From contig CP154954.1 in the NCBI GenBank assembly GCA_039621445.1, positions 27,803,735 to 27,867,734 of the forward strand: a DNA stretch of 64,000 bases, given 5' to 3'. The position numbers and the translations under genes are program-made. How positions within the stretch are numbered: position 1 is the first letter of the stretch; each line of letters opens with the position of its first letter. This DNA comes from Euglena gracilis (Eukaryota). A model generated the notes under the pieces. It worked only from the letters and a program-made list of their open reading frames with translations, was not told where the DNA came from and did not search any database. Of this stretch, positions 1 through 64,000 are shown in pieces.

Positions 1-3000
1 TGGCGTGAAAACGCGGAGGAACCCGAACCTCGTGATGAGGTCGAGCCTCGCGGACTCTGAATACGCTTTCGCGCTTCAGGATTAGGACATTCCCGAGACA
101 TATGTCCCGATTTGTTACACAAAAAGCACACTTTATCCGTGGCTTGGTCCGAAGAACGCGGGTATCGCGTTTTCGATCCCGTGGTGGGTGAAGTGGGTGA
201 AACCGGTGATTTTTGCAATGCGTTCACCGAACCAGCCGGTAATCCAGCGGTTGGGTGTGCGGTATACGCGGATTGAATCTGACCAAGAAGCTGTGATAGC
301 TTCAATTGCTTGGAAACGTAGTTCCAGCGTTGGTCAAGAGTCATTGCATTACCCGCCAACTCCTCACGATGGATATCCTTGATGAGGCTAGGCGTGAAAT
401 GCATGAGAACAGCGTCAAACTGTTCGCGCATTTGCTTTTCACTGAGTTCATCCACTTCAGCGGCAAGTCCTAACCATTTGGCATACCAAAGGTCAATGGA
501 CTTCCATTTGCGATCGGGTGGGGCGCATTGCCGCCACTTGGTCTCCAGGGTAATCCTAGCGACCAAACTTGAACTGGTGGAAGCGTATTGCTCCACCAGG
601 TCATCAAAGGAAACGCGGTAGCGAATGACGAGTTGTCGCGCGCGCTCCTTCTCATCCCTAGGGAGGCAATCGATGAATTCCATCTTGATCACCTCCGGGT
701 TTGTGTCCTGGGTTGGCCCTTTCAATGCCCAGTAGTACTCCCAGTCCCGGAAAAACTGTCTCCATGTGGTTGGATCACCGTCCCATTGGGGTTTCACCTT
801 ATTCGCGATTGCGATGGTGCCCTTGAAGTCTTTCTGAAAAACCCGTTGGCCCTCGGTGGTATTCCGTGGATTCGGGCCCGGGTACGCTCGAGCACCAAGC
901 GTATCCTTTCCGGATTCTTGTCGGAATCGCGAAATTTCTGGTGAAGGTGAATCCTGGTACCGGAAATCCGGTCGCAAACCCTGTTGGTCACCCGTAATAG
1001 GGGGACACTCCGGTGTGGGGGTATGTCGCGCATGCAACGTGTGACCCACTCCCGGTGTACGGGTTTGGCTCATTCCACGCACAAGCATGGAATGATGGAT
1101 TTCTTGGTGGAGACTTGGCGGAATCGCCGTGTTTTCCGAAAATTCGGTTCCCGTAATGGGAAATTCATCCGAAAACTGGTTTTGAGTTGTAGGCAAGGCC
1201 AATGGTGGCACAATTCGCGGAATCGCGGATTGTGACACTCGGGACACGGGTGGTGGTGGTGCATGTGCACCCAGATTCGGGTTGTGGAAACGCGAATCTG
1301 GAGCATCTGGCGCATCTTCGGCAATGCATACTGCCGAATTGCGGTGTGAAACCCGCTGTTGGTTGGACACATTATCCAAACCCACAGACAAGTCATGCAC
1401 ACTTTGCTCCAAATGCTCAACGAGTTGGAGTTGGCCGCAAATACGGTCAACTTCATCCTCCAAAGCGCGAATACGCTTGCGGTAACGGGAAAAGTCATCC
1501 AAGTGCGGAATCCTTTCGGAAATTCCGGTAACATCTTGGACAAGTTTCCCGTGAGACTTATCCAATAATTGGAGTTGTCCCATTAATGCTTTTACAGCAT
1601 TTGAGAGAATCTGCAAAGGTGATGTCACCTTGGTTGGTGTGGTGGTGGGTGCAACCGGTGCAGGGTTATCCGACAACACGGTTGTGGTACCCATGGGCAA
1701 ATTTCCAGGTTGTGGGTTATCCAACAACGCGGAAATTCGCTCATCCAACCTGGTAATCTCACTTTGCGTGGATCGGGCATTCCGATTCACCGATTCCTCA
1801 AGCCGTAATAGGCTGTTGCAGAAATCTTGCAAGGTTTCCTGATTGTTAGTGAGCATTTTGTCCTTGAAATCAGGGTTCTCGGTAATCCGAGAACTGGAAC
1901 CTGCAGGTAGAGACTGCATTTCCGTTACTTTGGTAGACACCGATGCATACCGGATCGGGAGTTCTCCCAATAGCAGTCTGAATGCCGCTAATGTCCGGAA
2001 CTCGGTGGGAAAGTGCGGAATAGCTTTGTTGCAAACCCGCAATGGCCGAGTTAATCCCGCCAATGTCGGATTGCAACTGCAACTGCAGGGAATCCTGCCG
2101 TTGTGCCATTTCCGCGACTTTCGCGCTCAGATTGGATAATCCAACCCGATTCGCGTCACAATAGCAGGTTTTCTGCTCCAAACGGGAAAGTCGCTCCTCC
2201 AACTGCCGCACATACGTGTGGGGAGCAAAATTCTCGTTGGCTTGTGACTGGAATTGCCGAAACTTTTCCGTTTCATCGCACACAACTGCATAATGCGGTG
2301 TTGCGATTCATGGAAAGTTGCGGACAATGTGGTGAAATGGTCCATAGACACAAATCCACCACTGCTGGATGTTGCAGACGAGGAATCTCGTGCATGCAAC
2401 TGTTGTTGCAAATGCAACAACGCGGATGAACAGGACTCCATTTGTCCCGATAACTGTTGTAGTGAGCCATGCAAGTGCAGAAACTTGGAGTCATTCCGCG
2501 TTTCCGCTTCATGCATGCATTCACTAATTTGCCGGAAGTTTTGCGGGAGCTGTTGGCATATTCTGTCAAAGGTTTCCCGAAAGTTTGCAAGGTCAATACC
2601 CGCACTTTCGAAATTCCTCTGGCAATATCTGCCAACTTCCTGCAAGTAATTCCAGCAGTGTTCCAGCTTGGTGAAGACATGTTTCTGGTTGTCCTCATCA
2701 AACTGAAGCACTTTGTTCAATGCGGTTGCACACTCTGCAACGCATTGTTGCACATGGTTGAACTGCCTCACAAGGGGGTGATCCCCTGGAAGCCGAGCAA
2801 CAATATCCTGCACATCCTCAGCAGTGAGGAGCTCACCAGTGCCCTTCCCATAGTCATCCATGGGTTGGGATGTACCGGAGAATTCCGGCACCACGAGGCG
2901 AGTCTCCGGTTGCCAAGGTAGTGCGGGATAGCACCCGAGATCGGGTGGTGGTGGCAAAGCTCTGTAAGGGCTTGCCGGTGGAAGAGCGGGTGGTGGTTGA

Positions 3001-3401
3001 AAGAAACACGGAGTTTCCAACCCACCATCACCAGAGAAGCCCGGTGGCGGAATCACCACGGGTCTCTCCGGTGTGTGCGGCTGCACCATTGCCGTAGACA
3101 GAGGCGAATACCCCCGTTGTGGCAAGGTGAGTGCGGAAGAGGCCGCATTAGCCTCTGAAGCCAATGATGTGGAGGGCTCATCGCCGACCACTGTCAATGA
3201 TGACAAGTGTTGCAATTGTGACAATTGAATCAATTGTGCCTCATCGGCGTGGGAACTGGAAGCACTTTCACATAAAAGCTTCCAATCCCCATTTTCTTGG
3301 TCAATGTCTTGCAATGATGCCTGTAATAAGGCATAATTGAATTGATGGTTGGGCCCTGTGCTTTGCATCTTTCTGATGACAAAAACAGCAAAAACCCACA
3401 A
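1..3401 (-). pseudogene. gag: Frameshifted gag-like gene of LTR element X1 (runs off the window start)
   Basis: ORF pieces 2127-3401, 1870-2283, 794-1033 and others. The reverse strand near 760-800 reads KVKPQWDGDPTTWRQFFRDWEYYW (capsid-like) and near 85-130 a CFLCNKSGHMSREC knuckle. Diverged inverted copy of 5218-7783. Confidence 0.75.
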
Positions 3402-3643
3402 AACTAAGCAGTTGTGCTGGCACCAGAGGGGCTGTAACGGGTAATACCGTACAGAACCTTCCGGAGCCTGCTCGTCTGCTTAGACGTTGACTAGAAGCCG
3501 GGAGCTGACGCTGCGACCGTGTAATAACGGTGCAGGGGCCCTCCGCTGCCAGTCAGCGTAGGATCGTAACCAATCTGCTACCAAGTGTAATACTTGATAG
3601 CGTTTCTTTCTGTATGGGCTGTATGTGTAGGATCGTGACCTAA

Positions 3644-3653
3644 TCTGCTACCA
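3644..3653 (-). promoter_or_regulatory. Primer-binding site (tRNA-iMet type) of X1; second copy at 3574-3583
   Basis: Minus strand TGGTAGCAGA, 2 nt after the LTR end GTACA; complementary to the ...TCTGCTACCA 3' end of eukaryotic initiator tRNA. Confidence 0.75.
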
Positions 3654-3655
3654 AG

Positions 3656-3965
3656 TGTACGTCTGTTTCCCAATTCCCCTTTCCCAATTCCCAAAAGCCT
3701 TCGCTTTCGCCTTGGCGCACCTACTTGGGAACTGAAAATCAGAGTAACAGTAAAAACCCTTTTCCCACTTCCCAAGAAGCAAAGCACGGAGCAATGCGGG
3801 GAGGACGGACTGGAAATCCAAGTCCGGTCCAAGGAAAGGAAGGAAAAGGTACCAGAAGAATACCACCTGTGGAGAGAGAAGGGGCACCCATTAGGAGATC
3901 CTAATAGGATCTGCTTCCATCCTAACTTCCTCGACGGAAGGGGACAGAAGCATACACCTGGTACA
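3656..3965 (-). repeat. LTR of element X1 (~310 bp)
   Basis: TGTAC...GTACA termini, followed by a PBS and gag; similar to 4590-4996 and 63529-63957. Confidence 0.65.
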
Positions 3966-3977
3966 CAAAATCCCCCG

Positions 3978-4204
3978 AGGGACCCACAGTGGCCCTCTGC
4001 CAACAATGGGGGATAAAGGGACCCACAGTGGCCCTTTCAATGACCCAGCCCCAGGAGGAAAAGGGACCCACGGTGGCCCTTTCAAGGACCCAGCCCCCAG
4101 GGGCAAAGGGACCCACAGTGGCCCTTTTGGAGGGAGGGGCAGAAACCCCTCCAACATTTATTTCTCAATTCCCGAATCAAGGGGTGGGGACCCACAGAGG
4201 CCCT
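3978..4204. repeat. Minisatellite of a near-palindromic unit AAAGGGACCCACAGTGGCCCTTT
   Basis: Copies at ~3978, 4015, 4060, 4105 and 4187; 45-bp period in the core. Confidence 0.85.
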
Positions 4205-4589
4205 CCTATGGTATGTCAACCAATCACATCAACATGGAGAAGACCAGATAGGCCAAACAGGGGCATTAAGCCCTATGGTATGTCTTCCAACAACAAGATC
4301 ATCCAGAGAGGTGAGCAGAGAGGGAGAGAGTGCATGCACAGCCCCCCAGAAAAAAATTCCTTTTACAAGGGCCCAAGCCCTAGGGGACCTAGGGGTGCAA
4401 TGTCCAACACCCCCAACCCAGACCCCCCAGAAACATCTTACCCAGAAAATAACTTCAATGGAGGAAACATGGGGAGACCCCCCTCCATCAAAGGTTGCAA
4501 AAAAGCCTAAAGTGTCCAACATCTCCAGCACCCCCAAAATCATCTTATCCAAGAAATAAATTCCATGGAAGAAAAATGGGGAGACACTG

Positions 4590-4996
4590 TGTACCAGGCA
4601 CGATCCCAGCTCTGTAGGAAACCTGCGGAGTCTGGATCCGTCACAATCTGACGGCTGTGATGAACACAGCCTGACGATCGTGGCAGATCCTATGGGAACT
4701 AGCGACACGTACCACACGTGCTCGCGTGATCTCTTTTCCTCACAGGTGGTATTCTATTCTTCACATTCTGACTGTTTTGAAGTAAGAGGATAAACCTCTG
4801 AAAGGACTGGACACGACTGTGAAGGAAAGTCCTTTCACAGCGACTTGCTTTGTGCTCTGCCTTAGCACAGGGGAAATGGGAAAAAGGGTTTTGTTACTCC
4901 AAGTATTTTTACTCACCTAAGTAGGTGCGCACCAGGAGAAAGCAAAACAGGCTTTTCCGGGACAAAAGGGGTCAAAGGGAAGGCCTTGGACGTACA
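4590..4996 (+). repeat. LTR of element X2 (~407 bp)
   Basis: TGTAC...GTACA termini; purine run GAAGAAAAATGGGGAGA just upstream; PBS 2 nt downstream. Confidence 0.7.
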
Positions 4997-4998
4997 CT

Positions 4999-5008
4999 TG
5001 GTAGCAGA
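4999..5008 (+). promoter_or_regulatory. Primer-binding site (tRNA-iMet type) of X2
   Basis: TGGTAGCAGA directly after GTACA-ct. Confidence 0.75.
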
Positions 5009-5217
5009 TTTAGGCAACGATCCTAGATCCGAGACACAGACGTTCCACACAGAGAAACTCTGTGGTTGACTGGTGGTGAGGATCGTACTGAGCCGTGGAA
5101 CACGGTGAAAGTACTGTTCCTGGTCCCTAGCTAACCTTTAAGCAGGGATACAGGTCTCAAAAGGCTCTGTTCGGTATTCGCCGATACAACCTTTCTGGTC
5201 CTTGTTTCACTGCTTAT

Positions 5218-7783
5218 TTGTGTGAATTTTTGGGTTTTTGCCTTTTTACCCATCTCAAAAGATACAGAGCACAACCTCCCAACAACAAATTTGATTATGA
5301 CTTGTTAATGAGTTCATTGACCAACCTTGATGAAGATTGTGGGGATTGGAACGGTTCGAATGAAACAACTTCCAATTCACGACCCCCCAAGCAACAGGAA
5401 GACACATTGCACCAATTGTTATTGTCGCAAGGCGAAAACGCCTTCATTGTTGCAAGGGGGTAATGAATCCTCTTCATCATCATTGTCATTGATTGTGCGG
5501 GATGTAGGTGGCAAAATGCCTTCCTCCATCCTGGTTCACCCATCATTGATGCGGCGAGGGGATGAACCCCTTGCACCCTTACACCTGGTTACCCATGAAC
5601 AAAGTGAGGGGTATTTGCCCTTTGCTCTGTTCACACCCAAAAGATCCTCGGTGGAAGCACCGGTGGGCCTTTTGGAGTGCAACTCGGTGGAAACACCGTG
5701 TTTTTTCCAACCCCCCCTCAATTTCAACCCCCCACACCCTTTCACGCATTGCCGGGATTACCCGCGGAAACTGCAGTCTTCCCTGCATTGCCTTGGAATC
5801 AGATATGCGTCTGGTGGACCGGAAATCTCTGGTACCGTTTCCATTGTGGAGGACTATGAGGATGATTTGCGGGATAACCTCACCCCTGGTGATGTTTACC
5901 GAATTCTCGGTCAACTCCCAGCGGATCACCCGCTGATCAAGCAGATTTTGCATGTCCACCAATGCGTTGCGGACCACCAATGTCCACCACCAATGTCCAC
6001 CACCAATGTCCACCAATGCGGAAAATTTGCGCACCACCGTGGAAGCCCCCACCACGTCATCCCACCATTTGCACATTGTCTGAAATGCAGTAAAAGCGCT
6101 TGCGGGTCAACTCCGGAATGTGGAGGAGTCCCAAGGACAACTTGTCCAAGATTTACACTTGGTTTCTGACACGTTACCACACATGGACGATTTTTCCCGT
6201 TACCGCAAACGCATTAGGCATTTGGAGACTGAGGTTGACCGTATTTGCGGCCAACTCCAGTTGGTGGAACATTTGGAAGAAACGGTGCCTGACTTGTCCG
6301 CGAGTTTGGATAAAATGTCCACTCCGGTACCGGTTGTGACACCACCCACCGCGGTAAGCGCTGCGGTTGGTATTCCAAATGTCCCGGAATCGCGTTCTCA
6401 AACTACCATTTCTGGAGTAGGAATCCCTACATCCACCGCGAATTTGGTACAACCACCCGCGAAAACGAAATTGTACCATCTTTGCATTTGCCTACACCAC
6501 AAACCCACTTTTCACAGGACATTTCTTATGAGGAAATTGATCCACCACTCGAAAATTCGAGTCTCCACCAAGAAATTCAACATTCCAACCTTGTACGAGG
6601 AATGAGCCAACACCCCTCACCTGGTATTGGTCATGTGTCGCATTCGCGATCATACCATCCACCAACGGGTCCTGGATTACCAGATCACCCATCGGGTTTT
6701 CGGCGGGAAACCCTCCCCAACGGGAGAAATTCACCACATTTTTCGCAATTCCCGCAGGAAAATCCTGCCACCGCAACACTTGGTGCGGGAAATCCTGCAC
6801 GGGGTACACATGGAGCAGAAAATCCGCGAAACGCGTTTGGTGTTAAGAATTACCCGGACCCAAACCCCTGGAATACCACCGACGGTCGACGGGTTACTCA
6901 GAGAGACTTCACGGGCACCATCGCAATCGCGAATAAGGTGAAGCCCCAATGAGACGGGGATCCAACCACATGGAGACAATTTTTTCGGGATTGGGAGTAC
7001 TACTGGGCACTAAAGGGACCCACCCAGGACCCGAATCCCGAAGTAGGCAAGATGGAATTCATCGAGAACGCGCACGCAATTTGGTGATACGTAATGGCAT
7101 ATCATTCGATGACCTGGTTGAGCAATACGCTTCAACCAACTCGAGTCTGGTCACCAGGATTACCCTGGAGAAGAAATGGCGGCAATCCGCGCCATCGGAT
7201 CGCAAATGGAAATACATTGACCTTTGGTATGCCAAATGGTTAGCACTTGCTTCCGAAGTTGATGAACTTAGCGAGAAGCAAGTGCGCGAACAATTCGATG
7301 CGGTTTCGTTGCATTTTACACCATCCCTCGTGAAGGATATCCATCGCGAGGAGTTGGCAGGGCATGAGATGACTCTTGCCCAACGTTGGAATTATGTGTC
7401 AAAGCAGCTCAAGCTCACACAAGTTTTGGGACAAATACAGTCCGCTTTCCAAACGCATCCCACCGCGGGAATCCCTGCGGGTGCGGTTAATGCGTCGCAA
7501 AAATCACCCATGTCACCGAGATCACCCACCACGGGACCGAACACGCGGAATCAGCGTTCTTCGGACCAAGGCACGGATAAACTGTGCTTTTTGTGCAACA
7601 AATCTGGTCACATGTCTCGGGAATGCCCGAATCCCGATGCGTGAAAGCCTATTGGAAGCCCTAGGGGGCTCGACCTCCTCACGGGGATCGGGTTCCTCGG
7701 CCTTTTCACGTCAATCGGGAGTTTCACGTTCTTCGGAGAACCGCAACGGAACAGATCTCTCCGACGATGTTCACCGAATCTGA
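5218..7783 (+). pseudogene. gag: Frameshifted gag-like gene of LTR element X2
   Basis: ORF pieces 5218-5463, 5327-6169, 6120-6605 (coiled-coil-like), 6482-6952 and 6949-7644, the last ending in a CX2CX4HX4C knuckle (7585-7626). The frame continues to ~7783 by comparison with X1. No protease, RT or integrase follows. Confidence 0.8.
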
Positions 7784-7808
7784 AAAAACCTTACTGACGA
7801 AGTCAGTG

Positions 7809-7827
7809 AACCGACCTCTGCTACCCA
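7809..7827 (-). promoter_or_regulatory. Primer-binding site (tRNA-iMet type) of LTR element Y
   Basis: Minus strand TGG(G)TAGCAGAGGTCGGTT immediately after the LTR end GAACA; one extra G relative to the canonical TGGTAGCAGAG. Confidence 0.8.
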
Positions 7828-8244
7828 TGTTCGTCAATCCCACCCCCTGTGGGCCGCCGTCGATCCCGCGACCGGCGAGGCCAAACCTTGGGCAAGGAGT
7901 GAGGTATAGGGAAGGTGGTTGTGGTGGTGTTGTAGGCACCTTTAATACAATCCTTCAATAAATACAACCAACAATGCAATGACCAACAATGTAACTTCCA
8001 ACTCCGATTAAAAGTTCACCAGCAATATGATTGATCAAATCCAACTCAATGTATTTCTTCTTTGCAAGTATTGCGGAAACCAGCTCAAGTTTTGTGAAAA
8101 ACAGAACCTGAAGAAGCAATTACTGGACCTGCTTCCAATTTCTATCCTGGGTTTATTTCTCTAACCGATTGGCTATTACCAGCAATTTTGTATTTTGACC
8201 TTTCTGGGAAATTTTTGGCTGCCGGCGAAAACCGGCGGTGAACA
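7828..8244 (-). repeat. LTR of element Y (417 bp), related to the array LTRs
   Basis: TGTTC...GAACA termini; PPT AGGGGGCAGGG (8245-8255) upstream and PBS downstream; shares CGGCAGCCAAAAATTTCCCAGAAA with the array LTRs. Confidence 0.8.
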
Positions 8245-8261
8245 CCCTGCCCCCTACGTTG

Positions 8262-9172
8262 CGGGCAGGTTAGGGATCCGTTTGGGGATAAGCTCTGTGC
8301 TGCCACAAGAACAAGTTGTGGAAGCGCCACCACCGGGTTCAGCACTTTCTGGGTGCCCTGTGCAGGCTCGGGGGATCCCTATGCCCTCGAGATTTCTGTG
8401 GCTGCAGGTCAGAAGGGTGACGCGGATATCTTCCTGCCACACTGGTCGGGGGCTGCCTTGTGGGCTAAACCACCCCTCACCGCCCAGTGCTGCTTGGAGC
8501 TTGCCCGCCTCATGGGAGCTCCTCCTCGGCATAGCTAAGAAGAAGACGGCCAAGTATGGGGCCCGCTGCCAGTCACGGGGGGCATCCTTCTCCCCATTGA
8601 CCTTGTGCGTCTGGGGTCCTTCGTTGGAGACAGTCATACCGTGTGGGATGAGCTCCAGCGTCGCCTTGGGGCCACGGCCTTGGGTGGGGCGCGGAGCGTG
8701 TTCCTGGATGAACTACAACAAGGCCACTCTTTAGCACTGCTCTCCGGAGTCACCTCACAACTCGGTGCCCTTCTCATCACAAAGGAGCTCCATCGCTGCC
8801 TTCTGAACAGGCTACACGGGCTGTCCCCAGGCCCCTTTACACGCTAAATGCCTTCCTATCTCCCTGGTCTCATAGCCTGTCCCCCAGTACCCCCCACCAT
8901 TCCCCTGCCCTTCCTTCTCCACATCATCCGCCTCCGTCCTTCTTCCTGTATCACTGCACGTTCCTGCCCTGTTTCAGCCCTCTCAGCCTACATCAGCCTC
9001 ACGACGACACTCAATGCTACCCACTCTTCGCCCTTCTGGGTTTCCTGGGAACCGGATGATACTCAATGCCTTATGTTTGGGGTCGCCCCATCTGTGCACA
9101 GCCTTCCCCCCGTACACTTCAAATTCAGTAGGCTGTGCCACTAGTTGGTGGATTTGGTTCGCCCCACCACCG
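8262..9172 (+). mobile_element. CRE-like non-LTR element A, 5'-truncated (endonuclease C-terminus, 3' UTR, shared 3' motif)
   Basis: Fragments DADIFLPHW, KKKTAKYGARCQSRGASFSPL and QQGHSLALLSG resemble the RLE ends of neighbouring elements; conserved terminal motif at 9118-9172. Left boundary approximate. Confidence 0.7.
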
Positions 9173-9224
9173 TTCTGCACAATCATTCGTTGTGACTAAA
9201 AGACTTCGACAATTGACAAATTTG

Positions 9225-9720
9225 CGTTGGTGGGCGAACCGAGTCCACCGACCAGTGGCACAGCCTACTGGTTTGAGCAGAGCTCGGACTCGGAGAGCTC
9301 GGAGTTCGGGGGTGTGGCCATGTACCGGATGCCGTTAATTCCTCCAAGGTCCCGTGGGAGGTTATGGGTGCTCCAGGGAAGGCTGTTTATGGGCGAGAGG
9401 CCCATAAACTTTTCTATGGCTTTTCTATGACTTCGGGCTTGGTTTTGACCATTGGAGCGTGGGAAAATTGGTTAAAAAGCATTGGTTGTTTTTGCTCAGA
9501 AAGAAAAACGCGTTGCCAAAGGGGTGAGATATTTTACAGTGAAGTACATGCGTGGTGCGAGGGTGAGAAAGAGTCCTTGTCCCATGTCCTCGAATTTTGG
9601 ACTTTTGGACATCTTAGGGTCCACGGGTTGAGTACCGGTGGTCGGGCAGTCCTTGTACCTTGTCCTCGCCTTTCTTTGTGTAACAATTGTTGAACGATAG
9701 TTTTGAATATCACTTGTTGC
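9225..9720 (-). mobile_element. Short non-coding fragment B (3' end of a CRE-like element)
   Basis: Conserved terminal motif at 9225-9277; GGTCCCGTGGGAGGTTATGG resembles the 3' UTR of element C. 5' boundary uncertain. Confidence 0.5.
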
Positions 9721-9761
9721 GGCATTTCTTGTTTGGTTTGTTTGTGTCCCCAGAAGGGAAA

Positions 9762-12700
9762 CGGTGGAGGGGCGAACGGAACCCACCCACCAGTTGCGCA
9801 GCCTACTGGATTTGAGGGTCCGCGGAAGGTTATGGTATTTCACAGCTGACACAGGGCAAGGCGGGAGGGAAATGGGCAAGACCCATGTTCAATATAGCGT
9901 GTGTGTGGGAGGGGTAAGAAGCAGGGCGGATCTAGGGTCACCGGCTGGTGGCCCATGCGGTTTGGTCGGCGGTGTGGTGAGGAGAGGTGGGAGCGTGCCG
10001 AGGTGGGGGGCGGCGGTTGGTGGTTGTCTGTGTTTCTTGCTTGGTTTTCGTCGTTTTTTTTAGGGGCTATAGCCGGCTTGCTGGGTCGCGCGCGCACTTT
10101 CTTCTCACCTTGTGGAGTCCGGGGCGGGCGGGCTACCCTTTGCGTGTGCGTTGCTTTTGCCGGCTCCACTCCCATTTGTTGCCTCGTTGGGCGGATACCT
10201 TTCGCCTGGCGTGTGGGCTCTGTTTTTTTTGGCGGCTTCGTTTTTTTTGTGGTGGGGGGCGTCTTTTGGGGGTGTTGTTCCGTGGTTAATCTCCGCGATT
10301 TGCGGGTTGTGGCCGTCTTGGTCTTGGTCTTGCGCGCTTTTGGTGCTGTCTGCGGTGGGGGTTGGGGACTTACCATGGGTGGAGGGCCTGCTCCACGCGG
10401 TCCCTGGCGGATACCTGCCGCGCAACGTGGCGCATGAGTGTCACCGGTAGTGCTTCCTGCTTTTCTTGCATGGCCCTTGTCTTTGGCCATCCCCGCATGT
10501 CTGCGGTGGCCCTTTTGGTGACCTCAAACAGCACCGCCTGGCAGAGGTCCGAAGGCCTCGTTGCCCCTGTGACCAGTTGATGAGGAGAACATCGGCCGGT
10601 CTGTTGTTCGCCAAACACTCTGCCTCCTTCTCCACCGCAATGTTGTACAGGGCACACATCGCTGCAAAAGCATCTCGGAATGCATTGTGCCGTTCGGTGT
10701 TTCCATTCTGCTCGCAGCAGACGAATGATCCCCGAAGGGGTCAATGGACCTCGACACAGTGGGCACCCCTGCAGCGTGACCCCTGAAGGGAGGATGGACA
10801 GGCCAAGCCACCACTGCAGTAGCAGCCAGTATTGGATGTCCGAGAAAGCTGTGTGCTGTGCCTTTCTGGGCAAAGTCCGTATCCATCCCGTTTCCACCGG
10901 TCCCTTTGGCAAGCCCTTCTCACCCGGTCCCTGGCAAAGCCGACCGCGTCGACTCACTGGCTCTGCATTTCCGCCACTTTCTCCGTCCACCACCGTTGGG
11001 AGGCGTGTTCTGGTGCTGCGGAGAGAGTGGGGTGGTGCCTGCGGGCCAGCTGGCCACGGGATCCACGTTGGGCCAAGCTGTTGATGCAACCGTTGTAGCC
11101 TGTCTTGCATTTCCGGGGATGGGGTTGCCAACACCGAGGCTGGCACCCCCACTGCTTGCCCAGGTTCAACAAGGCCGCCATCCGTGCCGCGGGTTGCAAC
11201 ACGTCGGGGTCCGAGATTCCGAGTCCCCCTTGGCGCGATGGGCAGGGAGACTTGATCCCGTGAACTCTCGGTGATTCCCAGTCCGAGGAGATCTTGTACG
11301 GCTTCCTCCAGCCATGCCCTGAGAATGAGCGGGCAGTCCCGTGCGTTTTCTCTCTCCGTTGATCGGAGGAGGTGGACCACCCGACCTCCGTCCAGGCAGT
11401 ACCGCAAGAGTGCGTGCTGCTTGCCCCTCTGGGTGGCCCCTGAGCCGTTACAGGAGCAAGGTCGCCCTGTCCACGGTCTCTTCCCATACGGCTTGGCATT
11501 GTGGTGCTCTTGGCGTGTCCTCTTGTGCTGTGTGATGCTCCCGCGGGGCATCAATCTGGACGCCCAGGGTCGTGATGCCCCTCTGTCCTCCAAAAGGAAT
11601 CACGGGCACTTGTCTTCCCAAGTGGTCTTCTGCCAAACCGTCTGGGTAATGTGGCCCGGCTTGATAGACTGTTCTGCATCCCAGGTCCCCAAAAATTGCA
11701 CTTGGCCAAATTGAGGTGGAGGCCTAGGGCTAGGCCTAGGCCTAGGACCGTGCTGATGTCATGGAGGCGGGCCAACACCACTGCTGGTTTCCCCACGATG
11801 TGGCCGCCGCCAAAGCGCCAAGTCCCGGGCAAAGCACTGGTCAAGGGCGTAGTCCAAGTCCAGTGCAAATCCCAAGGGCCCGCATGCGTCGCCTTGATGC
11901 ACTCCGATCTGGCTTGTACACAGGAAGCGCCCTTGGCAGAACAACGGACTTGGTCCACTGTAGCAAAAGCGCAGCCAGTTGTACGCCGTGTGTACCTTGG
12001 CCAAGCATCCCCGGAGCATTGCATCCCTGCTGATGAAGTTGAAGGCATTGCACATATCCACCTGCAACACCACGTGGTCGTTATCCCCTTGGAGGTGGCT
12101 TGACTGGACGAGCGTTGCAGGCCCATGCCCACCATCTCGGCGGCGTTTCACACCCACCCCGCACTGCCGCGGTTGTAGGGCTGCCATCAACATCCTCACC
12201 GCTTCAGTATGGTGGAGGCACTTGTCCACCACTCGCCGGAGGGTGTCACCGACGGCAATCGGCCGCACCCCCCATCCTTCTTGCGGAGCAGGATGAGCGT
12301 GGAGGCGCATGGTACTTCTCGCACGCTCTCCGGGATGTGGTCAGGGCCGTCGCAGCAAGCTTGCCAAGGGCTTGGACCAGGCCCCCCCCCGGGCCCCAGC
12401 TTTCGGCAACACTCACTGAGGTGGATTGGACTTAGACCCCGGGGGGAAGGAGACCACGGCTGCCCAGGCCCGCTTGGACCACTGCTCGTCGCTCTCCTCG
12501 TCGTGCATGCCCTCGTCCCCAGGCGGCAGGCAATCGAGGTGGGCAAATCCCCTGACGGGACCAAGTGCGGCTGTGCTGGGGGATGGAGGTCCCTCAGTAC
12601 GGCTTCCATACCCGGTTCCTGCAAGTTGACCAGCGCATCTGACACCAACAGCTTAGCGGCCTTGGGCAGTGCGCCTTCCTCCACCAAAGCCCTGATTTTC

Positions 12701-13907
12701 CCCACCTGTGATGGTGACATTTCCTCTTCCTCCTCCCGCTTGGCCTGTGCCCTTGTGCGCGCCGGTTGGTCCAATGGGGTCTGCCGTGCTTGGGCGTTTT
12801 TTTTTTTCGCCTCGGCCCACAAGGTTCCCAACTGGCCTTGCTGAAAGAGACGCAGCCGTCCGTCCATGTCATGTGCTGCGTGCCGCTGGTGCTTGCATCC
12901 ACCCCGGCCTGATGAACGCAAGACCAGCTTTGGGAAACATATGAGACGGTGGAGCGCCTCCCATGTTGGCACTGGGACTGCCACATCCCTCACTAGATGT
13001 GCCAGCTCCTGGGTGATGGCGGTGCGACACATTGCTGGGATGTGTCTCACTGTGGGCACATGCACGACGAGCACCTCATCAAACGTGGGCGTCATTTGTG
13101 GGCATCGGCTTGTGGTTGGTGTTCCCGTTTGTGGCGCGGCTGCATCCCTCGGGGGGATGAGAGGCACGGGGCCCCGTGTTGCCTCCGCGGTGTCGAGGCT
13201 TTGCGGTGCCACCTTGCAGTTCCTGCATCTCTCGCTTTGGGGCACGAGTGAGCGGAAGGGGCCTGCGCAGACCCGTACCCTCAGCATTTGGAGGACTGCC
13301 GACGGCAACACTTGGCCGTGCGACACATGGTGCGCGGCCAGGAGCGACACCAATGCTTTGCGGGACTTGGTGGTGAGGGCTTCTGGGCACGATGAAAAGG
13401 GACACATGAGGGTTCGTGGTCCCTCTGCTTCTGCTTCTTCCTCATCGTCCTTAGCCGCCGCATCATCCCCTTGCTTTCCTTCGACGTGGCGGCCGAGTGC
13501 CACGGGAACCCGTGGCGTTTCCCTGCTTTCTGCCCCCTTCCCTCCCCTTGGGGGTGTTCTTCTTGGTGGCGCCTTTGGCTTGGGGGTGGTGGTGGCTGTG
13601 CTGCTGCTCGCTGAGGTGCGGAGGTTCACCACGTCCTGGCCCCTTACGAACTCCAAAAGTGCTACACCGGTGTCGTGGCTTACACCCGAACTGTCGCTGC
13701 GATGCCTCTTGTTCCGCAGACAACCAATTGACTCCTCCTCTGTGTTCATGTTCTGGTTGACGACTTGAACTTCTTTCCTTTCCTTGATACTTGTGCTTCA
13801 GGCGACGTTATCTGCAGGATGGGGAAGATGTTCAATGAGCTTGGACCCCACCAGGGGCTTTCAAGACATGGTAGTTGTGCGCCACGAAAGAATAGACAGT
13901 CAGAAAG
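9762..13907 (-). mobile_element. CRE-like non-LTR retrotransposon C, near full length, decayed
   Basis: N-terminal C2H2-like finger (CPFSSC...HHVSH); RT motifs GVRPIAVGDTLRR, QCGVGV, DMCNAFN, GVHQGD; CPLC knuckle; RLE motif RPADVLL; many frameshifts; SL-like 5' end; conserved 3' motif. Confidence 0.9.
13885..13907 (-). other. Spliced-leader exon-like sequence at the 5' end of element C
   Basis: Minus strand CTTTCTGACTGTCTATTCTTTCG, then 15 nt, then ATG 13869, which is in frame with ORF 12196-13749 through two TGA stops. Confidence 0.8.
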
Positions 13908-13937
13908 ACACTCGGAACCGCCTATTTTTGGCCAAAG

Positions 13938-15077
13938 CGGTGGTGGGGCGGACTGAGTCCACCGACCACTGGCACAGCCTACTGGATTTGATTTGTGTTC
14001 AGGGGGTAAGGCTATGTACAGAAGCGACAGTCTGTGCTGGGGACGGGAGATGGGAGGGGAGGGAAAAGGGGAAGAGATGTGAGCTTAGAGAAGGGTGCGA
14101 GGTGGGGCAGCCATTGATCAACAGCCGGAGTAGCTGCCGGGCACAAGGTCCTCAGGTTGTGGTTGAAAATCCTCTGCCACGTGGGTCATCATGCGTCACT
14201 ACGGAGCTCGCGCCTTGTTTACAACGCGGCGGAGATGGAGGTACCGAGAGGAACCTTTCCCAAGCCTTTGGCGGTCATCGGGCAGCCTCTCACCGAAGAG
14301 ATGCGTAGAAAAATGCGGGTAATTGAAGGTGGCCACGACGGGCCTTTGTTCGTGGTGCTTTGGCCATAAGGTTCGCATGGCTTAAGGGGCTGACGTAGGC
14401 GGCATGCTTGCACCTCCCCGTTACTGGACAGAGTAAGGTTGATGAAGGCTTGTTTCACCACCGTCAGCCAGCTCCTCGGGGCACTGTCCCCAAGCAAGCT
14501 GCTTCGCCAGCTCCCTGGCCAGGGCCATGCTCAGGCCCTGCCAACAGTTGGCCTCCGTTGCTCGTCTCTCCCACGAGTCGTGCTGCCCCATGAGTAGACG
14601 TACACATTGGCCAACGAAGGCAAGGGCCGCATCACCCATGCCCTCATAGCAATCCAAGACAAAGGGAATGAACGTCCACCCCTTCGTTGGCAGCCAGCAC
14701 CATACTTCTTGACTTTGTCCTCCTCTTTTGATTCGTGCCATCTGCCAAGGTCCTCTGTCCCAGGTCGTGTTCGGGAGGGTGCTAAGTGGTGGCGTACCGT
14801 CATGTCGATTGCGGCTAGACCATTGGCATCGTACCTCATGACAAAGACATCCCGGGGCCGTGAACCATCAGGGGCAGCTCCCTCTCGTCTCGCTGGGAAC
14901 ACAGCCTTTTGAGCAAGCCCCAAGAGGTAGGATTGTACCGCCCCGTGTCGCCGAACAATATTGTGTCAATGACAACGGACGAGATCCAGGGGATTGTGGC
15001 ACCTTGGGCATCCTGATGGTCCGGCTTTCAGTTGTCCGACATGATATGCGAACAAAAAAACATAGACAGTCAGAAAG
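13938..15077 (-). mobile_element. Internally deleted CRE-like element D (~1.1 kb, non-autonomous)
   Basis: SL-like 5' end and ATG 15042, then almost directly the RLE region (RPRDVFV...AIDMTVRH, KVKKY, LARELAKQL), 3' UTR and conserved 3' motif at 13938-13991. Confidence 0.8.
15049..15077 (-). other. Spliced-leader exon-like sequence at the 5' end of element D
   Basis: Minus strand CTTTCTGACTGTCTATGTTTTTTTGTTCG, then 6 nt, then ATG. Confidence 0.7.
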
Positions 15078-15381
15078 CGACGAATTCCTACGACTTTTCG
15101 ACGACTTTTTACGACGACGTTCTGAGTAAAGGTTTCATCAAAGGGTACACAATTATCTCTCTGGAGCAGAAAAGCTCAAGCTGACATGTCAAATGAAGCC
15201 CCATGCAATGGCTTGGGCATCGGTGATGCCTTCAGCCAGCGCAAGAACCCTCATGCCCCCCAGGGAATTACAGGCCCTGGTCCAGTGGTCCCTGGGTTGG
15301 CTGGAAGTACTATCCCTGTTTCACTGTACTTTGCTGTACCATCTGTGCTGTAACATAGCGATCACTGTTCCAATTTGCACT

Positions 15382-15950
15382 ATGGCCCCAGGGCCTTCTA
15401 AACATTTCAGAGAGGTGGTCCCAGGGCCCCAGACTTTTGCCATGATGCTCCCAGATTCTGCCCCAGGGCTCAACACATTTCAAACCAAATCTGGCACAGA
15501 AAAGTTTTTCAGAGATCTTGCCCCAGGGACCAAGGCCTCAGCCATGATGCTGTCCAATTTTGCCCCAAGGCTCAACACATTTCAAGCCAAAACTGGCACA
15601 GAAAAGTTTTTCACAGATGTGGCCCCAGGGCCCAAGGCTTTTGCCATGATGCTGTCAAATTTTGCCACAGGGCTCAACACTTTTCCAACTAAATCTGGCA
15701 CAGAAAAGTTTTTCAGAGATGTTGCCCCAGGGCCCAAGGCTTCAGCCAACACATTTCAAGCCAAAACTGGCACAGAAAAGTTTTTCACAGATGTGGCCCC
15801 AGGGCCCAAGGCTTCAGCCATGATGCTGTCAAATTTGGCCCCAGGGCTCAACACGTCTCAAGCCAAAACAGGCACGGAAAAGTGTTTCACAGATGTGGCT
15901 CCAGGGCCCAAGGCCGTAATGCCGTCAAATTTTGCCCCAGGGCTCAGCAC
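15382..15950 (+). repeat. In-frame 102-bp (34-aa) tandem repeat, about 5.5 copies
   Basis: CCAGGG(C/A)CC anchors at 15421, 15523, 15625, 15727, 15799 and 15901; unit APGPKAFAMMLSNFAPGLNTFQAKTGTEKFFTDV. Confidence 0.9.
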
Positions 15951-15984
15951 AATTCCAGCCGTAATAGCGTGGGGTTTCCACCTA

Positions 15985-16038
15985 CGGGGAAGAGGCGGGC
16001 TACTGTCGTGTGGCGACGTTGAAGAAAACCCTGGCCCA
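15985..16038 (+). other. 2A/StopGo peptide in element E
   Basis: RGRGGLLSCGDVEENPGP fits the D(V/I)ExNPGP consensus. Confidence 0.9.
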
Positions 16039-18910
16039 CGCACAGGGTAGCCAACGGAGAGAGGCCGCCAAACACGAAGGCAGGATGCTGCTCTTTCACG
16101 ACCGACTGAAAGTGGGACCAACCTGGACCCGGAATTATCGGTGGCCATTGAATTGGATGACCCATTGCCTGCCCTTGCCGCGCCCACGACTGTCCCGGTT
16201 ACAGCAGCGACGGCAGCCATGGAAACAGATGGCCCACCCCAGCCATTTCTGCCGGGCTGCAGAACGCCTGGGACCCCCTTCTCACAACGCTGTCCGACGC
16301 TCGAACCAACCTGGATGGCATCGCACAGGACCTCAGGGGCACGGTCTCACACATCCCTCGTGGCGCCGTACAGGCGGTCTCCCAACTCTACACCTCTCTT
16401 CTGAAGGACTACAACAGACACCCTTCATGGGAGTCCTCACACGCACTCTGGTGCATGCCCAAGGCAGTGCTGGCACCCTTGCCACGCGCTGGCAGGAATC
16501 ACTGGGCTCAGTTGGGAAGGACCATCAGTACAGTACTCTTCAGGGGATGGCACACGGCCCATTGCTGCCGGGGAAACCCTCCGACGCCTGGTGGCAAAAG
16601 TGCTAATGCGCCACACAGAAGTCCGCCGCTCCCTGGCTACCGCCTTGCCACAACAGCTGGGGGTAGGTGTACCGGACGCATGCGCATTGATAAGCATGGG
16701 CATTCAGCAGATAGTTGACGGCCTGTCCCATATCGGGAAGGTTGACTGGGGGTTACTCCAGCTGGATTTCTCAAATGCATTCAATTGCATATCAAGAGAG
16801 AACTTACTGGCCGAGGTCGCCGATAGATGTCCCCTCCCTGCTGCCGTGGTTGGAGAGCTGCTACGCACGCCATTCTCGGTTGTATCTGGGAAAGACATCC
16901 CTCCGAAGCAAGTCTGGTGTGCAGCAAGGGGACCCGTGCGGGCCGGCCGCATTTGCCCTCGGGATACAGCCATTGCTGGACAAACTGCAAGGCATCGTGG
17001 GCTGGCAAGCCTGGTACCTGGATGATGCCCACGTCATGGGCACACCGGAGCAGCTTGAGAGGGCAGTTTGGTTGATTGTATCTGAGGGACCACGGATTGG
17101 TGTAGGTCTCAACTTGGCGAAATGCAGACTGTGTGGTCCAGCCTTTGTGGAGCACGGAGAAGGCATCTTCAGGGCGTCCCGGTCGAGCCTTTCACAGCCG
17201 GCACCGGCATTCGCGCACTCGGCGCGCCTGTTTGCCACCCGGGTGGAACGCCTGAATTTGCCTCCCTCCTTTGGGAGGAGCGCCTCACCGGTGTCCAGAA
17301 GGCGTGCCACCTGTTACAATTGGTGCCGTCACCGCATCTACAATTCACTGTGCTCAGGCAATGCCTTGATGCCTGCAAAGTGAATGATTTGCTGCGAACC
17401 ACGCGCCTCTCGGGAGCTAAAATACAGTGCCATTCCTCCTCCAGCATCCTACGGGACAAAATGTCGGTCATCACCGCCCGCCCAATGGACGACAAACAAT
17501 GGGCACAGGCCTCACTTCCTGTCCGCTTGGGAGGACTGGGGATCCGAGACCCAGAAGCAGCCAGAACACCGGCCAGATGGGCAGCTATCCTGGGTTTCCT
17601 CTCCCGAGTGGACAGCACTCTGGGCCAACCGGAAGGCTGCCCTCAGCTTCCACGCGACCATGGCGAGACGGGCTTGCTAATTTCGAGTCTCACCAAAGGG
17701 TTGGCACCTCTCACTGACATCCTTGCGGACCCAAGCAATGTGAGCTCCTGTCCCCCACAATGACGAGACAGAAGTTTTGGACATATGAGGTCGTAAAAGT
17801 ACGGGCTGACCTACTTTTGGGCAGCTTTGCAGGAAACGACGCAGTCCGTTTTTACCTGCCAGCGGAAGCCACACGCCATGGCCTGGGCTGCGGTTAATCC
17901 CTCTGCTCCACTGAAAACACTCATTCCACCAGCCGAATTTAGAGCGCTGACGCAATGGTCTCTAGGGTGTGCAATTTGCCCGACAATGCCAGATGGTTCC
18001 TTGCCAGAATGCCCTCGTTGCCACCAGCAAATGGACTTTGGCGGAAATCGCCTTGTCTGCTGCCCAAAAAACAACACTTTGCGGCGACATGGTGCCCTTC
18101 AAACGTTTGTCGTGGAGCTTGCAAGGAAGGCGGGATTCATGGCCCGAAGAGAAGAGGTGGCAGACAACCAGACAAGGCTCGGCGATGTCTTCATTACCAG
18201 GGACGATGCTGACGGACCCGCAGCAGTGGATGTCACGGTGCGTCACCCGCTCCAGCCAGCCACTCCGGTCTCCACAAAAGAAGCCGTAGCACGGTGGCAC
18301 GAATTACAGGAAGCCAAAAACGCCGCAAATACGCAGCCACCTGTGAACGCCTTGGGTGGACGTTCATTCATTCATTTGTTCGTTCGTTCGTTCATCCCAT
18401 TCGTGCTGGACTGCTTTGGGGGCGTGGGGGAGCAGGCTGCAACCTTCATCACCAAATGCCTCCGCACTGTATTGGCTCAAACAGGTGTTTTTTCAACGAC
18501 GCTCATCTAAAGCCTCCGTCTGGCAAACCCTGAGTCTCACATTGGCAAGAGAAGTGGCCCGCCAGCTGGCATGCGGTGCGGTGGCGGAGCCATCTGGAGA
18601 GGTGGATCCCACCACCCATAGCCCATATGCAATGGATTGAGCAAAGATGAGATACCAATCTCACATCCCATCCCTCCAAAAAAAAACCGCAAGCACACAC
18701 AAAACACACACACACACACACACACCAGCCACCACGCCCTCCGCCTCTCACCCCCAACGCACCTCATCCGCCAAGTTTCCCCTCGTCCCTCCGTCTTCGC
18801 TGCTACCAAGACCGCTCGGCTTTACACGCCTTCTCCTGTACCTCTACCTCTGACAGACTGCTGCTTCCGCTTCTGTATATAGCACTCACCCTGAGCACTC
18901 AAATCCAGTA

Positions 18911-19138
18911 AACCCCCCCCCAAATAACCCCCCCCCCCCGGTTTGTTATTTGGGCACCCGAACTGAGGCCCCAGGGGGGGGGGGTGTTATTTGGGGGGGT
19001 GTTATTTTTACATGGAAAACCAAAGGAAAACAGGGGGGGGGGTGTTATTTGGGCGCTCGAAATCGGCCCCCGAGGGGGGGGGGTGTTATTTGGGGGGGGG
19101 GGTTATTTGGGGGGGGGGGGGGTGTTTGGGGGGGGTTT
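18911..19138. mobile_element. G/C-tract-rich MITE with TA target duplication
   Basis: Interrupts the conserved CCAGTA|GGCTGTG motif, with TA at 18909-10 and 19139-40; AACCCCCCCCCAAA...TTTGGGGGGGGTT termini. Confidence 0.8.
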
Positions 19139-19245
19139 TAGGCTGTGCCACTAGTCGGTGGACTCGGCTCGCCCCACCACCGTGTCCTTCTCCAGTGAGA
19201 AGAAGGCTGCAAGTCGTCTTTTTTTTTCCACATGAGACAAAAGTA

Positions 19246-22200
19246 CTGTGGTGGGGCGAACCGAATCCACCGACCAGTGGCACAGCCTACTGGATTTGAG
19301 TGTTCCGAGGAGACAGGGGCTATGGACAGATGGGGGAACCCCATGGATAGGCAGAGGTATCGACTGTCGCAGGGCTCAGCGGGTGGAAAACGGGCAAGGC
19401 CCATCTTCATTATAAAGTATAAAGCGCAGGGGGATGACAGGGTGAGGAGGTTCGCGGTGCGTGGGAGAAAGTGGGTGAGGAGGCGGTTGAATGGCAGGGA
19501 GGTTAAGGTGCCCGCGGGCAGCGGCAGTAGAGGCTTGTGCCTGTAGCGTTGAACCGTATTGTCCGTGTTCTGGGAGCAGTGGCTGCTTCGTAGGCTGTCT
19601 TGGTGCGCCCTCTGTGCCGGGAATGCCGGTAGCGGATGAATGCCTTTGTGTATCGTTTGCGCCGATGGCCTCGCCCTTTGGGCGGCCATCTGCGTCGTGC
19701 CTTGTCCTGATCTTTTGTCGGAGGTAGATGAGCCGCCGGTGAAGACGTGTAGTGGCCAGCCGGGGTCAGCCGGGTCGAGGTCCGTGTTGCTGGTATCGCT
19801 GTCAGATGTTAGATAGTGAATCAGCGAAGCACATACTTCGGTCGTAGCAACTGAGTGATCTGCTTGAACAGGGCCCATGCCAAGCTCTGGTAGCTCTCAG
19901 CCTGCCGCGTCAAACGCACGTCGCCTTGATCCCAGGAGGTCGATCGTTCGATCAGTCTTGTCAGCAGCTTGGCGCTCTCCGGGCCCAGGCCTCCCCATGT
20001 CCCAAATGCCAGCGTGGCAAAGGACCAGCCCCCGTTTCGGCACAATATGTAGTACTTGGCGTGCTTTGCGGTCTCCTTCCGTCTGAGGAAGGTTCTCCAT
20101 CGTTCCCTGGACGCTGTCCTCTCAGCAGACTGCCAGCCGTGTGCAACCGCGATGTCTACCGCGGTCGGTTTCCCGTCTTGCCATGTTGCCAGCAACAGGT
20201 CCGCTGGTCGCAGGGAGGCGTCTGGCTGGTTTGGTACTGGCACCTCGCGTTGGACACTCTGGCCGTTCGCGGACAGGAGGTTGAATAAGGCTTCCTGAAC
20301 GGCGTTGTGTCGGCTTGCAAAGTTGTTCCGAATGCAGCACATGTCGTGATCCCCGTGGATGTCTGCCACAGAATGGCACCCCGCGCACGTGGTTGGCGTG
20401 TCAGCCAGGGGCAGCCCAAGCCACCACTTCAGGCCAAGGCAGTAGTCGGCGGGCTCAATCACCGTGTGCAGAGCCTCATTGGGGGCTGCTGCCATCCAGC
20501 CGTGGCCGATACCGTTGAGCTGTTCCATAAGACGTGTCTGGTCCCTTGCAGACCACGTGGCGATGAGGGCGTCCACATGGGCCTTGGATAGTTGGGTCTG
20601 CCACCATTTCTGCGAGGTGTCATTTGCCGATGCAGAGGCGAAGGCTGCTGATGCTGTCAGCCGGTTGCTCTCAGGGTGACGGGTGCCGAGGACGGAGCCA
20701 AGGTCACTGGCGGCTTGCTGGCAGAGCCGGTCGTCCGGGCGGCCGCGTAGCTTGGACATGCGACCCGCTTATGTCCATGTGTGTAGAACTGGCACAGGGC
20801 GGCGGTACGGGCTGCTGCTTGGTGGGAGGCGGGAATACGAAGGCCACACCCACCTTGTGACAGCGGTAGCGAGGCCTGCAGGCTGTGGTCTGTGCTGAGG
20901 GCTTGGCCGATGATGTCCTCAAAGGCACCGAAGATCGTCTCACTGCACCGAATCACTTCACCCTGCGCCTGGTAGGGATCAGAGGCGCGCAGGAGGTGGT
21001 TAACTCTGCAGCCGTCCAGTCAAGACCTCAGGATGTGGTGCGCCAGCTGGGGGTCAGTGACCGAGGTGACTAGGTCCGCAGCCTGTTCCAGCTTGGTTGT
21101 TGCCTCCGTCCATGCTGCCACTGTGTGCCCTGCCGTGGTTGGGAAGTCGACGGGGCAGCCCAGGACAGTGATCCCAGAGCCCTCGACCCAGGGTACAACT
21201 TGAACCTTCTCGCGGTCAGGGAGTGCGCCAGCAGCCGGACCCCATACGACGCATTTCGCCGGGTTCAATTGGACCCCGTTGCGTGCGCCTTCGGTCCGCA
21301 GGAACTCGAGGCACTTCTGCAAAGCCCAGGGCTCACCGACAAGCACCCCATCATCCAGGTACCATGAGGACCAGAGCAACTCTGCTTGCTGGCTGATGGT
21401 CTCGCTGATGGTGTGGAGGCCCACTGCAAAGCCGATGGGTCCCAGGGGGCAACCCTGGTGTGTGCCTCTCGTGGAGTGGAGCACGCGTCCTCCGCTGAAC
21501 AACGGTGCCGGCTGGCCGTAGGCGAAGCGCAGGTAGTTGAAAAGCGCTGGAGTGCGCGTTTGCGCTTCTTGTAGAAGGACATTTCTGTCCGGTGTGTTGA
21601 AGGCGTTCTTCAGGTCCACCTGAAGAATGGCCCAGTTCCCCTGCGGATCCAGTTTCCGGACCAGACTTGGGTTGCCATGGCGACGGATTCGGACGCATTG
21701 GGGACCCCAACCCCTACCTGCAGGGGACTCAGCCGGCCCACTTAGTCCTTGGCGGCGCCGGTGTGTAGGAGGGCTTTCCCAACCAATCGCCGAAGGGGAA
21801 TCGCGCTTACCTGCCGTGACTCCCCGGTGCACCGTGGACCACATTATTATCAACCTGGTGGACAACTCCCCTATTGCCGAGCGCCCACCAAGACGGGCCG
21901 ATGGGAGCCTCTTGTCCTGCGGGGACATTGAAAGCAACCCAGGTCCGCCGGGAGGCAGAAAGAGGTCAGCCACGTCGGTTGTCGTGTCCGCGGAGGCGCC
22001 TCGTGACAGCACAAAACGATTTAGCACACCCAGCTGACGACACACCCGCGGCTGTGGTGGTCGACCAAAGCGGAAAGAACTCTGACCTCCGTCACGGTGG
22101 CCCGCCCGGAATCACCATCCCGCCCCAGCCGGCCAACCTCCAGGAGGTCTTCCTCTGCCGCGCAAACACGGTCCTTCATGTGCCTGCGGCCAACCAACGT

Positions 22201-22780
22201 GACGTGTCCGAGACCCTCTCCAATGTCATAGAGGAATACGTCAGCAGGCCAACCATGGACAGCCTGTTCGCCACCCTCGCCTTCCCCAAACTGGTGCTTC
22301 GGACAGTCCAAAGTGCGGGGCGTGAGGCCGATGAGGACATCTCCACCGCGATCAGGCGGCGCGTCCAACTGTTCCGGCAAGGGGACAATGGAACGCTGAT
22401 GACAGCGCTGAGAAGCGCCACCCGCCTCCCACCAGCGTCCATCGAGACGCGGGCAGCCAAAAGAGCACGCACCGAGCCCGCCGCCATACCGGCCGCTGTT
22501 CTCCGCCGTGCCCGCACGTTGGTGGGGGAAGGGGCCCCTGCGAAGGCCCTGCAAGTTCTCTTGTTCGAAGGAACCCACCGCTCTTCCGATCCGGCTGTCT
22601 GGGTCAAACTGCAGGAGTTGCATCCCGCTGGACGCCCAGTAAGCCTCAATGCGCTGCCCGGCGAAGTACCACCGTTCCCGGATGGTAAACAGGTGCGGTG
22701 GAAGGAGCTCCTCAGGGACGCAATACTCCGTTTCCCTCGGACCTCCTCGCCGGGCCCTTCTGGTTTGCGCCCTTGCGCCT
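19246..22780 (-). mobile_element. CRE-like element F with an inverted 5' segment
   Basis: Minus strand 19246-~21750: VDLKNAFN, GTHQGCPLGP, WYLDDG, CAGC-H-C knuckle, RPADLLL, KHAKY, 3' motif. Plus strand ~21750-22780: 2A motif and N-terminal region up to SSPGPSGLRP. Confidence 0.9.
21921..21947 (+). other. 2A/StopGo core in element F (copy at 49065-49091)
   Basis: GSLLSCGDIESNPGP; the duplicate reads TGRGSLLSCGDIESNPGP. Confidence 0.9.
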
Positions 22781-22848
22781 TGCCGCCTTATTTTTTTTGG
22801 ATTACTCTGGTGTGCTGGGTTAGGCCGAAGTCCTGTGCGGGTGAGAGT

Positions 22849-23448
22849 TGTCGGCTGCCGCTGGCGTCGGCAGCCAAAAATTTCCCAGAAAATTCCCAAA
22901 AACCCCAGTAGGAATATCCAAAGCAAGTCAACCGCCACGCGAGTGGAATTGGAACACCAGCAAATTCCAGCAAGAATTTGAGAATTCGAATTGAGAATCA
23001 CAAGAGCACAAAAGTCAATTGAAAATTGAAAGATCAAAAAGGACAATTCAATTATCCAAGGAAATCAAGGCATTCATTTCCACATTCTTTCTCCCACTCA
23101 ACACCTGAATTCAAAGGTACTTGCCCACCCTCTCAAGCCCCAGGTTTGTTGTGCTCTGCTGTTTGATCCTAAGTAGGTGGGTTGGTTTTGTCCTTGCTCA
23201 CCTTTTGATCCAAATGTTTGAAAAGGCAAAACAGTGGAGGCTAAAAACGATCCTACGCGGGGAGACAGGGGGACCTGGGTCGGGGGGGCACACCTCACCC
23301 CCATTACCGCCTGTGGATTTATTTGAAAACGGGGCCCAACTTGCCAAAGGCCCTGGCCTGAGCCCACCAGGGCCAGAAAAGGGAAATTGTGGCCCCAGCG
23401 AAAGCAGCAGCCCCCCCGGGCGAGCAGGGTCCCCCAAGACCCCCAACA
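22849..23448 (+). repeat. Array LTR1 (600 bp)
   Basis: The array begins exactly at TGTCGG; ends AACA followed by the PBS. Confidence 0.85.
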
Positions 23449-26400
23449 TGGTACGCAGAGGTGGCTTCACTGACTCTGTCAGTGAAGAATTTTTAGATTC
23501 TGTTGATGACAAAGAATTCAAGGAATACAGTGACCAATTGAAATTGTTGGGAATTGAATTCAGTGATACCCAAACAGAGGAACAAAGAAAAAGGGAGGCT
23601 GAACTTCTGGCGTCTCAGAGGGAGTTTTGGAAACGCAGATGTGAAGCAGCCATTGGACATTCTCATTGCCCTGACTCATCTTCTCCATGTCAATCTCATA
23701 TTCTCCATGTCAATCAAACCGTCAGGGGTAAGCCCAACAAGCTCACTGCCAGGAGAACCTGAAGTTAAACAAGAAAGTTTTCACCCTTGTCCAAATGTTT
23801 TGCAAATGAGAGTTGTTTGGTGTGAATCTGAATCCGGACAGCTGAGTGTCAAATCAGACAGTGTGGAAACTTCAGAGGTCACAAAACCTGAAACTTTTTA
23901 TGACCCTTGGGATGAGTGGTGGCAAAAAGTTGAGGCAGGTATCACAGAAATGTTTTCAAACACTTTTTCTCTGAACGAGAGGCTGACGAAACTGGAGGAA
24001 GTGCCAGCCAAAGTGAGTCCAGCCACTTGGAGGGACGGATGGCTGAAATTGAAACCCGTCTGAGAAATTTGGCAGATGGTTTTCATGACCTTTTGACACG
24101 AACTTGCAGTGAAATTGAACACCGTTTTTCTGAAAGCATCCAGTCCCTGTGTGAGAAGGGCGAGGCTCTGTCAAAACGGCTGGAGAGTGAAGAAAAGATT
24201 CTGGAGGAACGGCTGAAAATGTTTGAAATCACTGAAAAGTTACAGCCCAGTGAAAAATTTCCAAGTCCAGAAAACTTTGTGCCTGGGAACCTGACTTCTG
24301 GACATGTCACAAATTTGCAGCCGTCATCAGTGTCTTCTGAGAAATCTTCCTCAGATTTTGCCGCACAGCCAAGAAAATTCAGACAGACAAAAAAATTCTG
24401 GAGGCCTGCCAAAAGCAGTTGGAACGACTTTCAGTTTTTGAGACCAAGTTGGTTTCAAGATTGGTGGGGTTGGGACTGGCATTTAAATCCCTGGAACAGC
24501 TGGGGGTGGTTTCCACCGCATCAATGGTGGTGGTGATTTTTTGAGGTCTTTTCACAGGTCTAACCACTGACTGGCACCGCACAGCAGTTTACAGATCAGT
24601 ATGTTTTTGTGGTTTGCTTGTGGCTTTGTGATTGTTTTGTGATACGTTTTTCATGGTCATCTGGTGTTGGAGGCAGATGCGTAATCAGCCAGAAGTTTAA
24701 ATCTGGATATTCAGTTTACAGAGTTTGGCTTATGGAAAAACAGCCAAGACAAACATTTTGAATCTGGTTTCTGGGGTGCATGTTTTTCCCCAGTTGCTTT
24801 CCACTTAAATGGAGACGCCCAGCCACGATGCTTGGGAATTTCTCCTAGTGTTCAGGCAGCCAGATCAATGATCTTTCAGTTTCAGTTTCAGATTTTTCAG
24901 TTTTCGGTTCTTGTCCCAAATGTCATTTGGGGTGGGGCACGGCATTGACATGTGTCACCATCCCCGACGGGGACAAATCAGACATTTCAGGTTGGAATTT
25001 TGGTTTGTGTTTTTGCTGGTCCCTTTTGTCACGGGACAGTTTTTCCAGAGAGAAACTTACCCCCGGACAGGGACATATGTTGGAGAATCGGCACAGTTTT
25101 TTGGTATTTTTCAGTCCAGTTTTATTGTGGTTTTCGAGTGTGGCAGCCCAGCAGTCCTGTGGCAGGTTTTATCTGGGTTTTTGCCAAGTCCTGAGGCAGG
25201 GGAGACCTCTAATGGACCACTCGAACCAAAAAGTTTTTTGAAAAGCGCGCAAAGAGGGGTTCCGAGGGTGGGGCTAGACCCAGGCCAGGAATAAACACCC
25301 CTGTCGCCATCCATCTAAGGGCTCAGGAAACAGTTTTCAGTTTTTCAGTCTTGGGAACCAAGGTGGATTAACCCCAGGAGGAAAAGACACCCATGAGGAA
25401 AATTCATTTTTGGGCCCAGCAGTGGCATCATCAGTGGCATTCAGTTCAGTTTTTCAGTGAAAAATCTGTTGATCTGTGGGTAACACTTTCTGCGGCATTT
25501 TTTCGGCTGTGGAGTTTGCTTGAGGGAGAAAAACTCAGAAGTGGGGGACGCCTCACAATGCAAAACTCCCAATGGTAATTTTTGCAGTTTGAGACTTGCT
25601 TATACAGTTTTCGTGTGACCCATTTGATGGATCAAGATACAGATTTTAAGTGCCGTTTTGGTTCAGAGTTCAGTGGCATTTTCAGGTTCGGTTCAGTGAG
25701 AAAATTCAGAAATCTGCCTTCTGTGTTGCCAGTGGTGAATTTTGTGCGTGTGTGTGTGCCTTGTCATGCAGGTTCAAGCAGCAATCACGAAATGAAGGAG
25801 CAAAGCAGTCAAGTTATCAAGGATTTTGACTGAATTTATTGAATTCAAAGACTTCAACAGTTTGCAAAGAATTGACTTCAAAGACTGGGATGAACATTTC
25901 GATGAGATGAGAACCGATTTCAATGACATCAATGGGACCCAAGCAATTGAATCACATGATTACGATTGGCATGATTACAATTGTGGATCGTTTATGGAAT
26001 CCCAGAATGGTGGGTACATTTATTTTACTGAAGTGCTGGGGAGAGAAGCTTAACGACCTCAAGAGCCTGCAGTGGGCAGTGGCCCGATGCACGGCCAAAG
26101 CCCAGGTCCAGGCCCAGGTTGGCTGCTCCCACAGCGCTGTATCAGATTTTTCATGTTTTTGGGTCTCAGGATTTTGCATGTGGTTTGGAGCCATTTTTTC
26201 TCCCTCCTCGTGCAGCTGGGGGGGGGGGCTGTGTTGAGCCCTGTTTTTGTTGGTGTGGTGGATCAAAATCAGTTTTGGCTTTACGGTTGGAATTTTTTGA
26301 CTCAGAATTGGATACCCCTGTGAGACGTTTGGGTGGGGACAGGAATGCATCATATTGTGACCGTGATTGTTTTGGTCACACCCCAGATGTGACGGGGTTT

Positions 26401-28004
26401 GATGAAATTCCATTTTTCCCATTTTATTTGTCGAATGGGGATTCTGATTTTGCAGCCAGGAATTTTTAACCCATGGCCCTCCCCACATTGGTTGACGGTG
26501 GGGGGGGGGGCGACATTGTGAAGGCCCGTCCTTTGACATGTGTGAGATTTCAGTCGGTTTGGATATTACGGCCCAGGTTTGTGATTTTTTGTTTGGAGGC
26601 TGAAGCCAGATTGACCCCCATGGCCCCATGTGACTGGGGGGGGGCAGCTAAAAATCGCTTTGGCTGAGAAAATTGGATTTGAATTTTCAGTATTTTTGAG
26701 TTTGACATGTCATTTGACCCCCATTGCCCCGTGTGATTGGGGGGGGGAGTGAATTTAGATTGGCAAGCCGGATTTGTTGGTTTTACGGCTCCAGTGAATC
26801 GGTTGGACCCACAGCTGGGCCGGATGGCCTGGCCCCTCAACAACGGTATGCTGCTGGATGCTTTTGTTTGGGTTGGTTGTTCTCAGCTGGATGTCAGAGG
26901 TTGGAATTCTGGATTGGATTTTGTTGAGGGCTTTTGTAGGCCCTGTGTTGGACCCAGATTTTTGATTTTTTTGATGATTTTTGTTGCTGCAGGATTTTTA
27001 CACAAAGAGTTGGAAAAAGCCTGGGATTTTAATAATTTTTCTGGTGGACGACAAAACGAGTTGGAGCTTTAGAACTCAGTTTTTTGATTCGGTTTGGATA
27101 ATGGATATTGGTCAAAGGCATTTTTTCATGGAACACAGCTTGGAGGCATCCGAACTCGGGGGGGGGGGACCCTGGACCGGAGATGACCCCTCCTCCGTCC
27201 ATAGGCCCTGTTGTGGGCCAATGAAAAAAAAAAACAAGCCACGTGGGCACTAAAGCCCTGTGATATAGTGGCTGTGGGCCAATGTGAAGCCCTGTTCTCT
27301 TTGCGTTCAAAAAAGTCAGCCCAGTCATTTTCGGTTGGAATGCATGACAAGGAAGTGAGCGTGCATACACACAAAACAAACAACCGCACACGCACACGAA
27401 CCCGCACACCCATTGTACACTATTCCATATGACCGCTTACCCTCTCACTTTTCACTTTTGCTTACCATTTACCTTTTTCTTACCCAACTGTCCCGAATTG
27501 GAAAGGAATGCCTAGGTTTCTCTTTTTTCTTTTCCCCACACAAGTCATTTTCTGAGGCTCTGTTGGCCAAAGTCCCTGATTTTTTTTAAAAAAATCGACA
27601 AATAAAGTCTCACACAATGAAAGCTGCCAAAAAGGATTTTCACCAAGGGGGGCAGCGTGGGACTTAGGCCTTGGGGTGGATTGCCCAGAGTTTGTTTCGT
27701 TTGGAATCGTTTTTCAGATTTGTGTTCAAAGACCCGTTTCCCCATGCTTGTCGGAGGAAAGGGGTGGGGGGCTTCCCCCGTAGACCTGCTTTTTCAGAGT
27801 CCCCCAAGGTGCCCGATATTATGGCTGGGGGGGGGGTGCGACTCGTAACACACATTTTCAAAAAAAAAAAGCGACAGGACCCGTTTCAAAAAAAAAAACA
27901 GAATTTTCGCCTCCCACAAAAAAAATCATTTTCACTCTCCCCGTTTTTGTTCGGGGGGGGGGGGGGCAGAAAAACGGGTCCGACTAACGTCGCAAGGGAG
28001 GGGG

Positions 28005-28604
28005 TGTCGGCTGCCGCTGGCGTCGGCAGCCAAAAATTTCCCAGAAAATTCCCAAAAACCCCAGTAGGAATATCCAAAGCAAGTCAACCGCCACGCGAGT
28101 GGAATTGGAACACCAGCAAATTCCAGCAAGAATTTGAGAATTCGAATTGAGAATCACAAGAGCACAAAAGTCAATTGAAAATTGAAAGATCAAAAAGGAC
28201 AATTCAATTATCCAAGGAAATCAAGGCATTCATTTCCACATTCTTTCTCCCACTCAACACCTGAATTCAAAGGTACTTGCCCACCCTCTCAAGCCCCAGG
28301 TTTGTTGTGCTCTGCTGTTTGATCCTAAGTAGGTGGGTTGGTTTTGTCCTTGCTCACCTTTTGATCCAAATGTTTGAAAAGGCAAAACAGTGGAGGCTAA
28401 AAACGATCCTACGCGGGGAGACAGGGGGACCTGGGTCGGGGGGGCACACCTCACCCCCATTACCGCCTGTGGATTTATTTGAAAACGGGGCCCAACTTGC
28501 CAAAGGCCCTGGCCTGAGCCCACCAGGGCCAGAAAAGGGAAATTGTGGCCCCAGCGAAAGCAGCAGCCCCCCCGGGCGAGCAGGGTCCCCCAAGACCCCC
28601 AACA
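28005..28604 (+). repeat. Array LTR2 (600 bp)
   Basis: PPT before, PBS after; appears identical to LTR1 by eye. Confidence 0.85.
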
Positions 28605-29677
28605 TGGTACGCAGAGGTGGCTTCACTGACTCTGTCAGTGAAGAATTTTTAGATTCTGTTGATGACAAAGAATTCAAGGAATACAGTGACCAATTCAAAT
28701 TGTTGGGAATTGAATTCAGTGATACCCAAACAGAGGAACAAAGAAAAAGGGAGGCTGAACTTCTGGCGTCTCAGAGGGAGTTTTGGAAACTCAGATGTGA
28801 AGCAGCCATTGGACATTCTCATGGCCCTGACTCATCTTCTCCATGTCAATCTTGTAAACCGTCAGGGGTAAGCCCAACAAGCTCACTGCCAGGAGAACCT
28901 GAAGATAAACAAGAAAGTTTTGACCCTTGTCCAAATGTTTTGCTAATGAGAGTTGTGCGGTGTGAATCTGAATCCGGACAGCTGAGTGTCAAATCAGACA
29001 GTGTGGAAACTTCAGAGGTCGCAAAACCTGAAACTTTTTATGACCCTTGGGATGAGTGGTGGCAAAAAGTTGAGGCAGGTATCACAGAATTGTTTTCAAA
29101 CACTTTTTCTCTGAACGAGAGGCTGACGAAACTGGAGGAAGTGCCCAGCCAAAGTGAGTCCAGCCACTTGGAGGGACGGATGGCTGAAATTGAAACCCGT
29201 CTGAGAAATTTGGCAGATGGTTTTCATGACCTTTTGACACGAACTTGCAGTGAAATTGAACACCGTTTTTCTGAAAGCATCCAGTCCCTGTGTGAGAAGG
29301 GCGAGGCTCTGTCAAAACGGCTGGATAGTGAAGAAAAGATTCTGGAGGAACGGCTGAAAATGTTTGAAATCACTGAAAAGTTACAGCCCAGTGAAAAATT
29401 TCCAAGTCCAGAAAATTTTGTGCCTGTGAACCTGACTTCTGGACATGTCACAAATTTGCAGCCGTCATCAGTGTCTTCTGAGAAATCTTCCTCAGATTTA
29501 GCCGCACAGCCAAGAAAATTCAGACAGACAAAAAAATTCTGCAGGCCTGCCAAAAGCAGTTGGAACGACTTTCAGTTTTTGAGACCAAGTTGGTTTCAAG
29601 ATTGGTGGGGTTGGGACTGGCATTTAAATCCCTGGAACAGCTGGTGGTGGTTTCCACCGCATCAGTGGTGGTGGTGA
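28604..29677 (+). CDS. Unknown 357-aa protein (coiled-coil-like middle, Trp-rich C-terminus); intact in unit 2, broken in the other units
   Basis: First true ATG downstream of the LTR body within open frame 28277-29677; heptad-like LEGRMAEIETRLRNL...LEERLKM; homologous frames at ~23448, 35094, 40380 and 45489. Confidence 0.55.
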   Translation: MVRRGGFTDSVSEEFLDSVDDKEFKEYSDQFKLLGIEFSDTQTEEQRKREAELLASQREFWKLRCEAAIGHSHGPDSSSPCQSCKPSGVSPTSSLPGEPEDKQESFDPCPNVLLMRVVRCESESGQLSVKSDSVETSEVAKPETFYDPWDEWWQKVEAGITELFSNTFSLNERLTKLEEVPSQSESSHLEGRMAEIETRLRNLADGFHDLLTRTCSEIEHRFSESIQSLCEKGEALSKRLDSEEKILEERLKMFEITEKLQPSEKFPSPENFVPVNLTSGHVTNLQPSSVSSEKSSSDLAAQPRKFRQTKKFCRPAKSSWNDFQFLRPSWFQDWWGWDWHLNPWNSWWWFPPHQWWW

Positions 29678-30510
29678 TTTTTTGAGGTCTTTCCACAGGT
29701 CTAACCACTGACTGGCACCGCACAGCACTTTACAGATCAGTATGTTTTTGGGGTTTGCTTGTGGCTTTGTGATTGTTTTGTGATACGTTTTTCAAGGTGA
29801 TCTGGTGTTGGAGGCAGATGCGTAATCAGCCAGAAGTTTAAATCTGGATTTTCAGTTTACAGAGTTTGGCTTATGGAAAAACAGCCAAGACAAACATTTT
29901 GAATCTGGTTTCTGGGGTGCATGTTTTTCCCCAGTTGCTTTCCACTTAAATGGAGACGCCCAGCCACGATGCTTGGGAATTTCTCCTAGTGTTCAGGCAG
30001 CCAGATCAATGATCTTTCAGTTTCAGTTTCAGAGTTTTCAGTTTTCGGTTCTTGTCCCAAATGTCATTTGGGGTGGGGCACGGCATTGACATGTGTCACC
30101 ATCCCCGACGGGGACAAATCAGACATTTCAGGTTGGAATTTTGGTTTGTGTTTTTGCTGGTCCGTTTTGTCACGGGACAGTTTTTCCAGAGAGAAACTTA
30201 CCCCCGGACAGGGACATATGTTGGAGAATCGGCACAGTTTTTGAGATTTTTCAGTCCAGTTTTATTGTGGTTTTCGAGTGTGGCAGCCCAGCAGTCCTGT
30301 GGCAGGTTTTATCTGGGTTTTTGCCAAGTCCTGAGGCAGGGGAGACCTCTAATGGACCACTCGAACCAAAAAGTTTTTTGGAAAGCGCGCAAAGAGGGGT
30401 TCCGAGGGTGGGGCTAGACCCAGGCCAGGAATAAACACCCCTGTGGCCACCCATCTAAGGGCTCAGGAAACAGTTTTCAGTTTTTCAGTCTTGGGAACCA
30501 AGGTGGATTA

Positions 30511-31857
30511 CAGGGGGGAAAAAATTCCGCAGCGCTTAAGATGCACGCGCCCAACATGGCGTCGCTTTATTCCGCGCACGGGCCACGGCTCGAAATCAAA
30601 TTACCGCGCCCTGGCGACTCGAAATTTCCCGACACGGAGAAAAACGCCTTCTGGTTGTTTGCCCCAGCGGATTTTTTCGGTTGCGCACGAAGCTGGCCGA
30701 AAATTTTGGACACCGTGAGAGGACGTCCCCATCCGAAGGTGGTTTTTTTTAGTCAGTCCACTTTGCCAACGGCATAAAGGGGTTAATAACTCTTTCGTAG
30801 GCAGTGTTAAAATGGACAATCTCCATCCCCCCCCCGGGAGAAAGACCGAGGTTTTTAACAGGTTTTGGGTGATTTTGTTCCCAAAATCCTGAAAAAATCT
30901 TCCACTGGATAGCTTTGCTAGAAATCCCACTAGCCAAATTTGGACTGGCTGCAGTCCAGCCCCCCCCCCCGGGGCAAACCAAATGCCTGCCACGGGGGGT
31001 ACTGGCCAGCCAATCGGCTGGACACTGGCTGGGCACAGGAAAAAATGGACCAGCCAGACCCCCAAACGGAAAAAAAAAATACTCGGGGGGGGGGCAAAAA
31101 TGGCCCCTGGGCGTTGCACCAAAAAAGACTAAAAATTTGGCACCAAAACTGGCCAGGATGTGGAACCAAACCATTGAAAAGTTGCAAACAAAAACCAGAC
31201 AAACAAAAGCCATCGACTTTTTAGGCAAAGCAACAGGAATCAGAAAACACACGACAGCCATGTCCAACAACATGGAGCAGTTTAGCAGGGACATGCTCAG
31301 GTCCAGATTAGTCCAGACAAACTCCTTCCAATAAGTTCATTTCACCTCAAGCCACCTGTGTACAGGGTCTCAGCAGTATATGCTTGAGCTATTGTGAGAC
31401 GACAAGTGTGTGACAATAATCTGCAACACCTCAGCTGCTGACAGCCACGTTTGCATGATGGACTTCAGCAAATTCTTGTCAGTGATCTGTTGAACAGAGA
31501 AGAGAACATTCCCTGACACCATTGCCTGGCAAACCTCTGTCATCGGAGAGCTTGATGCTGAGAGAAGTCAGCGTCTTCTGATATTTTTCAGTCTTGTCAC
31601 TCATCACAGCATCAAACGTCCCGCATATGGGCTTCACAGAAACGACAGTAAGATCTCTTGGCACCAGCAAACAAACATCCTGTGAATGTTTTCAGAAATT
31701 GGTTGAAAAATTTCGTGTCGCCTAATTGCCAATCGCAGTTAATTCCGCGTTTCTACATCCGTGTGAACTCCGTTCCCGCATAATATAATCGCGGGGTTTT
31801 ACACACACGGATTAAAACGAGCTGCGTATAAGCGATACGGAATATTCTTCCCCCCTG
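30511..31857. mobile_element. Non-autonomous Tc1/mariner-type TIR element (1347 bp) inserted in array unit 2
   Basis: Absent from the other units; TA duplicated (30509-10, 31858-59); imperfect TIRs CAGGGGGGAAAAAATTCCGCAGCGCTTA / CAGGGGGGAAGAATATTCCGTATCGCTTA; no transposase recognised. Confidence 0.85.
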
Positions 31858-34494
31858 TAACCCCAGGAGGAAAAGACACCCCTGAGGAAAATTCATTTTT
31901 GGGCCCAGCAGTGGCATCATCAGTGGCATTCAGTTCAGTTTTTCAGTGAAAAATCTGTTGATCTGTGGGTAACACTTTCTGCGGCATTTTTTCGGCTGTG
32001 GAGTTTGCTTGAGGGAGAAAAACTCAGAAGTGGGGGACGCCTCACAATGCAAAACTCCCAATGGTAATTTTTGCAGTTTGAGACTTGCTTATACAGTTTT
32101 CGTGTGACCCATTTGATGGATCAAGATACAGATTTTAAGTGCCGTTTTGGTTCAGAGTTCAGTGGCATTTTCAGGTTCGGTTCAGTGAGAAAATTCAGAA
32201 ATCTGCCTTCTGTGTTGCCAGTGGTGAATTTTGTGCGTGTGTGTGTGTGCCTTGTCATGCAGGTTCAAGCAGCAATCACGAAATGAAGGAGCAAAGCAGT
32301 CAAGTTATCAAGGATTTTGACTGAATTTATTGAATCCAAAGACTTCAACAGTTTGCAAAGAATTGACTTCAAAGACTGGGATGAACATTTCGATGAGATG
32401 AGAACCGATTTCAATGACATCAATGGGACCCAAGCAATTGAATCACATGATTACGATTGGCATGATTACAATTGTGGATCGTTTATGGAATCCCAGAATG
32501 GTGGGTACATTTATTTTACTGAAGTGCTGGGGAGAGAAGCTTAACGACCTCAAGAGCCTGCAGTGGGCAGTGGCCCGATGCACGGCCAAAGCCCAGGTCC
32601 AGGCCCAGGTTGGCTGCTCCCACAGCGCTGAAACAGATTTTTCATGTTTTTGGGTCTCAGGTTTTTGCATGTGGTTTGGAGCCATTTTTTATCCCTCCTC
32701 GTGCAGCTGGGGGGGGGGGGGGGCTGTGTTGAGCCCTGTTTTTTGTTGGTGTGGTGGATCAAAATCAGTTTTGGCTTTACGGTTGGAATTTTTTGACTCA
32801 GAATTGGATACCCCTGTGAGACGTTTGGGTGGGGACAGGAATGCATCATATTGTGACCGTGATTGTTTTGGTCACACCCCAGATGTGACGGGGTTTGATG
32901 AAATTCCATTTTTCCCATTTTATTTGTCGAATGGGGATTCTGATTTTGCAGCCAGGAATTTTTAACCCATGGCCCTCCCCACATTGGTTGACGGTGGGGG
33001 GCGGGGCGACATTGTGAAGGCCCGTCCTTTGACATGTGTGAGATTTCAGTCGGTTTGGATATTACGGCCCAGGTTTGTGATTTTTTGTTTGGAGGCTGAA
33101 GCCAGATTGACCCCCATGGCCCCATGTGACTGGGGGGGGGCAGCTAAAAATCGCTTTGGCTGAGAAAATTGGATTTGAATTTTCAGTAATTTTGAGTTTG
33201 CCATGTCATTTGACCCCCATTGCCCCGTGTGATTGGGGGGGGGGGGCAGTGAATTTAAATTGGCAAGCCGGATTTGTTGGTTTTACGGCTCCAGTGAATC
33301 GGTTGGACCCACAGCTGGGCCGGATGGCCTGGCCCCTCAACAACGGTATGCTGCTGGATGCTTTTGTTTGGGTTGGTTGTTCTCAGCTGGATGTCAGAGG
33401 TTGGAATTCTGGATTGGATTTTGTTGAGGGCTTTTGTAGGCCCTGTGTTGGACCCAGATTTTTGATTTTTTTGATGATTTTTGTTGCTGGAGGATTTTTA
33501 CACAAAGAGTTGGAAAAAGCCTGGGATTTTAATAATTTTTCTGGTGGACGACAAGACGAGTTGGAGCTTTAGAACTCAGTTTTTTGATTCGGTTTGGATA
33601 ATGGATATTGGTCAAAGGCATTTTTTCATGGAACACAGCTTGGAGGCATCCGAACTCGGGGGGGGGGGACCCTGGACCGGAGATGACCCCTCCTCCGTCC
33701 ATAGGCCCTGTTGTGGGCCAATGAAAAAAAAAAACCAGCCACGTGGGCACTAAAGCCCTGTGATATAGTGGCTGTGGGCCAATGTGAAGCCCTGTTCTCT
33801 TTGCGTTCAAAAAAGTCAGCCCAGTCATTTTCGGTTGGAATGCATGACAAGGAAGTGAGCGTGCATACACACAAAACACACAACCGCACACGCACACGAA
33901 CCCGCACACCCATTGTACACTATTCCATATGACCGCTTACCCTCTCACTTTTCACTTTTGCTTACCATTTGCCTTTTTCTTACCCAACTGTCCCGAATTG
34001 GAAAGGAATGCCTAGGTTTCTCTTTTTCTTTTCCCCACACAAGTCATTTTCTGAGGCGCTGTTGGCCAAAGTCCCTGATTTTTTTTAAAAAAATCGACAA
34101 ATGAAGTCTCACACAATGAAAGCTGCCAAAAAGGATTTTCACCAAGGGGGGCAGCGTGGGACTTAGGCCTTGGTGTGGAGTGCCCAGAGTTTGTTTCGTT
34201 TGGAACCGTTTTTCAGATTTGTGTTCAAAGACCCGTTTCCCCATGCTTGTCGGAGGAAAGGGGTGGGGGGCTTCCCCCGTAGACCTGATTTTTCAGAGTC
34301 CCCCAAGGTGCCCGATATTATGGCTGGGGGGGGGTCCGACTCGTAACACAGATTTTCAAAAAAAAGCGACAGTACCCGTTTCAAAAAAACAAACAGAATT
34401 TTCGCCCCCCACAAAAAAAATCATTTTCACTCTCCCCGTTTTTGTTCGGGGGGGGGCAGAAAAACGGGTCCGACTAACGTCGCAAGGGAGGGGG

Positions 34495-35094
34495 TGTCGG
34501 CTGCCGCTGGCGTCGGCAGCCAAAAATTTCCCAGAAAATTCCCAAAAACCCCAGTAGGAATATCCAAAGCAAGTCAACCGCCACGCGAGTGGAATTGGAA
34601 CACCAGCAAATTCCAGCAAGAATTTGAGAATTCGAATTGAGAATCACAAGAGCACAAAAGTCAATTGAAAATTGAAAGATCAAAAAGGACAATTCAATTA
34701 TCCAAGGAAATCAAGGCATTCATTTCCACATTCTTTCTCCCACTCAACACCTGAATTCAAAGGTACTTGCCCACCCTCTCAAGCCCCAGGTTTGTTGTGC
34801 TCTGCTGTTTGATCCTAAGTAGGTGGGTTGGTTTTGTCCTTGCTCACCTTTTGATCCAAATGTTTGAAAAGGCAAAACAGTGGAGGCTAAAAACGATCCT
34901 ACGCGGGGAGACAGGGGGACCTGGGTCGGGGGGGCACACCTCACCCCCATTACCGCCTGTGGATTTATTTGAAAACGGGGCCCAACTTGCCAAAGGCCCT
35001 GGCCTGAGCCCACCAGGGCCAGAAAAGGGAAATTGTGGCCCCAGCGAAAGCAGCAGCCCCCCCGGGCGAGCAGGGTCCCCCAAGACCCCCAACA
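34495..35094 (+). repeat. Array LTR3 (600 bp)
   Basis: PPT before; PBS mutated to TGTTAC. Confidence 0.85.
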
Positions 35095-38000
35095 TGTTAC
35101 GCAGAGGTGGCTTCACTGACTCTGTCAGTGAAGAATTTTTAGATTCTGTTGATGACAAAGAATTCAAGGAATACAGTGACCAATTGAAATTGTTGGGAAT
35201 TGAATTCAGTGATACCCAAACAGAGGAACAAAGAAAAAGGGAGGCTGAACTTCTGGCGTCTCAGAGGGAGTTTTGGAAACTCAGATGTGAAGCGGCCATT
35301 GGACATTCTCATGGCCCTGACTCATCTTCTCCATGTCAATCTTGTAAACCGTCAGGGGTAAGCCCAACAAGCTCACTGCCAGGAGAACCTGAAGTTAAAC
35401 AAGAAAGTTTGACCCTTGTCCAAATGTTTTGCAAATGAGAGTTGTGCGGTGTGAATCTGAATCCGGACAGCTGAGTGTCAAATCAGACAGTGTGGAAACT
35501 TCAGAGGTCACAAAACCTGAAACTTTTTATGACCCTTGGGATGAGTGGTGGCAAAACGTTGAGGCAGGTATCACAGAATTGTTTTCAAACACTTTTTCTC
35601 TGAACGAGAGGCTGACGAAACTGGAGGAAGTGCCCAGCCAAAGTGAGTCCAGCCACTTGGAGGGACGGATGGCTGAAATTGAAACCCGTCTGAGAAATTT
35701 GGCAGATGGTTTTCATGACCTTTTGACACGAACTTGCAGTGAAATTGAACACCGTTTTTCTGAAAGCATCCAGTCCCTGTGTGAGAAGGGCGAGGCTCTG
35801 TCAAAACGGCTGGAGAGCGAAGAAAAGATTCTGGAGGAACGGCTGAAAATGTTTGAACTACGAATCGCTGAAACGTTACAGCCCAGTGAAATAAAATCAC
35901 CAAGTCCAGAAAATTTTGCGTCCGTGAACCTGAATTCTGGACATGTCACAATTCTGCAGCCGTCATCAGTGTCTTCTGAAAAATCTTCCTCAGATTTTGC
36001 CACTCAGCGAAGAAAATTCAGACAAACGAAGAAAATCTGGAGACCTGCCAAAAACAGTTGGAATGACGTTCAATTTTTGAGACCAAGTTGGTTTCAGGAT
36101 TGGTGGGGTTGGGACTGGCATTTAAATCCCTGGAACAGCTGAGGGTGGTTTCCACCGTACCAGTGGTGGTAGTGATTTTTTTTCAGCAGGTCTAACCACT
36201 GACTGACACAGCACAGCACTTCACAGTGTCGAGTATGTTTCTGTGTGTTGTTTTGTGATTGTTTTGTGATACGTTTTTCATGGTGATTTGGTGTTGGAGG
36301 CAGATGCGCAATCAGCCAGAATTTAAATCTGGATTTTCAGTTCACAGAGTTTGGCTTATGGAAAAACAGCCAAGTCAAACATTTTGAATCTGGTTTCTGG
36401 GGTGCATGTTTTTCCCCAGTTGCTTTCCACTTAAAGGGAGACGCCCAGCCACGATGCTTGGGATTTTTCTCCTAGTGTTCAGGCAGCCAGATCAATGATA
36501 TTCAGTTTCAGAGTTTTCAGTTTTCGGTTGTCCCAAATGTCATTTGGGGTGGGGCACGGCATTGACATGTGTCACCATCCCAGACGGGGACAAATCAGGC
36601 ATCTCAGGTGGAATTTTGATTTGTGTTTTTTCTGGTCCCTTTTGTCACGGGACAGTTTTTCCAGAGAGAAACTTCACCCCGGACAAGGACACATGTTGGA
36701 GAATCGGCACAGTTTTTTGGGATTTTTTCAGTCCAGTTTCATTCTGGTTTTCGAGTGCGGCAGCCCAGCAGGCCTGTGGCGGTTTTATCTGGGTTTTTGC
36801 CAAATCCTGAGGTAGGGGAGAGACCACTCGCAACCAAAAAGTTTTTGAGAAAGCGCGCAAAGAGGGGTTCCAAGGGTGGGGCTAGACCCAGGCCAGGAAT
36901 AAACACCCCTGTGGCCACCCATCTAAGGGCTCAGGAAAACAGTTGGAAACAGTTTTCAATTTTCAGTCCAAGTGGGAACCAAGGTGGATTAACCCAGGAG
37001 GAAAAGACACCCCTGAGGAAAATTCATTTTTGGGCCCATCGGTGGCAGCATCATCATTCAGTTCAGGTTTTCAGTGAAAAATCTGTTGATCTGTGGGTAG
37101 CACTTTCTGTTGCATTTTTTTTCAGCTGTAGGAGTCTGCTTAAGGGAGAAGCACATGAGCCTCACAATGCAAAACTCCTGAGGCAATTTTTACAGTTTGG
37201 GGCTTGCATACACAGTTTTCGTGTGACCCATTTGATGGATCATGATCAGATTTTTAAGTGCCGTTTTGGTTCAGAGTTCAGTGGCATTTGCAGGTTCGGT
37301 TTAATGAGAAAATTCAGAATCTGCCTTGTGTGTTGCCAGTGGTGAATTTTGTGCGTGTGTGTTCCTTTGTCTTGCAGGTTTTGCAAGCAAGCAAGAAATC
37401 AAGCACCAAAAAAGAATCAACACAAGAGATTTTGAGAATTTCGAGTTTGATGACTTATTCAACAAGTTCAAGTTTGTTGACCAGGACAATGATGATTACA
37501 TTGACATTGAACAACAAAGCAGACAAGTCATCAAGGAATTTGATTGAATTTATTGAATTCAAAAATTGCAACAGTTTGCAAAGAAAGGACTTCAAAGACT
37601 GGGATTATAAACATTTCAAGTCGAGTTGGAGAACAGACTTAATGAAATCAATGGGACCCAAACAATCGAATCACATGATTCTGACTGTCATGATTACAAT
37701 TCTGTGCTGGGGAGAGAAGCTCAAAGCTGGGATATGGATTGATTGGTGAATTTCATGTTCTGGCCAAGGAGTTTGAGTTTTTTGGACTTCAGTCACCTGG
37801 CTGGGGGAGAAGTCTAATGGCTGACCTCCACCGAGCCTGTGACACAATTGCCCAAACAAGGGGCAAGCCGAGATTCAAACTGGTGGGCAGCTCCCATGGT
37901 GCCAGGGGCTGAGTTGCAGTTTTCTTGTTTCCGAGTGGTTGGACTAGGTTCGCTCTCCCTCTTCCTGTGTTGCTGGGGGGGGGTGTTGAGCCACATGAGC

Positions 38001-39772
38001 TGTGTTGGTGTGGTGGATCAAAATCAGTTTTGGCTTTACGGTTGGAATTTTTGACTCAGAATTGGATACCCCTGTGAGACGTTTGGGTGGGGACAGGAAT
38101 GCATCATATTGTGACCGTGATTGTTTTGGTCATACCACAGATGTGACGGGGTTTGATGAAATTTCCATTTTCCCCATTTTATTTGTCGAATGGGGATTCT
38201 GATTTTGCAGCCAGGAATTTTTAACCCATGGCCCTCCCCGCACTGGTTGACGGTGGGGGGGGGGCGGCATTGTGAAGGCCCGTCCTTTGACATGTGTGAG
38301 ATTTCAGCCGGTTTGGATATTACGGCCCAGGTTTGTGATTTTTTTGTTTGGAGGCTGAAGCCAGATTGACCCCCATGGCCCCATGTGAATGGGGGGGGGG
38401 GGCAGTGAAAAATCGCTTTGGCTGATAAAATTGGATATAAATTTTCAGTATTTTTGAGTTTGCCATGTCATTTGACCCCCATTGCCCCGTATGACTGGGG
38501 GGGGGGGCAGTGAATTTTAATTGGCAAGCCGAATTGGTTGGTTTCGGCTGTGAATTGGTTGTGCCCAGGGTTGGGCTGGAATGGCCTGGCCCCTATGCAA
38601 CGGTATGCTGTTCGATGTTGCTTCTGTGGGTTGGACTTTGTTTGCTGGATGTGGTGGCAGTTTGGAATTCTCGATGTTGAGGGCTCTTGTAGGCCCTGGA
38701 CTTGTGGGTTGGACCCTGATTTTTGATTTTTTGAGGATTTTTGTTTCTGGAGGATTTTTACACAAAGAGTTGGAAAAAACCTGGGATTTCGATGATTTTT
38801 CTGGAGGATGGAAAACGAGTTGGGATTTTAAAACTCAGTTTTTTGATTCGGTTTGGACTATTGGATATTCGTCAAAGGCATTTTTTTCATGGAAACACAG
38901 CTTGGAGGCATCCGAACTCGGGGGGGGGGGACCCTGGACCGGAGATGACCCCTCCTCCGTCCGTAGGCCCTGTTGTGGGCCAAAGAAAAGGAAAAAAAAC
39001 AGCCACGTGGGCACTAAAGCCCTGTGACATAGTGGCTGAGGGCCAATGTGAAGCCCTGTTCTCTTTGCATTCAAAAAAAATTCGATCGGCCCAGTCATTT
39101 TCGGTTGGAATGCATGACAAGGAAGTGAGCGTGCATACACACAAAACACACAACCGCACACGCACACAAACCCGCACACATCTGTACACTATTCCCGCCG
39201 TATATAACCGTCTTACCCTCTCACCATTGCACCCATTCACCTTCAACCTTTTCCTCACCCTTCTGTCCCGAATTGGAAAGGAATGCCTGGGTTTCTCTTT
39301 TTCTTTCCCCACACAAGTCATTTTTTGAGGCACTGTTGGCCAAAGTACCTGATTTTTTTTAAAAAAAATCGACAAATGAAGTTTCACACAATGAAAGCTG
39401 CCAAAAGGATTTTCACCAAGGGGGTAGCGTGGGACTTAGGCCTGGGGTGGAGTGCCCAGAGTTGGTTTCACTCAGAATTTTCATATTTTGTGTTCAAAGA
39501 CCCGTTCCCCATGCTTGTCGGAGGAAAGGGTTTGGGGGGCTTCCCCCGTAGACCTGATTTTTCAGAGTCCCCCAAGGTGCCCGATATTATGGCTGGGGGG
39601 GGGGGTCACACGCGTAACGCTGATTTTCAAAAAAAAAGCGACAGGACCCGTTTTTTAAAAAAAAACCCAAACGGAATTTTCGCCCCCCACAAAAAAAAAC
39701 TCCTTCTCCCCGTTTTTGCTCGGGGGGGGGGGGGCAGAAAAACGGGTCCGACTAACGTCGCAAGGGAGGGGG

Positions 39773-40380
39773 TGTCGGCTGCCGCTGGCGTCGGCAGCCA
39801 AAAATTTCCCAGAAAATTCCCAAAAACCCCCAGTAGGAACCACCAGAGCAAGTCAACCGCCACGCGAGTGGAATTGGAACCCCAGCAAATTCCAGCAAGA
39901 ATTTGAGAATTCGATTTGAGAATCACAAGAGCAGAAAAGTCAATTGAGAATTGAAAGATCAAAAAGGACAATTCAATTATTACAAGAAACCAAGGCATTG
40001 CTTTCCAACTGATCTTCTACCCCAAGCAGCAGGTTTCCTGAACCCAGGTACTCCCAACCCTCCAAGTCAGGTTTGTCTTGTGCTGCAGATTTGCTCACCT
40101 AAGTAGGTGGGTTGGTTTTTGTCTTTGTGGATTCATCCTGAAAGTTCAAGTTGAGAAATGGGAAAAAACCAACAGTGGAGGGAAAAAAAGATCCTACGCG
40201 GGGCAACCGGGGACCCCGGGTCGGGGGGGCACACCTCACCCCCTTTACCGCCGGTTGGCATGTTCGAAAACGGGGCCCAATTTCAGAAAGGCCCTGGCCT
40301 GAGCCCTCCAGGGCCAGAAAAAAGTGGTTGCGGCCCCGGCAGCCCCCGCGGGCGAGCGGGGTCCTCCCCGACCCCCAACA
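39773..40380 (+). repeat. Array LTR4 (608 bp, diverged subtype)
   Basis: PPT before, PBS after; central part differs from LTR1-3. Confidence 0.85.
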
Positions 40381-43300
40381 TGGTACGCAGAGGTGGCTTC
40401 ACTGACTCTGTCAGTGAAGAATTTTTAGATTCCGTTGATGACAAAGAAATCAAGGAATACAGTGACCAATTCAAATTGTTGGGAATTGATTTCAGTGATA
40501 CCCAAACAGTGGAACAAAGAAAAAGGGAGGCTGAAATTCTAGCGTCTCAGAGGGAGTTTTGGAGGCTCAGATGTGAAGCAGCCATTGGACATTCTCATGG
40601 CCCTGATTCATGTTCTCCATGTCAATCTTGTAAAACAACAGGGGTAAGCCCAACAAGTTCACTGCCAGGAGAACCTGAAATTAAACCAGAAAGTGTTGAC
40701 CCTTGTCCAAATGTTTTGCACATAAGAGGTGTGCGGTGTGAAGCTGAATCCGGACAGCTGAGTGTCAAATCAGACAGTGTGGAAACTTCAGAGGTCACAA
40801 AACCTGAAACTTTTTATGACCCTTGGGATGAGTGGTGGCAAAACGTTGAGGCAGGTATCACAGAATTATTTTCAAACACTTTTTCTCTGAACCAGAGACT
40901 GACGAAACTGGAGGAAGTGCCCAGCCAAAGTGAGTCCAGCCACTTGGAGGGACGGATGGCTGAAATTGAAACCCGTCTGAGAAATTTGGCAGATGGTTTT
41001 CATGACCTTTTCACACGAACTTGCAGTGAAATTGAAAATCGTTTTTCTGAAAGCATCCAGTCCCTGTGTGAGAAGGGCGAGGCTCTGTCAAAATAGCTGG
41101 AGAGTGAAGAAAAGATTCTGGAGGAACGGCTGAAAATGCTTGAACAAGAAATCGCTGAAAAGGTACAGCCCAGTGAAAAATCACCAAGTCCAGAAAATTT
41201 TGTGTCCGTGAACCTGACTTCTGGGCATGTCACAAATTTGCAGCCGTCTTCAGTGTCTTCTGAAAAATCTTCCTCATATTTTGCCACACAGCCAAAAAAA
41301 TTCAGACAGACAAAAAAATTCTGGAGGCCTGCCAACAGTTGGAACGACGTTCAGTTTTTAAGACCAAGTTGGCATCACGATTGGTGGGGTTGGGACTGGC
41401 ATTTAAGTCCCTGGAACAGCTGGGGGTGGTTTCCACCGTATCAATGGTGGTGGTGAATTTTCTTTCAGCACAGGTCTAACCACTGACTGGCACCGCACAA
41501 CACTTTACAGTGATCAGTATGTTTTTGTGGTTTGTTTGTGGCTTTGTGATTTTTGTTTCATACTTCTCATGGTGATCTGGTGTTGGAGGCAGATGCGCAA
41601 TCAGCCAGAATATAAATCTGGATTTTCAGTTCACAGAGTTTGGCTTATGGGAAAACAGCCAAGTCAAACATTTTGAATCTGGTTTCTGGGGTGCATGTTT
41701 TTTCCCAGTTGCTTTCCACTTAAATGGAGACGCCCAGCCATGATGCTTGGGAATTTCTCCTAGTGTTCAGGCAGCCAGATCAATGATCTTTCATTTTCAG
41801 TTTCAGAGTTTTCAGTTTTCGGTTGTCCCAAATGTCATTTGGGGTGGGGCACGATGTTGACATGTGTCACCATCCCTGACAGGGACAAAACACACATCTC
41901 AGGTGGGATTTTCAATTGTGTTTTTTCTGGTCCCTTTTGTCACGGGACAGTTTTTCCAGAGAGAAACTTCACCCCGGACAAGGACACATGTTGGAGAATC
42001 GGCACAGTTTTTGAGATTTTTCAGTCCAGTTTCATTGTGGTTTTCGAGTGTGGCAGCCCAGCAGTCCTGTGGCAGGTTTTATCTGGGTTTTTACCAAGTC
42101 CTGAGGTAGGGGGAAGACCTCTAATGGACCACTCGAACCAAAAAGTTTTTCGGGAAAGCGCGCAAAGAGGGGTTCCAAGGGTGGGGCTAGACCCAGGCCA
42201 GGAATAAACACCCCTGTGGCCACCCATCTAAGGGCTCAGGAAACAGTTTTCATTTTTTCAGTCTTGGGAACCAAGGTGGATTAACCCCAGGAGGAAAAGA
42301 CACCCCCGAGGAAAATTCATTTACGGGCCCATCATCATTTGGTCCAGTTTTTCAGTGAAAAATCTGTTGATCTGTGGGTTGCACTTTCTGCGGCAATTTT
42401 TCAGCTGTGGAGTTTGCTTGAGGGAGAAAAACTCAGAAGTGGGGGACGCCTCACAATGCAAAACTCCTGAGGGTAATTTTTACAGTTTGAGGGTTGTTGG
42501 AGCAGTTTTCGTGTAACCCATTTGGTGGATCAAGATCAGATTTTCAGTGCCGTTTCCTGGTTCAGAGTTCAGTGGTTTTTCAGTGAGGAAATTCAGAAAT
42601 CTGCCTTCTGTGTTGCCAGTGGTGAATTTTGCGTGCGTGTGTGTGTCCTTTGTCATGCAGGTTTTGCAAGCAATCAAGCAATCAATCACGAAATGAAGGA
42701 GCAAAGCAGTCAAATTATCAAGGATTTTGACTGAATTTATTGAATTCAAGGATTTCAACAAAGAAATGACTTCAAAGACTGGGATTATGAACATTGGAAG
42801 AACAATGACATTTATGAGACCCAAGCAATTGAATCACAGGATTACGATTGTCATGATTACATCTGTGGATTGTTTATGGAATCACAGAATGGTGGATGTA
42901 TTTATTTTACTCAAGTGTTGTGAAGCGTAATGTGGCTGACCCCAAAGCGCCTGCAGTGGGCAGTGACCCGATGCACGGCCAGGTCCAGGCCCAGGTTGGC
43001 ACAGCACTGAATCAGATTTTTCATGGTTTTGGATCTCAGTATTTTGCTTGTGGTTTGGAGCCATTTTTTCTCCCTCCTCGTGCAGCTGGGGGGGGGGGCT
43101 GCGTTGAGCCCTGTTTTTTGTTGGTGTGGTGGATCAAAATCAGTTTTGGCTTTACGGTTGGAATTTTTTGACTCAGAATTGGATACCCTGTGAGACGTTT
43201 GGGTGGGGACAGGAATGCATCATTTTGTGACCGTGTTTGTTTTGGTCATACCCCAGATATGTCGGGGTTTGATGAAATTTCCATTTTTCCCATTTTATTT

Positions 43301-44876
43301 GTCGAATGGGGATTCTGATTTTGCAGCCAGGAATTTTTAACCCATGGCCCTCCCCACATTGGTTGACGGTGGGGGGGGGGCGACATTGTGAAGGCCCGTC
43401 CTTTGACATGTATGAGATTTCAGCCGGTTTGGATATTACGGCCCAGGTTTGTGATTTTTTTGTTTGGAGGCTGAAGCCAGATTGACCCCCATGGCCCCAT
43501 GTCACTGGGGGGGGGGGGCAGCGAAAAATCGCTTTGGCTGAGAAAATTGGATTTGAATTTTCAGTATTTTTGAGTTTGCCATGTCATTTGACCCCCATTG
43601 CCCCGTGTGATTGGGGGGGGGGGGCAGTGAATTTTAATTGGCAAGCCGAATTGGTCCGTTTTACGGCTGTGAATTGGTTGAGCTGGGCTGGATGGCCTGG
43701 CCCCTCGGTGTGCTGCTGGATGTTGCTTCTGTTGGGTTGGTTGCTCTCGGTTGGACTTTGTTTGTTGTACATGGCAGTTGGAATTTTGGATCTTGTTGAG
43801 GGCTTTTGTAGGCCCTGGGTGGGACTCAGATTTTTGAATTTTTGAGGATTTTTGTTGCTGGAGGATTTTTACACAAACAGTTGGAAAAAACCTGGGATTT
43901 TGATAATTTTTCTGGTGGGCGGCAAAACGAGTTGGAGTTTTAGAACTCAGTTTTTTGATTCGGTTGGATTATGGACATTCGTCAAAGGCATTTTTTCCAT
44001 GGAACACAGCTTGGAGGCATCCGAACTCGGGGGGGGGGGACCCTGGACCGGAGATGACCCCTCCTCCGTCCAAAGGCCCTGGTGTGGGCCAATAAAAAAA
44101 AAGAAACCCAGCCACGTGGGCATTAAAGCCCTGTGACGTAGTGGCTGAGGGCCAATGTGAAGCCCTGTTTTCTTTGCGTTCAAAAAAGTCGGCCCAGTCA
44201 TTTTCGGTTAAAATGCACGACAAGGAAGTGAGCGTGCACACACACACAACACACAACCGCACATGAACCCGCACACCCATTGTACACTATTCCCGCCGTA
44301 TATACCCGTCTTACCCTCTCACCATTGCACCCATTCACCTTCAGCCTTTTCCTTACCCTTTCTGTCCCGAATTGGAAAGGAATGCCTGGGTTTCTCTTTT
44401 TCTTTTCCCCACACAAGTTGTTTTCTGAGGCACTGTTGGCCAAAGTCCCTGATTTTTTTTAAAAAAAATCGACAAATGAAGTTTCACACAATGAAAGCTG
44501 CCAAAAAGGATTATCACCAAGGGGGCAGCGTGGGACTTAGGCCTTGGGGTGGAGTGCCCAGAGTTTGTTTCGTTTGGAATCGTTTTTCAGATTTATGTTC
44601 AAGGACCCGTTTCCCCATGCTTGTCGGAGGAAAGGGGTGGGGGGGGGGGGCTTCCCCCGAAGACCTGATTTTTCCAGAGTCCCCCAAGGTGCCCGATATT
44701 ATGGCTGGGGGGGGTCGACTCGTAACACCGATTTTCAAAAAAAAAAGCGACAGGACCCGTTTCAAAAAAAAACAGAATTTTCGCCCCCCACAAAAAAAAT
44801 CATTTTCACTCTCCCCGTTTTTGTTCGGGGGGGGGGGGCAGAAAAACGGGTCCGACTAACGTCGCAAGGGAGGGGG

Positions 44877-45489
44877 TGTCGGCTGCCGCTGGTGTCGGCA
44901 GCCAAAAATTCCCCAGAAAATTCCCAAAAACCCCTGGTAGGAATATCCAAGGCAAGTCAACCGCCACGCGAGTGGAATTGGAACCCCAGCAAATTCCTGG
45001 AAGAATTTGAGAATTCGATTTGAGGATCACAGAAGTAGAAAAGTCAATTGAGAATTGAAGAATCAAAAGAATCAATTCAATTCTTCCAAGAAACCAAGGC
45101 ATTGCTTTCCAACCTGATCTCCTATCCCAAGCAGCAGGTTTTCTGAACCCAGGTACTCCCAACCCTCCAAGTCAGGTTTGTCTTGTGCTGCTGATTTGCT
45201 CACCTAAGTAGCTGGGTTGGTTTCTCTTTGTGGATTCATCCTGAAAGTTCAAGTTGGAAAATGGGAAAAAACCAACAATGGAGGGGAAAAACGATTCTAC
45301 GCGGGGCAACGAGGGACCCTGGGTCGGGGGGGCACACCTCACCCCCATTACCGCCTGTGGATTTGTTTGAAAACGGGGCCCAACTTACCAAAGGCCCTGG
45401 CCTGAGCCCACCAGGGCCAGAAAAAGGGATTTGTGGCCCCAGCGAAAGCAGCCCCCCCGGGCGAGCAGGGTCCCCCAAGCCCCCCAACA
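44877..45489 (+). repeat. Array LTR5 (613 bp, diverged subtype)
   Basis: PPT before, PBS after. Confidence 0.85.
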
Positions 45490-47293
45490 TGGTACGCAGA
45501 GGTGGCTTCACTGACTCCGTCAGTGAAGAATTTTTGGAATCAGTCGATGACAAATCTCAATTGCAAAGTCTTCCAGTGGAAGTTCTGCAGGGTTTGTTCA
45601 AGGTTGGTGTTCTGTGGGCTTTAATTGTGGGTTCTCCTGACGATCCAGTGCAATCACACTGAAAAGTTTGGAATGCAGAATAAATCACATTGAAAAATTT
45701 TGGCAGGCTTTGTCACGTGAGCCCATCCACCCAGAGGGACAGGACACAGAAACAGATTTTTTGACTGGAAACTCAAAGTGGATTATTAACAAGATTCAGT
45801 CCCTGAATGTTGAGGGCGAGGCTCTGACGAAACAGCTGAAAGAAGTGACAGATTCATTGGGAAAGGCAGAAATGGAAATAGGAAGGTTGACTGAGCAAAT
45901 TAAAATGTTGGAACTGCAAATCACCGAAAAGTTGCAGCCCAGTGAAAAATTTCCAAGTCCAGAAAATTTTGTGCCTGTGAACCTGACTTCTGGACATGTC
46001 ACAAATTTGCAGCCGTCATTAGCGTCTTCTGAAAAATCTTCCTCAGATTTTGCCGCACAGCCAAGAAAATTCAGACAGACGAAAAAATTCTGGAGGCCTG
46101 TCAAAAACAGTTGGAATAACTTTCAATTTTCGAGACCAAGTTGGTTTCATGATTGGCGGGGTTGGGACTGGTACAAAAATCACTGGAACAGCTGGGGGTG
46201 GTTTCCACCGAATCAATGGTGGTGGTGATTTTCTTTCAGCATAGGTCTAACCACTGACTGGCACCGCACAGCACTTTACAGTGATCAGTATGTTTTTGTG
46301 GTTTGTTTGTGGCTTTGTGATTTTTGTTTCGTACTTCCTTTGTGTGATCTGGTCGGAGGCAGATGCGTAATCAGCCAGAAGTTTAAATCTGGATTTTCAG
46401 TTCACAGAGTTTGGCTTATGGAAAAACTGCCAAGTCAAACATTTTTGAATCTGGTTTCTGGGGTGCATGTTTCTCCCCAGTTGCTTTCCACTTAAATGGA
46501 GACGCCCAGCCACGATGCTTGGGAATTTCTCCTAGTGTTCAGGCAGCCAGATCAACGATATTCAGTTTCAGAGTTTTCAGTTTTCGGTTGTCCCAAATGT
46601 CATTTGGGGTGGGGCACGGGGTGGACATGTGTCACCATCCCAGACGGGGACAAATCAGACATTTCAGGTTGGATTTTTGTTTGTGTTTTTGCTGGTCCTT
46701 TCTGTCACGGGACAGTTTTTCCAGAGAGCAACTTACCCCCGGACAGGGACATACGTTGGAGAATCGGCACAGTTTTTTGGGATTTCTCAGTCCAGTTTCA
46801 TTGTGGTTTTCGAGTGTGGCAGCCCAGCAGTCCTGTGGCAGGTTTTATCTGGGTTTTTGCCAAGTCCTGAGGTAGATGGGAGACCTCTGATGACCACTCG
46901 AACCAAAAAGTTTTCGGGAAAGCGCGCAAAGAGGGGTTCCAAGGGTGGGGCTAGACCCAGGCAAGGAATAAACACCCCTGTGGCCACCCATCTAAGGGCT
47001 CAGGAAAGGTTTCAATTTTCAGTCTTGGGAACCAAGGTGGATTAACCCCAGGAGGAAAAGACACCCCCGAGGAAAATTCATTTACGGGCCCATCATCATT
47101 GGTCCAGTTTTTCAGTGAAAAATCTGTTGATCTGTGGGTTGCACTTTCTGCGGCAATTTTTCAGCTGTGGAGTTTGCTTGAGGGAGAAAAACTCAGAAGT
47201 GGTGGGACGCCTCACAATGCAAAACTCCTGAGGGTAATTTTTACAGTTTGAGGGTTGTTTGAGCAGTTTTCGTGTAACCCATTTGATGGATTG

Positions 47294-49994
47294 GATGTCT
47301 ACCGCGGTCGGTTTCCCGTCTTGCCATGTTGCCAGCAACAGGTCCGCTGGTCGCAGGGAGGCGTCTGGCTGGTTTGGTACTGGCACCTCGCGTTGGACAC
47401 TCTGGCCGTTCGCGGACAGGAGGTTGAATAAGGCTTCCTGAACGGCGTTGTGTCGGCTTGCAAAGTTGTTCCGAATGCAGCACATGTCGTGATCCCCGTG
47501 GATGTCTGCCACAGAATGGCACCCCGCGCACGTGGTTGGCGTGTCAGCCAGGGGCAGCCCAAGGCACCACTTTAGGCCAAGGCAGTAGTCGGCGGGCTCA
47601 ATCACCGTGTGCGGAGCCTCATTGGGGGCTGCTGCCATCCAGCCGTGGCCGATACCGTTGAGCTGATCCATAAGACGTGTCTGGTCCCTTGCAGACCACG
47701 TGGCGATGAGGGCGTCCACATGGGCCTTGGATAGTTGGGTCTGCCACCATTTCTGCGAGGTGTCATTTGCCGATGCAGAGGCGAAGGCTGCTGATGCTGT
47801 CAGCCGGTTGCTCTCAGGGTGACGGGTGCCGAGGACGGAGCCAAGGTCACTGGCGGCTTGCTGGCAGAGCCGGTCGTCCGGGGCGGCCGCGTAGCTTGGA
47901 CATGCGACCCGCTTATGTCCATGTGTGTAGAACTGGCACAGGGCGGCGGTACGGGCTGCTGCTTGGTGGGAGGCGGGAATACGAAGGCCACACCCACCTT
48001 GTGACAGCGGTAGCGAGGCCTGCAGGCGGTGGTCTGTGCTGAGGGCTTGGCCGATGATGTCCTTAAAGGCACCGAAGATCGTCTCACTGCACCGAATCAC
48101 TTCACCCTGCGCCTGGTAGGGATCAGAGGCGCGCAGGAGGTGGTTAACTCTGCAGCCGTCCAGTCAAGACCTCAGGATGTGGTGCGCCAGCTGGGGGTCA
48201 GTGACCGAGGTGACTAGGTCCGCAGCCTGTTCCAGCTTGGTTGTTGCCTCCGTCCATGCTGCCACTGTGTGCCCTGCCGTGGTTGGGAAGTCGACGGGGC
48301 AGCCCAGGACAGTGATCCCAGAGCCCTCGACCCAGGGTACAACTTGAACCTTCTCGCGGTCAGGGAGTGCGCCAGCAGCCGGACCCCATACGACGCATTT
48401 CGCCGGGTTCAATTGGACCCCGTTGCGTGCGCCTTCGGTCCGCAGGAACTCGAGGCACTTCTGCAAAGCCCAGGGCTCACCGACAAGCACCCCATCATCC
48501 AGGTACCATGAGGACCAGAGCAACTCTGCTTGCTGGCTGATGGTCTCGCTGATGGTGTGGAGGCCCACTGCAAAGCCGATGGGTCCCAGGGGGCAACCCT
48601 GGTGTGTGCCTCTCGTGGAGTGGAGCACGCGTCCTCCGCTGAACAACGGTGCCGGCTGGCCGTAGGCGAAGCGCAGGTAGTTGAAAAGCGCTGGAGTGCG
48701 CGTTTGCACTTCTTGTAGAAGGACATTTCTGTCCGGTGTGTTGAAGGCGTTCTTCAGGTCCACCTGAAGAATGGCCCAGTTCCCCTGCGGATCCAGTTTC
48801 CGGACCAGACTTTGGGTTGCCATGGCGACGGATTCGGACGCATTGGGGACCCCAACCCCTACCTGCAGGGGACTCAGCCGGCCCACTTAGTCCTTGGCGG
48901 CGCCGGTGTGTAGGAGGGCTTTCCCAACCAATCGCCGAAGGGGAATCGCGCTTACCTGCCGTGACTCCCCGGTGCACCGTGGACCACATTATTATCAACC
49001 TGGTGGACAACTCCCCTATTGCCGAGCGCCCACCAAGACGGGCCGAGGGAGCCTCTTGTCCTGCGGGGACATTGAAAGCAACCCAGGTCCGCCGGGAGGC
49101 AGAAAGAGGTCAGCCACGTCGGTTGTCGTGTCCGCGGAGGCGCCTCGTGACAGCACAAAACGATTTAGCACACCCAGCTGACGACACACCCATGGCTGTG
49201 GTGGTCGACCAAAGCGGAAAGAACTCTGACCTCCGTCACGGTGGCCCGCCCGGAATCACCATCCCGCCCCAGCCGGCCAACCTCCAGGAGGTCTTCCTCT
49301 GCCGCGCAAACACGGTCCTTCATGTGCCTGCGGCCAACCAACGTGACGTGTCCGAGACCCTCTCCAATGTCATAGAGGAATACGTCAGCAGGCCAACCAT
49401 GGACAGCCTGTTCGCCACCCTCGCCTTCCTCAAACTGGTGCTTCGGACAGTCCAAAGTGCGGGGCGTGAGGCCGATGAGGACATCTCCACCGCGATCAGG
49501 CGGCGCGTCCAACTGTTCCGGCAAGGGGACAATGGAACGCTGATGACAGAGCTGAGAAACGCCACCCGTCTCCCACCAGCGTCCATCGAGACGCGGGCAG
49601 CCAAAAGAGCACGCACCGAGCCCGCCGCCATACCGGCCGCTGTTCTCCGCCGTGCCTGCACGTTGGTGGGGGAAGGGGCCCCTGCGAAGGCCCTGCAAGT
49701 TCTCTTGTTCGAAGGAACCCACCGCTCTTCCGATCCGGCTGTCTGGGTGAAACTGCAGGAGTTGCATCCCGCTGGACGCCCAGTAAGCCTTGATGCGCTG
49801 CCCGGCGAAGTACCACCGTTCCCAGATGGTAAACAGGTGCGGTGGAAGGAGCTCCTCAGGGACGCAATACTCCGTTTCCCTCGGACCTCCTCGCCGGGCC
49901 CTTCTGGTTTGCGCCCTTGCGCCTTGCCGCCTTATTTTTTTTTTGGATTACTCTGGTGTGCTGGGTTAGGCCGAAGTCCTGTGCAGGTGAGAGT
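47294..49994. repeat. Direct duplicate of 20151-22848 (part of element F plus the 3' tip of G)
   Basis: Near-identical, including the F inversion junction; scattered SNPs and indels. Confidence 0.95.
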
Positions 49995-51571
49995 AATGCA
50001 CATACCAAGTTCTCAAGGAGGGAGGGGGGGAGAATCGAGGGTGAGGTGAAGGGCGGTGAAGGGCACAGTACGGAGGGGGGATTGCGAGTGTGAGAGGAAA
50101 GTGTACAGCGGCTGGGAAGGTTTAATAGAACGGCCATGGAGACTGTTGAGTGTTGAGGTTGTGGCAGCGACAAGTTTAGGTTTTGGGGAGTTGGCTCAGG
50201 GAAGGCTCTGTTTTCAGTGCGGTAAGGGTTTGGACGTCATTGTAGACTTGGTCCATTCGTTGCAAGGTGTTTTTTGCTTGTTTTTTGGTTTAATTGGTCT
50301 TGTGGTTAGTTATGCGTACGGTTGGCGTGTCATGGAGCCTTCGGCCCTGTGGTCAAATTGCTCACTCCGTTTCATATGGGCAATGGGTGGTGGGTTACAC
50401 CGTTCCAGATGGCTCCGCCACAGTTCCCCAAGCCTCAGGCGGGCCAGTTCTCTTGCCAATGTCTGACACAGGTTGCTGATGGTTGGGTACCTTTGTTTAC
50501 TTTTTTGACAAGTTGTGGATGGTTTAAGGACAATTTTTTGTTCTGGGTCTAGGAGTCGTAGTGGTCTTCTTTACAGACAATACGGCTGGTGTATGGTGTT
50601 GGTTACTTCTGGATCTGTGTCGTTGCCTGCATACCGTCCCCAGATTACTTGTCGCGCGATCTCTCGCGCAACAGTTATTGATAGAAGTTGCCATGTGTCT
50701 GCTTCAGTTTTGCGTTTTGACCATGCATCTTGTTGACCGAGGAGAAGTTTCATCAGTGTTGACATTAAGGATAGCGCTTCTTGGCCTAGGCTGCCATAGC
50801 AGTCAACAACAAATGGAAGGCAGGTCCATCCCATCCTCCCACAGGTGGCGTCATATTTTGAATGTTTTTCTTTCTCTTGGCGTTCATACCATTCAGTTAG
50901 TTCAGCTGTGTCACGCAACGGTCTGTACGGTGCTGCTGTGTGTCTCACTGTGATGTCCACTGCTCCAGGACCATTGGCGTCAAGTCTGCTGATGAGGACA
51001 TCGCCCGGGCGTGTTCTCTCTGGACCTCCTTGTTCTTTTTTTTGCTGTAAACCCAGCATCATGTGCCAGTTGGAACACAAAGTCCTGGATTGCACCATGT
51101 CGCCGCGTGATGCCACTTGAGCTGCAGCATACAAGGTGATTACCCAGGTTGACCATTGGCTTGGTGCAGCGTGGGCACGTTGATCCCGTTGGTGGGCAAA
51201 CTGGTGCTCCCAGTGACCACTTTAGAAATCCTTTGAATTCGGCAGAAGCGACCAATGTTTTCAGTCCACAGGATGGTGTGACAGAAGCCCAGGCCATTGC
51301 GTGGGGCCGCTGTTGGCTTGCGAACCGGACGGCGTCTTGACCGTGAAGGTTGGAGGATAATACCTTTTGTCGTTGTTTCGCAAAGCATTCACCCCACCAC
51401 TTCTGTTGAATGTGAGGGCTTTGGGCTTCGTTCAGGAGTGATACATCCGCGGCCCATGTTTGCGTTGGGGGAGTTCCTTCGAGGACGGAGTTGGCAGAGG
51501 ACAGGCACTCCGCAGTGTCTTTCGGTACTCCTCTGCCAGGCCCAGGGTGCGTCTGCCATTGCTGACAAACG

Positions 51572-53137
51572 TCACAATGCCGGATATACGTGCTGGGAGA
51601 CGTTCCCGTGATGGGTCCCGAATTCCGAGTCCGCCGAGGGTAGGGTGGCCTGAGCCCATTGGTTGTCATCGATTGGGGATCCAACAATGTTGCTCATTGT
51701 GTTCCTGATTTCTTTGGTCAACAGAGCACATGCGTCATTTGCCTGCCCCAGTTCTGTTGCACGCAGGAGGTCATTAACTTTGCAAGCATCTAGGCAGGTT
51801 CGTAAGAGGCAGAACTGAATATGGGCTTGCGGCAGGTTCAAAAGTGCCCGGCAAGCTTTCTGCACACCTGTTGCACGTTCAGCCCACACTTCCCCCGCAA
51901 AGCCTCCACTTTGTGGATGGCATACCGGGATTCCCAGGGCCCGTATACCAGAATTAGGAGAGTAGTTCACGATTGGGACTGCACGAAGTGGGCTGTTTTG
52001 CGGCATTTCAGCACGATTGGCTTCTGTTGCTGCAGGGCCCCACAGGCGGCATTTTTTTGCGTTGAGGTGTATGCCTAGTAGCGTCCCCTGTCGTTGAATT
52101 TCTGTAATTGCTGCATGTAATTGTGGGAGGGTTCCCAGGATGTGTCCATCATCCAAATACCACAATTGCAGTGGCACCACGTCTTGCAAGGACTCGACGA
52201 GAGATTGCAACGCCAAGGCGAATCCGGCTGGGCCACAAGGGTCCCCTTGTTGTACGCCAGAGGCACTCCGAAGGTGTGATGACCCACAAAAGAGCGGGCT
52301 GTGTTCGACGTAGCAACTCTCGAACCAAACGTACGCCTCCGGGCAGCGTTTAGCCACTTCAGCAACGACTGTCTTTCTTTTCACACAATTAAAAGCATTG
52401 CTGAAATCTACCTGTAACAAAGCCCAGGTGTTGTCCTGTTGCATGTGCAGGTGATTCACTTCTTGCTGCAGTCCCATAGCAATGAGTTCACATGCCCCCT
52501 GGACCCCTACACCGCATTGTAGTGGCTGCAGTTCTTTAAGGAGGTCCCTGATTTTGGGGTGCCTCATCAAATATTTGCCCACCAATCGGCGCAGGCATTC
52601 CCCAGCTGCAATTGGTCGCGTGCCATCCTTCTTTGGGTCAGGAATGGGGTTGGCATTGCCAAGCTCATCAAGGTTTTCGCTTGGATTGCAGGGTTTTCGA
52701 AGAGGAGTCAAACGGGCACCAGCGAAAACCCATGCCGCAGAGTTGTGAATTCCGTTTGTCAAACATGTTCGGACGAATTGGTCCAAAATTGTGAGGAGTT
52801 GTTCTGATTGTGTCCCCAGGAGATCAGAGAGTATGTCTTTAAGATGATCTGGACGAAGTCCAGACGGTCCTGGTGAGGACTCCTTCGGGAAAGACATGAC
52901 TGCTTTCCGTATTTCAATTAGGCGCTCCCTGGTTGCATCTTCACTGAGATCGAATTCGAGGCGAGGGAAGTCCGGAGGCAGATTTTGCCTTCCAGGTTGG
53001 GGTTCAGGAGGGTGCAAGGCAGCCAACCGTTCCAAGATTAGCGGGTCATCTGCATCTTGGATTCCATCAGAAGTTGGCATGCGGCAGGCTTTACTGACCG
53101 CTCCATGGCTGACAAGGCTTTGAACACGGTTGCACAA
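51572..53137 (-). pseudogene. Reverse transcriptase domain of G1
   Basis: SSPGPSGLR, GTRPIAAGECLRRLV, QCGVGV, VDFSNAFN, GVQQGDPCGP, WYLDDG, LNAKKC. Confidence 0.95.
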
Positions 53138-53939
53138 TCTTTATTGGCTTTCTGCATCGAATTTTTTTGTCTGACTTCGTGTTCTCTTCTTTGGGTTTTG
53201 TGCATCGCGAATTTGGCGAGTCTCATCCCACGAAGCTTCTGTGAACCGGTTGAGGTAGGCATTGGCTCCCTCAGAAATTTTCTGTCCAACTGCAGCCCAA
53301 TGGCTTTTCCCGCTCCGCTTCAGTGGAGCCAGCACAGCTTTTGGGAAGCACCAAAGTGTGTGTAGGGTTTCCTATCCTGGTTTTGATACAAAGCGACTGA
53401 GGGTGCTGCAAAAGGCGAGCCCAACGTTTCGCAACGCTCCCCGTGGGATATGGACCAACGTGCCTCGCGTGTCTTGGGAAATTTCTTCCCAAGATGGCTG
53501 CAGTGGTGGGCAAGGTTGCGAGAAGGGAGTGACTTGCAGCGTATCAGCGTTCGTCGAGGATTGCGCTGGTGCTACAGCCACGGGGTGCTGCGGCCTTCGA
53601 CCACTTTGGCACTGTTGCTCTTGCCCTTGTGGTGAGGACGGCACAAAATTCTCAATCATCCCCTGGCCCTGCGGCGCACACCCGTGAATTTCGGAAATCG
53701 CTGAGCGCACCCGGGACTCTAGTTCGTCAATTACCATGATTTGTTCAGCTGCGGGTGCCCCGGGGCCCCCGTTCAAACTGGGAAACGGCATTATAGCCTG
53801 GGACAAAGTAGGCGAGAACAGCGGCGTCGAGTGCATTGGAAACCAAGATCCAAGGAGCGGTAGCTCCGTCAGCCACAGCAGAGGTCTGTGCGGCTGAGGC
53901 CATTTCAACGTCCTCCTGCTGGGGAGGGCGGGTTTTTGT

Positions 53940-55302
53940 GGGACCTGGGTTGCTTTCAATGTCGCCACAACTGGCAAGGCTTTTGCCCCTGCCACACCAG
54001 GGGGGACTGTACCCATACCGCGTTTTTTCCTGGTCAATCGGTTGCCGTAAGTGGTTGGCGTGCCCTGGGGCCACATTAGACAACTTAGAAGGCCCTGGGG
54101 CCATAGTGCAAGTCGGTCGTCGGCAATGGGGCCGGGTGCTAGGTCGCAGGGATAGGGGTCCTTCACGTGGGGTTATCCGGTGAATAGGTCCTGGCTCAAG
54201 CTGAACGTCACCACAAAGTGTGACATCTTGGTGTGTGGGCCTCTCGGTTTTGACAGCGTGGTTAGGGCTTATGTCACCTTGTTGGTCACCGCGTTGGCAG
54301 TTTGGTTGTCTTTGTGCTGTCCGTCGTGCCCTCCGGACGTGACGGTCAACAAAAAAACTGCTGATCTTGTCGGACGTAACAAGGCCATGATGTCCAGGAT
54401 ATCAACGGTGTGTACATTCAATGGGGAGAGGTCGGACGAGGAGGGCTCCGTTGGAGGTACTTTGGGGAAAGTGCTCTCGGCCAGAGAACGTTGGGTAGTG
54501 TCATTTGGTGAATGGGGGGCAGGTAGAAATGAAAAGCCTCGCCGATGTTGCATACTTCGGACCATAAACAAGTCAGCAACCACATAATGGCATGCACACT
54601 CGATGGGGAGTCGTGACGTGGTGGTCGATGTGGCCATAGCCCTATGAGCACAAACAGAACTCCTCTCAAAACTTCCCAACATTCGGTGAGCTCATAGACG
54701 GTAGTGTCCTGAACCAGGACATCGGAAGGGAAGGCGTCTCGGAACGTTTGAAGTTCTGCATCCACCTCTTGAAGGCTCGCCAGCAGTCTGTGCCGAACGA
54801 AGTTTTCTTGAAGTCCCCTGGAGACAGGGATTGTCGGTCTTTCCATGGTGGCCAGACGGAAGTAGATGGGTCCTGGTTGTGTTTGGACGTCACCATGGGT
54901 GGTGATTCGTTCCCCCCTACTTGTCGGCTGGTGTCCTTCTGAAAACTTTTCCCGGGTTTGTTCTACGGTGTATCCTCGGCTTGTTACAGAGTGTACTTTT
55001 GCTGTCTCAGTAGATGGAAATACTGTGGCTGAAAAAACAGGGCAGGTTTCCCTGTGGTGCAGGCACCAACCTGCCGAGGCAGTGATGGTTTCAATGTCAC
55101 ACAAAGTGCATTTCAGCCAGTATGTAGCTTTGGGAAGAAGTGTACGGGAGGAGCCATCGGGGCCTTGCCGCAATGGTATTTCGGCCTTGATCCGAAAGAA
55201 AGCAGTCATGTTCATGGCAACAAGTTGGTCCAATAGATCCATGACTTCACCACAGGGTCCATCAAATGCCGTCGGCGGGCCTGGATTGGTTTCCACATCA
55301 CC
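53940..55302 (-). other. Four 2A-like motifs in G1
   Basis: GDVETNPGP 55276-55302; GDVQTQPGP 54868-54894; GDVQLEPGP 54186-54212; GDIESNPGP 53940-53966. Confidence 0.85.
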
Positions 55303-57343
55303 CATTGTTGTCAGGGAATCACCTCGCCCCGTCTTCAGAAATGCGTCTTCCGGCTTCTTCCCCCCGTGTGGGCCTGCAGAGCAGAGGTGTATGTTGCCGA
55401 CTGTTTCTGCCATGTGGAATTTTTTTGTGGCAGCACAAGAGTAATAGTCCGACAGGGAGTCATTTGAGTCATCAAGATCGCTGGCGGTCCATACAGACGG
55501 GGAAAGACGATCAGCCTATCCAACCTCACACGCAAACTGTAACGGTCTGGGCATGTCATACATCTGCCAAATTCTTGGGCAGTATCGCCAGGCAATGGGC
55601 AGGGTTGGCTCTCGGGAGGGTGTCTGCCTCTTCTTTGTCCTCGGGGGGCGGACTGCTTCTGCTGCAGGCACTTTTTGTTTGATTTTTTGTGCGATAGCTC
55701 GGCGTACTTTTTCTATGTGCAACATGTCCACTCCCTCTTCACGTTGTTCGTCTGGTCGGTGTTGATGAAGAATCTGGGCGATTCTGATCCGTTCCAGGAT
55801 GAGGTTCTTTTTTGGTGGGGGGGGGCGATTGCACAACGTTTGTCGCTGCCAGTGGCAACGTGAGTTTCATGTCTGTGTGCACCATTTTTTGTGACTGCCA
55901 AATGTCCACTGTTCTGCCAATGTCGACCCACTTTTCCTGAATGTTGGCCAGTTTTCTGGCGACCATCTCGTGAAATAAAATGCCTCCTGCTTGCTGTCTC
56001 ATGCGCCTTCTCCAAAAAAATTCTTCCCTGAAGGACCGAAACTCTGGTGTTTCCCAAACTGGGACCCCTTCAAGGGGGGTGTTGGGTGGGGAGGCTGGTA
56101 AATCTGTTGCCTGGGGGGGTCTTGCCATTGAAAGGGGCTGGGTTCCTCCTGCAGGATCACTGTGCCCAGTTTTGCCCACTGTGTGCCATCAAACATGGTG
56201 GGTTTTGTTGGAATTTTAAAAATGCGAAATGGTGGGCCTGGCCCCCCCCCTCTCTTGCAGGGGGGCTGATATTGGGGGGCTGGTGCTGAGATCTTTTGGG
56301 GTTGCATTTGGCTGGGGTTGATGATCCTCCTCTTTTGGGTGGGGGGGGGGTTGTTTTGCAGACTCCCTTTGATACGGAGTTGCCTTGGGATGAAATTCTT
56401 GATCCACTTGTTTTACTGGGTGAAGGTATTGTGTTGAGTTGTCCCCTCTTTGGGGGGGACTTTGTGAGACAAAAGACAAAGGGAAAGCTGCAGGCAGAAG
56501 AGCACATTGGAAGGCTGATGGTGATGCCAGTACCACATCTGGGATTAAGGGTGCTGGCAGGCTAGGGTTGTGTAATGGTGTTGGGGGGTACTTCTGAACT
56601 CTGGCCTGTGCTGAAAAAGGCTCTGAGGCTTCTGAAGAGTTCAGCCTCTCTCCTTCTCTGCTCCTCTTCTCTGATCCAATTCTTCCTCTGGTCATCTTCT
56701 CTGCTCCAGTTTGATTGCAGTGGTTGCTGAGATTGCTGGGGTTCACCCCAAAGGTTGGTCTGTGATGGAATGTACATTTCTATGATTGATGTGACAGATG
56801 GACATACTTGATTTCTGCCCACTGGTGGGCATTGGAATGGGTTGTTCACTGGAATGCCCACTGATGGGCTTGACTGTGGAATGCCCACTGATGGGCTTGC
56901 TGTACAGTGGGGCCCCAGACTCACTTGCTGATGGAGCTGGGGCTGAGGAGAACTCTGTTGAGATATATGATAACTGGGTCGACCTCTCTGCCATGGGGGC
57001 TTGTAATCTCTTCCAAACCTTCTCTGTAGGTACTCTTCATGCTCTTCCCTCTCTTGCCATGTCCTCTTCTTTCTCTGTGAGCTGCTGTGTTGACTTTCTC
57101 TGTCACTATGTACAGGGCGGTCAGCAATGAGTCGTTGTGCCACAGCAGTGGTTAGCACAGGCACCAACAGCGGTAACAACATCTTGGCCAGCAGCTCCAA
57201 CTGTCCAGTGTCCACTGCAACAGTAGGTGTACTTGAAGGGTTGGTTGTGGTAGCAGCTTGGTTGACAAGGGGTGTATTGTCTTGAGCCTTGGGGTCTTCT
57301 GGAGGGCCATCCGGCCACTTTGCAGCCATGGTGATTATGCAGA

Positions 57344-57368
57344 CGAAAAAAAATAGACACTCAGAAAG
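57344..57368 (-). other. Euglenid spliced-leader exon copy at the 5' end of G1
   Basis: CTTTCTGAGTGTCTATTTTTTTTCG matches 25 of the 26 nt of the Euglena gracilis SL as I recall it; followed by TCTGCATAATCACC-ATG, not by an SL-RNA intron. Confidence 0.9.
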
Positions 57369-57451
57369 CCTTATGAGTGTCTTATGAGAATTTTTTTTTG
57401 GAAATTGGAACTCTCCGACCTGTCTTCAGCGGCCTAGGAGGATCACTCCGA

Positions 57452-60400
57452 GCCGAAGTCCTGTGCGGGTGAGAGTAATGCACATACCAAGTTCTCAGGG
57501 TGGGAGAGGCGAGAGTCGAAGGTGAAATAGAAGGGCGGTGAGGGGCACAGTACGGAGGGGAGATAGCGAGTGTGAGAGGAAAGTGTACAGCGGCAGGGAA
57601 GGTTCAATAGAACGGCCACGGGGACTGTTGAGTGTTGAGGTTGTGGCAGCGACAAGTTTATGTTTGGGTTTAGGGGAGTTGGCGCAGGGAAGGCTCTGTT
57701 TTCAGTGCGGTAAGGGTTTGGACGTGTTTTTAGTCTTGTGGTTGGTTATGCGTACGGTTGGTGTGTCATGGAGCCTTCGGCCCTGTGGTCAAATTGCTTA
57801 CTCCGTCTCATATGGGCAATGGGTGGTGGGATCCACCGTTCCAGATGGCTCCACCACTGTTCCTCAAGCCAATTGACAGCCACTTCTCTTGTCAATGTGG
57901 GACACAGGTTGCCGATGGTTGGGTACCGTTGTTTACTTTTTTGACAAGTTATGAATGGTTTAAGGACAATTGTTTGTTCTGGGTCTAGGGGTCGTAGTGG
58001 TCTTCTTTACAGACAATACGGCTGGTGTATGGTGTTGGTTACGTCTGGATCTGTGTCGTTGCCTGCATACCGTCCCCAGATTACTTGTCGCGCGATCTCT
58101 CGCGCAACAGTGATTGATAGAAGTTGCCATGTGTCGGCCTCAGTTTTGCGTTTTGACCATGCATCTTGTTGACCGAGGAGAAGCTTCATCAGTGTTGACA
58201 TTAAGGATAGCGCTTCTTGGCCTAAGCCGCCATAGCAGTCAACAACAAATGGAATGCAGGTCCATCCCATCCTCCCACAGGTGGCGTCATATTTTGAATG
58301 TTTTTCCTTCTCTTGGCGTTCATACCATTCAGTTAGTTCAGCTGTGTCACGCAACGGTCTGTACGGTGCTGCTGTGTGTCTCACTGTGATATCCACTGCT
58401 CCAGGACCATTGGCGTCAAGTCTGCTGATGAGCACATCGCCCGGGCGTGTTCTCTCTAGACCTCCTTGTTCTTTTTTTGCTGTAAACCCAGCATCATGTG
58501 CCAGTTGGAACACAAAGTCCTGGATTGCACCATGTCGCCGCGTGATGCCATTTGAGCTGCAGCATACAAGGTGATTACCCAGGTTGACCATTGGCTTGGT
58601 GCAGCGTGGGCACGTTGATCACGTTGGTGGGCAAACTGGTGCTCCCAGTGACCACTTTAGAAATCCTTTGAATTCGGCAGAAGCGACCAATGTTTTCAGT
58701 CCAGAGGATGGTGTGACAGAAGCCCAGGCCATTGCGTGGGGCCGCTGTTGGCTTGCGAACCGGACGGCGTCTTGACCGTGAATGTTGGAGGATAATACCT
58801 TTTGTCGTTGTTTCGCAAAGCATTCACCCCACCACTTCTGTTGAATGTGAGGGCTTTGGGCTTCGTTCAAGAGTGATACATCCGCGGCCCATGTGTGCGT
58901 TGGGGGAGTTCCTTCGAGGATGGAGTTGGCAGAGGACAGGCACTCCGCAGTGTCTTTCGGTACTCCTCGGTCTGCCAGGCCCAGGGTGCGTCTGCCATTG
59001 CTGACAAACGTCACAATGCCGGATATCCGTGCTGGGAGACGTTCCCGTGATGGGTTCCGAATTCCGAGTCCGCCATGACGCACAGGTAGGGTGGCCTGAG
59101 CCCATTGGTTGTCATCGATGGGGGATCCAACAATGTTGCTCATTGTGTTCCTGATTTCTTTGGTCAACAAAGCACATGCGTCATTTGCCTGCCCCAGTTC
59201 TGTTGCACGCAGGAGGTCATTAACTTTGCATGCATCTAGGCAGGTTCGTAAGAGGCAGAACTGAATATAGGCCTGCGGCAGGTTCAAAAGGGCCCGGCAA
59301 GCTTTTGCACACTTGTTGCACGTTCAGCCCACACTTCCCCCGCAAAGCCTCCACTTTGTGGATAGCATACCGGGATCCCAGGGCCCGTATACCAGAATCG
59401 GGGGAGTATTTCACGATTGGGACTGCACGAAGTGGGCTGTTTTGCGGCATTTCAGCACGATTGGCTTCTGTTGCTGCAGGGCCCCACAGGCGGCATTTTT
59501 TTGCGTTGAGGTGTATGCCTAGTAGCGTCCCCTGTCGTTGAATTTCTGTAATTGCTGCATGTAATTGTGGGAGGGTTCCCAGGATGTGTCCATCATCCAA
59601 ATACCACAATTGGAGTGGAACCACGTCTTGCAAGGACTCAACGAGAGATTGCAGCGCCAAGGCGAATCCGGCTGGGCCACAAGGGTCCCCTTGTTGTACG
59701 CCAGAGGCACTCCGAAGGTGTGATGACCCACAAAAGAGCGGGCTGTGTTCGACGTAGCAACTCTCGAACCAAACGTACGCCTCCGGGCAGCGTTTAGCCA
59801 CTTCAGCAACGACTGTCTTTCTTTTCACGCAATTAAAAGCATTGCTGAAATCTACCTGTAACAAAGCCTAGGTGCTGTCCTGTTGCATGTGCAGGTGATT
59901 TACTTCTTGCTGCAGTCCCATAGCAATGAGTTCACATGCCCCCTGGACCCCTACACCGCATTGTAGTGGCTGCAGTTCTTTAAGGTGGTCCCTGATTTTG
60001 GGGTGCCTCATCAAATATTTGCCCACCAATCGGCGCAGGCATTCCCCAGCTGCAATTGGTCGCGTGCCATCCTTCTTTGGGTCAGGAATGGGGTTGGCAT
60101 TGCCAAGCTCATCAAGGTTTTCGCTTGGATTGCAGGGTTTTCGAAGAGGAGTCAAACGGGCACCAGCGAAAATCCATGCCACTGAGTTGTGAATTCCGTT
60201 TGTCAAACATGTTCGGATGAATTGGTCCAAAATTGTGAGGAGTTGTTCAGATTGTGTCCCCAGGGGATCAGAGAGCATGTCTTTGAGACGATCTGGACGA
60301 AGTCCAAACGGTCCTGGTGAGGACTCCTTCGGGAATGACATGACTGCTTTCCGTATTTCAATTAGGCGCTCCCTGGTTGCATCTTCACTGAGATCGAATT

Positions 60401-63400
60401 CGAGGCGAGGGAAGTCCGGAGGCAGATTTTGCCTTCCAGGTTGGGGTTCAGGAGGGTGCAAGGCAGCCAACCGTTCCAAGATTAGCGGGTCATCTGCATC
60501 TTGGATTCCATCAGAAGTCAGCATGCGGCAGGCTTTACTGACCGCCCCATGGCTGACAAGGCTTTGAACACGGTTGCACAATCTTTCTTAACTTTCTGCT
60601 TCGAAATTTTTTGTCTGACTTCGTGTTCTCTTCTTTGGGTTTTGTGCATCGCGAATTTGGCGAGTCTCATCCCACGAATCTTCTGTGGACCGGTTGAGGT
60701 AGGCATTGGCTCTCTCAGTAATTTTCCGTCCAACTGCAGCCCAATGGCTTTTCCCGCTGCGCTTCAATGGAGCAAGCACAGCTTTTGGGAAGCACCAAAG
60801 TGCGTGTAGGGTCTCCCATCCTGGCTTGGACACAAAGCGACTGAGGGTGCTGCAAAAGGCGAGCCCAACGTTTCGCAACGCTCACCGTGGGATATGGACC
60901 AACGTGCCTCGACTGTCTTGGGAAATTTCTTCCCAAGATGGCTGAAGTGGTGGGCAAGGTTGCGAGAAGGGAGTGACTTGCAGCGTATCAGCGTTCGTCG
61001 AGGATTGCGCTGGTGCTGGGGCCACGGGGGGCTGCGGCCTTCGACCATTTAGGCACTCTTGCTCTTGCCCTTGTGGTGAGGGTAGGCGAGAACAGCGGCG
61101 TCGAGTGCATTGGAAACCAAGATCCAAGGAGTGGTCGCTCCGTCGGCGGCACAGCAGAGGTCTGTGCGGCTGAGGCCATTTCAACGTCCTCCTGCTGGGG
61201 AGGGCGGGTTTTTGTGGGACCTGGGTTGCTTTCAATGTCGCCACAACTGGCAAGGCTTTTACCCCTGCCACACCAGGGGGGACTGTACCCATACCGCGTT
61301 TTTTCCTGGTCAATCAGTTGCCGTACATGGTTGGCGTGCCCTGGGGCCACATTAGACAACTTAGAAGGCCCTGGGGCCAGAGGGCAAGTCGGTCGTCGGC
61401 AATGGGGCCGGGTGCTAGGTCGCAGGGATAGGGGTCCTTCACGTGGGGTTATCCGGTGAATAGGTCCCGGCTGGAGCTGAACGTCACCACAAAGTGTGAC
61501 ATCTTGGTGTGTGGGCGTCTCGGCTATGACAGCGTCGTTAGGGCTTATGTCACCGTGTTGGTCACCTCGTTGGTAGTTTGGTTGTCTTTGTGCTGTCCGT
61601 CGTGCCCTCCGGACATGACGGTCAACTGAAACTACTGATCTTGTCGGACGTAAGAAGGCCATGATGTCCAGGATATCAACGGTGTGCACATTCAATGGGG
61701 AGAGGTCGGACGAGGAGGGCTCCGTTGGGGGTACTCTGGGGAAAGTGCCTCTCGGCCGGAGAACGTTGGTAGTGTCATTAGGTGAATAGGGGGCAGGTAG
61801 AGGTGAAAGGCCTCGCCGATGTTGCATACTTCGGACCATAAACAAGTCAGCAACCACATAATGGCATGCACACTCGATGGGGAGTCGTGACGTGGTGGTC
61901 GATGTGGCCATAGCCCTATGAGCACAAACAGAACTCCTCTCAAAACTTCCCAACATTCGGTGAGCTCATAGACGGTAGTGTCCTGAACCAGGACATCGGA
62001 AGGGAAGGCGTCTCGGAAAGTTTGAAGTTCTGCATTCACCTCTTGAAGGCTCGCCAGCAATCTGTGCCGAACGAAGTTTTCTTGAAGTCCCCTGGAGACA
62101 GGGATTGTCGGTCTTTCCATGGTGGCCAGACGGAAGTAGATGGGTCCTGGTTGTGTTTGGACGTCACCATGGGTGGTGATTCGTTCCCCCCTTCAAGTCG
62201 GCTGGTGTCCTGCTGAAAACTTTTCCCGGGTTTGTTCTGCCGTGTATCCTCGGCTTGTTACGGAGTGTACTTTTGCTATCTCAGTAGATGGAAATACTGT
62301 GGCTGAAAAAAACAGGGCAGGTTTCCCTGTGGTGCAAGCACCAACCTGCCGAGGCAGTGATGGTTTCAATGTCACACAAAGTGCATTTCAGTCAGTATGT
62401 AGCTTTGGGAAGAAGTGATTGGGAGGAGCCATCGGGGCCTTTCCGCAACGGTAGTTCGGCCTTGATCCGAAAGAAATCAGTCATGTTCATGGCAACAAGT
62501 TGGTCCAATAGATCCATGACTTCACCACAGGGGCCATTAACTGCCGTCAGCGGGCCTGGATTGGTTTCCACATCACCCATTGTTGTCAGGGAATCACCTC
62601 GCCCCGTCTTCAGAAATGCGTCTTCCGGATTCTTCCCCCCGTGTGGGCTTGCAGAGCGGGGGTGTATGTTGCCGACTGTTTCTGCCATGTGGAATTTTTT
62701 TTGTGCCAGCACAAGAGTAATAGTCCGACAGGGAGTCATTTGAGTCATCAAGATCGCTGGCGGTCCATACAGACGGGGAAAGACGATCAGCCAATCCAAC
62801 CTCACACGCAAACTGTAACGGTCTGGGCATGTCTTCCATCTGCCAAATTCTTGGGCAGTATCGCCAGGCAATGGGCAGGGTTGGTTCTCGGGAGGGTGTC
62901 AGCCTCTTCTTTGTCCTCGGGGGGCAGACTGCTTCTGCTGCAGGCACTTTTTGTTTGATTTTTTGTGCGATAGCTCGGCGTACTTTATCTATGTGCGACA
63001 TGTCCACTCCTTCCTCACGTTGTTCCTCTGGTCGGTATTGATGAAGAATCTGGGCGATTCTGATCCGTTCCAGGATGAGGTTCTTTTTTGGTGGGGGGGG
63101 GGGGCGATTGCACAACGTTTGGCGCTGCCAGTGGCAACGTGAGTTTCATGTCTGTGTGCACCATTTTTTGTGACTGCCGAATGTCCACTGTTCTGCCGAT
63201 GTCGACCCACTTTTCCTGAATAATGGCCAGTTTTCTGGCAACCATCTCGTGAAATAAAATGCCTCCTGCTTGCTGTCTCATGCGCCTTCTCCAAAAAAAT
63301 TCTTCCCTGAGGGACCGAAACTCTGGTGTTTCCCAAACTGGGACCCCTTCAAGGGGGGTGTTGGGTGGGGAGGCTGGTAAATCTGTTGCCTGGGGGGGGT

Positions 63401-63526
63401 CTTGCCATTGAAAGGGGCTGGGTTCCTCCTGCAGGATCACTGTGCCCAGTTTGGCCCACTGTGTGCCATCAAACGTGGTGGGTTTTGTTGGAATTTTAAA
63501 AATGCGAAACGGTGGACCTGGCCCCC
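57452..63526 (-). mobile_element. 5'-truncated CRE-like retrotransposon G2 (same family as G1)
   Basis: Colinear with 49970-56246; 2A-like motifs at 62551-62577, 62142-62168, 61462-61488 and 61216-61242; RT 59220-60581; RLE 58007-58591; A9 tail at 57391-57399. Confidence 0.92.
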
Positions 63527-63528
63527 AG

Positions 63529-63957
63529 TGTACGTCCCACCCCGGCTTTTCTACTTAAGGTTTTCCCCTGAAAAGCCCGTGGGGGGAGTAACAATAAAGT
63601 TTGCTTCCCTTTTCACCTTTTGAATGCAAAGCACACAAGCAGAAGAATTGGTGGGACCGCAGTCCCTTATATGATTGTGACTTTTGCTCTTTGGAGCTTT
63701 GTAAAAGAAAGAAAGAAAACTTCTATTCAAATGGGACTTCGCCCTCAGAATTCTAAAACAGAATTGCAAAGCACCAAACCCTGTAACCTTGAATTAGGAA
63801 CCAGTTACTTTCGCTAAGCGTTCGCTAGCTCCGAGATTCTCTCTTTGTCTTATGGTTTTAACCATGCCACTGTGTACGGCCCGGCCGTAGCCAGGTTGTA
63901 GGCCGTAGCCCCTTGTATCTGGTACACAGTGCCATGGCAGTATGGCTGCCTTGTACA
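63529..63957 (-). repeat. LTR of X-family element X3 (~429 bp)
   Basis: Minus strand GGGAGGGGGAtg|TGTAC...GACGTACA|ct; similar to the X1/X2 LTR 3' halves. An alternative start is at 63926. Confidence 0.6.
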
Positions 63958-64000
63958 CATCCCCCTCCCAGGGCTCTGCCCGATTTCCCTTCTGGACCAG

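Follow-up and report, generated by a model that had tools for sequence, protein, structure and literature searches.

T2A-like motifs ahead of the reverse transcriptase in RLE-type non-LTR retrotransposons of a euglenid genome

Retrotransposon remnants in the window

The window, by which we mean the whole 64-kb stretch of DNA analysed, contains remnants of the reverse transcriptase (RT) elements E, F, and G, the latter two in two copies each, and of a related element, C (Table 1). Pfam RVT_1 matches were found in all of them. A 20-sequence profile matched the R2 proteins 9nl3_A and 9dou_A from the RT through the restriction-like endonuclease (RLE) with an E-value of about 1e-28; it also matches the RTs of R2 and of LINE-1 ORF2p, and Y.DD is kept. 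The RLE residues CxxC..H..C, RH, E, RPxD, D, and K are kept in the database relatives P0001, P0002, P0015, P0019, P0024, and P0123. The same columns (C, C, H, C, RH, E, RPxD, D, K) are kept in G copy 2 and partly decayed in E, G copy 1, and C. A scan for an APE domain (Exo_endo_phos) gave no match among 20 relatives (E ≤ 0.001) or among window ORFs (E ≤ 0.01); a very divergent APE would escape it. Judged by this domain content, E, F, and G are non-LTR retrotransposons of the R2 superfamily with a C-terminal RLE.

Table 1. Positions of the elements, motifs, and spliced-leader copies in the window.
Feature	Position	Strand	Remarks
C, related RT-RLE element	10403..13797	-	without any 2A-type motif
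RLE-only fragment	15010-14427	-	
Degenerate spliced-leader copy	15053..15078	-	3 mismatches in 24; about 43 nt upstream of the RLE-only fragment
E leader, upstream of 2A	15382..15984	+	starts at ATG (MAPGPSK...)
E canonical 2A-type motif, RGRGGLLSCGDVEENPGP	15985-16038	+	stop codon three codons after NPGP
E pre-RT/RT/RLE remnants	16314..18568	+	in three frames
F copy 1, minus-strand piece	19842..21843	-	RT and RLE; P0121 residues ~408-822 and beyond
F copy 1, plus-strand piece	21881..22848	+	2A motif (21897-21947) and pre-RT domain; matches P0121 residues 58-363
F copy 2, minus-strand RT-RLE piece	47294..48988	-	ends at 47294, the duplication boundary
F copy 2, plus-strand piece	49026..49994	+	2A motif GRGSLLSCGDIESNPGP at 49041-49091, then pre-RT domain
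G copy 1, about 6.3 kb	49970..56246	-	probable start M near 56125
G copy 1 RLE	50580-51053	-	
G copy 1 pre-RT/RT ORF	51575-53140	-	
G 2A-4, GRGKSLASCGDIESNPGP	53940-53993 (copy 1), 61216-61269 (copy 2)	-	canonical
G motif 3, ...CGDVQLEPGP	54186-54239 (copy 1), 61462-61515 (copy 2)	-	degenerate
G motif 2, ...HGDVQTQPGP	54868-54921 (copy 1), 62142-62195 (copy 2)	-	degenerate
G 2A-1, GRGDSLTTMGDVETNPGP	55276-55329 (copy 1), 62551-62604 (copy 2)	-	canonical
Euglena gracilis spliced-leader copy	57344..57369	-	25/26 bases; just upstream of the 5' boundary common to both G copies
G copy 2	57452..63526	-	96% identical to G copy 1

A six-frame translation searched with the pattern D[VI]E.NPGP gave seven canonical D(V/I)ExNPGP motifs, compared with 0.00018 (about 0.0002) expected from residue frequencies and no match in 200 block shuffles. 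The E, F, and G peptides quoted in the first-pass annotation were all found in this translation. Because F is duplicated and G is present twice, the seven instances are not seven independent events; with the duplications allowed for, they make up four distinct sites in three elements, each with the core octapeptide (D/G/C/N)(V/I)ExNPGP. The last motif does lie just ahead of the pre-RT domain, as had been proposed, with gaps of about 65 codons in E, 37 in F, 124 in G copy 1, and 67 in G copy 2 (arithmetic from tblastn/HMM coordinates). The families are also as divergent as described: over the RT-RLE profile E and G are 46% identical, and either is 31% identical to F. The N-terminal regions of different families cross-match over the 18-25-residue 2A stretch only (60-83% identity), and E, F, and G have the signature GRGxLLxCGD(V/I)ExNPGP in common. 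We count the conservation of this stretch between unalignable flanks as pointing to selection on the motif.

The leader of E consists of about five 34-residue tandem repeats (...APGPKASAMMLSNFAPGLNTFQAKTGTEKFFTDV...; self-match 15405-15854 vs 15507-15950) and matched no Pfam family. Three codons past NPGP, E has a stop codon (16048-16050). It also lacks the residues equivalent to P0001 935-1141 and keeps recognisable YLDD and RLE motifs. In F copy 1 the minus-strand RT-RLE piece and the plus-strand piece are arranged head to head, and 20151-22848 is duplicated at 47294-49994 with 99.1% identity. The closest relative of F, P0121, matches both pieces (56-67% identity), and its HRGRGSLLTCGDVESNPGP (residue 76) and YxDD (residue 569) lie in one frame. 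A frameshift is common to both F copies, lying between about 22000 and 22018 in copy 1. One additional T at 21902 disrupts the copy 1 motif (which reads ...ADGSLLSCGDIESNPGP), and the minus-strand piece of copy 2 has one in-frame stop (48164-48166).

G carries four 2A-type motifs in series on one strand; the first three were absent from the first-pass annotation and all lie upstream of the G motif given there. Motifs 2 and 3 (DVQTQPGP and DVQLEPGP) do not match the canonical core, and with E replaced by Q, and N by Q or E, at positions reported critical, they are probably inactive. G copy 1 is missing 2 nt at 53873 that are present in copy 2, and copy 2 alone is without 170 nt (53638-53807 of copy 1). 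Other genomic copies of G were sampled in two DNA runs, X1 and X2, and their contigs carry the 2 nt (depth 5802.5/5802.5 in X1 and 4210.8/4652.1 in X2). The frame break after 2A is thus private to each window copy and absent from the other genomic copies sampled; with the 2 nt and the 170 nt both restored, the 2A frame of G is open into the pre-RT frame. No window copy (E, two of F, two of G) has an uninterrupted 2A-to-RT frame. All five are dead, each with a stop, indel, or deletion between 2A and RT.

The 533-codon N-terminal frame of C contains no 2A-type motif, as had been noted, and its nearest relatives, P0018 and P0021 (51%), are also without 2A. A Cys2-His2-like stretch, CPFSSCPEALTTKSRKALVSLLAAHHVSH, is present where an N-terminal C2H2-like finger had been described; Pfam gives no zinc-finger call, and the label rests on reading the sequence.

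These elements had been referred to as euglenozoan CRE elements. An exact Euglena spliced leader points to a euglenid host, and to that extent the name stands; CRE-type insertion inside spliced-leader RNA genes was not seen. The leader at 57344..57369 is uninterrupted, has no GT after it, and has flanks unlike those of the second copy; an ATG 14 nt later opens a 255-codon frame (57329-56565). Rfam found no SL RNA or 5S gene in the window. We saw no 28S or spliced-leader-gene target among the copies, whose flanks differ; the 3' flanks of G copies differ as well. The only named relatives are distant (27-32% identity) and come from Symbiodinium, Ephydatia, and Helianthus.

Motifs in database relatives and on the RT tree

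Canonical motifs were found in 22 of 267 fetched relative proteins (38 motifs, up to four per ORF); these proteins are ORFs of assembled contigs, and calls of 2A absence are soft, the gene-caller starts of P0012, P0017, and P0136 falling inside the motif. The expectation that the motif shares a frame with the RT in intact copies was borne out: each of the 38 motifs shares its ORF with the RT and precedes the pre-RT start. An open frame between the modules is therefore found in 22 relatives (38 motifs) and in 0/5 window copies. The distance from the last motif to the pre-RT domain has a median of 101 residues (≤160 in 18/22 relatives), and the product after it measures 996-1205 residues in 16/22. 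The frequency of 2A climbs as the N-terminal extension gets longer (0/15, 1/55, 6/56, 6/19, 9/13). GRG is present ≤12 residues upstream of 23/38 motifs, and a second upstream type, W..DLT.DG, precedes seven of the 38 within the same RT clade.

On the RT tree, 22 of the 25 2A-bearing rows fall within one 29-row clade (SH-aLRT 94), seven rows of which have no canonical motif. The 2A label changes 10 times on this tree, compared with a shuffled mean of 22.2 (0/500 shuffles as low). E, G, P0001, and P0002 form a clade with 100% support, while F and P0121 pair with 98% support within an 11-row clade that is all 2A. Because E, F, and G fall in one 2A-rich clade and have the GRGxLLxCGD(V/I)ExNPGP signature in common, the motif is, on this evidence, mostly inherited and not regained three times. 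The first-pass annotation was right that it occurs in three divergent families; the word "recurs" used there suggests independent gains, and the tree points mainly to inheritance.

Every window copy is a pseudogene, two of the G motifs have decayed, and the database relatives are assembled contigs, all of which would suit a reading of the motifs as inert relics (a 2A captured once from an RNA virus, or of chance origin, and carried along) or as artefacts of chimeric contigs. We consider this very improbable. The core is conserved across families only 31-46% identical in RT, between flanks that cannot be aligned, and the canonical cores number 38 across 22 independent ORFs. Moreover, the serial layout is not an assembly artefact, because that of P0001, P0002, and P0015 is seen again in the genomic G copies.

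Even less probable, to the point of being hardly credible, is a role of the motifs in protein targeting (as signal or dual-targeting sequences) of the kind described for some cellular 2A-like N-termini. The available part of PMC4981915 describes 2A-like N-termini that also serve as signal sequences, and in some relatives no more than about 10-80 residues separate the motif from the predicted start. However, the motifs are internal in G, P0001, P0002, P0015, P0019, and P0024, after modules of 100-700 residues, and the very short N-termini (MDGDIESNPGP, MTCGDVEANPGP) look like gene-caller truncations.

Comparison with known 2A peptides and retrotransposons

In the available part of PMC12846837, viral StopGo peptides have the expanded core (D/G/C/N)(V/I)ExNPGP and an L-rich upstream class ending in ...(A/S/C)G; the canonical motifs of the window fit the core. 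Compared by eye with the LLLLSG-like class of that source, the upstream hexapeptides of E (GLLSCG) and F (SLLSCG) resemble it, and those of G (SLASCG, SLTTMG) are a poorer fit. The W..DLT.DG-type motifs of the relatives resemble the viral DLTxDG class described there. T2A-type (class A) viral peptides (EGRGSLLTCGDVEENPGP) have this core and the GRGSLLTCG upstream signature in common with the motifs described here; they act in RNA-virus polyproteins, whereas the context here is a retrotransposon and the window variants depart from them at several upstream positions (LLSCG, SLASCG, SLTTMG). In profile A2, the 2A tail aligns with the ...EGRGSLLTCGDVEENPG tail at the C-terminus of PDB construct chain 7p2p_B, which we take, from the T2A sequence quoted in the first-pass annotation, to be a T2A remnant. 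The motifs had been put forward as possible new natural 2A variants; their sequences are new, but they belong to the known T2A-like class and form no new one.

2A-like sites of APE-type non-LTR retrotransposons are reportedly a subject of Heras et al. 2006. The available part of Odon et al. 2013 (PMC3708506) gives them for L1Tc and ingi of trypanosomes and for Rex1, Crack, L2, L2A, and CR1 of metazoans; in the same text the RLE clades (CRE, NeSL, R2, Hero, R4) are an ancient single-ORF group, and 2A is reported only in APE-type clades. As in those APE-type elements, a canonical ...GD(V/I)ExNPGP lies N-terminal in the RT ORF, upstream of the enzymatic domains and often in a single ORF, and the proposed role is the release of upstream functions as a separate product. 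APE-type elements have an N-terminal APE and as a rule one site, whereas those described here are RLE-type, with no APE detected and up to four sites per ORF.

With R2, R4, CRE/SLACS/CZAR, NeSL, and HERO our elements share a single ORF with RT, linker, CCHC motif, and PD-(D/E)xK-type endonuclease. The R2-type N-terminus is zinc-finger/Myb, in contrast to the long 2A-punctuated cargo here. Dualen/RandI and Symbiodinium ORF2p-like proteins are likewise protist or algal non-LTR RTs with 2A-like peptides before the enzymatic core and unusual N-terminal cargo, in their case a deubiquitinase (10.64898/2026.06.17.732966, available part). Dualen differs in having APE as well as RLE, and hosts and cargo differ too; the available part of that source describes neither serial sites nor Dam-like cargo for Dualen/RandI or the Symbiodinium proteins.

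Candidate StopGo function and N-terminal cargo

Taken together, the motifs are likely StopGo (2A, 'ribosome skipping') sites of a single-ORF RLE-type (R2 superfamily) clade present at very high copy number in the euglenid genome. A functional element would be translated as one long ORF; at each ...D(V/I)ExNPGP the nascent chain would be released after the glycine and translation would resume with the proline. An RT-RLE protein of roughly 1000-1200 residues would be freed by the last site, which lies between a few tens and about 160 codons ahead of the pre-RT domain, and the earlier sites would divide what is encoded upstream into individual accessory proteins. The elements would thus probably make several proteins from one message, as some RNA viruses do. 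We infer both the skipping and an action of the released modules in retrotransposition from sequence. Contigs from RNA-type runs, at 90-99% likeness, do not establish that the window copies are transcribed.

Most retrotransposon 2A-like peptides tested in the available part of 10.64898/2026.06.17.732966 lowered protein abundance rather than skipping cleanly, with 59% of ORF2p-associated and 70% of ORF1p-associated peptides in the reduced-abundance class. Similarly, the available part of 10.64898/2026.09.24.754024 gives only 43 of 580 RT-associated 2A peptides as highly active and most as of mid-range activity. Both results count against the StopGo reading. The motifs might then be kept mainly as translational attenuators, NPGP stalling cutting the downstream RT-RLE yield and setting a low RT dose, with protein separation secondary; serial motifs would compound the effect. 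We think this unlikely as their main role, since the motifs lie at module boundaries and the constant size of the post-motif product fits separation better than attenuation alone. The attenuation and separation roles are not exclusive.

The upstream modules of the relatives include SLBP-type RNA-binding, zinc-finger-like, and Dam-like adenine methyltransferase ones. A Dam-like NPPF module occurs in 9/22 canonical-2A relatives; it was found in these relatives only and not in the window. The proposal that StopGo frees RT-RLE from variable N-terminal cargo gains from the in-frame motif ahead of the RT in the relatives; the cargo, however, is not simply variable, given the recurrent NPPF module and the serial modules of G, which are split by 2A-type motifs.

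Prokaryote-like adenine methyltransferases (PF05869) in eukaryotic retrotransposons are the subject of 10.64898/2026.05.21.726589. In its available part, these DAM elements are classed as DIRS or LTR-type, the RTs of Euglena gracilis DAM elements branch with LINE/L1-like RTs, and the Euglena LINE-like cases are treated as possible chimeras or artefacts; the word 'peptide' is absent from its text. A wider reading, which we hold only tentatively, is that a whole RLE-type clade, abundant in euglenids and also found in other eukaryote contigs, relies on a polyprotein strategy like that of viruses. With two to four T2A-like sites per ORF, the 2A being ancestral to the clade, such elements might release as accessory proteins a Dam-like adenine methyltransferase, a zinc-finger module, and, as a possible substitute for ORF1p, an RNA binder of the SLBP type. 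The Dam-like cargo might then explain the 'LINE-like' Euglena gracilis DAM elements as genuine non-LTR elements and not chimeras. The likeness to DAM-carrying retrotransposons lies in a Dam-type adenine methyltransferase encoded by a eukaryotic retrotransposon; the difference is that in the relatives here the Dam-like module is part of the ORFs of RLE-type non-LTR elements and has 2A sites as its boundaries.

2A-like motifs in the window and the frames that follow them

The first-pass annotation described a T2A-like (StopGo) peptide just upstream of the reverse transcriptase (RT) in three retrotransposons, E, F and G, and a six-frame scan found all of these peptides where they had been reported. 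The window holds eight NPGP tetrapeptides, and seven of the eight sit within the full core D(V/I)ExNPGP, compared with 0.00018 cores predicted from residue frequencies and none in 200 block shuffles. In a self-comparison of the window, F is duplicated (20151-22848 matches 47294-49994 at 99.1% identity) and G is present twice (49970-56246 and 57452-63526, 96% identity). Since both elements have two copies, there are four distinct canonical sites in three elements. The upstream half of the motif in F copy 1 reads differently because of a single extra T.

The observation was thus confirmed, and the set of motifs is wider than had been noted: G has a further canonical site, and a looser scan identified two extra motifs in each G copy, both degenerate (...HGDVQTQPGP, ...CGDVQLEPGP). 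Residues 125-233 of P0001 and 190-372 of P0002, both database relatives, align to 55335-54730 (minus strand), the stretch from the GRGDSLTTMGDVETNPGP motif through degenerate motif 2. This alignment places the previously unlisted fourth peptide as the first 2A of G, followed by motif 2, motif 3 and 2A-4. G would total ~1,848 codons vs. 1,849 residues in P0001, though we infer its start and module sizes, as the 5′ part changes frame. Frames upstream of G had no matches among 267 relatives.

Coordinates and sizes of 2A-like peptides, G segments and spliced-leader copies
Feature	Position	Strand	Codons	Remark
E 2A peptide	15985-16038	+		six-frame scan
F copy 1 2A peptide	21897-21947	+		extra T at 21902
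F copy 2 2A peptide	49041-49091	+		six-frame scan
G 2A-1	55276-55329 (copy 1), 62551-62604 (copy 2)	-		canonical GRGDSLTTMGDVETNPGP; unlisted in first-pass annotation
G 2A-4 peptide	53940-53993 (copy 1), 61216-61269 (copy 2)	-		six-frame scan
G leader	from probable start near 56125		~265	followed by 2A-1
G segment, 2A-1 to motif 2			136	KCxxCD zinc-finger-like stretch
G segment, motif 2 to motif 3			~227	
G segment, motif 3 to 2A-4			82	
G segment past 2A-4			~1,120	pre-RT/RT/RLE
Spliced-leader copy	57369-57344	-		25/26 bases match
Degenerate spliced-leader copy	15078-15053	-		3 mismatches in 24

None of the window copies (E, F twice, G twice) retains an uninterrupted stretch from the 2A to the RT. 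E has a stop at 16048-16050, three codons past NPGP, has nothing corresponding to residues 935-1141 of P0001, and shows several frame changes. In F, the 2A and the pre-RT domain are in different frames, with the switch (between ~22000 and 22018) common to both copies; no indel at the corresponding site of copy 2 (~49145-49162) was found among the contig indels listed. G copy 1 is missing 2 nt at 53873, so its 2A and pre-RT frames differ. G copy 2 has these 2 nt and is without 170 nt found in copy 1 at 53638-53807. Contigs of other genomic copies contain the 2 nt at depths of 5802.5/5802.5 and 4210.8/4652.1 (DNA runs X1 and X2, respectively), and no contig joint lacking the 170 nt is among the joints listed for the two runs; hence each of the two lesions is private to its G copy. 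In a G free of both, the 2A frame continues open into the pre-RT frame. Indel variants at 51036 and 51531, each accounting for at least half of the X1 depth, match frame changes of G copy 1. The window copies are dead; in recent ancestors of G, the 2A and the RT shared one frame.

RLE-type relatives and the inheritance of the motif

RVT_1 (Pfam) was found in E, F, G and a fourth element, C. With the G RT frame (51575-53140, minus strand) as query, 7,999 candidates were scored and 139 long protein relatives passed E ≤ 0.001, the best 120 of which were taken; an exhaustive search of cluster representatives gave 8,915 at E ≤ 0.001, of which 535 reached E ≤ 1e-30. Relatives were pooled from three protein searches, for a total of 267 proteins. 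A single-sequence search of the PDB with one relative, P0003, returned no matches, and a profile search was therefore needed. A profile of twenty relatives matched the R2 retrotransposon structures 9nl3_A and 9dou_A (E ~1e-28) from the RT through the C-terminal endonuclease. The columns of the restriction-like endonuclease (RLE; CCHC, RH, E, RPxD, D and K) are retained in intact relatives and, for the most part, in the window copies, and no APE domain was detected in the twenty relatives scanned. E, F, G, C and their relatives are RLE-type (R2-superfamily) non-LTR retrotransposons. Given that E and G are 46% identical over the RT-RLE profile and F is 31% identical to either, the earlier description of three divergent families is a fair one. 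These families are very abundant in the genome of the two DNA runs, with over 4,100 contigs per run placed on 47200-56900 at 90% likeness or more. RNA-type runs X15 and X20 gave only short contigs (90-99% alike), with no demonstration that the window copies are transcribed. Rfam and tRNA scans of the whole window found nothing.

Canonical cores number thirty-eight and occur in 22 of the 267 relatives, always before the point at which the conserved pre-RT domain begins. Because each relative is a single ORF, all thirty-eight are in frame with the RT, and the out-of-frame arrangement that had been named as evidence against a StopGo site was not found in these 22 proteins. The share of proteins with a motif grows with the length of the N-terminal extension, from 0/15 (under 30 residues) through 1/55, 6/56 and 6/19 to 9/13 (at least 600 residues); truncated ORFs therefore probably account for many of the absences. 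Between the last motif and the pre-RT domain the median distance is 101 residues (at most 160 in 18 of the 22), and the product following that motif measures 996-1205 residues in 16 of the 22. Some proteins have several canonical sites: four in P0019 and three each in P0001, P0002 and P0024. The closest relative of F is P0121, which is 56% identical to the plus-strand piece of F and 62-67% identical to the minus-strand one. P0121 has its 2A, HRGRGSLLTCGDVESNPGP, at residue 76, and YxDD follows in the same frame at 569.

For the RT phylogeny, we aligned profile columns 200-620 and kept rows with at least 70% coverage (229 rows), which left out element C at 69.5%. The labelled tree contains ninety-one rows, twenty-five with a 2A (twenty database proteins and five window rows) and sixty-six without, the latter defined by an N-terminal extension that spans 100 residues or more and lacks a canonical core; 138 rows were dropped with N-termini too short for scoring. 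The minus-strand pieces of F were counted as 2A rows, taking the two F pieces to belong to a single element. The tree came from a quick search (LG+G4) with no outgroup, so that gain and loss of the motif are indistinguishable. The 2A label changes ten times on this tree vs. a mean of 22.2 when shuffled, and none of 500 shuffles was as low. Twenty-two of the twenty-five 2A rows fall within one clade of twenty-nine (SH-aLRT 94). E, both G copies, P0001 and P0002 form a clade with 100% support, and F groups with P0121 (98%) inside an eleven-row clade in which every row has a 2A. The only 2A rows outside the larger clade are P0056, P0100 and P0115, and their upstream residues differ. The nearest relatives of C are P0018 and P0021 (51%), in a sub-lineage mostly without the motif.

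This clustering indicates that one clade passed the motif on by descent for the most part, with some losses or decay, and that a few occurrences are separate. Recurrence in three families, once mapped on the RT phylogeny, holds in that E, F and G each have the motif, but it mainly reflects this common inheritance. The interpretation as putative StopGo sites is partly supported, by the in-frame sites of intact relatives, and tempered by the dead window copies, the inherited motif and unsupported membership in CRE.

A GRG lies no more than twelve residues upstream in 23 of the 38 motifs, with the signature GRG(S/D/A)xLL(S/T)(C/H)GD(V/I)ExNPGP. The 2A tail of our cargo-module profile aligns to ...EGRGSLLTCGDVEENPG, the C-terminus of a PDB construct chain, which we take to be T2A, matching the peptide quoted in the first-pass annotation. 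Seven of the thirty-eight have an upstream W..DLT.DG, resembling the viral 2A class with DLTxDG upstream described by Li et al. (PMC12846837). The window peptides had been proposed as new natural 2A variants; their sequences are new, within a class already known.

Cargo modules and previously described elements

P0001 has an SLBP-type RNA-binding domain ahead of its first 2A (Pfam, E 2e-13). All-against-all comparison of the inter-2A segments, trimmed of the 2A tails that had dominated an initial clustering, gave one conserved module, with 35-50% identity over 110-260 residues, in P0001, P0002, P0017, P0024, P0123, P0131, P0133, P0137 and P0205, all outside the window. The module usually lies directly before the last 2A, and its NPPF is invariant. 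Seven of the nine members match Pfam Dam (PF05869; best E 7e-9). A structural model (mean pLDDT 71) gave weak Foldseek matches to adenosine methyltransferases (E ~5e-3), with none at E ≤ 0.001. E, F and G do not contain the Dam-like module, only the profile's 2A tail matching there, and a metagenome contig scan for relatives of P0024 found nothing. In the parts of a May 2026 preprint on DAM-domain retrotransposons that treat these elements, the carriers are DIRS and LTR elements, and Euglena gracilis examples, with RTs that group among LINE-like ones, are regarded as possible chimeras (10.64898/2026.05.21.726589). The module here is instead found in RLE-type non-LTR ORFs and bounded by 2A sites, which suggests a genuine non-LTR carrier.

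In the main texts searched, none joined ‘restriction-like endonuclease’ with 2A, and Euglena is mentioned in none of the ten best matches for Euglena and 2A together. In retrotransposons, 2A/StopGo sequences have been linked to APE-type LINEs since 2006-2013. Excerpts of Odon et al. (2013) place 2A-like sites in APE-type clades only and list RLE clades apart (PMC3708506). A further paper reports, in part of its text, at most three instances per eukaryotic gene, with Excavata represented mostly by Trypanosoma and Perkinsela (PMC12338488). Sections of two 2026 preprints include 2A-like peptides in many ‘non-LTR-like’ RT contigs, Dualen/RandI of Haematococcus and a Symbiodinium ORF2p (10.64898/2026.06.17.732966, 10.64898/2026.09.24.754024); the wider occurrence is glimpsed only there, in sections without clade-level anatomy. 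The elements described here carry 2A sites in the older RLE-type branch, serially, at module boundaries and inherited within a clade.

They would exemplify a cellular mobile element laid out in the manner of a picorna-like polyprotein and would supply candidate natural T2A-like variants from Euglena, a host where multigene expression tools are wanted. The combination of 2A processing and methyltransferase cargo in retrotransposons is a testable link. If the sites attenuate translation rather than yielding separate products, the elements would be a naturally occurring case in which to study that newly described behaviour.

Spliced-leader copies and neighbouring sequences

The E. gracilis spliced leader is reported as ACTTTCTGAGTGTCTATTTTTTTTCG (PMC6242988), and the window has two copies of it with unrelated upstream flanks. 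The better copy is not followed by GT; an ATG 14 nt on opens a frame of 255 codons (57329-56565, minus strand) rich in Q, S and P. The degenerate copy lies ~43 nt before an endonuclease-only RT-RLE fragment (14427-15010, minus strand), a pairing that may have arisen by reverse transcription of an element RNA with internal trans-splicing or an internal deletion. By sequence, both copies look like reverse-transcribed trans-spliced RNAs and not spliced-leader genes. The 1.1-kb segment with the better copy (57369-56247) adjoins the 5′ boundary common to the G copies (56246 and 63526); G copy 2 lacks it, and contigs cover it as deeply as G. Directly upstream of this leader, 57370-57400 (minus strand; ..AAAAAAAAATTCTCATAAGACACTCATAAGG) resembles a degenerate reverse complement of it, giving a head-to-head pair. 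The elements had been assumed to be euglenozoan CRE elements. The Euglena leader copies show the host to be a euglenid and so support the first half of this assignment; a dinoflagellate host was rejected, the dinoflagellate spliced leader having no match when up to 3 mismatches were allowed. Insertion into spliced-leader genes, the hallmark of CRE, was not seen in the window.

The F copies (19842-22848 and 47294-49994) consist of two pieces arranged head to head, the minus-strand piece corresponding to P0121 residues ~408-822 and the plus-strand piece to 58 to ~385, with the junction within 21844-21880. A single insertion with 5′ inversion through twin priming would be expected to leave such a geometry, though the two pieces may alternatively derive from separate insertions.

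A run of 27 bases (TTGCACTATGGCCCCAGGGCCTTCTAA, encoding ..CTMAPGPSK) is identical between E and G, at 15375-15401 (plus strand) and 54085-54111 (minus strand), despite 46% protein identity otherwise; G copy 2 has it with two mismatches (61361-61387, minus strand), and it had no match in metagenome contigs. It lies at the presumed start codon of E and, in G, between motif 3 and 2A-4. A related repeat (APGP..SN.APG) has about five units in E and one in G.

The duplicated F element borders, on either side, a tandem array (22849-47291, plus strand) of five units of 5.1-6.5 kb that are 87-98% alike. Its frames reach 470 codons with a W-rich tail (..DWWGWDWHLNPWNSWWWFPPHQWWW) and belong to no Pfam family. 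Among twenty-eight other window ORFs, including those of the array and of the region upstream of G, only two gag-like zinc knuckles were informative in Pfam. An imperfect inverted repeat occupies 1-7710 (4-884 vs. 7710-6851, 79% identity), and its arms contain gag-like frames at 3-2126 (minus strand) and 6937-7641 (plus strand), each with one CCHC zinc knuckle.

Follow-up and report, generated by a model that had tools for sequence, protein, structure and literature searches.

Four related class-A 2A-like motifs, probably in two reading units, in the 5' coding half of an RLE-type non-LTR retrotransposon of Euglena gracilis

A 2A-like sequence was reportedly recognised in trypanosome non-LTR elements by Heras in 2006. 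Class-A 2A peptides lie in the N-terminal part of the RT ORF of APE-type LINEs (L1Tc, Ingi; Rex1, Crack, L2, L2A and CR1) and, according to the available text, were proposed to release the N-terminal functions as products apart from the RT protein. Many of these elements have variants decayed at the key E, and in CR1-20_NV, as in motif 3 below, ES has become QL (PMC3708506). In the Dualen/RandI ORF2p of Haematococcus, from an early-branching LINE with an RLE, a 2A stands between N-terminal DUB/PPR and the RT (PMC13405545). RT elements make up 330 of 1547 class-A contigs from viromes, mostly non-LTR-like, and their active sites are spread over the ORFs, a pattern attributed by the authors to polyprotein processing (bioRxiv 10.64898/2026.09.24.754024). 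In the polyproteins of picornaviruses and other RNA viruses several StopGo sites are found per unit, in tandem or close-set before one protein (PMC11512398), and five 2A sites are given for avihepatovirus (bioRxiv 10.64898/2026.09.24.754024). In a 2025 survey, 2A instances numbered at most three in any eukaryotic gene (PMC12338488). The class-A core is described as (D/G/C/N)(V/I)ExNPGP, with positions 14 and 16 (p14, p16) almost exclusively E and N, and E14Q keeps 56% or 26% activity (PMC12846837); among substitutions at D12, E14 and N16, none reached the activity threshold except E14H (bioRxiv 10.64898/2026.09.24.754024).

The DNA analysed here (the window) is a stretch of 64,000 nucleotides of Euglena gracilis (contig CP154954.1), and all positions are counted from its first letter. 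It contains two copies of an element termed G (G1, 57451..49970; G2, 63526..57452), which lie head to tail and are ~96% identical (Table 1). The 5' end of G1 lies near 57368, contigs of other copies join at 57366-57369, the putative start ATG is at 57329-57327, the stop of the RLE frame is at 50573-50571, and the 3' UTR runs down to about 49970, where another repeat (X) adjoins. Homology of G2 to G1 stops at 63526, equivalent to G1 56246, the remainder (63527-64000) being unique within the window; the 5' 1.2 kb is therefore present in one copy only. G2 also lacks a 170-nt segment (G1 53638-53807), and its 3' tail is common to other copies up to 57428. The contigs aligned to the element numbered 3885 in set X1 and 5293 in set X3; their depth at the 3' end exceeded that at the 5' end, and the whole 7.4 kb, 5' part included, was amplified to similar depth. 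Copies adjoin other copies head to tail in the contigs as in the window, and runs of A9 and A10 follow the variable 3' tail. G thus combines 5' truncation, an A-rich 3' end and high copy number, as retroposition produces, and is a very high-copy, now largely decayed non-LTR retrotransposon of the RLE (R2-like) type. G1 and G2 are both dead, and no intact copy of the family was present among the copies seen. A third copy, P0001, is 92% identical and reads through the G1 stop at 55518-55516; the G1 stops within the RT frame are at 53374-53372 and 53143-53141. The stops at 55517, 53373 and 53143 were taken as private because every covering contig reads another letter.

Table 1. Positions of the two G copies, their 2A-like motifs and the associated sequence features in the window.
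Feature	Position	Strand	Remarks
G1	about 49970..57368	-	full-length but decayed; self-BLAST and pairwise alignment
G2	about 57428..63526	-	5'-truncated, decayed; adjoins the 5' side of G1 on the minus strand
G1 motif 1, GDVETNPGP	55302-55276	-	canonical core; six-frame scan
G1 motif 2, GDVQTQPGP	54894-54868	-	Q at p14, Q at p16; six-frame scan
G1 motif 3, GDVQLEPGP	54212-54186	-	Q at p14, E at p16; six-frame scan
G1 motif 4, GDIESNPGP	53966-53940	-	canonical core; six-frame scan
G2 motif 1, GDVETNPGP	62577-62551	-	six-frame scan
G2 motif 2, GDVQTQPGP	62168-62142	-	six-frame scan
G2 motif 3, GDVQLQPGP	61488-61462	-	Q at p14, Q at p16; six-frame scan
G2 motif 4, GDIESNPGP	61242-61216	-	six-frame scan
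Junction between motif blocks	54351..54420	-	TGA 54420-54418 and T-run 54357-54351
C-run	55817..55825	-	C9 in G1, C12 in G2; upstream frame offset +1 from motif 1 frame
Motif 4-RT link	53638..53873	-	G1 lacks 2 nt behind 53873; G2 lacks 53638-53807
PTCTMAPGPSK	54084..54116	-	10/11 residues common to element E3 (15370-15402, + strand); TBLASTX
RT N-terminal conserved region and RT domain	51575..53623	-	G1 frame f0; RVT_1 E 1.6e-13; BLASTX to relatives from 53623
CCHC zinc knuckle and RLE domain of G1	50574..51221	-	intact G2 counterpart 58010-58618

The assignment to the RLE type, made beforehand from the letters alone (the sequence-only reading), was borne out by an RT together with a CCHC/PD-(D/E)XK nuclease matched to R2. 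The C-terminal ORF of G2 (58618..58010) reads CPRC...H...CC, RRHG, E, RPGD, VDITV and K..KY, and was aligned to the profile of its relatives with a probability of 99.9 and an E of 1.7e-34 (hhalign). The profile of 30 relatives matched R2 structures in the PDB from RT through RLE (9nl3_A, E 5.9e-42; 9dou_A, E 3.1e-41), the alignment covering profile positions 303-1040 and spanning CCHC, RHN, E, PD, DVT and K; in the order of best matches R2 came first, followed by LINE-1 ORF2p. The PDB search with a single relative, P0003, matched no chain. An APE domain found no match in Pfam, which gave RVT_1 only for 9 G1 pieces, 2 G2 pieces and 4 relatives; its absence is thus the lack of a Pfam match, short of proof.

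Searches with the upstream ORFs gave little beyond the family itself. The G1 365-aa ORF matched P0001 only in the protein search, and 0 of 22 pattern matches were confirmed in a scan of metagenome_contigs; the G2 325-aa ORF matched no protein. RNA support for expression of G is weak: contigs of X15 (a set whose kind was guessed) and X20 (leaf-litter metatranscriptome with 9% of the sampled words, 30 contigs) map to the element and may be DNA. Elements of the CRE clade (CRE1/2, SLACS, CZAR) insert specifically into spliced-leader genes; Rfam gave 0 matches in the 64-kb window, and so no SL RNA family. Two adjacent instances of a putative 8-letter spliced-leader word start at 63885 and 63903, both of them on the + strand, and were not counted as evidence.

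Four 2A-like motifs, two canonical and two variant, were recovered in each copy where they had been placed from the letters, and all four lie upstream of RVT_1 (in 53140..51575), as had been claimed. Motifs 1 (DVETNPGP) and 4 (DIESNPGP) fit the class-A octapeptide in both G1 and G2; motifs 2 and 3 lack the combination of E at p14 with N (rarely H) at p16. The residues that precede the motifs are GRGDSLTTM (motif 1), SRGERITTH (2), THQDVTLC (3) and GRGKSLASC (4); the RG-x-x-L/I tract is therefore found at three of the four (1, 2 and 4), in agreement with the earlier count, and is absent at motif 3. Class-A peptides have a hydrophobic or Leu-rich tract, often with RG-x-x-L, in the ~20 residues before the core, and the RG-x-x-L context of motifs 1 and 4 is of the type found at efficient sites. 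Motif 2 is identical in G1, G2 and P0001, and motif 1 of P0001 reads GDVETNPGL. The window held 11 loose and 7 strict matches to the motif, and 200 first-order Markov simulations gave means of 0.005 loose and 0 strict, with any loose match in 1 of the 200. By BLASTX, the region of G1 motif 4 matches the 2A sites of P0039, P0041, P0115, P0010 and P0045. The identity of the motifs as genuine 2A/StopGo-type peptides is supported at the level of sequence, and skipping may be expected at motifs 1 and 4. Motifs 2 and 3, which are off at the near-invariant E14 and N16, are probably weak or dead, and are most likely 2A-derived, as descendants of canonical sites.

Motifs 1 and 2 share an open frame (the 365-aa ORF of G1, 55515..54421; also open in P0001), which extends at least ~190 codons upstream and ~150 codons downstream. 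A second open frame, in G2 (325-aa ORF, 61965..60991), holds motifs 3 and 4 and continues into residues which G1 reads in the RT frame. The two blocks stand in different frames in both copies, and all four motifs are in one frame in neither; in G2, motif 2 is furthermore out of frame with motif 1 by a private 1-nt insertion near 62312. The motif 1-2 frame is ended in G1 and G2 by the same TGA, with an ATG directly after it; at the T-run that follows, G1 has T7 and G2 has 2 nt fewer (TTTCAG), the G2-type variant being represented by loose ends at 54350 in 4 (X1) and 3 (X3) contigs. The spacings proposed from the letters stood as lengths: 136 codons (motifs 1-2), 82 codons (motifs 3-4) and, between motifs 2 and 3, 682 nt (G1) or 680 nt (G2), lengths that do not divide by 3. 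Of 526 letter differences and 41 indels among the contigs, 40 and 12, respectively, were listed; among these indels no majority indel fell within 54421-54691, and for the TGA, the T-run and the motif codons the state of the majority was taken from their having no entry among those listed. A programmed -1 frameshift at the junction was tried and rejected: G1 has C CCA AAG some 50 nt ahead of the TGA, but the G2 letters are CCCAGAG, and the 98 nt downstream folded worse than shuffles (z +1.41 and +1.77).

Further frame differences flank the motif blocks. P0001 is in frame across the C-run, a state held by only ~20% of depth: one letter was omitted at 55817 in 4308/22090 (X1) and 12700/54686 (X3), and the +1 offset persists in about 80% of the depth. 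Upstream, the 5' 1.5 kb of G1 undergoes at least three frame changes with a weak codon-usage signal, the changes being resolved only in part by the listed majority differences, and the ~680-aa first product proposed for this region was not upheld. Downstream, motif 4 is in frame with the RT once the 2 nt and the 170-nt segment are both present. GG was inserted behind 53873 in 4111.5/4474.1 (X1), 3220.7/3220.7 (X3), 4.86/4.86 (X15) and 0/4.8 (X20), the depth of bin 53565-53835 equals that of neighbouring bins, and the motif 3-4 frame runs into the RT(-RLE) in the majority state of the family. With the blocks out of frame, the TGA shared and the 5' region changing frame, one ORF of 2250 codons (57329-50571) yielding five products is so far unsupported.

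Constraint was sought in the synonymous:non-synonymous differences between G1 and G2, as the sequence-only reading had suggested, and was signalled in part of the element. The RT frame gave 13:12 (off-frames 4:19 and 7:14), and the frame after motif 2 gave 5:3 (off-frames 1:4 and 1:6; binomial P 0.023); the region upstream of motif 1 (3:7 and 0:4), the 136-aa peptide (3:8) and the stretch from the T-run to motif 4 (6:11) were near neutral. Only in the RT and in the stretch that follows motif 2 were the counts large enough to be informative. Frame hints conflict at 54570-54450, where codon usage indicates f0 from ~54570 and synonymous counts indicate f1 down to 54499. As to function, the inter-2A peptides had no Pfam match in the 9 G1 and 2 G2 pieces apart from RVT_1; in the ESM Atlas, only sub-0.9 chance-level matches were returned for the 136-aa peptide and no match for the 255-aa N-terminal ORF. 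Six G1 peptides searched by phmmer against all fetched relatives recovered only the 2A motif itself and P0001.

In distant relatives whose ORFs are intact, 2-3 2A sites stand ahead of the RT-RLE in one reading frame, so the multi-2A design looks real. Among 30 relatives, motifs numbered 3 in P0007, 2 in P0010 and 1 in P0009, and in P0041 an array mixes H variants with a canonical site. At least one strict motif was present in 6 of 150 representatives and at least two in 4; the same numbers were obtained when the count was confined to the 38 representatives in which 200 or more residues precede the RT. Every motif in the relatives sits upstream of the RT, and the CCHC/RLE domain was found in P0039, P0041, P0044, P0045, P0009 and P0010. 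Because the intact ORFs of relatives hold 2-3 sites, 2A separation of accessory proteins from the RT-RLE appears to characterise this RLE lineage. A Dam-like methyltransferase domain often precedes these sites in the relatives, and we know of no report of such a domain in LINEs; an HMM built from 4 relatives found none in the six-frame translation of the window. A scan of viral_contigs with the profile of the relatives gave one locus (L001), which carries no 2A motif in any frame.

We favour, with moderate confidence, the reading that G is an RLE-type element with four related class-A 2A peptides in its 5' coding half, arranged in two 2A-containing reading units. The motif pairs stand in different frames, the TGA is found at family level and the T-run is variable; therefore two units are most likely, and not one ORF of 2250 codons. 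At canonical sites 1 and 4 the ribosome would release the chain after ...NPG and resume at Pro. Site 1 would split an upstream protein from the 136-aa Cys/His (CxxC...HH...C) peptide, and site 4 a short leader peptide from the ~1120-aa RT-RLE enzyme. The second unit could be reached by a stop followed by a restart, by an internal start at MAPGPSK or by some recoding.

It is unlikely that an active master had a single ~2250-codon ORF (57329 to 50571) in which all four StopGo sites worked to give five products. Motifs 2 and 3 would be in frame at a distance of 681 nt, from which G1 departs by +1 and G2 by -1 at the same T-run; a T6 run would restore 681 nt and leave the TGA alone between them, so that one substitution and one slip would suffice for a single ORF. 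Lesions private to one copy are numerous elsewhere, P0001 joins the frames at the C-run, and the relatives place 2-3 sites in single intact ORFs, the mixed array of P0041 included. These points are opposed by the TGA common to both copies, the lack of a majority indel between it and 54691 among those listed, the C-run offset kept by most of the depth, the frame changes of the 5' 1.5 kb and the alteration of motifs 2 and 3, each at two near-invariant positions. A picornavirus-like form of expression is likewise doubtful, in which up to four StopGo sites would cut one unit into a small zinc-binding peptide, the RT-RLE, an ORF1-like product and further accessory proteins, the Q/E variants working on host ribosomes. 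If true, it would widen the functional 2A motif, no cellular gene would have a larger 2A array, and one accessory protein in the relatives would be a Dam-like N6-adenine methyltransferase.

We consider it quite improbable that motif 4 alone matters. The RT-RLE ORF would then start at the conserved MAPGPSK Met, ~60 codons before motif 4, as in a simpler sister element at 15370-18510, and the region of motifs 1-3 would be a chimeric leader/ORF1 made from 5' pieces of related elements, its 2As being fossils. E3 is another 2A-bearing element in the window and carries CTMAPGPSK at its 5' edge, where the Met is its likely start; in the G1 (T7) state the same Met is the first ATG of the motif 3-4 frame, and ATG 54104-54102 is a possible internal start of the RT-encoding ORF in G1. 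The degeneracy of motifs 2 and 3 and the near-neutral substitutions in most upstream pieces also agree with such fossils. The Met is lost in G2, however, which reads CPLAPGPSK, and motif 1 is canonical in both copies within a long open frame (GDVETNPGL in P0001); the synonymous excess in the motif frame after motif 2 and the similar depth of the entire element, 5' part included, likewise argue against a fossil leader. Suggested by other elements, but very improbable, is that the motifs, the Q variants above all, serve mainly to attenuate or stall translation and so lower RT-RLE, without separating proteins. Retrotransposon 2A-like peptides mostly cut reporter protein abundance (in 70% of the ORF1p cases and 59% of the ORF2p cases; PMC13405545), whereas motifs 1 and 4 of G pair the canonical core with the context of efficient sites. 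Attenuation would be compatible with the two-unit explanation.

The RT, linker, CCHC and RLE of R2 proteins (9nl3_A, 9dou_A, 9nl2_A and 8gh6_A) are co-linear with the profile of the relatives. Unlike R2, G lacks an N-terminal zinc-finger or Myb region, and 2A arrays were not met in the available R2 literature. RNA viruses carry a capsid and an RdRp along with their StopGo sites, whereas G is a chromosomal retrotransposon without viral protein homology in Pfam. Dualen also has an APE, of which none was found in G, and multi-site arrays and Dam-like domains are unmentioned for it in the available text (PMC13405545). For the virome RT elements, the text gives no clade, nuclease type or number of sites per ORF, and Figure 10C or the supplements may include similar arrays. 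The APE-type LINEs combine an APE with one site each (PMC3708506), whereas G has an RLE with four motifs and its relatives have two or three.

To the retrotransposon 2As documented in APE-type LINEs, with one site each, the analysis adds an RLE-type family with four related 2A motifs and intact relatives with 2-3 sites between accessory modules and the RT-RLE. Taken as a pair, these additions suggest that StopGo allows early-branching 'single-ORF' LINEs to make more than one protein, which bears on the origin of ORF1-like functions in LINE evolution. With its naturally occurring Q and E residues at p14 and p16, the element also offers ready test cases for the sequence limits of StopGo.

The window was scanned in six frames for a loose 2A core ([DG][VI][EQ]x[NQE]PGP) and a strict one (D[VI]ExNPGP), which gave 11 loose matches, 7 of them strict. 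Eight of the 11 lay on the minus strand as two four-motif sets, one in each decayed copy (G1, G2) of the retrotransposon family G. Markov simulations of the window (200 runs) averaged 0.005 loose and 0 strict matches per run, and any match at all arose in 1 of 200; scan and simulations thus confirmed the four 2A-like motifs per copy noted in the sequence-only reading. RG-x-x-L/I preceded motifs 1, 2 and 4, numbered 5' to 3'.

Copies of G and their 2A-like motifs in the window
Feature	Motif	Position	Strand	Basis or remark
G1		57451..49970	-	copy of G, head-to-tail with G2
G1 motif 1	GDVETNPGP	55302-55276	-	six-frame scan
G1 motif 2	GDVQTQPGP	54894-54868	-	six-frame scan
G1 motif 3	GDVQLEPGP	54212-54186	-	six-frame scan
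G1 motif 4	GDIESNPGP	53966-53940	-	six-frame scan
G2		63526..57452	-	copy of G, head-to-tail with G1
G2 motif 1	GDVETNPGP	62577-62551	-	six-frame scan
G2 motif 2	GDVQTQPGP	62168-62142	-	six-frame scan
G2 motif 3	GDVQLQPGP	61488-61462	-	six-frame scan
G2 motif 4	GDIESNPGP	61242-61216	-	six-frame scan

Pfam RVT_1 was matched by G1 ORF 53140..51575 (E 1.6e-13), and no Pfam APE domain was matched in the G pieces and relatives scanned. The G2 C-terminal ORF (58618..58010), with CPRC...H...CC, RRHG, E, RPGD, VDITV and K..KY, aligned in hhalign to a profile built from 30 relatives (probability 99.9, E 1.7e-34), and that profile matched R2 structures (9nl3_A, E 5.9e-42; 9dou_A, E 3.1e-41). G is therefore of the RLE type, as assigned earlier.

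G1 and G2 were about 96% identical. G2 matched G1 up to the point that corresponds to G1 56246, past which its sequence was unique in the window. This marks G2 as 5'-truncated, and the 5' 1.2 kb of G is known from one window copy only, G1. Copy number is very high in public sequencing runs from one organism (3885 and 5293 contigs at ≥85% likeness), with contig depth higher at the 3' end and the 5' part (56247-57368) also covered. In contigs of other copies, the conserved 3' tail, which extends to 57428, was linked to the conserved 5' end (57366-57369) by 21-40 variable letters that include A-runs, so head-to-tail arrays are common. The 3' ends of G2 (57369-57427) and G1 (49925-49969), both minus strand, shared ...GGACTTCGGC, past which their tails of 24-50 nt differed and closed with runs of A9 and A10; other copies had different 21-40-nt strings with A-runs in the tail's place, directly followed by the next copy's 5' end. 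Nothing in the window supported the suggested spliced leader (Rfam matches, 0).

Counting G, the 64-kb window contains at least three RLE families with 2A motifs. A second decayed RLE-type element, E3 (15130-18510, +), probably has its start at CTMAPGPSK (15370-15402) and contains tandem repeats (APG...GTEKFF; about 25 aa each), a canonical GDVEENPGP at 16015-16038 with a stop three codons on, RT at 16715-17383 and CCHC/RLE at 17797-18510 (+). Repeat X (2.7 kb; 20151-22848 and 47294-49994, +; copies 99% identical) carries GDIESNPGP at 21924-21947 and 49068-49091 and, in another frame, an N-terminal part of an RT protein; the repeat ends abruptly. It flanks on both sides a tandem array (22849-47291, +) of five 5.1-6.5-kb units, each with an ORF, 470 aa at most (e.g. 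28265-29677), whose acidic region is coiled-coil-like and whose end is W-rich. Inside or adjoining repeat X is a minus-strand RLE-type element (19821-22111 and 47096-48163) with RT and CAGCH...CC, RHNA, RPAD and AVDIAV motifs; it showed no 2A motif. A CCHC knuckle (CFLCNKSGHMSRECP) marks Gag-like ORFs in inverted orientation (3-3479, -; 6937-7644, +), probably another retroelement pair; inverted repeats 60-647 and 7066-7653 have 588-nt arms, 78% complementary.

Motifs 3 and 4 lay in a single 325-aa G2 ORF (61965..60991), and after motif 4 G2 read residues TE.PLLGSWFPMHSTPLFSPTL, as did G1 in its RT frame. Behind 53873 G1 lacks 2 nt; GG at this point in contigs of public read sets amounted to 4111.5/4474.1 in X1, 3220.7/3220.7 in X3, 4.86/4.86 in X15 and 0/4.8 in X20, a metatranscriptome. 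The 170-nt segment 53638-53807, absent from G2, had the contig depth of adjoining sequence, and G1 stops 53374-53372 and 53143-53141 were private to G1 by contig comparison. Motif 4 is therefore in frame with RT-RLE in the family majority state.

Motifs 1 and 2 lay in a single 365-aa G1 ORF (55515..54421). A third G copy from a public protein set (P0001, 444 aa, 92% identical) was open across G1 stop 55518-55516, with the same motif 2 and with GDVETNPGL as motif 1; all covering contigs had another letter at 55517, so this stop is private to G1. At a C-run upstream of motif 1 (C9 in G1, C12 in G2) the open frame met a +1 offset, across which P0001 and about 20% of contig depth were in frame. 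Farther 5', G1 showed at least three frame changes, and the codon-usage signal there was weak.

In both copies the motif 1-2 block was out of frame with the motif 3-4 block, and TGA 54420-54418 closed the motif 1-2 frame, with ATG directly after. From motif 2 Pro to motif 3 Gly G1 had 682 nt (T7 run) and G2 680 nt (TTTCAG); in G2 a -1-offset frame stays open into motif 3 from the point corresponding to 54691. Among the indels listed (12 of 41), none within 54421-54691 was a majority state. No intact copy of G was seen, and the family state was read from decayed copies and the contig differences listed. The frames suggest that G was rather likely expressed as two 2A-containing translation units. 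A single ORF from 57329 to 50571 yielding five products, as first proposed, appears unlikely. A hypothetical 681-nt spacing would restore the frame, yet would still run into the TGA. Different frames or conserved stops were the refuting condition set in the sequence-only reading, and by that measure the block offset, the TGA, the C-run offset and the 5' frame changes place the single ORF in doubt.

At a canonical StopGo site the upstream chain is freed after ...NPG and synthesis resumes at Pro, as would be predicted for motifs 1 and 4. Motifs 2 and 3 are probably weak or dead, because they are changed at both p14 and p16 (canonically E and N). PMC12846837 gives the core as (D/G/C/N)(V/I)ExNPGP with p14 and p16 nearly invariant, and 56% or 26% activity left in E14Q; in bioRxiv 2026.09.24.754024, only E14H among D12, E14 and N16 substitutions exceeded the activity threshold. 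That motif 4 alone functions, downstream of a start at the Met of conserved MAPGPSK, which is common to the sister element at 15370-15402, seems somewhat less probable still than the single ORF. Attenuation of translation by the motifs instead of separation of products, which draws on PMC13405545, is very improbable. Between G1 and G2 the RT frame had 13 synonymous and 12 non-synonymous differences (off-frames 4:19 and 7:14), and the 123 codons after motif 2 gave 5:3 in the motif frame (off-frames 1:4 and 1:6; binomial P 0.023); the remaining inter-motif pieces were near neutral on small counts. The differences are partly divergence under constraint.

With its two stops set to X, the RT-side protein of G1 retrieved 30 proteins in a search for relatives, among them P0007 (991 aa) with three 2A cores in one ORF, all before RT, P0010 with two and P0009 with one. 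The RT ORF, searched exhaustively, gave 150 representatives, at least one strict core being present in 6 and at least two in 4; for the 38 with ≥200 residues upstream of RT the counts were likewise 6 and 4. These four were P0039, P0048 and P0115 with two cores each, back to back in P0115, and P0041 with GNVHPHPGP, GDVEQHPGP and GDIESNPGP. P0182 (1602 aa) also had two. Every 2A motif in the relatives lay upstream of RT, and six 2A-bearing relatives (P0039, P0041, P0044, P0045, P0009, P0010) had a C-terminal CCHC. An N-terminal domain with a W-x-NPPF motif begins RLE-type relatives P0039, P0041, P0045 and P0007. Dam is a DNA N6-adenine methyltransferase family; against Pfam Dam (PF05869, cut-off 28.1 bits) P0041 scored 31.5, P0045 28.3 and P0039 27.3, with no match in P0115, the fourth protein scanned. 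P0007 has the motif, yet gave no Dam match at E 0.05. One to three 2A sites lie between this N-terminal domain and RT-RLE, and we know of no prior description of a methyltransferase-2A-RT-RLE layout. Motif 2 of G looks like a degenerate counterpart of the relatives' canonical site, since a small CxxC...(H/C)xxxC module precedes motif 2 in G and directly precedes the last 2A in relatives.

Full-text literature searches, figures and supplements aside, turned up no report of 2A arrays tied to RLE-type elements or a Dam-like domain; such cases may already be in figures and supplements, for instance Figure S1A of PMC12338488, or Figure 10C or Supplemental Data 4 of bioRxiv 2026.09.24.754024. LINE 2A is known from APE-type clades with one site per element (PMC3708506), a 2025 survey gives up to three 2A instances per eukaryotic gene (PMC12338488), and two 2026 preprints place 2A in Dualen/RandI ORF2p (PMC13405545) and on hundreds of RT-element contigs (bioRxiv 2026.09.24.754024). 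From RT through CCHC and RLE, the profile of G relatives is co-linear with the R2 retrotransposon structures.

Follow-up and report, generated by a model that had tools for sequence, protein, structure and literature searches.

Full-length R2-like retrotransposons of Euglena gracilis carry the host spliced leader as their own 5' end

A non-LTR retrotransposon has to produce full-length RNA whose 5' end is defined, although a new copy brings no upstream promoter with it. The known answers to this problem are an internal promoter, as in L1, co-transcription followed by cleavage by an HDV-like ribozyme, as in R2, and residence in a host gene. In trypanosomatids, the elements CRE1/CRE2, SLACS and CZAR interrupt the spliced-leader (SL) exon of SL-RNA genes, always at a fixed site. 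Euglenid mRNAs receive the SL by trans-splicing. The stretch of 64,000 nucleotides of E. gracilis DNA analysed here, which we call the window, contains retrotransposons that are headed by a copy of this leader, and the question is therefore whether the SL is the target next to which they inserted or a part of what was inserted. A preliminary description, made from the sequence of the window, had proposed the second answer, namely that these elements do not sit in SL-RNA genes and that they move as SL-leadered, polyadenylated RNAs.

Results

The 5' terminus of G1 is a spliced leader

Self-comparison of the window and tblastn searches with the frames of the element G1 indicated that the window is a nest of related retrotransposons. 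G1 itself comprises the following features.

49935-57368, minus strand: G1, SL-headed non-LTR retrotransposon of 7.4 kb
57344-57368, minus strand: DNA-encoded SL (nucleotides 2-26 of the 26-nt SL), the 5' terminus of G1
57330-57343, minus strand: leader of 14 nt, TCTGCATAATCACC, which separates the SL from the ATG and of which the first 8 nt or the whole recur after the SL in other families
56565-57329, minus strand: ORF1, 255 amino acids, with its ATG at 57329
53940-55515, minus strand: N-terminal region of the long ORF, containing four 2A-like motifs (D[VI][EQ]x[NQE]PGP)
51575-53140, minus strand: reverse transcriptase frame, 522 amino acids (PF00078, E 1.6e-13)
50574-51693, minus strand: CCHC knuckle and restriction-like endonuclease region, in two frames
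49935-49944, minus strand: A10 tail (T10 on the plus strand)
57369-57373, read on the plus strand: left copy of the target-site duplication, CCTTA, abutting the SL
49930-49934, read on the plus strand: right copy of the target-site duplication, CCTTA, maybe with one additional T

Read on the minus strand from 57368 to 57344, the SL of G1 is CTTTCTGAGTGTCTATTTTTTTTCG. At 25 of 25 positions it agrees with nucleotides 2-26 of the E. gracilis SL, which PMC6242988 gives as ACTTTCTGAGTGTCTATTTTTTTTCG (26 nt), and also with the SL in all five SL-RNA gene copies of loci L001-L004. At SL position 1, G1 has a G (57369) instead of an A. The host leader thus does not differ from the window copy over nucleotides 2-26, and the proposal that G1 begins with the SL 14 nt before its ATG was borne out. 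When the window was scanned for the SL with up to 3 mismatches, two matches were found (57344-57367 and 15053-15076), as opposed to none in 100 shuffled versions. The second match belongs to element D, whose SL (15053-15077) has 3 mismatches in 24. A scan that allowed gaps (reporting threshold 26; 0, 0, 2, 1 and 0 hits in five shuffled windows) gave scores of 52 for G1, 40 for D and 35 for element C. The SL of C (13885-13907), which was found only by this gapped scan, carries a GAG-to-GAC change that is also present in D, as well as one T-to-C change and a 2-nt deletion. All three 5'-complete copies (G1, C and D) therefore carry an SL, and all three start at C2 of the leader. A search of the whole 64-kb window against Rfam gave no match, nor did a search for the SL pattern in viral contigs.

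C and D had been described as starting with SL variants placed shortly before their ATGs. The variants were confirmed; the ATGs did not hold up as starts, since the reading frame stops after 2 codons in C (ATG TCT TGA) and after 4 codons in D (ATG TCG GAC AAC TGA). These ATGs are mini-uORFs or products of decay, not the starts of ORFs.

The encoded proteins resemble those of R2-group elements

ORF1 of G1 had no match in Pfam, and the N-terminal part of the long ORF was found to be homologous to residues 125-233 of P0001. The reverse transcriptase domain PF00078 was recognized in element E (E 1.9e-13) about as well as in G1 (E 1.6e-13), and the motifs CPRC..H..CC and RPGDV..D.. could be read in the frames that are C-terminal to it. 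G1 is frameshifted relative to its best relatives; among the relatives listed from public protein sets, those closest to the G1 reverse transcriptase are 45-52% identical to it and up to 1849 amino acids long. Three of the 120 listed relatives bear the name of an organism, namely Helianthus, Symbiodinium and Ephydatia.

When the single reverse transcriptase frame of G1 was searched against the PDB, no match was obtained, and a match required a family profile, A2, which was built from 26 relatives chosen among the 120 listed. This profile aligned with solved R2 proteins with an E value of 1.2e-31, from the reverse transcriptase to the endonuclease and C-terminus (positions 258-973 of A2 with residues 413-1135 of R2), whereas its alignment with L1 ORF2 was confined to the reverse transcriptase, at E about 1e-8 (6e-9). 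No Exo_endo_phos domain, the mark of an N-terminal AP endonuclease, was found in eight frames of G1 and E or in five relatives. By these comparisons, the elements form a non-LTR family of the RLE type (R2 group). The label 'CRE-like', which they had been given in the preliminary description, would reflect only the order of domains that is common to the whole R2 group.

The target-site duplication encloses the SL

A direct repeat of 5-6 bp, CCTTA(T), flanks G1, one copy lying just outside the SL (57369-57373) and the other just outside the A10 tail (49930-49934). By our estimate, two boundaries that are fixed independently would agree over 5 nt by chance with a probability of about 0.001-0.002. 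The repeat is a target-site duplication that encloses the whole of G1, from the SL to the A10 tail. Since it does so, the SL is the 5' end of the inserted cDNA and lies outside the target; since the duplication lies outside the SL, it was G1 together with its SL that inserted, and the tail of the neighbouring element G2 was already resident. We also considered that the G preceding CTTTCTG in G1 might be a reverse-transcribed cap; this is unnecessary, as the base belongs to the target-site duplication. No convincing target-site duplication was found for C or D, so that one is defined for one of the three SL-headed copies.

The neighbouring elements are arranged as follows.

57429-63526, minus strand: G2, 94-96% identical to G1, 5'-truncated by about 1.1 kb and devoid of an SL
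57374-57428, minus strand: spacer between the 3' end of G2 and G1, consisting of a non-family tail, an A9 run (57391-57399) and 16 nt with an inverted SL-like piece
15053-15077, minus strand: decayed SL heading D
13908-15052, minus strand: body of D, comprising a 30-nt family-type leader, the CCHC/endonuclease part and the 3' UTR
13885-13907, minus strand: decayed SL heading C

The 3' boundary of G2, near 57427-57437, was taken from the contig joints described below. The inverted SL-like piece in the spacer had a score of 11 (p about 0.006). In C, the reverse transcriptase is located at 12355-11234 and is heavily frameshifted. D ends with the conserved 3' motif and A5, followed by 17 nt and then by the SL of C. 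Its leader, the 30 nt that follow the SL, corresponds to a multi-copy consensus that is seen at the contig loose end at 57336, and D is therefore an internally deleted copy in which this leader has become joined to the endonuclease part. The idea that D might be a trans-spliced internal fragment was ruled out, because the 30 nt directly behind its SL are those of a family-type leader. E has no SL; it is 5'-truncated, and its 5' part is inverted (F). Several of the families in the window have a conserved structured 3' end.

A-runs are found at the 3' ends of G1 (A10), G2 (A9), E (A9) and D (A5). The duplication around G1 and the 5' truncation of G2 are as in RLE-type elements, which insert by target-primed reverse transcription, and the presence of a 5' SL on an intron-less copy with an A-tail is as in SL-tagged retrocopies of the dinoflagellate type. 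Taken with the starts at C2 and the absence of the SL from the truncated copies, these features are what an SL-capped, A-tailed RNA leaves behind when it is copied by target-primed reverse transcription. On the strength of the G1 duplication, the A-runs and the SL-less 5'-truncated copies, the RNA intermediate postulated in the preliminary description is thus supported.

Two of its observations on the flanks need amendment. The upstream flanks of G1, C and D do differ in sequence, but in two of the three cases the flank is the 3' terminus of an element that belongs to the same group and points the same way (G2 precedes G1, and D precedes C). Similarly, the absence of an SL from 3' ends holds for G1 only; after the 3' ends of G2 and D, the next SL follows within 30-60 nt.

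The SL copies are not part of SL-RNA genes

SL-RNA genes were collected from metagenome contigs by scanning for the SL followed by GT, which yielded four loci with five copies. Two of this set are located in the known SL-RNA/5S rRNA tandem repeat. All five copies have ..TTACA directly upstream of the SL and GTATA(T/C)A.. directly downstream of it. A BLAST comparison of L001-L004 with the window returned a single segment, 57344-57368 (25/25), and in this comparison with four loci neither SL-RNA gene upstream sequence nor a GTATA intron was found next to G1, C or D. The similarity of the leaders of G1, C and D to SL introns was at chance level (p > 0.39 in 15 of 15 comparisons), which confirmed that no SL intron follows the SL in these copies and ruled out that the leader is derived from it. 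In none of these comparisons did the elements look like residents of SL-RNA genes, a test that might have spoken against the original proposal. The trait that distinguishes the CRE clade, insertion within the SL exon of SL-RNA genes, was not observed either, the SL being whole and unsplit.

SL-headed copies recur downstream of the 3' ends of other copies

Logan contigs (contigs, not reads) from four public runs were compared with the window over positions 56600-58100. The run types are guesses of the tool: X1 and X2 are labelled 'DNA?', X15 and X16 'RNA?'. The summed contig depth of X1 and X2 was in the tens of thousands across this region, and the G family is therefore highly repeated. In the contigs of one run, parts of the stretch were without RNA cover.

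In X1 and X2, 11 joint rows connected the outer edge of the SL (57366-57369) with the 3' end of G (57427-57437). SL/3'-end joints accounted for 10 of the 12 joint rows listed and contained eight different fillers of 15-28 nt, some of them with terminal A-runs and some with short SL pieces, direct or inverted; the equivalent filler in the window measures 60 nt (57369-57428). SL-headed copies are thus recurrently found 15-60 nt downstream of the 3' end of another copy, forming head-to-tail arrays whose junctions read 3' end, short flank, SL; in the window, D and C meet in the same way. Combined with the duplication around G1, these joints indicate that it was the SL-headed copy downstream which arrived later, and that the filler is flanking sequence that belonged to the resident. 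The head-to-tail recurrence restores a form of target preference, though not one for SL genes; this preference for copies of their own kind is deduced from one target-site duplication together with the contig joints.

Other contigs left the G1 sequence within the leader. Loose ends at 57336 (11 and 13 contigs) correspond to other families that have an SL followed by the same 8 bases of leader. Loose ends at 57327-57339 retained the SL and the first 8-17 bases of the leader before continuing into 5' ends of the C or D type, and those of the C type included one 'RNA?' contig. In one contig each of X1 and X2, the SL (57346-57368) was joined to position 57214, directly after a sense-strand TTGCAG, which is a canonical acceptor; the final two bases of the SL (CG) are unconfirmed in these contigs. 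This is the product that would be expected if an RNA had been freshly trans-spliced to an internal site and then retrotransposed. The sole 'RNA?' contig on the 5' region of G1, from X15 (57103-57343), ends exactly at the SL boundary, which is at best a weak hint that two alternative sequences exist upstream of it.

The SL was probably copied from a trans-spliced messenger

These findings make it likely that the SL was copied from trans-spliced, A-tailed mRNA of the element. The transposition intermediate would be the mature messenger, headed by the 26-nt SL and carrying a 3' A-tail. If target-primed reverse transcription reached the end of this RNA, it would write the SL into DNA, and full-length copies would start at SL nucleotide 2, the cap-adjacent A remaining uncopied; the missing A1 may reflect a modified cap-proximal base. 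Reverse transcription that stopped early would give copies without an SL. New copies would tend to insert some tens of bases behind a resident 3' end and so build up head-to-tail arrays. The SL itself would be added by trans-splicing at an AG acceptor present in a few master loci, and the SL-headed daughters would mostly be dead ends.

Several observations count against the copying of a trans-spliced mRNA, among them that a target-site duplication is defined for one of three SL-headed copies. In SL-headed copies, the immediate neighbour of the leader is ..TCG, which contains no AG acceptor, so that these copies cannot be re-spliced at the same site; and the X15 contig ends at the SL instead of entering it. 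Donor copies, in which the leader would be preceded by a polypyrimidine-AG acceptor in place of the SL, had been suggested as something to look for, and none was found in the window, where each type of leader occurs once. Within the reading based on a trans-spliced mRNA, we mildly prefer re-acquisition of the SL over its inheritance. The GAG-to-GAC change common to C and D fits inheritance of the SL, but by our estimate such a coincidence has a chance of about 0.1, which is too weak to serve as proof.

We considered the possibility that the arrays themselves are part of the mechanism, which we regard as possible but doubtful. The SL and the conserved leader would then constitute a functional 5' module, and a whole group of Euglena R2-like elements would target the 3' flanks of copies like themselves. 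The resulting arrays would be transcribed through, and SL trans-splicing, coupled to the formation of the 3' end of the upstream unit, would free unit-length, capped and translatable RNAs. In this way the pathway by which the host caps its mRNAs would have been recruited as the device that defines the 5' end of the element.

It is rather unlikely that the SL and the leader of about 14 nt are simply inherited as a 5' module, which would be transcribed from the DNA copy, starting at an internal initiator or when head-to-tail arrays are read through, with no need for re-splicing in each cycle. Such inheritance would account for the substitution that C and D share, for the lack of an AG acceptor at the SL/leader junction of SL-headed copies, for the occurrence of the SL with the same leader start in at least three families whose ORFs differ, and for the very large number of SL-headed copies. 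Yet the SL of G1 is exact, whereas the rest of G1 departs from the family majority at 12 sites or more in 740 nt, and the shared substitution of C and D has the chance of about 0.1 already mentioned. Furthermore, an SL joined at the internal TTGCAG acceptor requires that an SL be freshly added, and we know of no promoter in the SL exon of Euglena.

Still less probable, and in our opinion very improbable, is that the SL is the target, the elements having inserted beside SLs in SL-RNA genes or in older SL-headed retrocopies. The specificity of the CRE clade for SL genes is established, an SL in the same orientation lies within 30-60 nt after the 3' ends of both G2 and D, and the succession of 3' end, filler and SL is repeated in many 'DNA?' contigs, all of which would agree with such a target. 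However, the flanks are unlike those of SL-RNA genes, the SL is always followed by the leader of an element and never by an intron, and the fillers are heterogeneous, as are the ordinary flanks of resident copies. The position of CCTTA(T) outside the SL also means that G1 inserted with its SL next to a pre-existing G2 tail. Finally, we found nothing in favour of a chance resemblance, an assembly chimera or contamination by cDNA, which we dismiss as next to impossible in view of the 0 matches in 100 shuffles, the homologous positions of the SL in three copies, the recurrence of the junctions in contigs of two separate 'DNA?' runs and the duplication that brackets G1.

Discussion

The Euglena elements share with R2 and other RLE elements the succession of a reverse transcriptase, a CCHC knuckle and a PD-(D/E)xK-type endonuclease, as well as a short target-site duplication, frequent 5' truncation and a conserved structured 3' end. 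They differ from them in that the copies lie outside the rDNA, that the 5' end is the SL of the host and not the product of a self-cleaving ribozyme, and that they have A-runs at the 3' end and multiple 2A-like sites in the N-terminal region. Zepp of Chlorella is a self-targeting LINE, whose new copies are found at or near the 3' ends of resident copies, where they form arrays. Array-building near resident 3' ends is common to Zepp and the Euglena elements, a likeness to be taken as a lead only, the preference in Euglena being itself deduced.

With the CRE clade, the Euglena elements have in common a euglenozoan host, the RLE architecture, an association with the SL and a poly(A) tail. In contrast to the CRE clade, the Euglena elements begin with the whole SL (nucleotides 2-26), which is enclosed by the target-site duplication, and their flanks are not those of SL genes. 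SLACS-type reverse transcriptases are also reported for Diplonema in PMC10161547.

The principle that a DNA-encoded SL can arise from trans-spliced transcripts is already known. According to three papers on dinoflagellates (PMC12014239, PMC5585692, PMC3942190), DNA-encoded remnants of the SL tag retrogenes. The 5' DNA-encoded SL marks the reverse transcription of a trans-spliced mRNA, as it does here; in dinoflagellates, however, it is host genes that were copied in trans, and repeated recycling has often left tandem 'relic' SLs in them, whereas in Euglena the retrotransposon itself is tagged. No tandem relic SL was found downstream of the SL in G1, C or D (0 of 3), and upstream of it there were only short SL-like scraps. 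In flatworms, a 2025 study counts 597 SL-like loci within LTR and LINE elements and suggests that they are integrated transcripts of trans-spliced retrotransposons (PMC12582326). The principle is the same, but the flatworm leaders are partial and are noted there as a by-product, with no anatomy of the elements. The Euglena SL differs from the flatworm loci so described in being complete, in having a fixed junction with a conserved leader and in lying inside a target-site duplication.

In searches of the open-access literature and in main-text passages of genome papers on Euglena and Diplonema, we found no description of SL-headed retrotransposons in Euglena. Within the same bounds, we found no account for Euglena of an abundant family of R2-group elements in which every full-length copy has a complete SL at its start, of a fixed junction between SL and conserved leader, of an SL positioned inside the duplication or of head-to-tail stacking.

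As regards the problem raised at the outset, the SL-headed family of Euglena points to SL trans-splicing as a fourth route by which a non-LTR element could obtain a defined 5' end. It also offers a comparative angle on why the related elements of trypanosomatids are tied to SL genes. If self-aimed arrays are indeed resolved into units by trans-splicing, residence in SL genes would be, in trypanosomatids, a derived or a sister solution to the same problem.

Furthermore, the SL is a natural molecular tag with which full-length retrotransposition events could be counted in a genome of 2.4 Gb. [quoted passage not shown] For annotators, a word of caution is that most SL matches in euglenid DNA do not represent SL-RNA genes. 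One more DNA-encoded SL, complete over its 26 nt and followed by non-intron sequence, was present in a contig filed in a bacterial MAG (L005), and is another SL-headed retrocopy.

SL-like sequences inside and outside the window

A tandem array occupies 22849-47291, with units of 5.2-6.5 kb that are 88-98% alike, and each unit carries one SL-like motif.

25485, plus strand, SL-like motif of an array unit
31974, plus strand, SL-like motif of an array unit
37102, plus strand, SL-like motif of an array unit
42383, plus strand, SL-like motif of an array unit
47143, plus strand, SL-like motif of an array unit

The motif reads ACTTTCTG; the middle of the SL is replaced by 4 nt, and a T-run ending in CG or CA follows. 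It may be a decayed SL at the head of another retrocopy, amplified later.

Outside the window, positions 792-816 of contig L005 hold the full 26-nt SL in DNA, with no SL intron after it. This DNA is euglenid-like; the contig is assigned to the MAG of a bacterium (Pontimonas sp.), of which it is a contaminant, and L005 is a further SL-headed retrocopy. The SL-RNA/5S rRNA repeat is found in metagenome contigs L004 and L001, with a period of 782 bp in L004, and its unit spacer contains 3-4 TTAGGG-type telomere-like repeats.

Order of events around G1

Next to the SL of G1, the SL-headed R2-group retrotransposon, the plus strand at 57374-57399 resembles a second, degenerate SL in the opposite direction. 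The resemblance consists of an exact inverted match of 9 nt and a T9 run (score p ~0.006). This piece was in the target before G1 arrived.

The tandem array is flanked on both sides by a 2.7-kb duplicate (20151-22848 and 47294-49994; 99% identical), which contains element E (minus) and the 5' part of E inverted as F (plus). The inversion resembles a twin-priming product, and some 85 codons are missing at the inversion point. Since the duplicate also contains the G1-tail junction, where T8 stands against T10, together with some 50-60 nt from the 3' end of G, the duplication took place later than the G1 insertion.

Another long element is present as two diverged copies (68-78%) arranged head-to-head, at 1-3773 (minus) and 4871-7713 (plus); no SL was found between them when the sequence was read over 3600-5100.

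A conserved motif at 3' ends

A conserved ~50-nt motif marks the 3' ends of several element families of the window, G excepted.

9118-9185, plus strand, 3' motif
9211-9278, minus strand, 3' motif
9758-9825, minus strand, 3' motif
13925-13992, minus strand, 3' motif
19134-19190, plus strand, 3' motif
19233-19300, minus strand, 3' motif

Two hairpins are predicted in it, with little covariation (compensatory pairs, 1/15). Two pairs of elements lie tail-to-tail, with gaps of 52 and 66 nt, and this arrangement suggests, once more, insertion beside resident 3' ends. At 18910-19138, an odd G/C-run repeat, made of G-runs followed by TGTTATTTGG in at least 3 copies, breaks into the 3' motif of element H.

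2A-like motifs and additional domains

Several elements of the window carry 2A-like "ribosome skipping" motifs (e.g. GDVETNPGP and GDIESNPGP), which are also present in the G1 relatives P0001 and P0002.

53940-55299, minus strand, four 2A-like motifs (G1)
61216-62574, minus strand, four 2A-like motifs (G2, the 5'-truncated copy)
16015-16038, plus strand, one 2A-like motif (H)
21924-21947, plus strand, one 2A-like motif (F)
49068-49091, plus strand, one 2A-like motif (duplicate of F)

Neither an SLBP-like RNA-binding domain nor a Dam-like segment was detected in G1 itself. Both lie N-terminal to the RT in its long relatives P0001, P0002 and P0024, the former matching PF15247 (E 2e-13) and PDB 4l8r (E 4e-6), the latter a weak match to PF05869, above the Pfam cut-off in P0024 and below it in P0001 and P0002.
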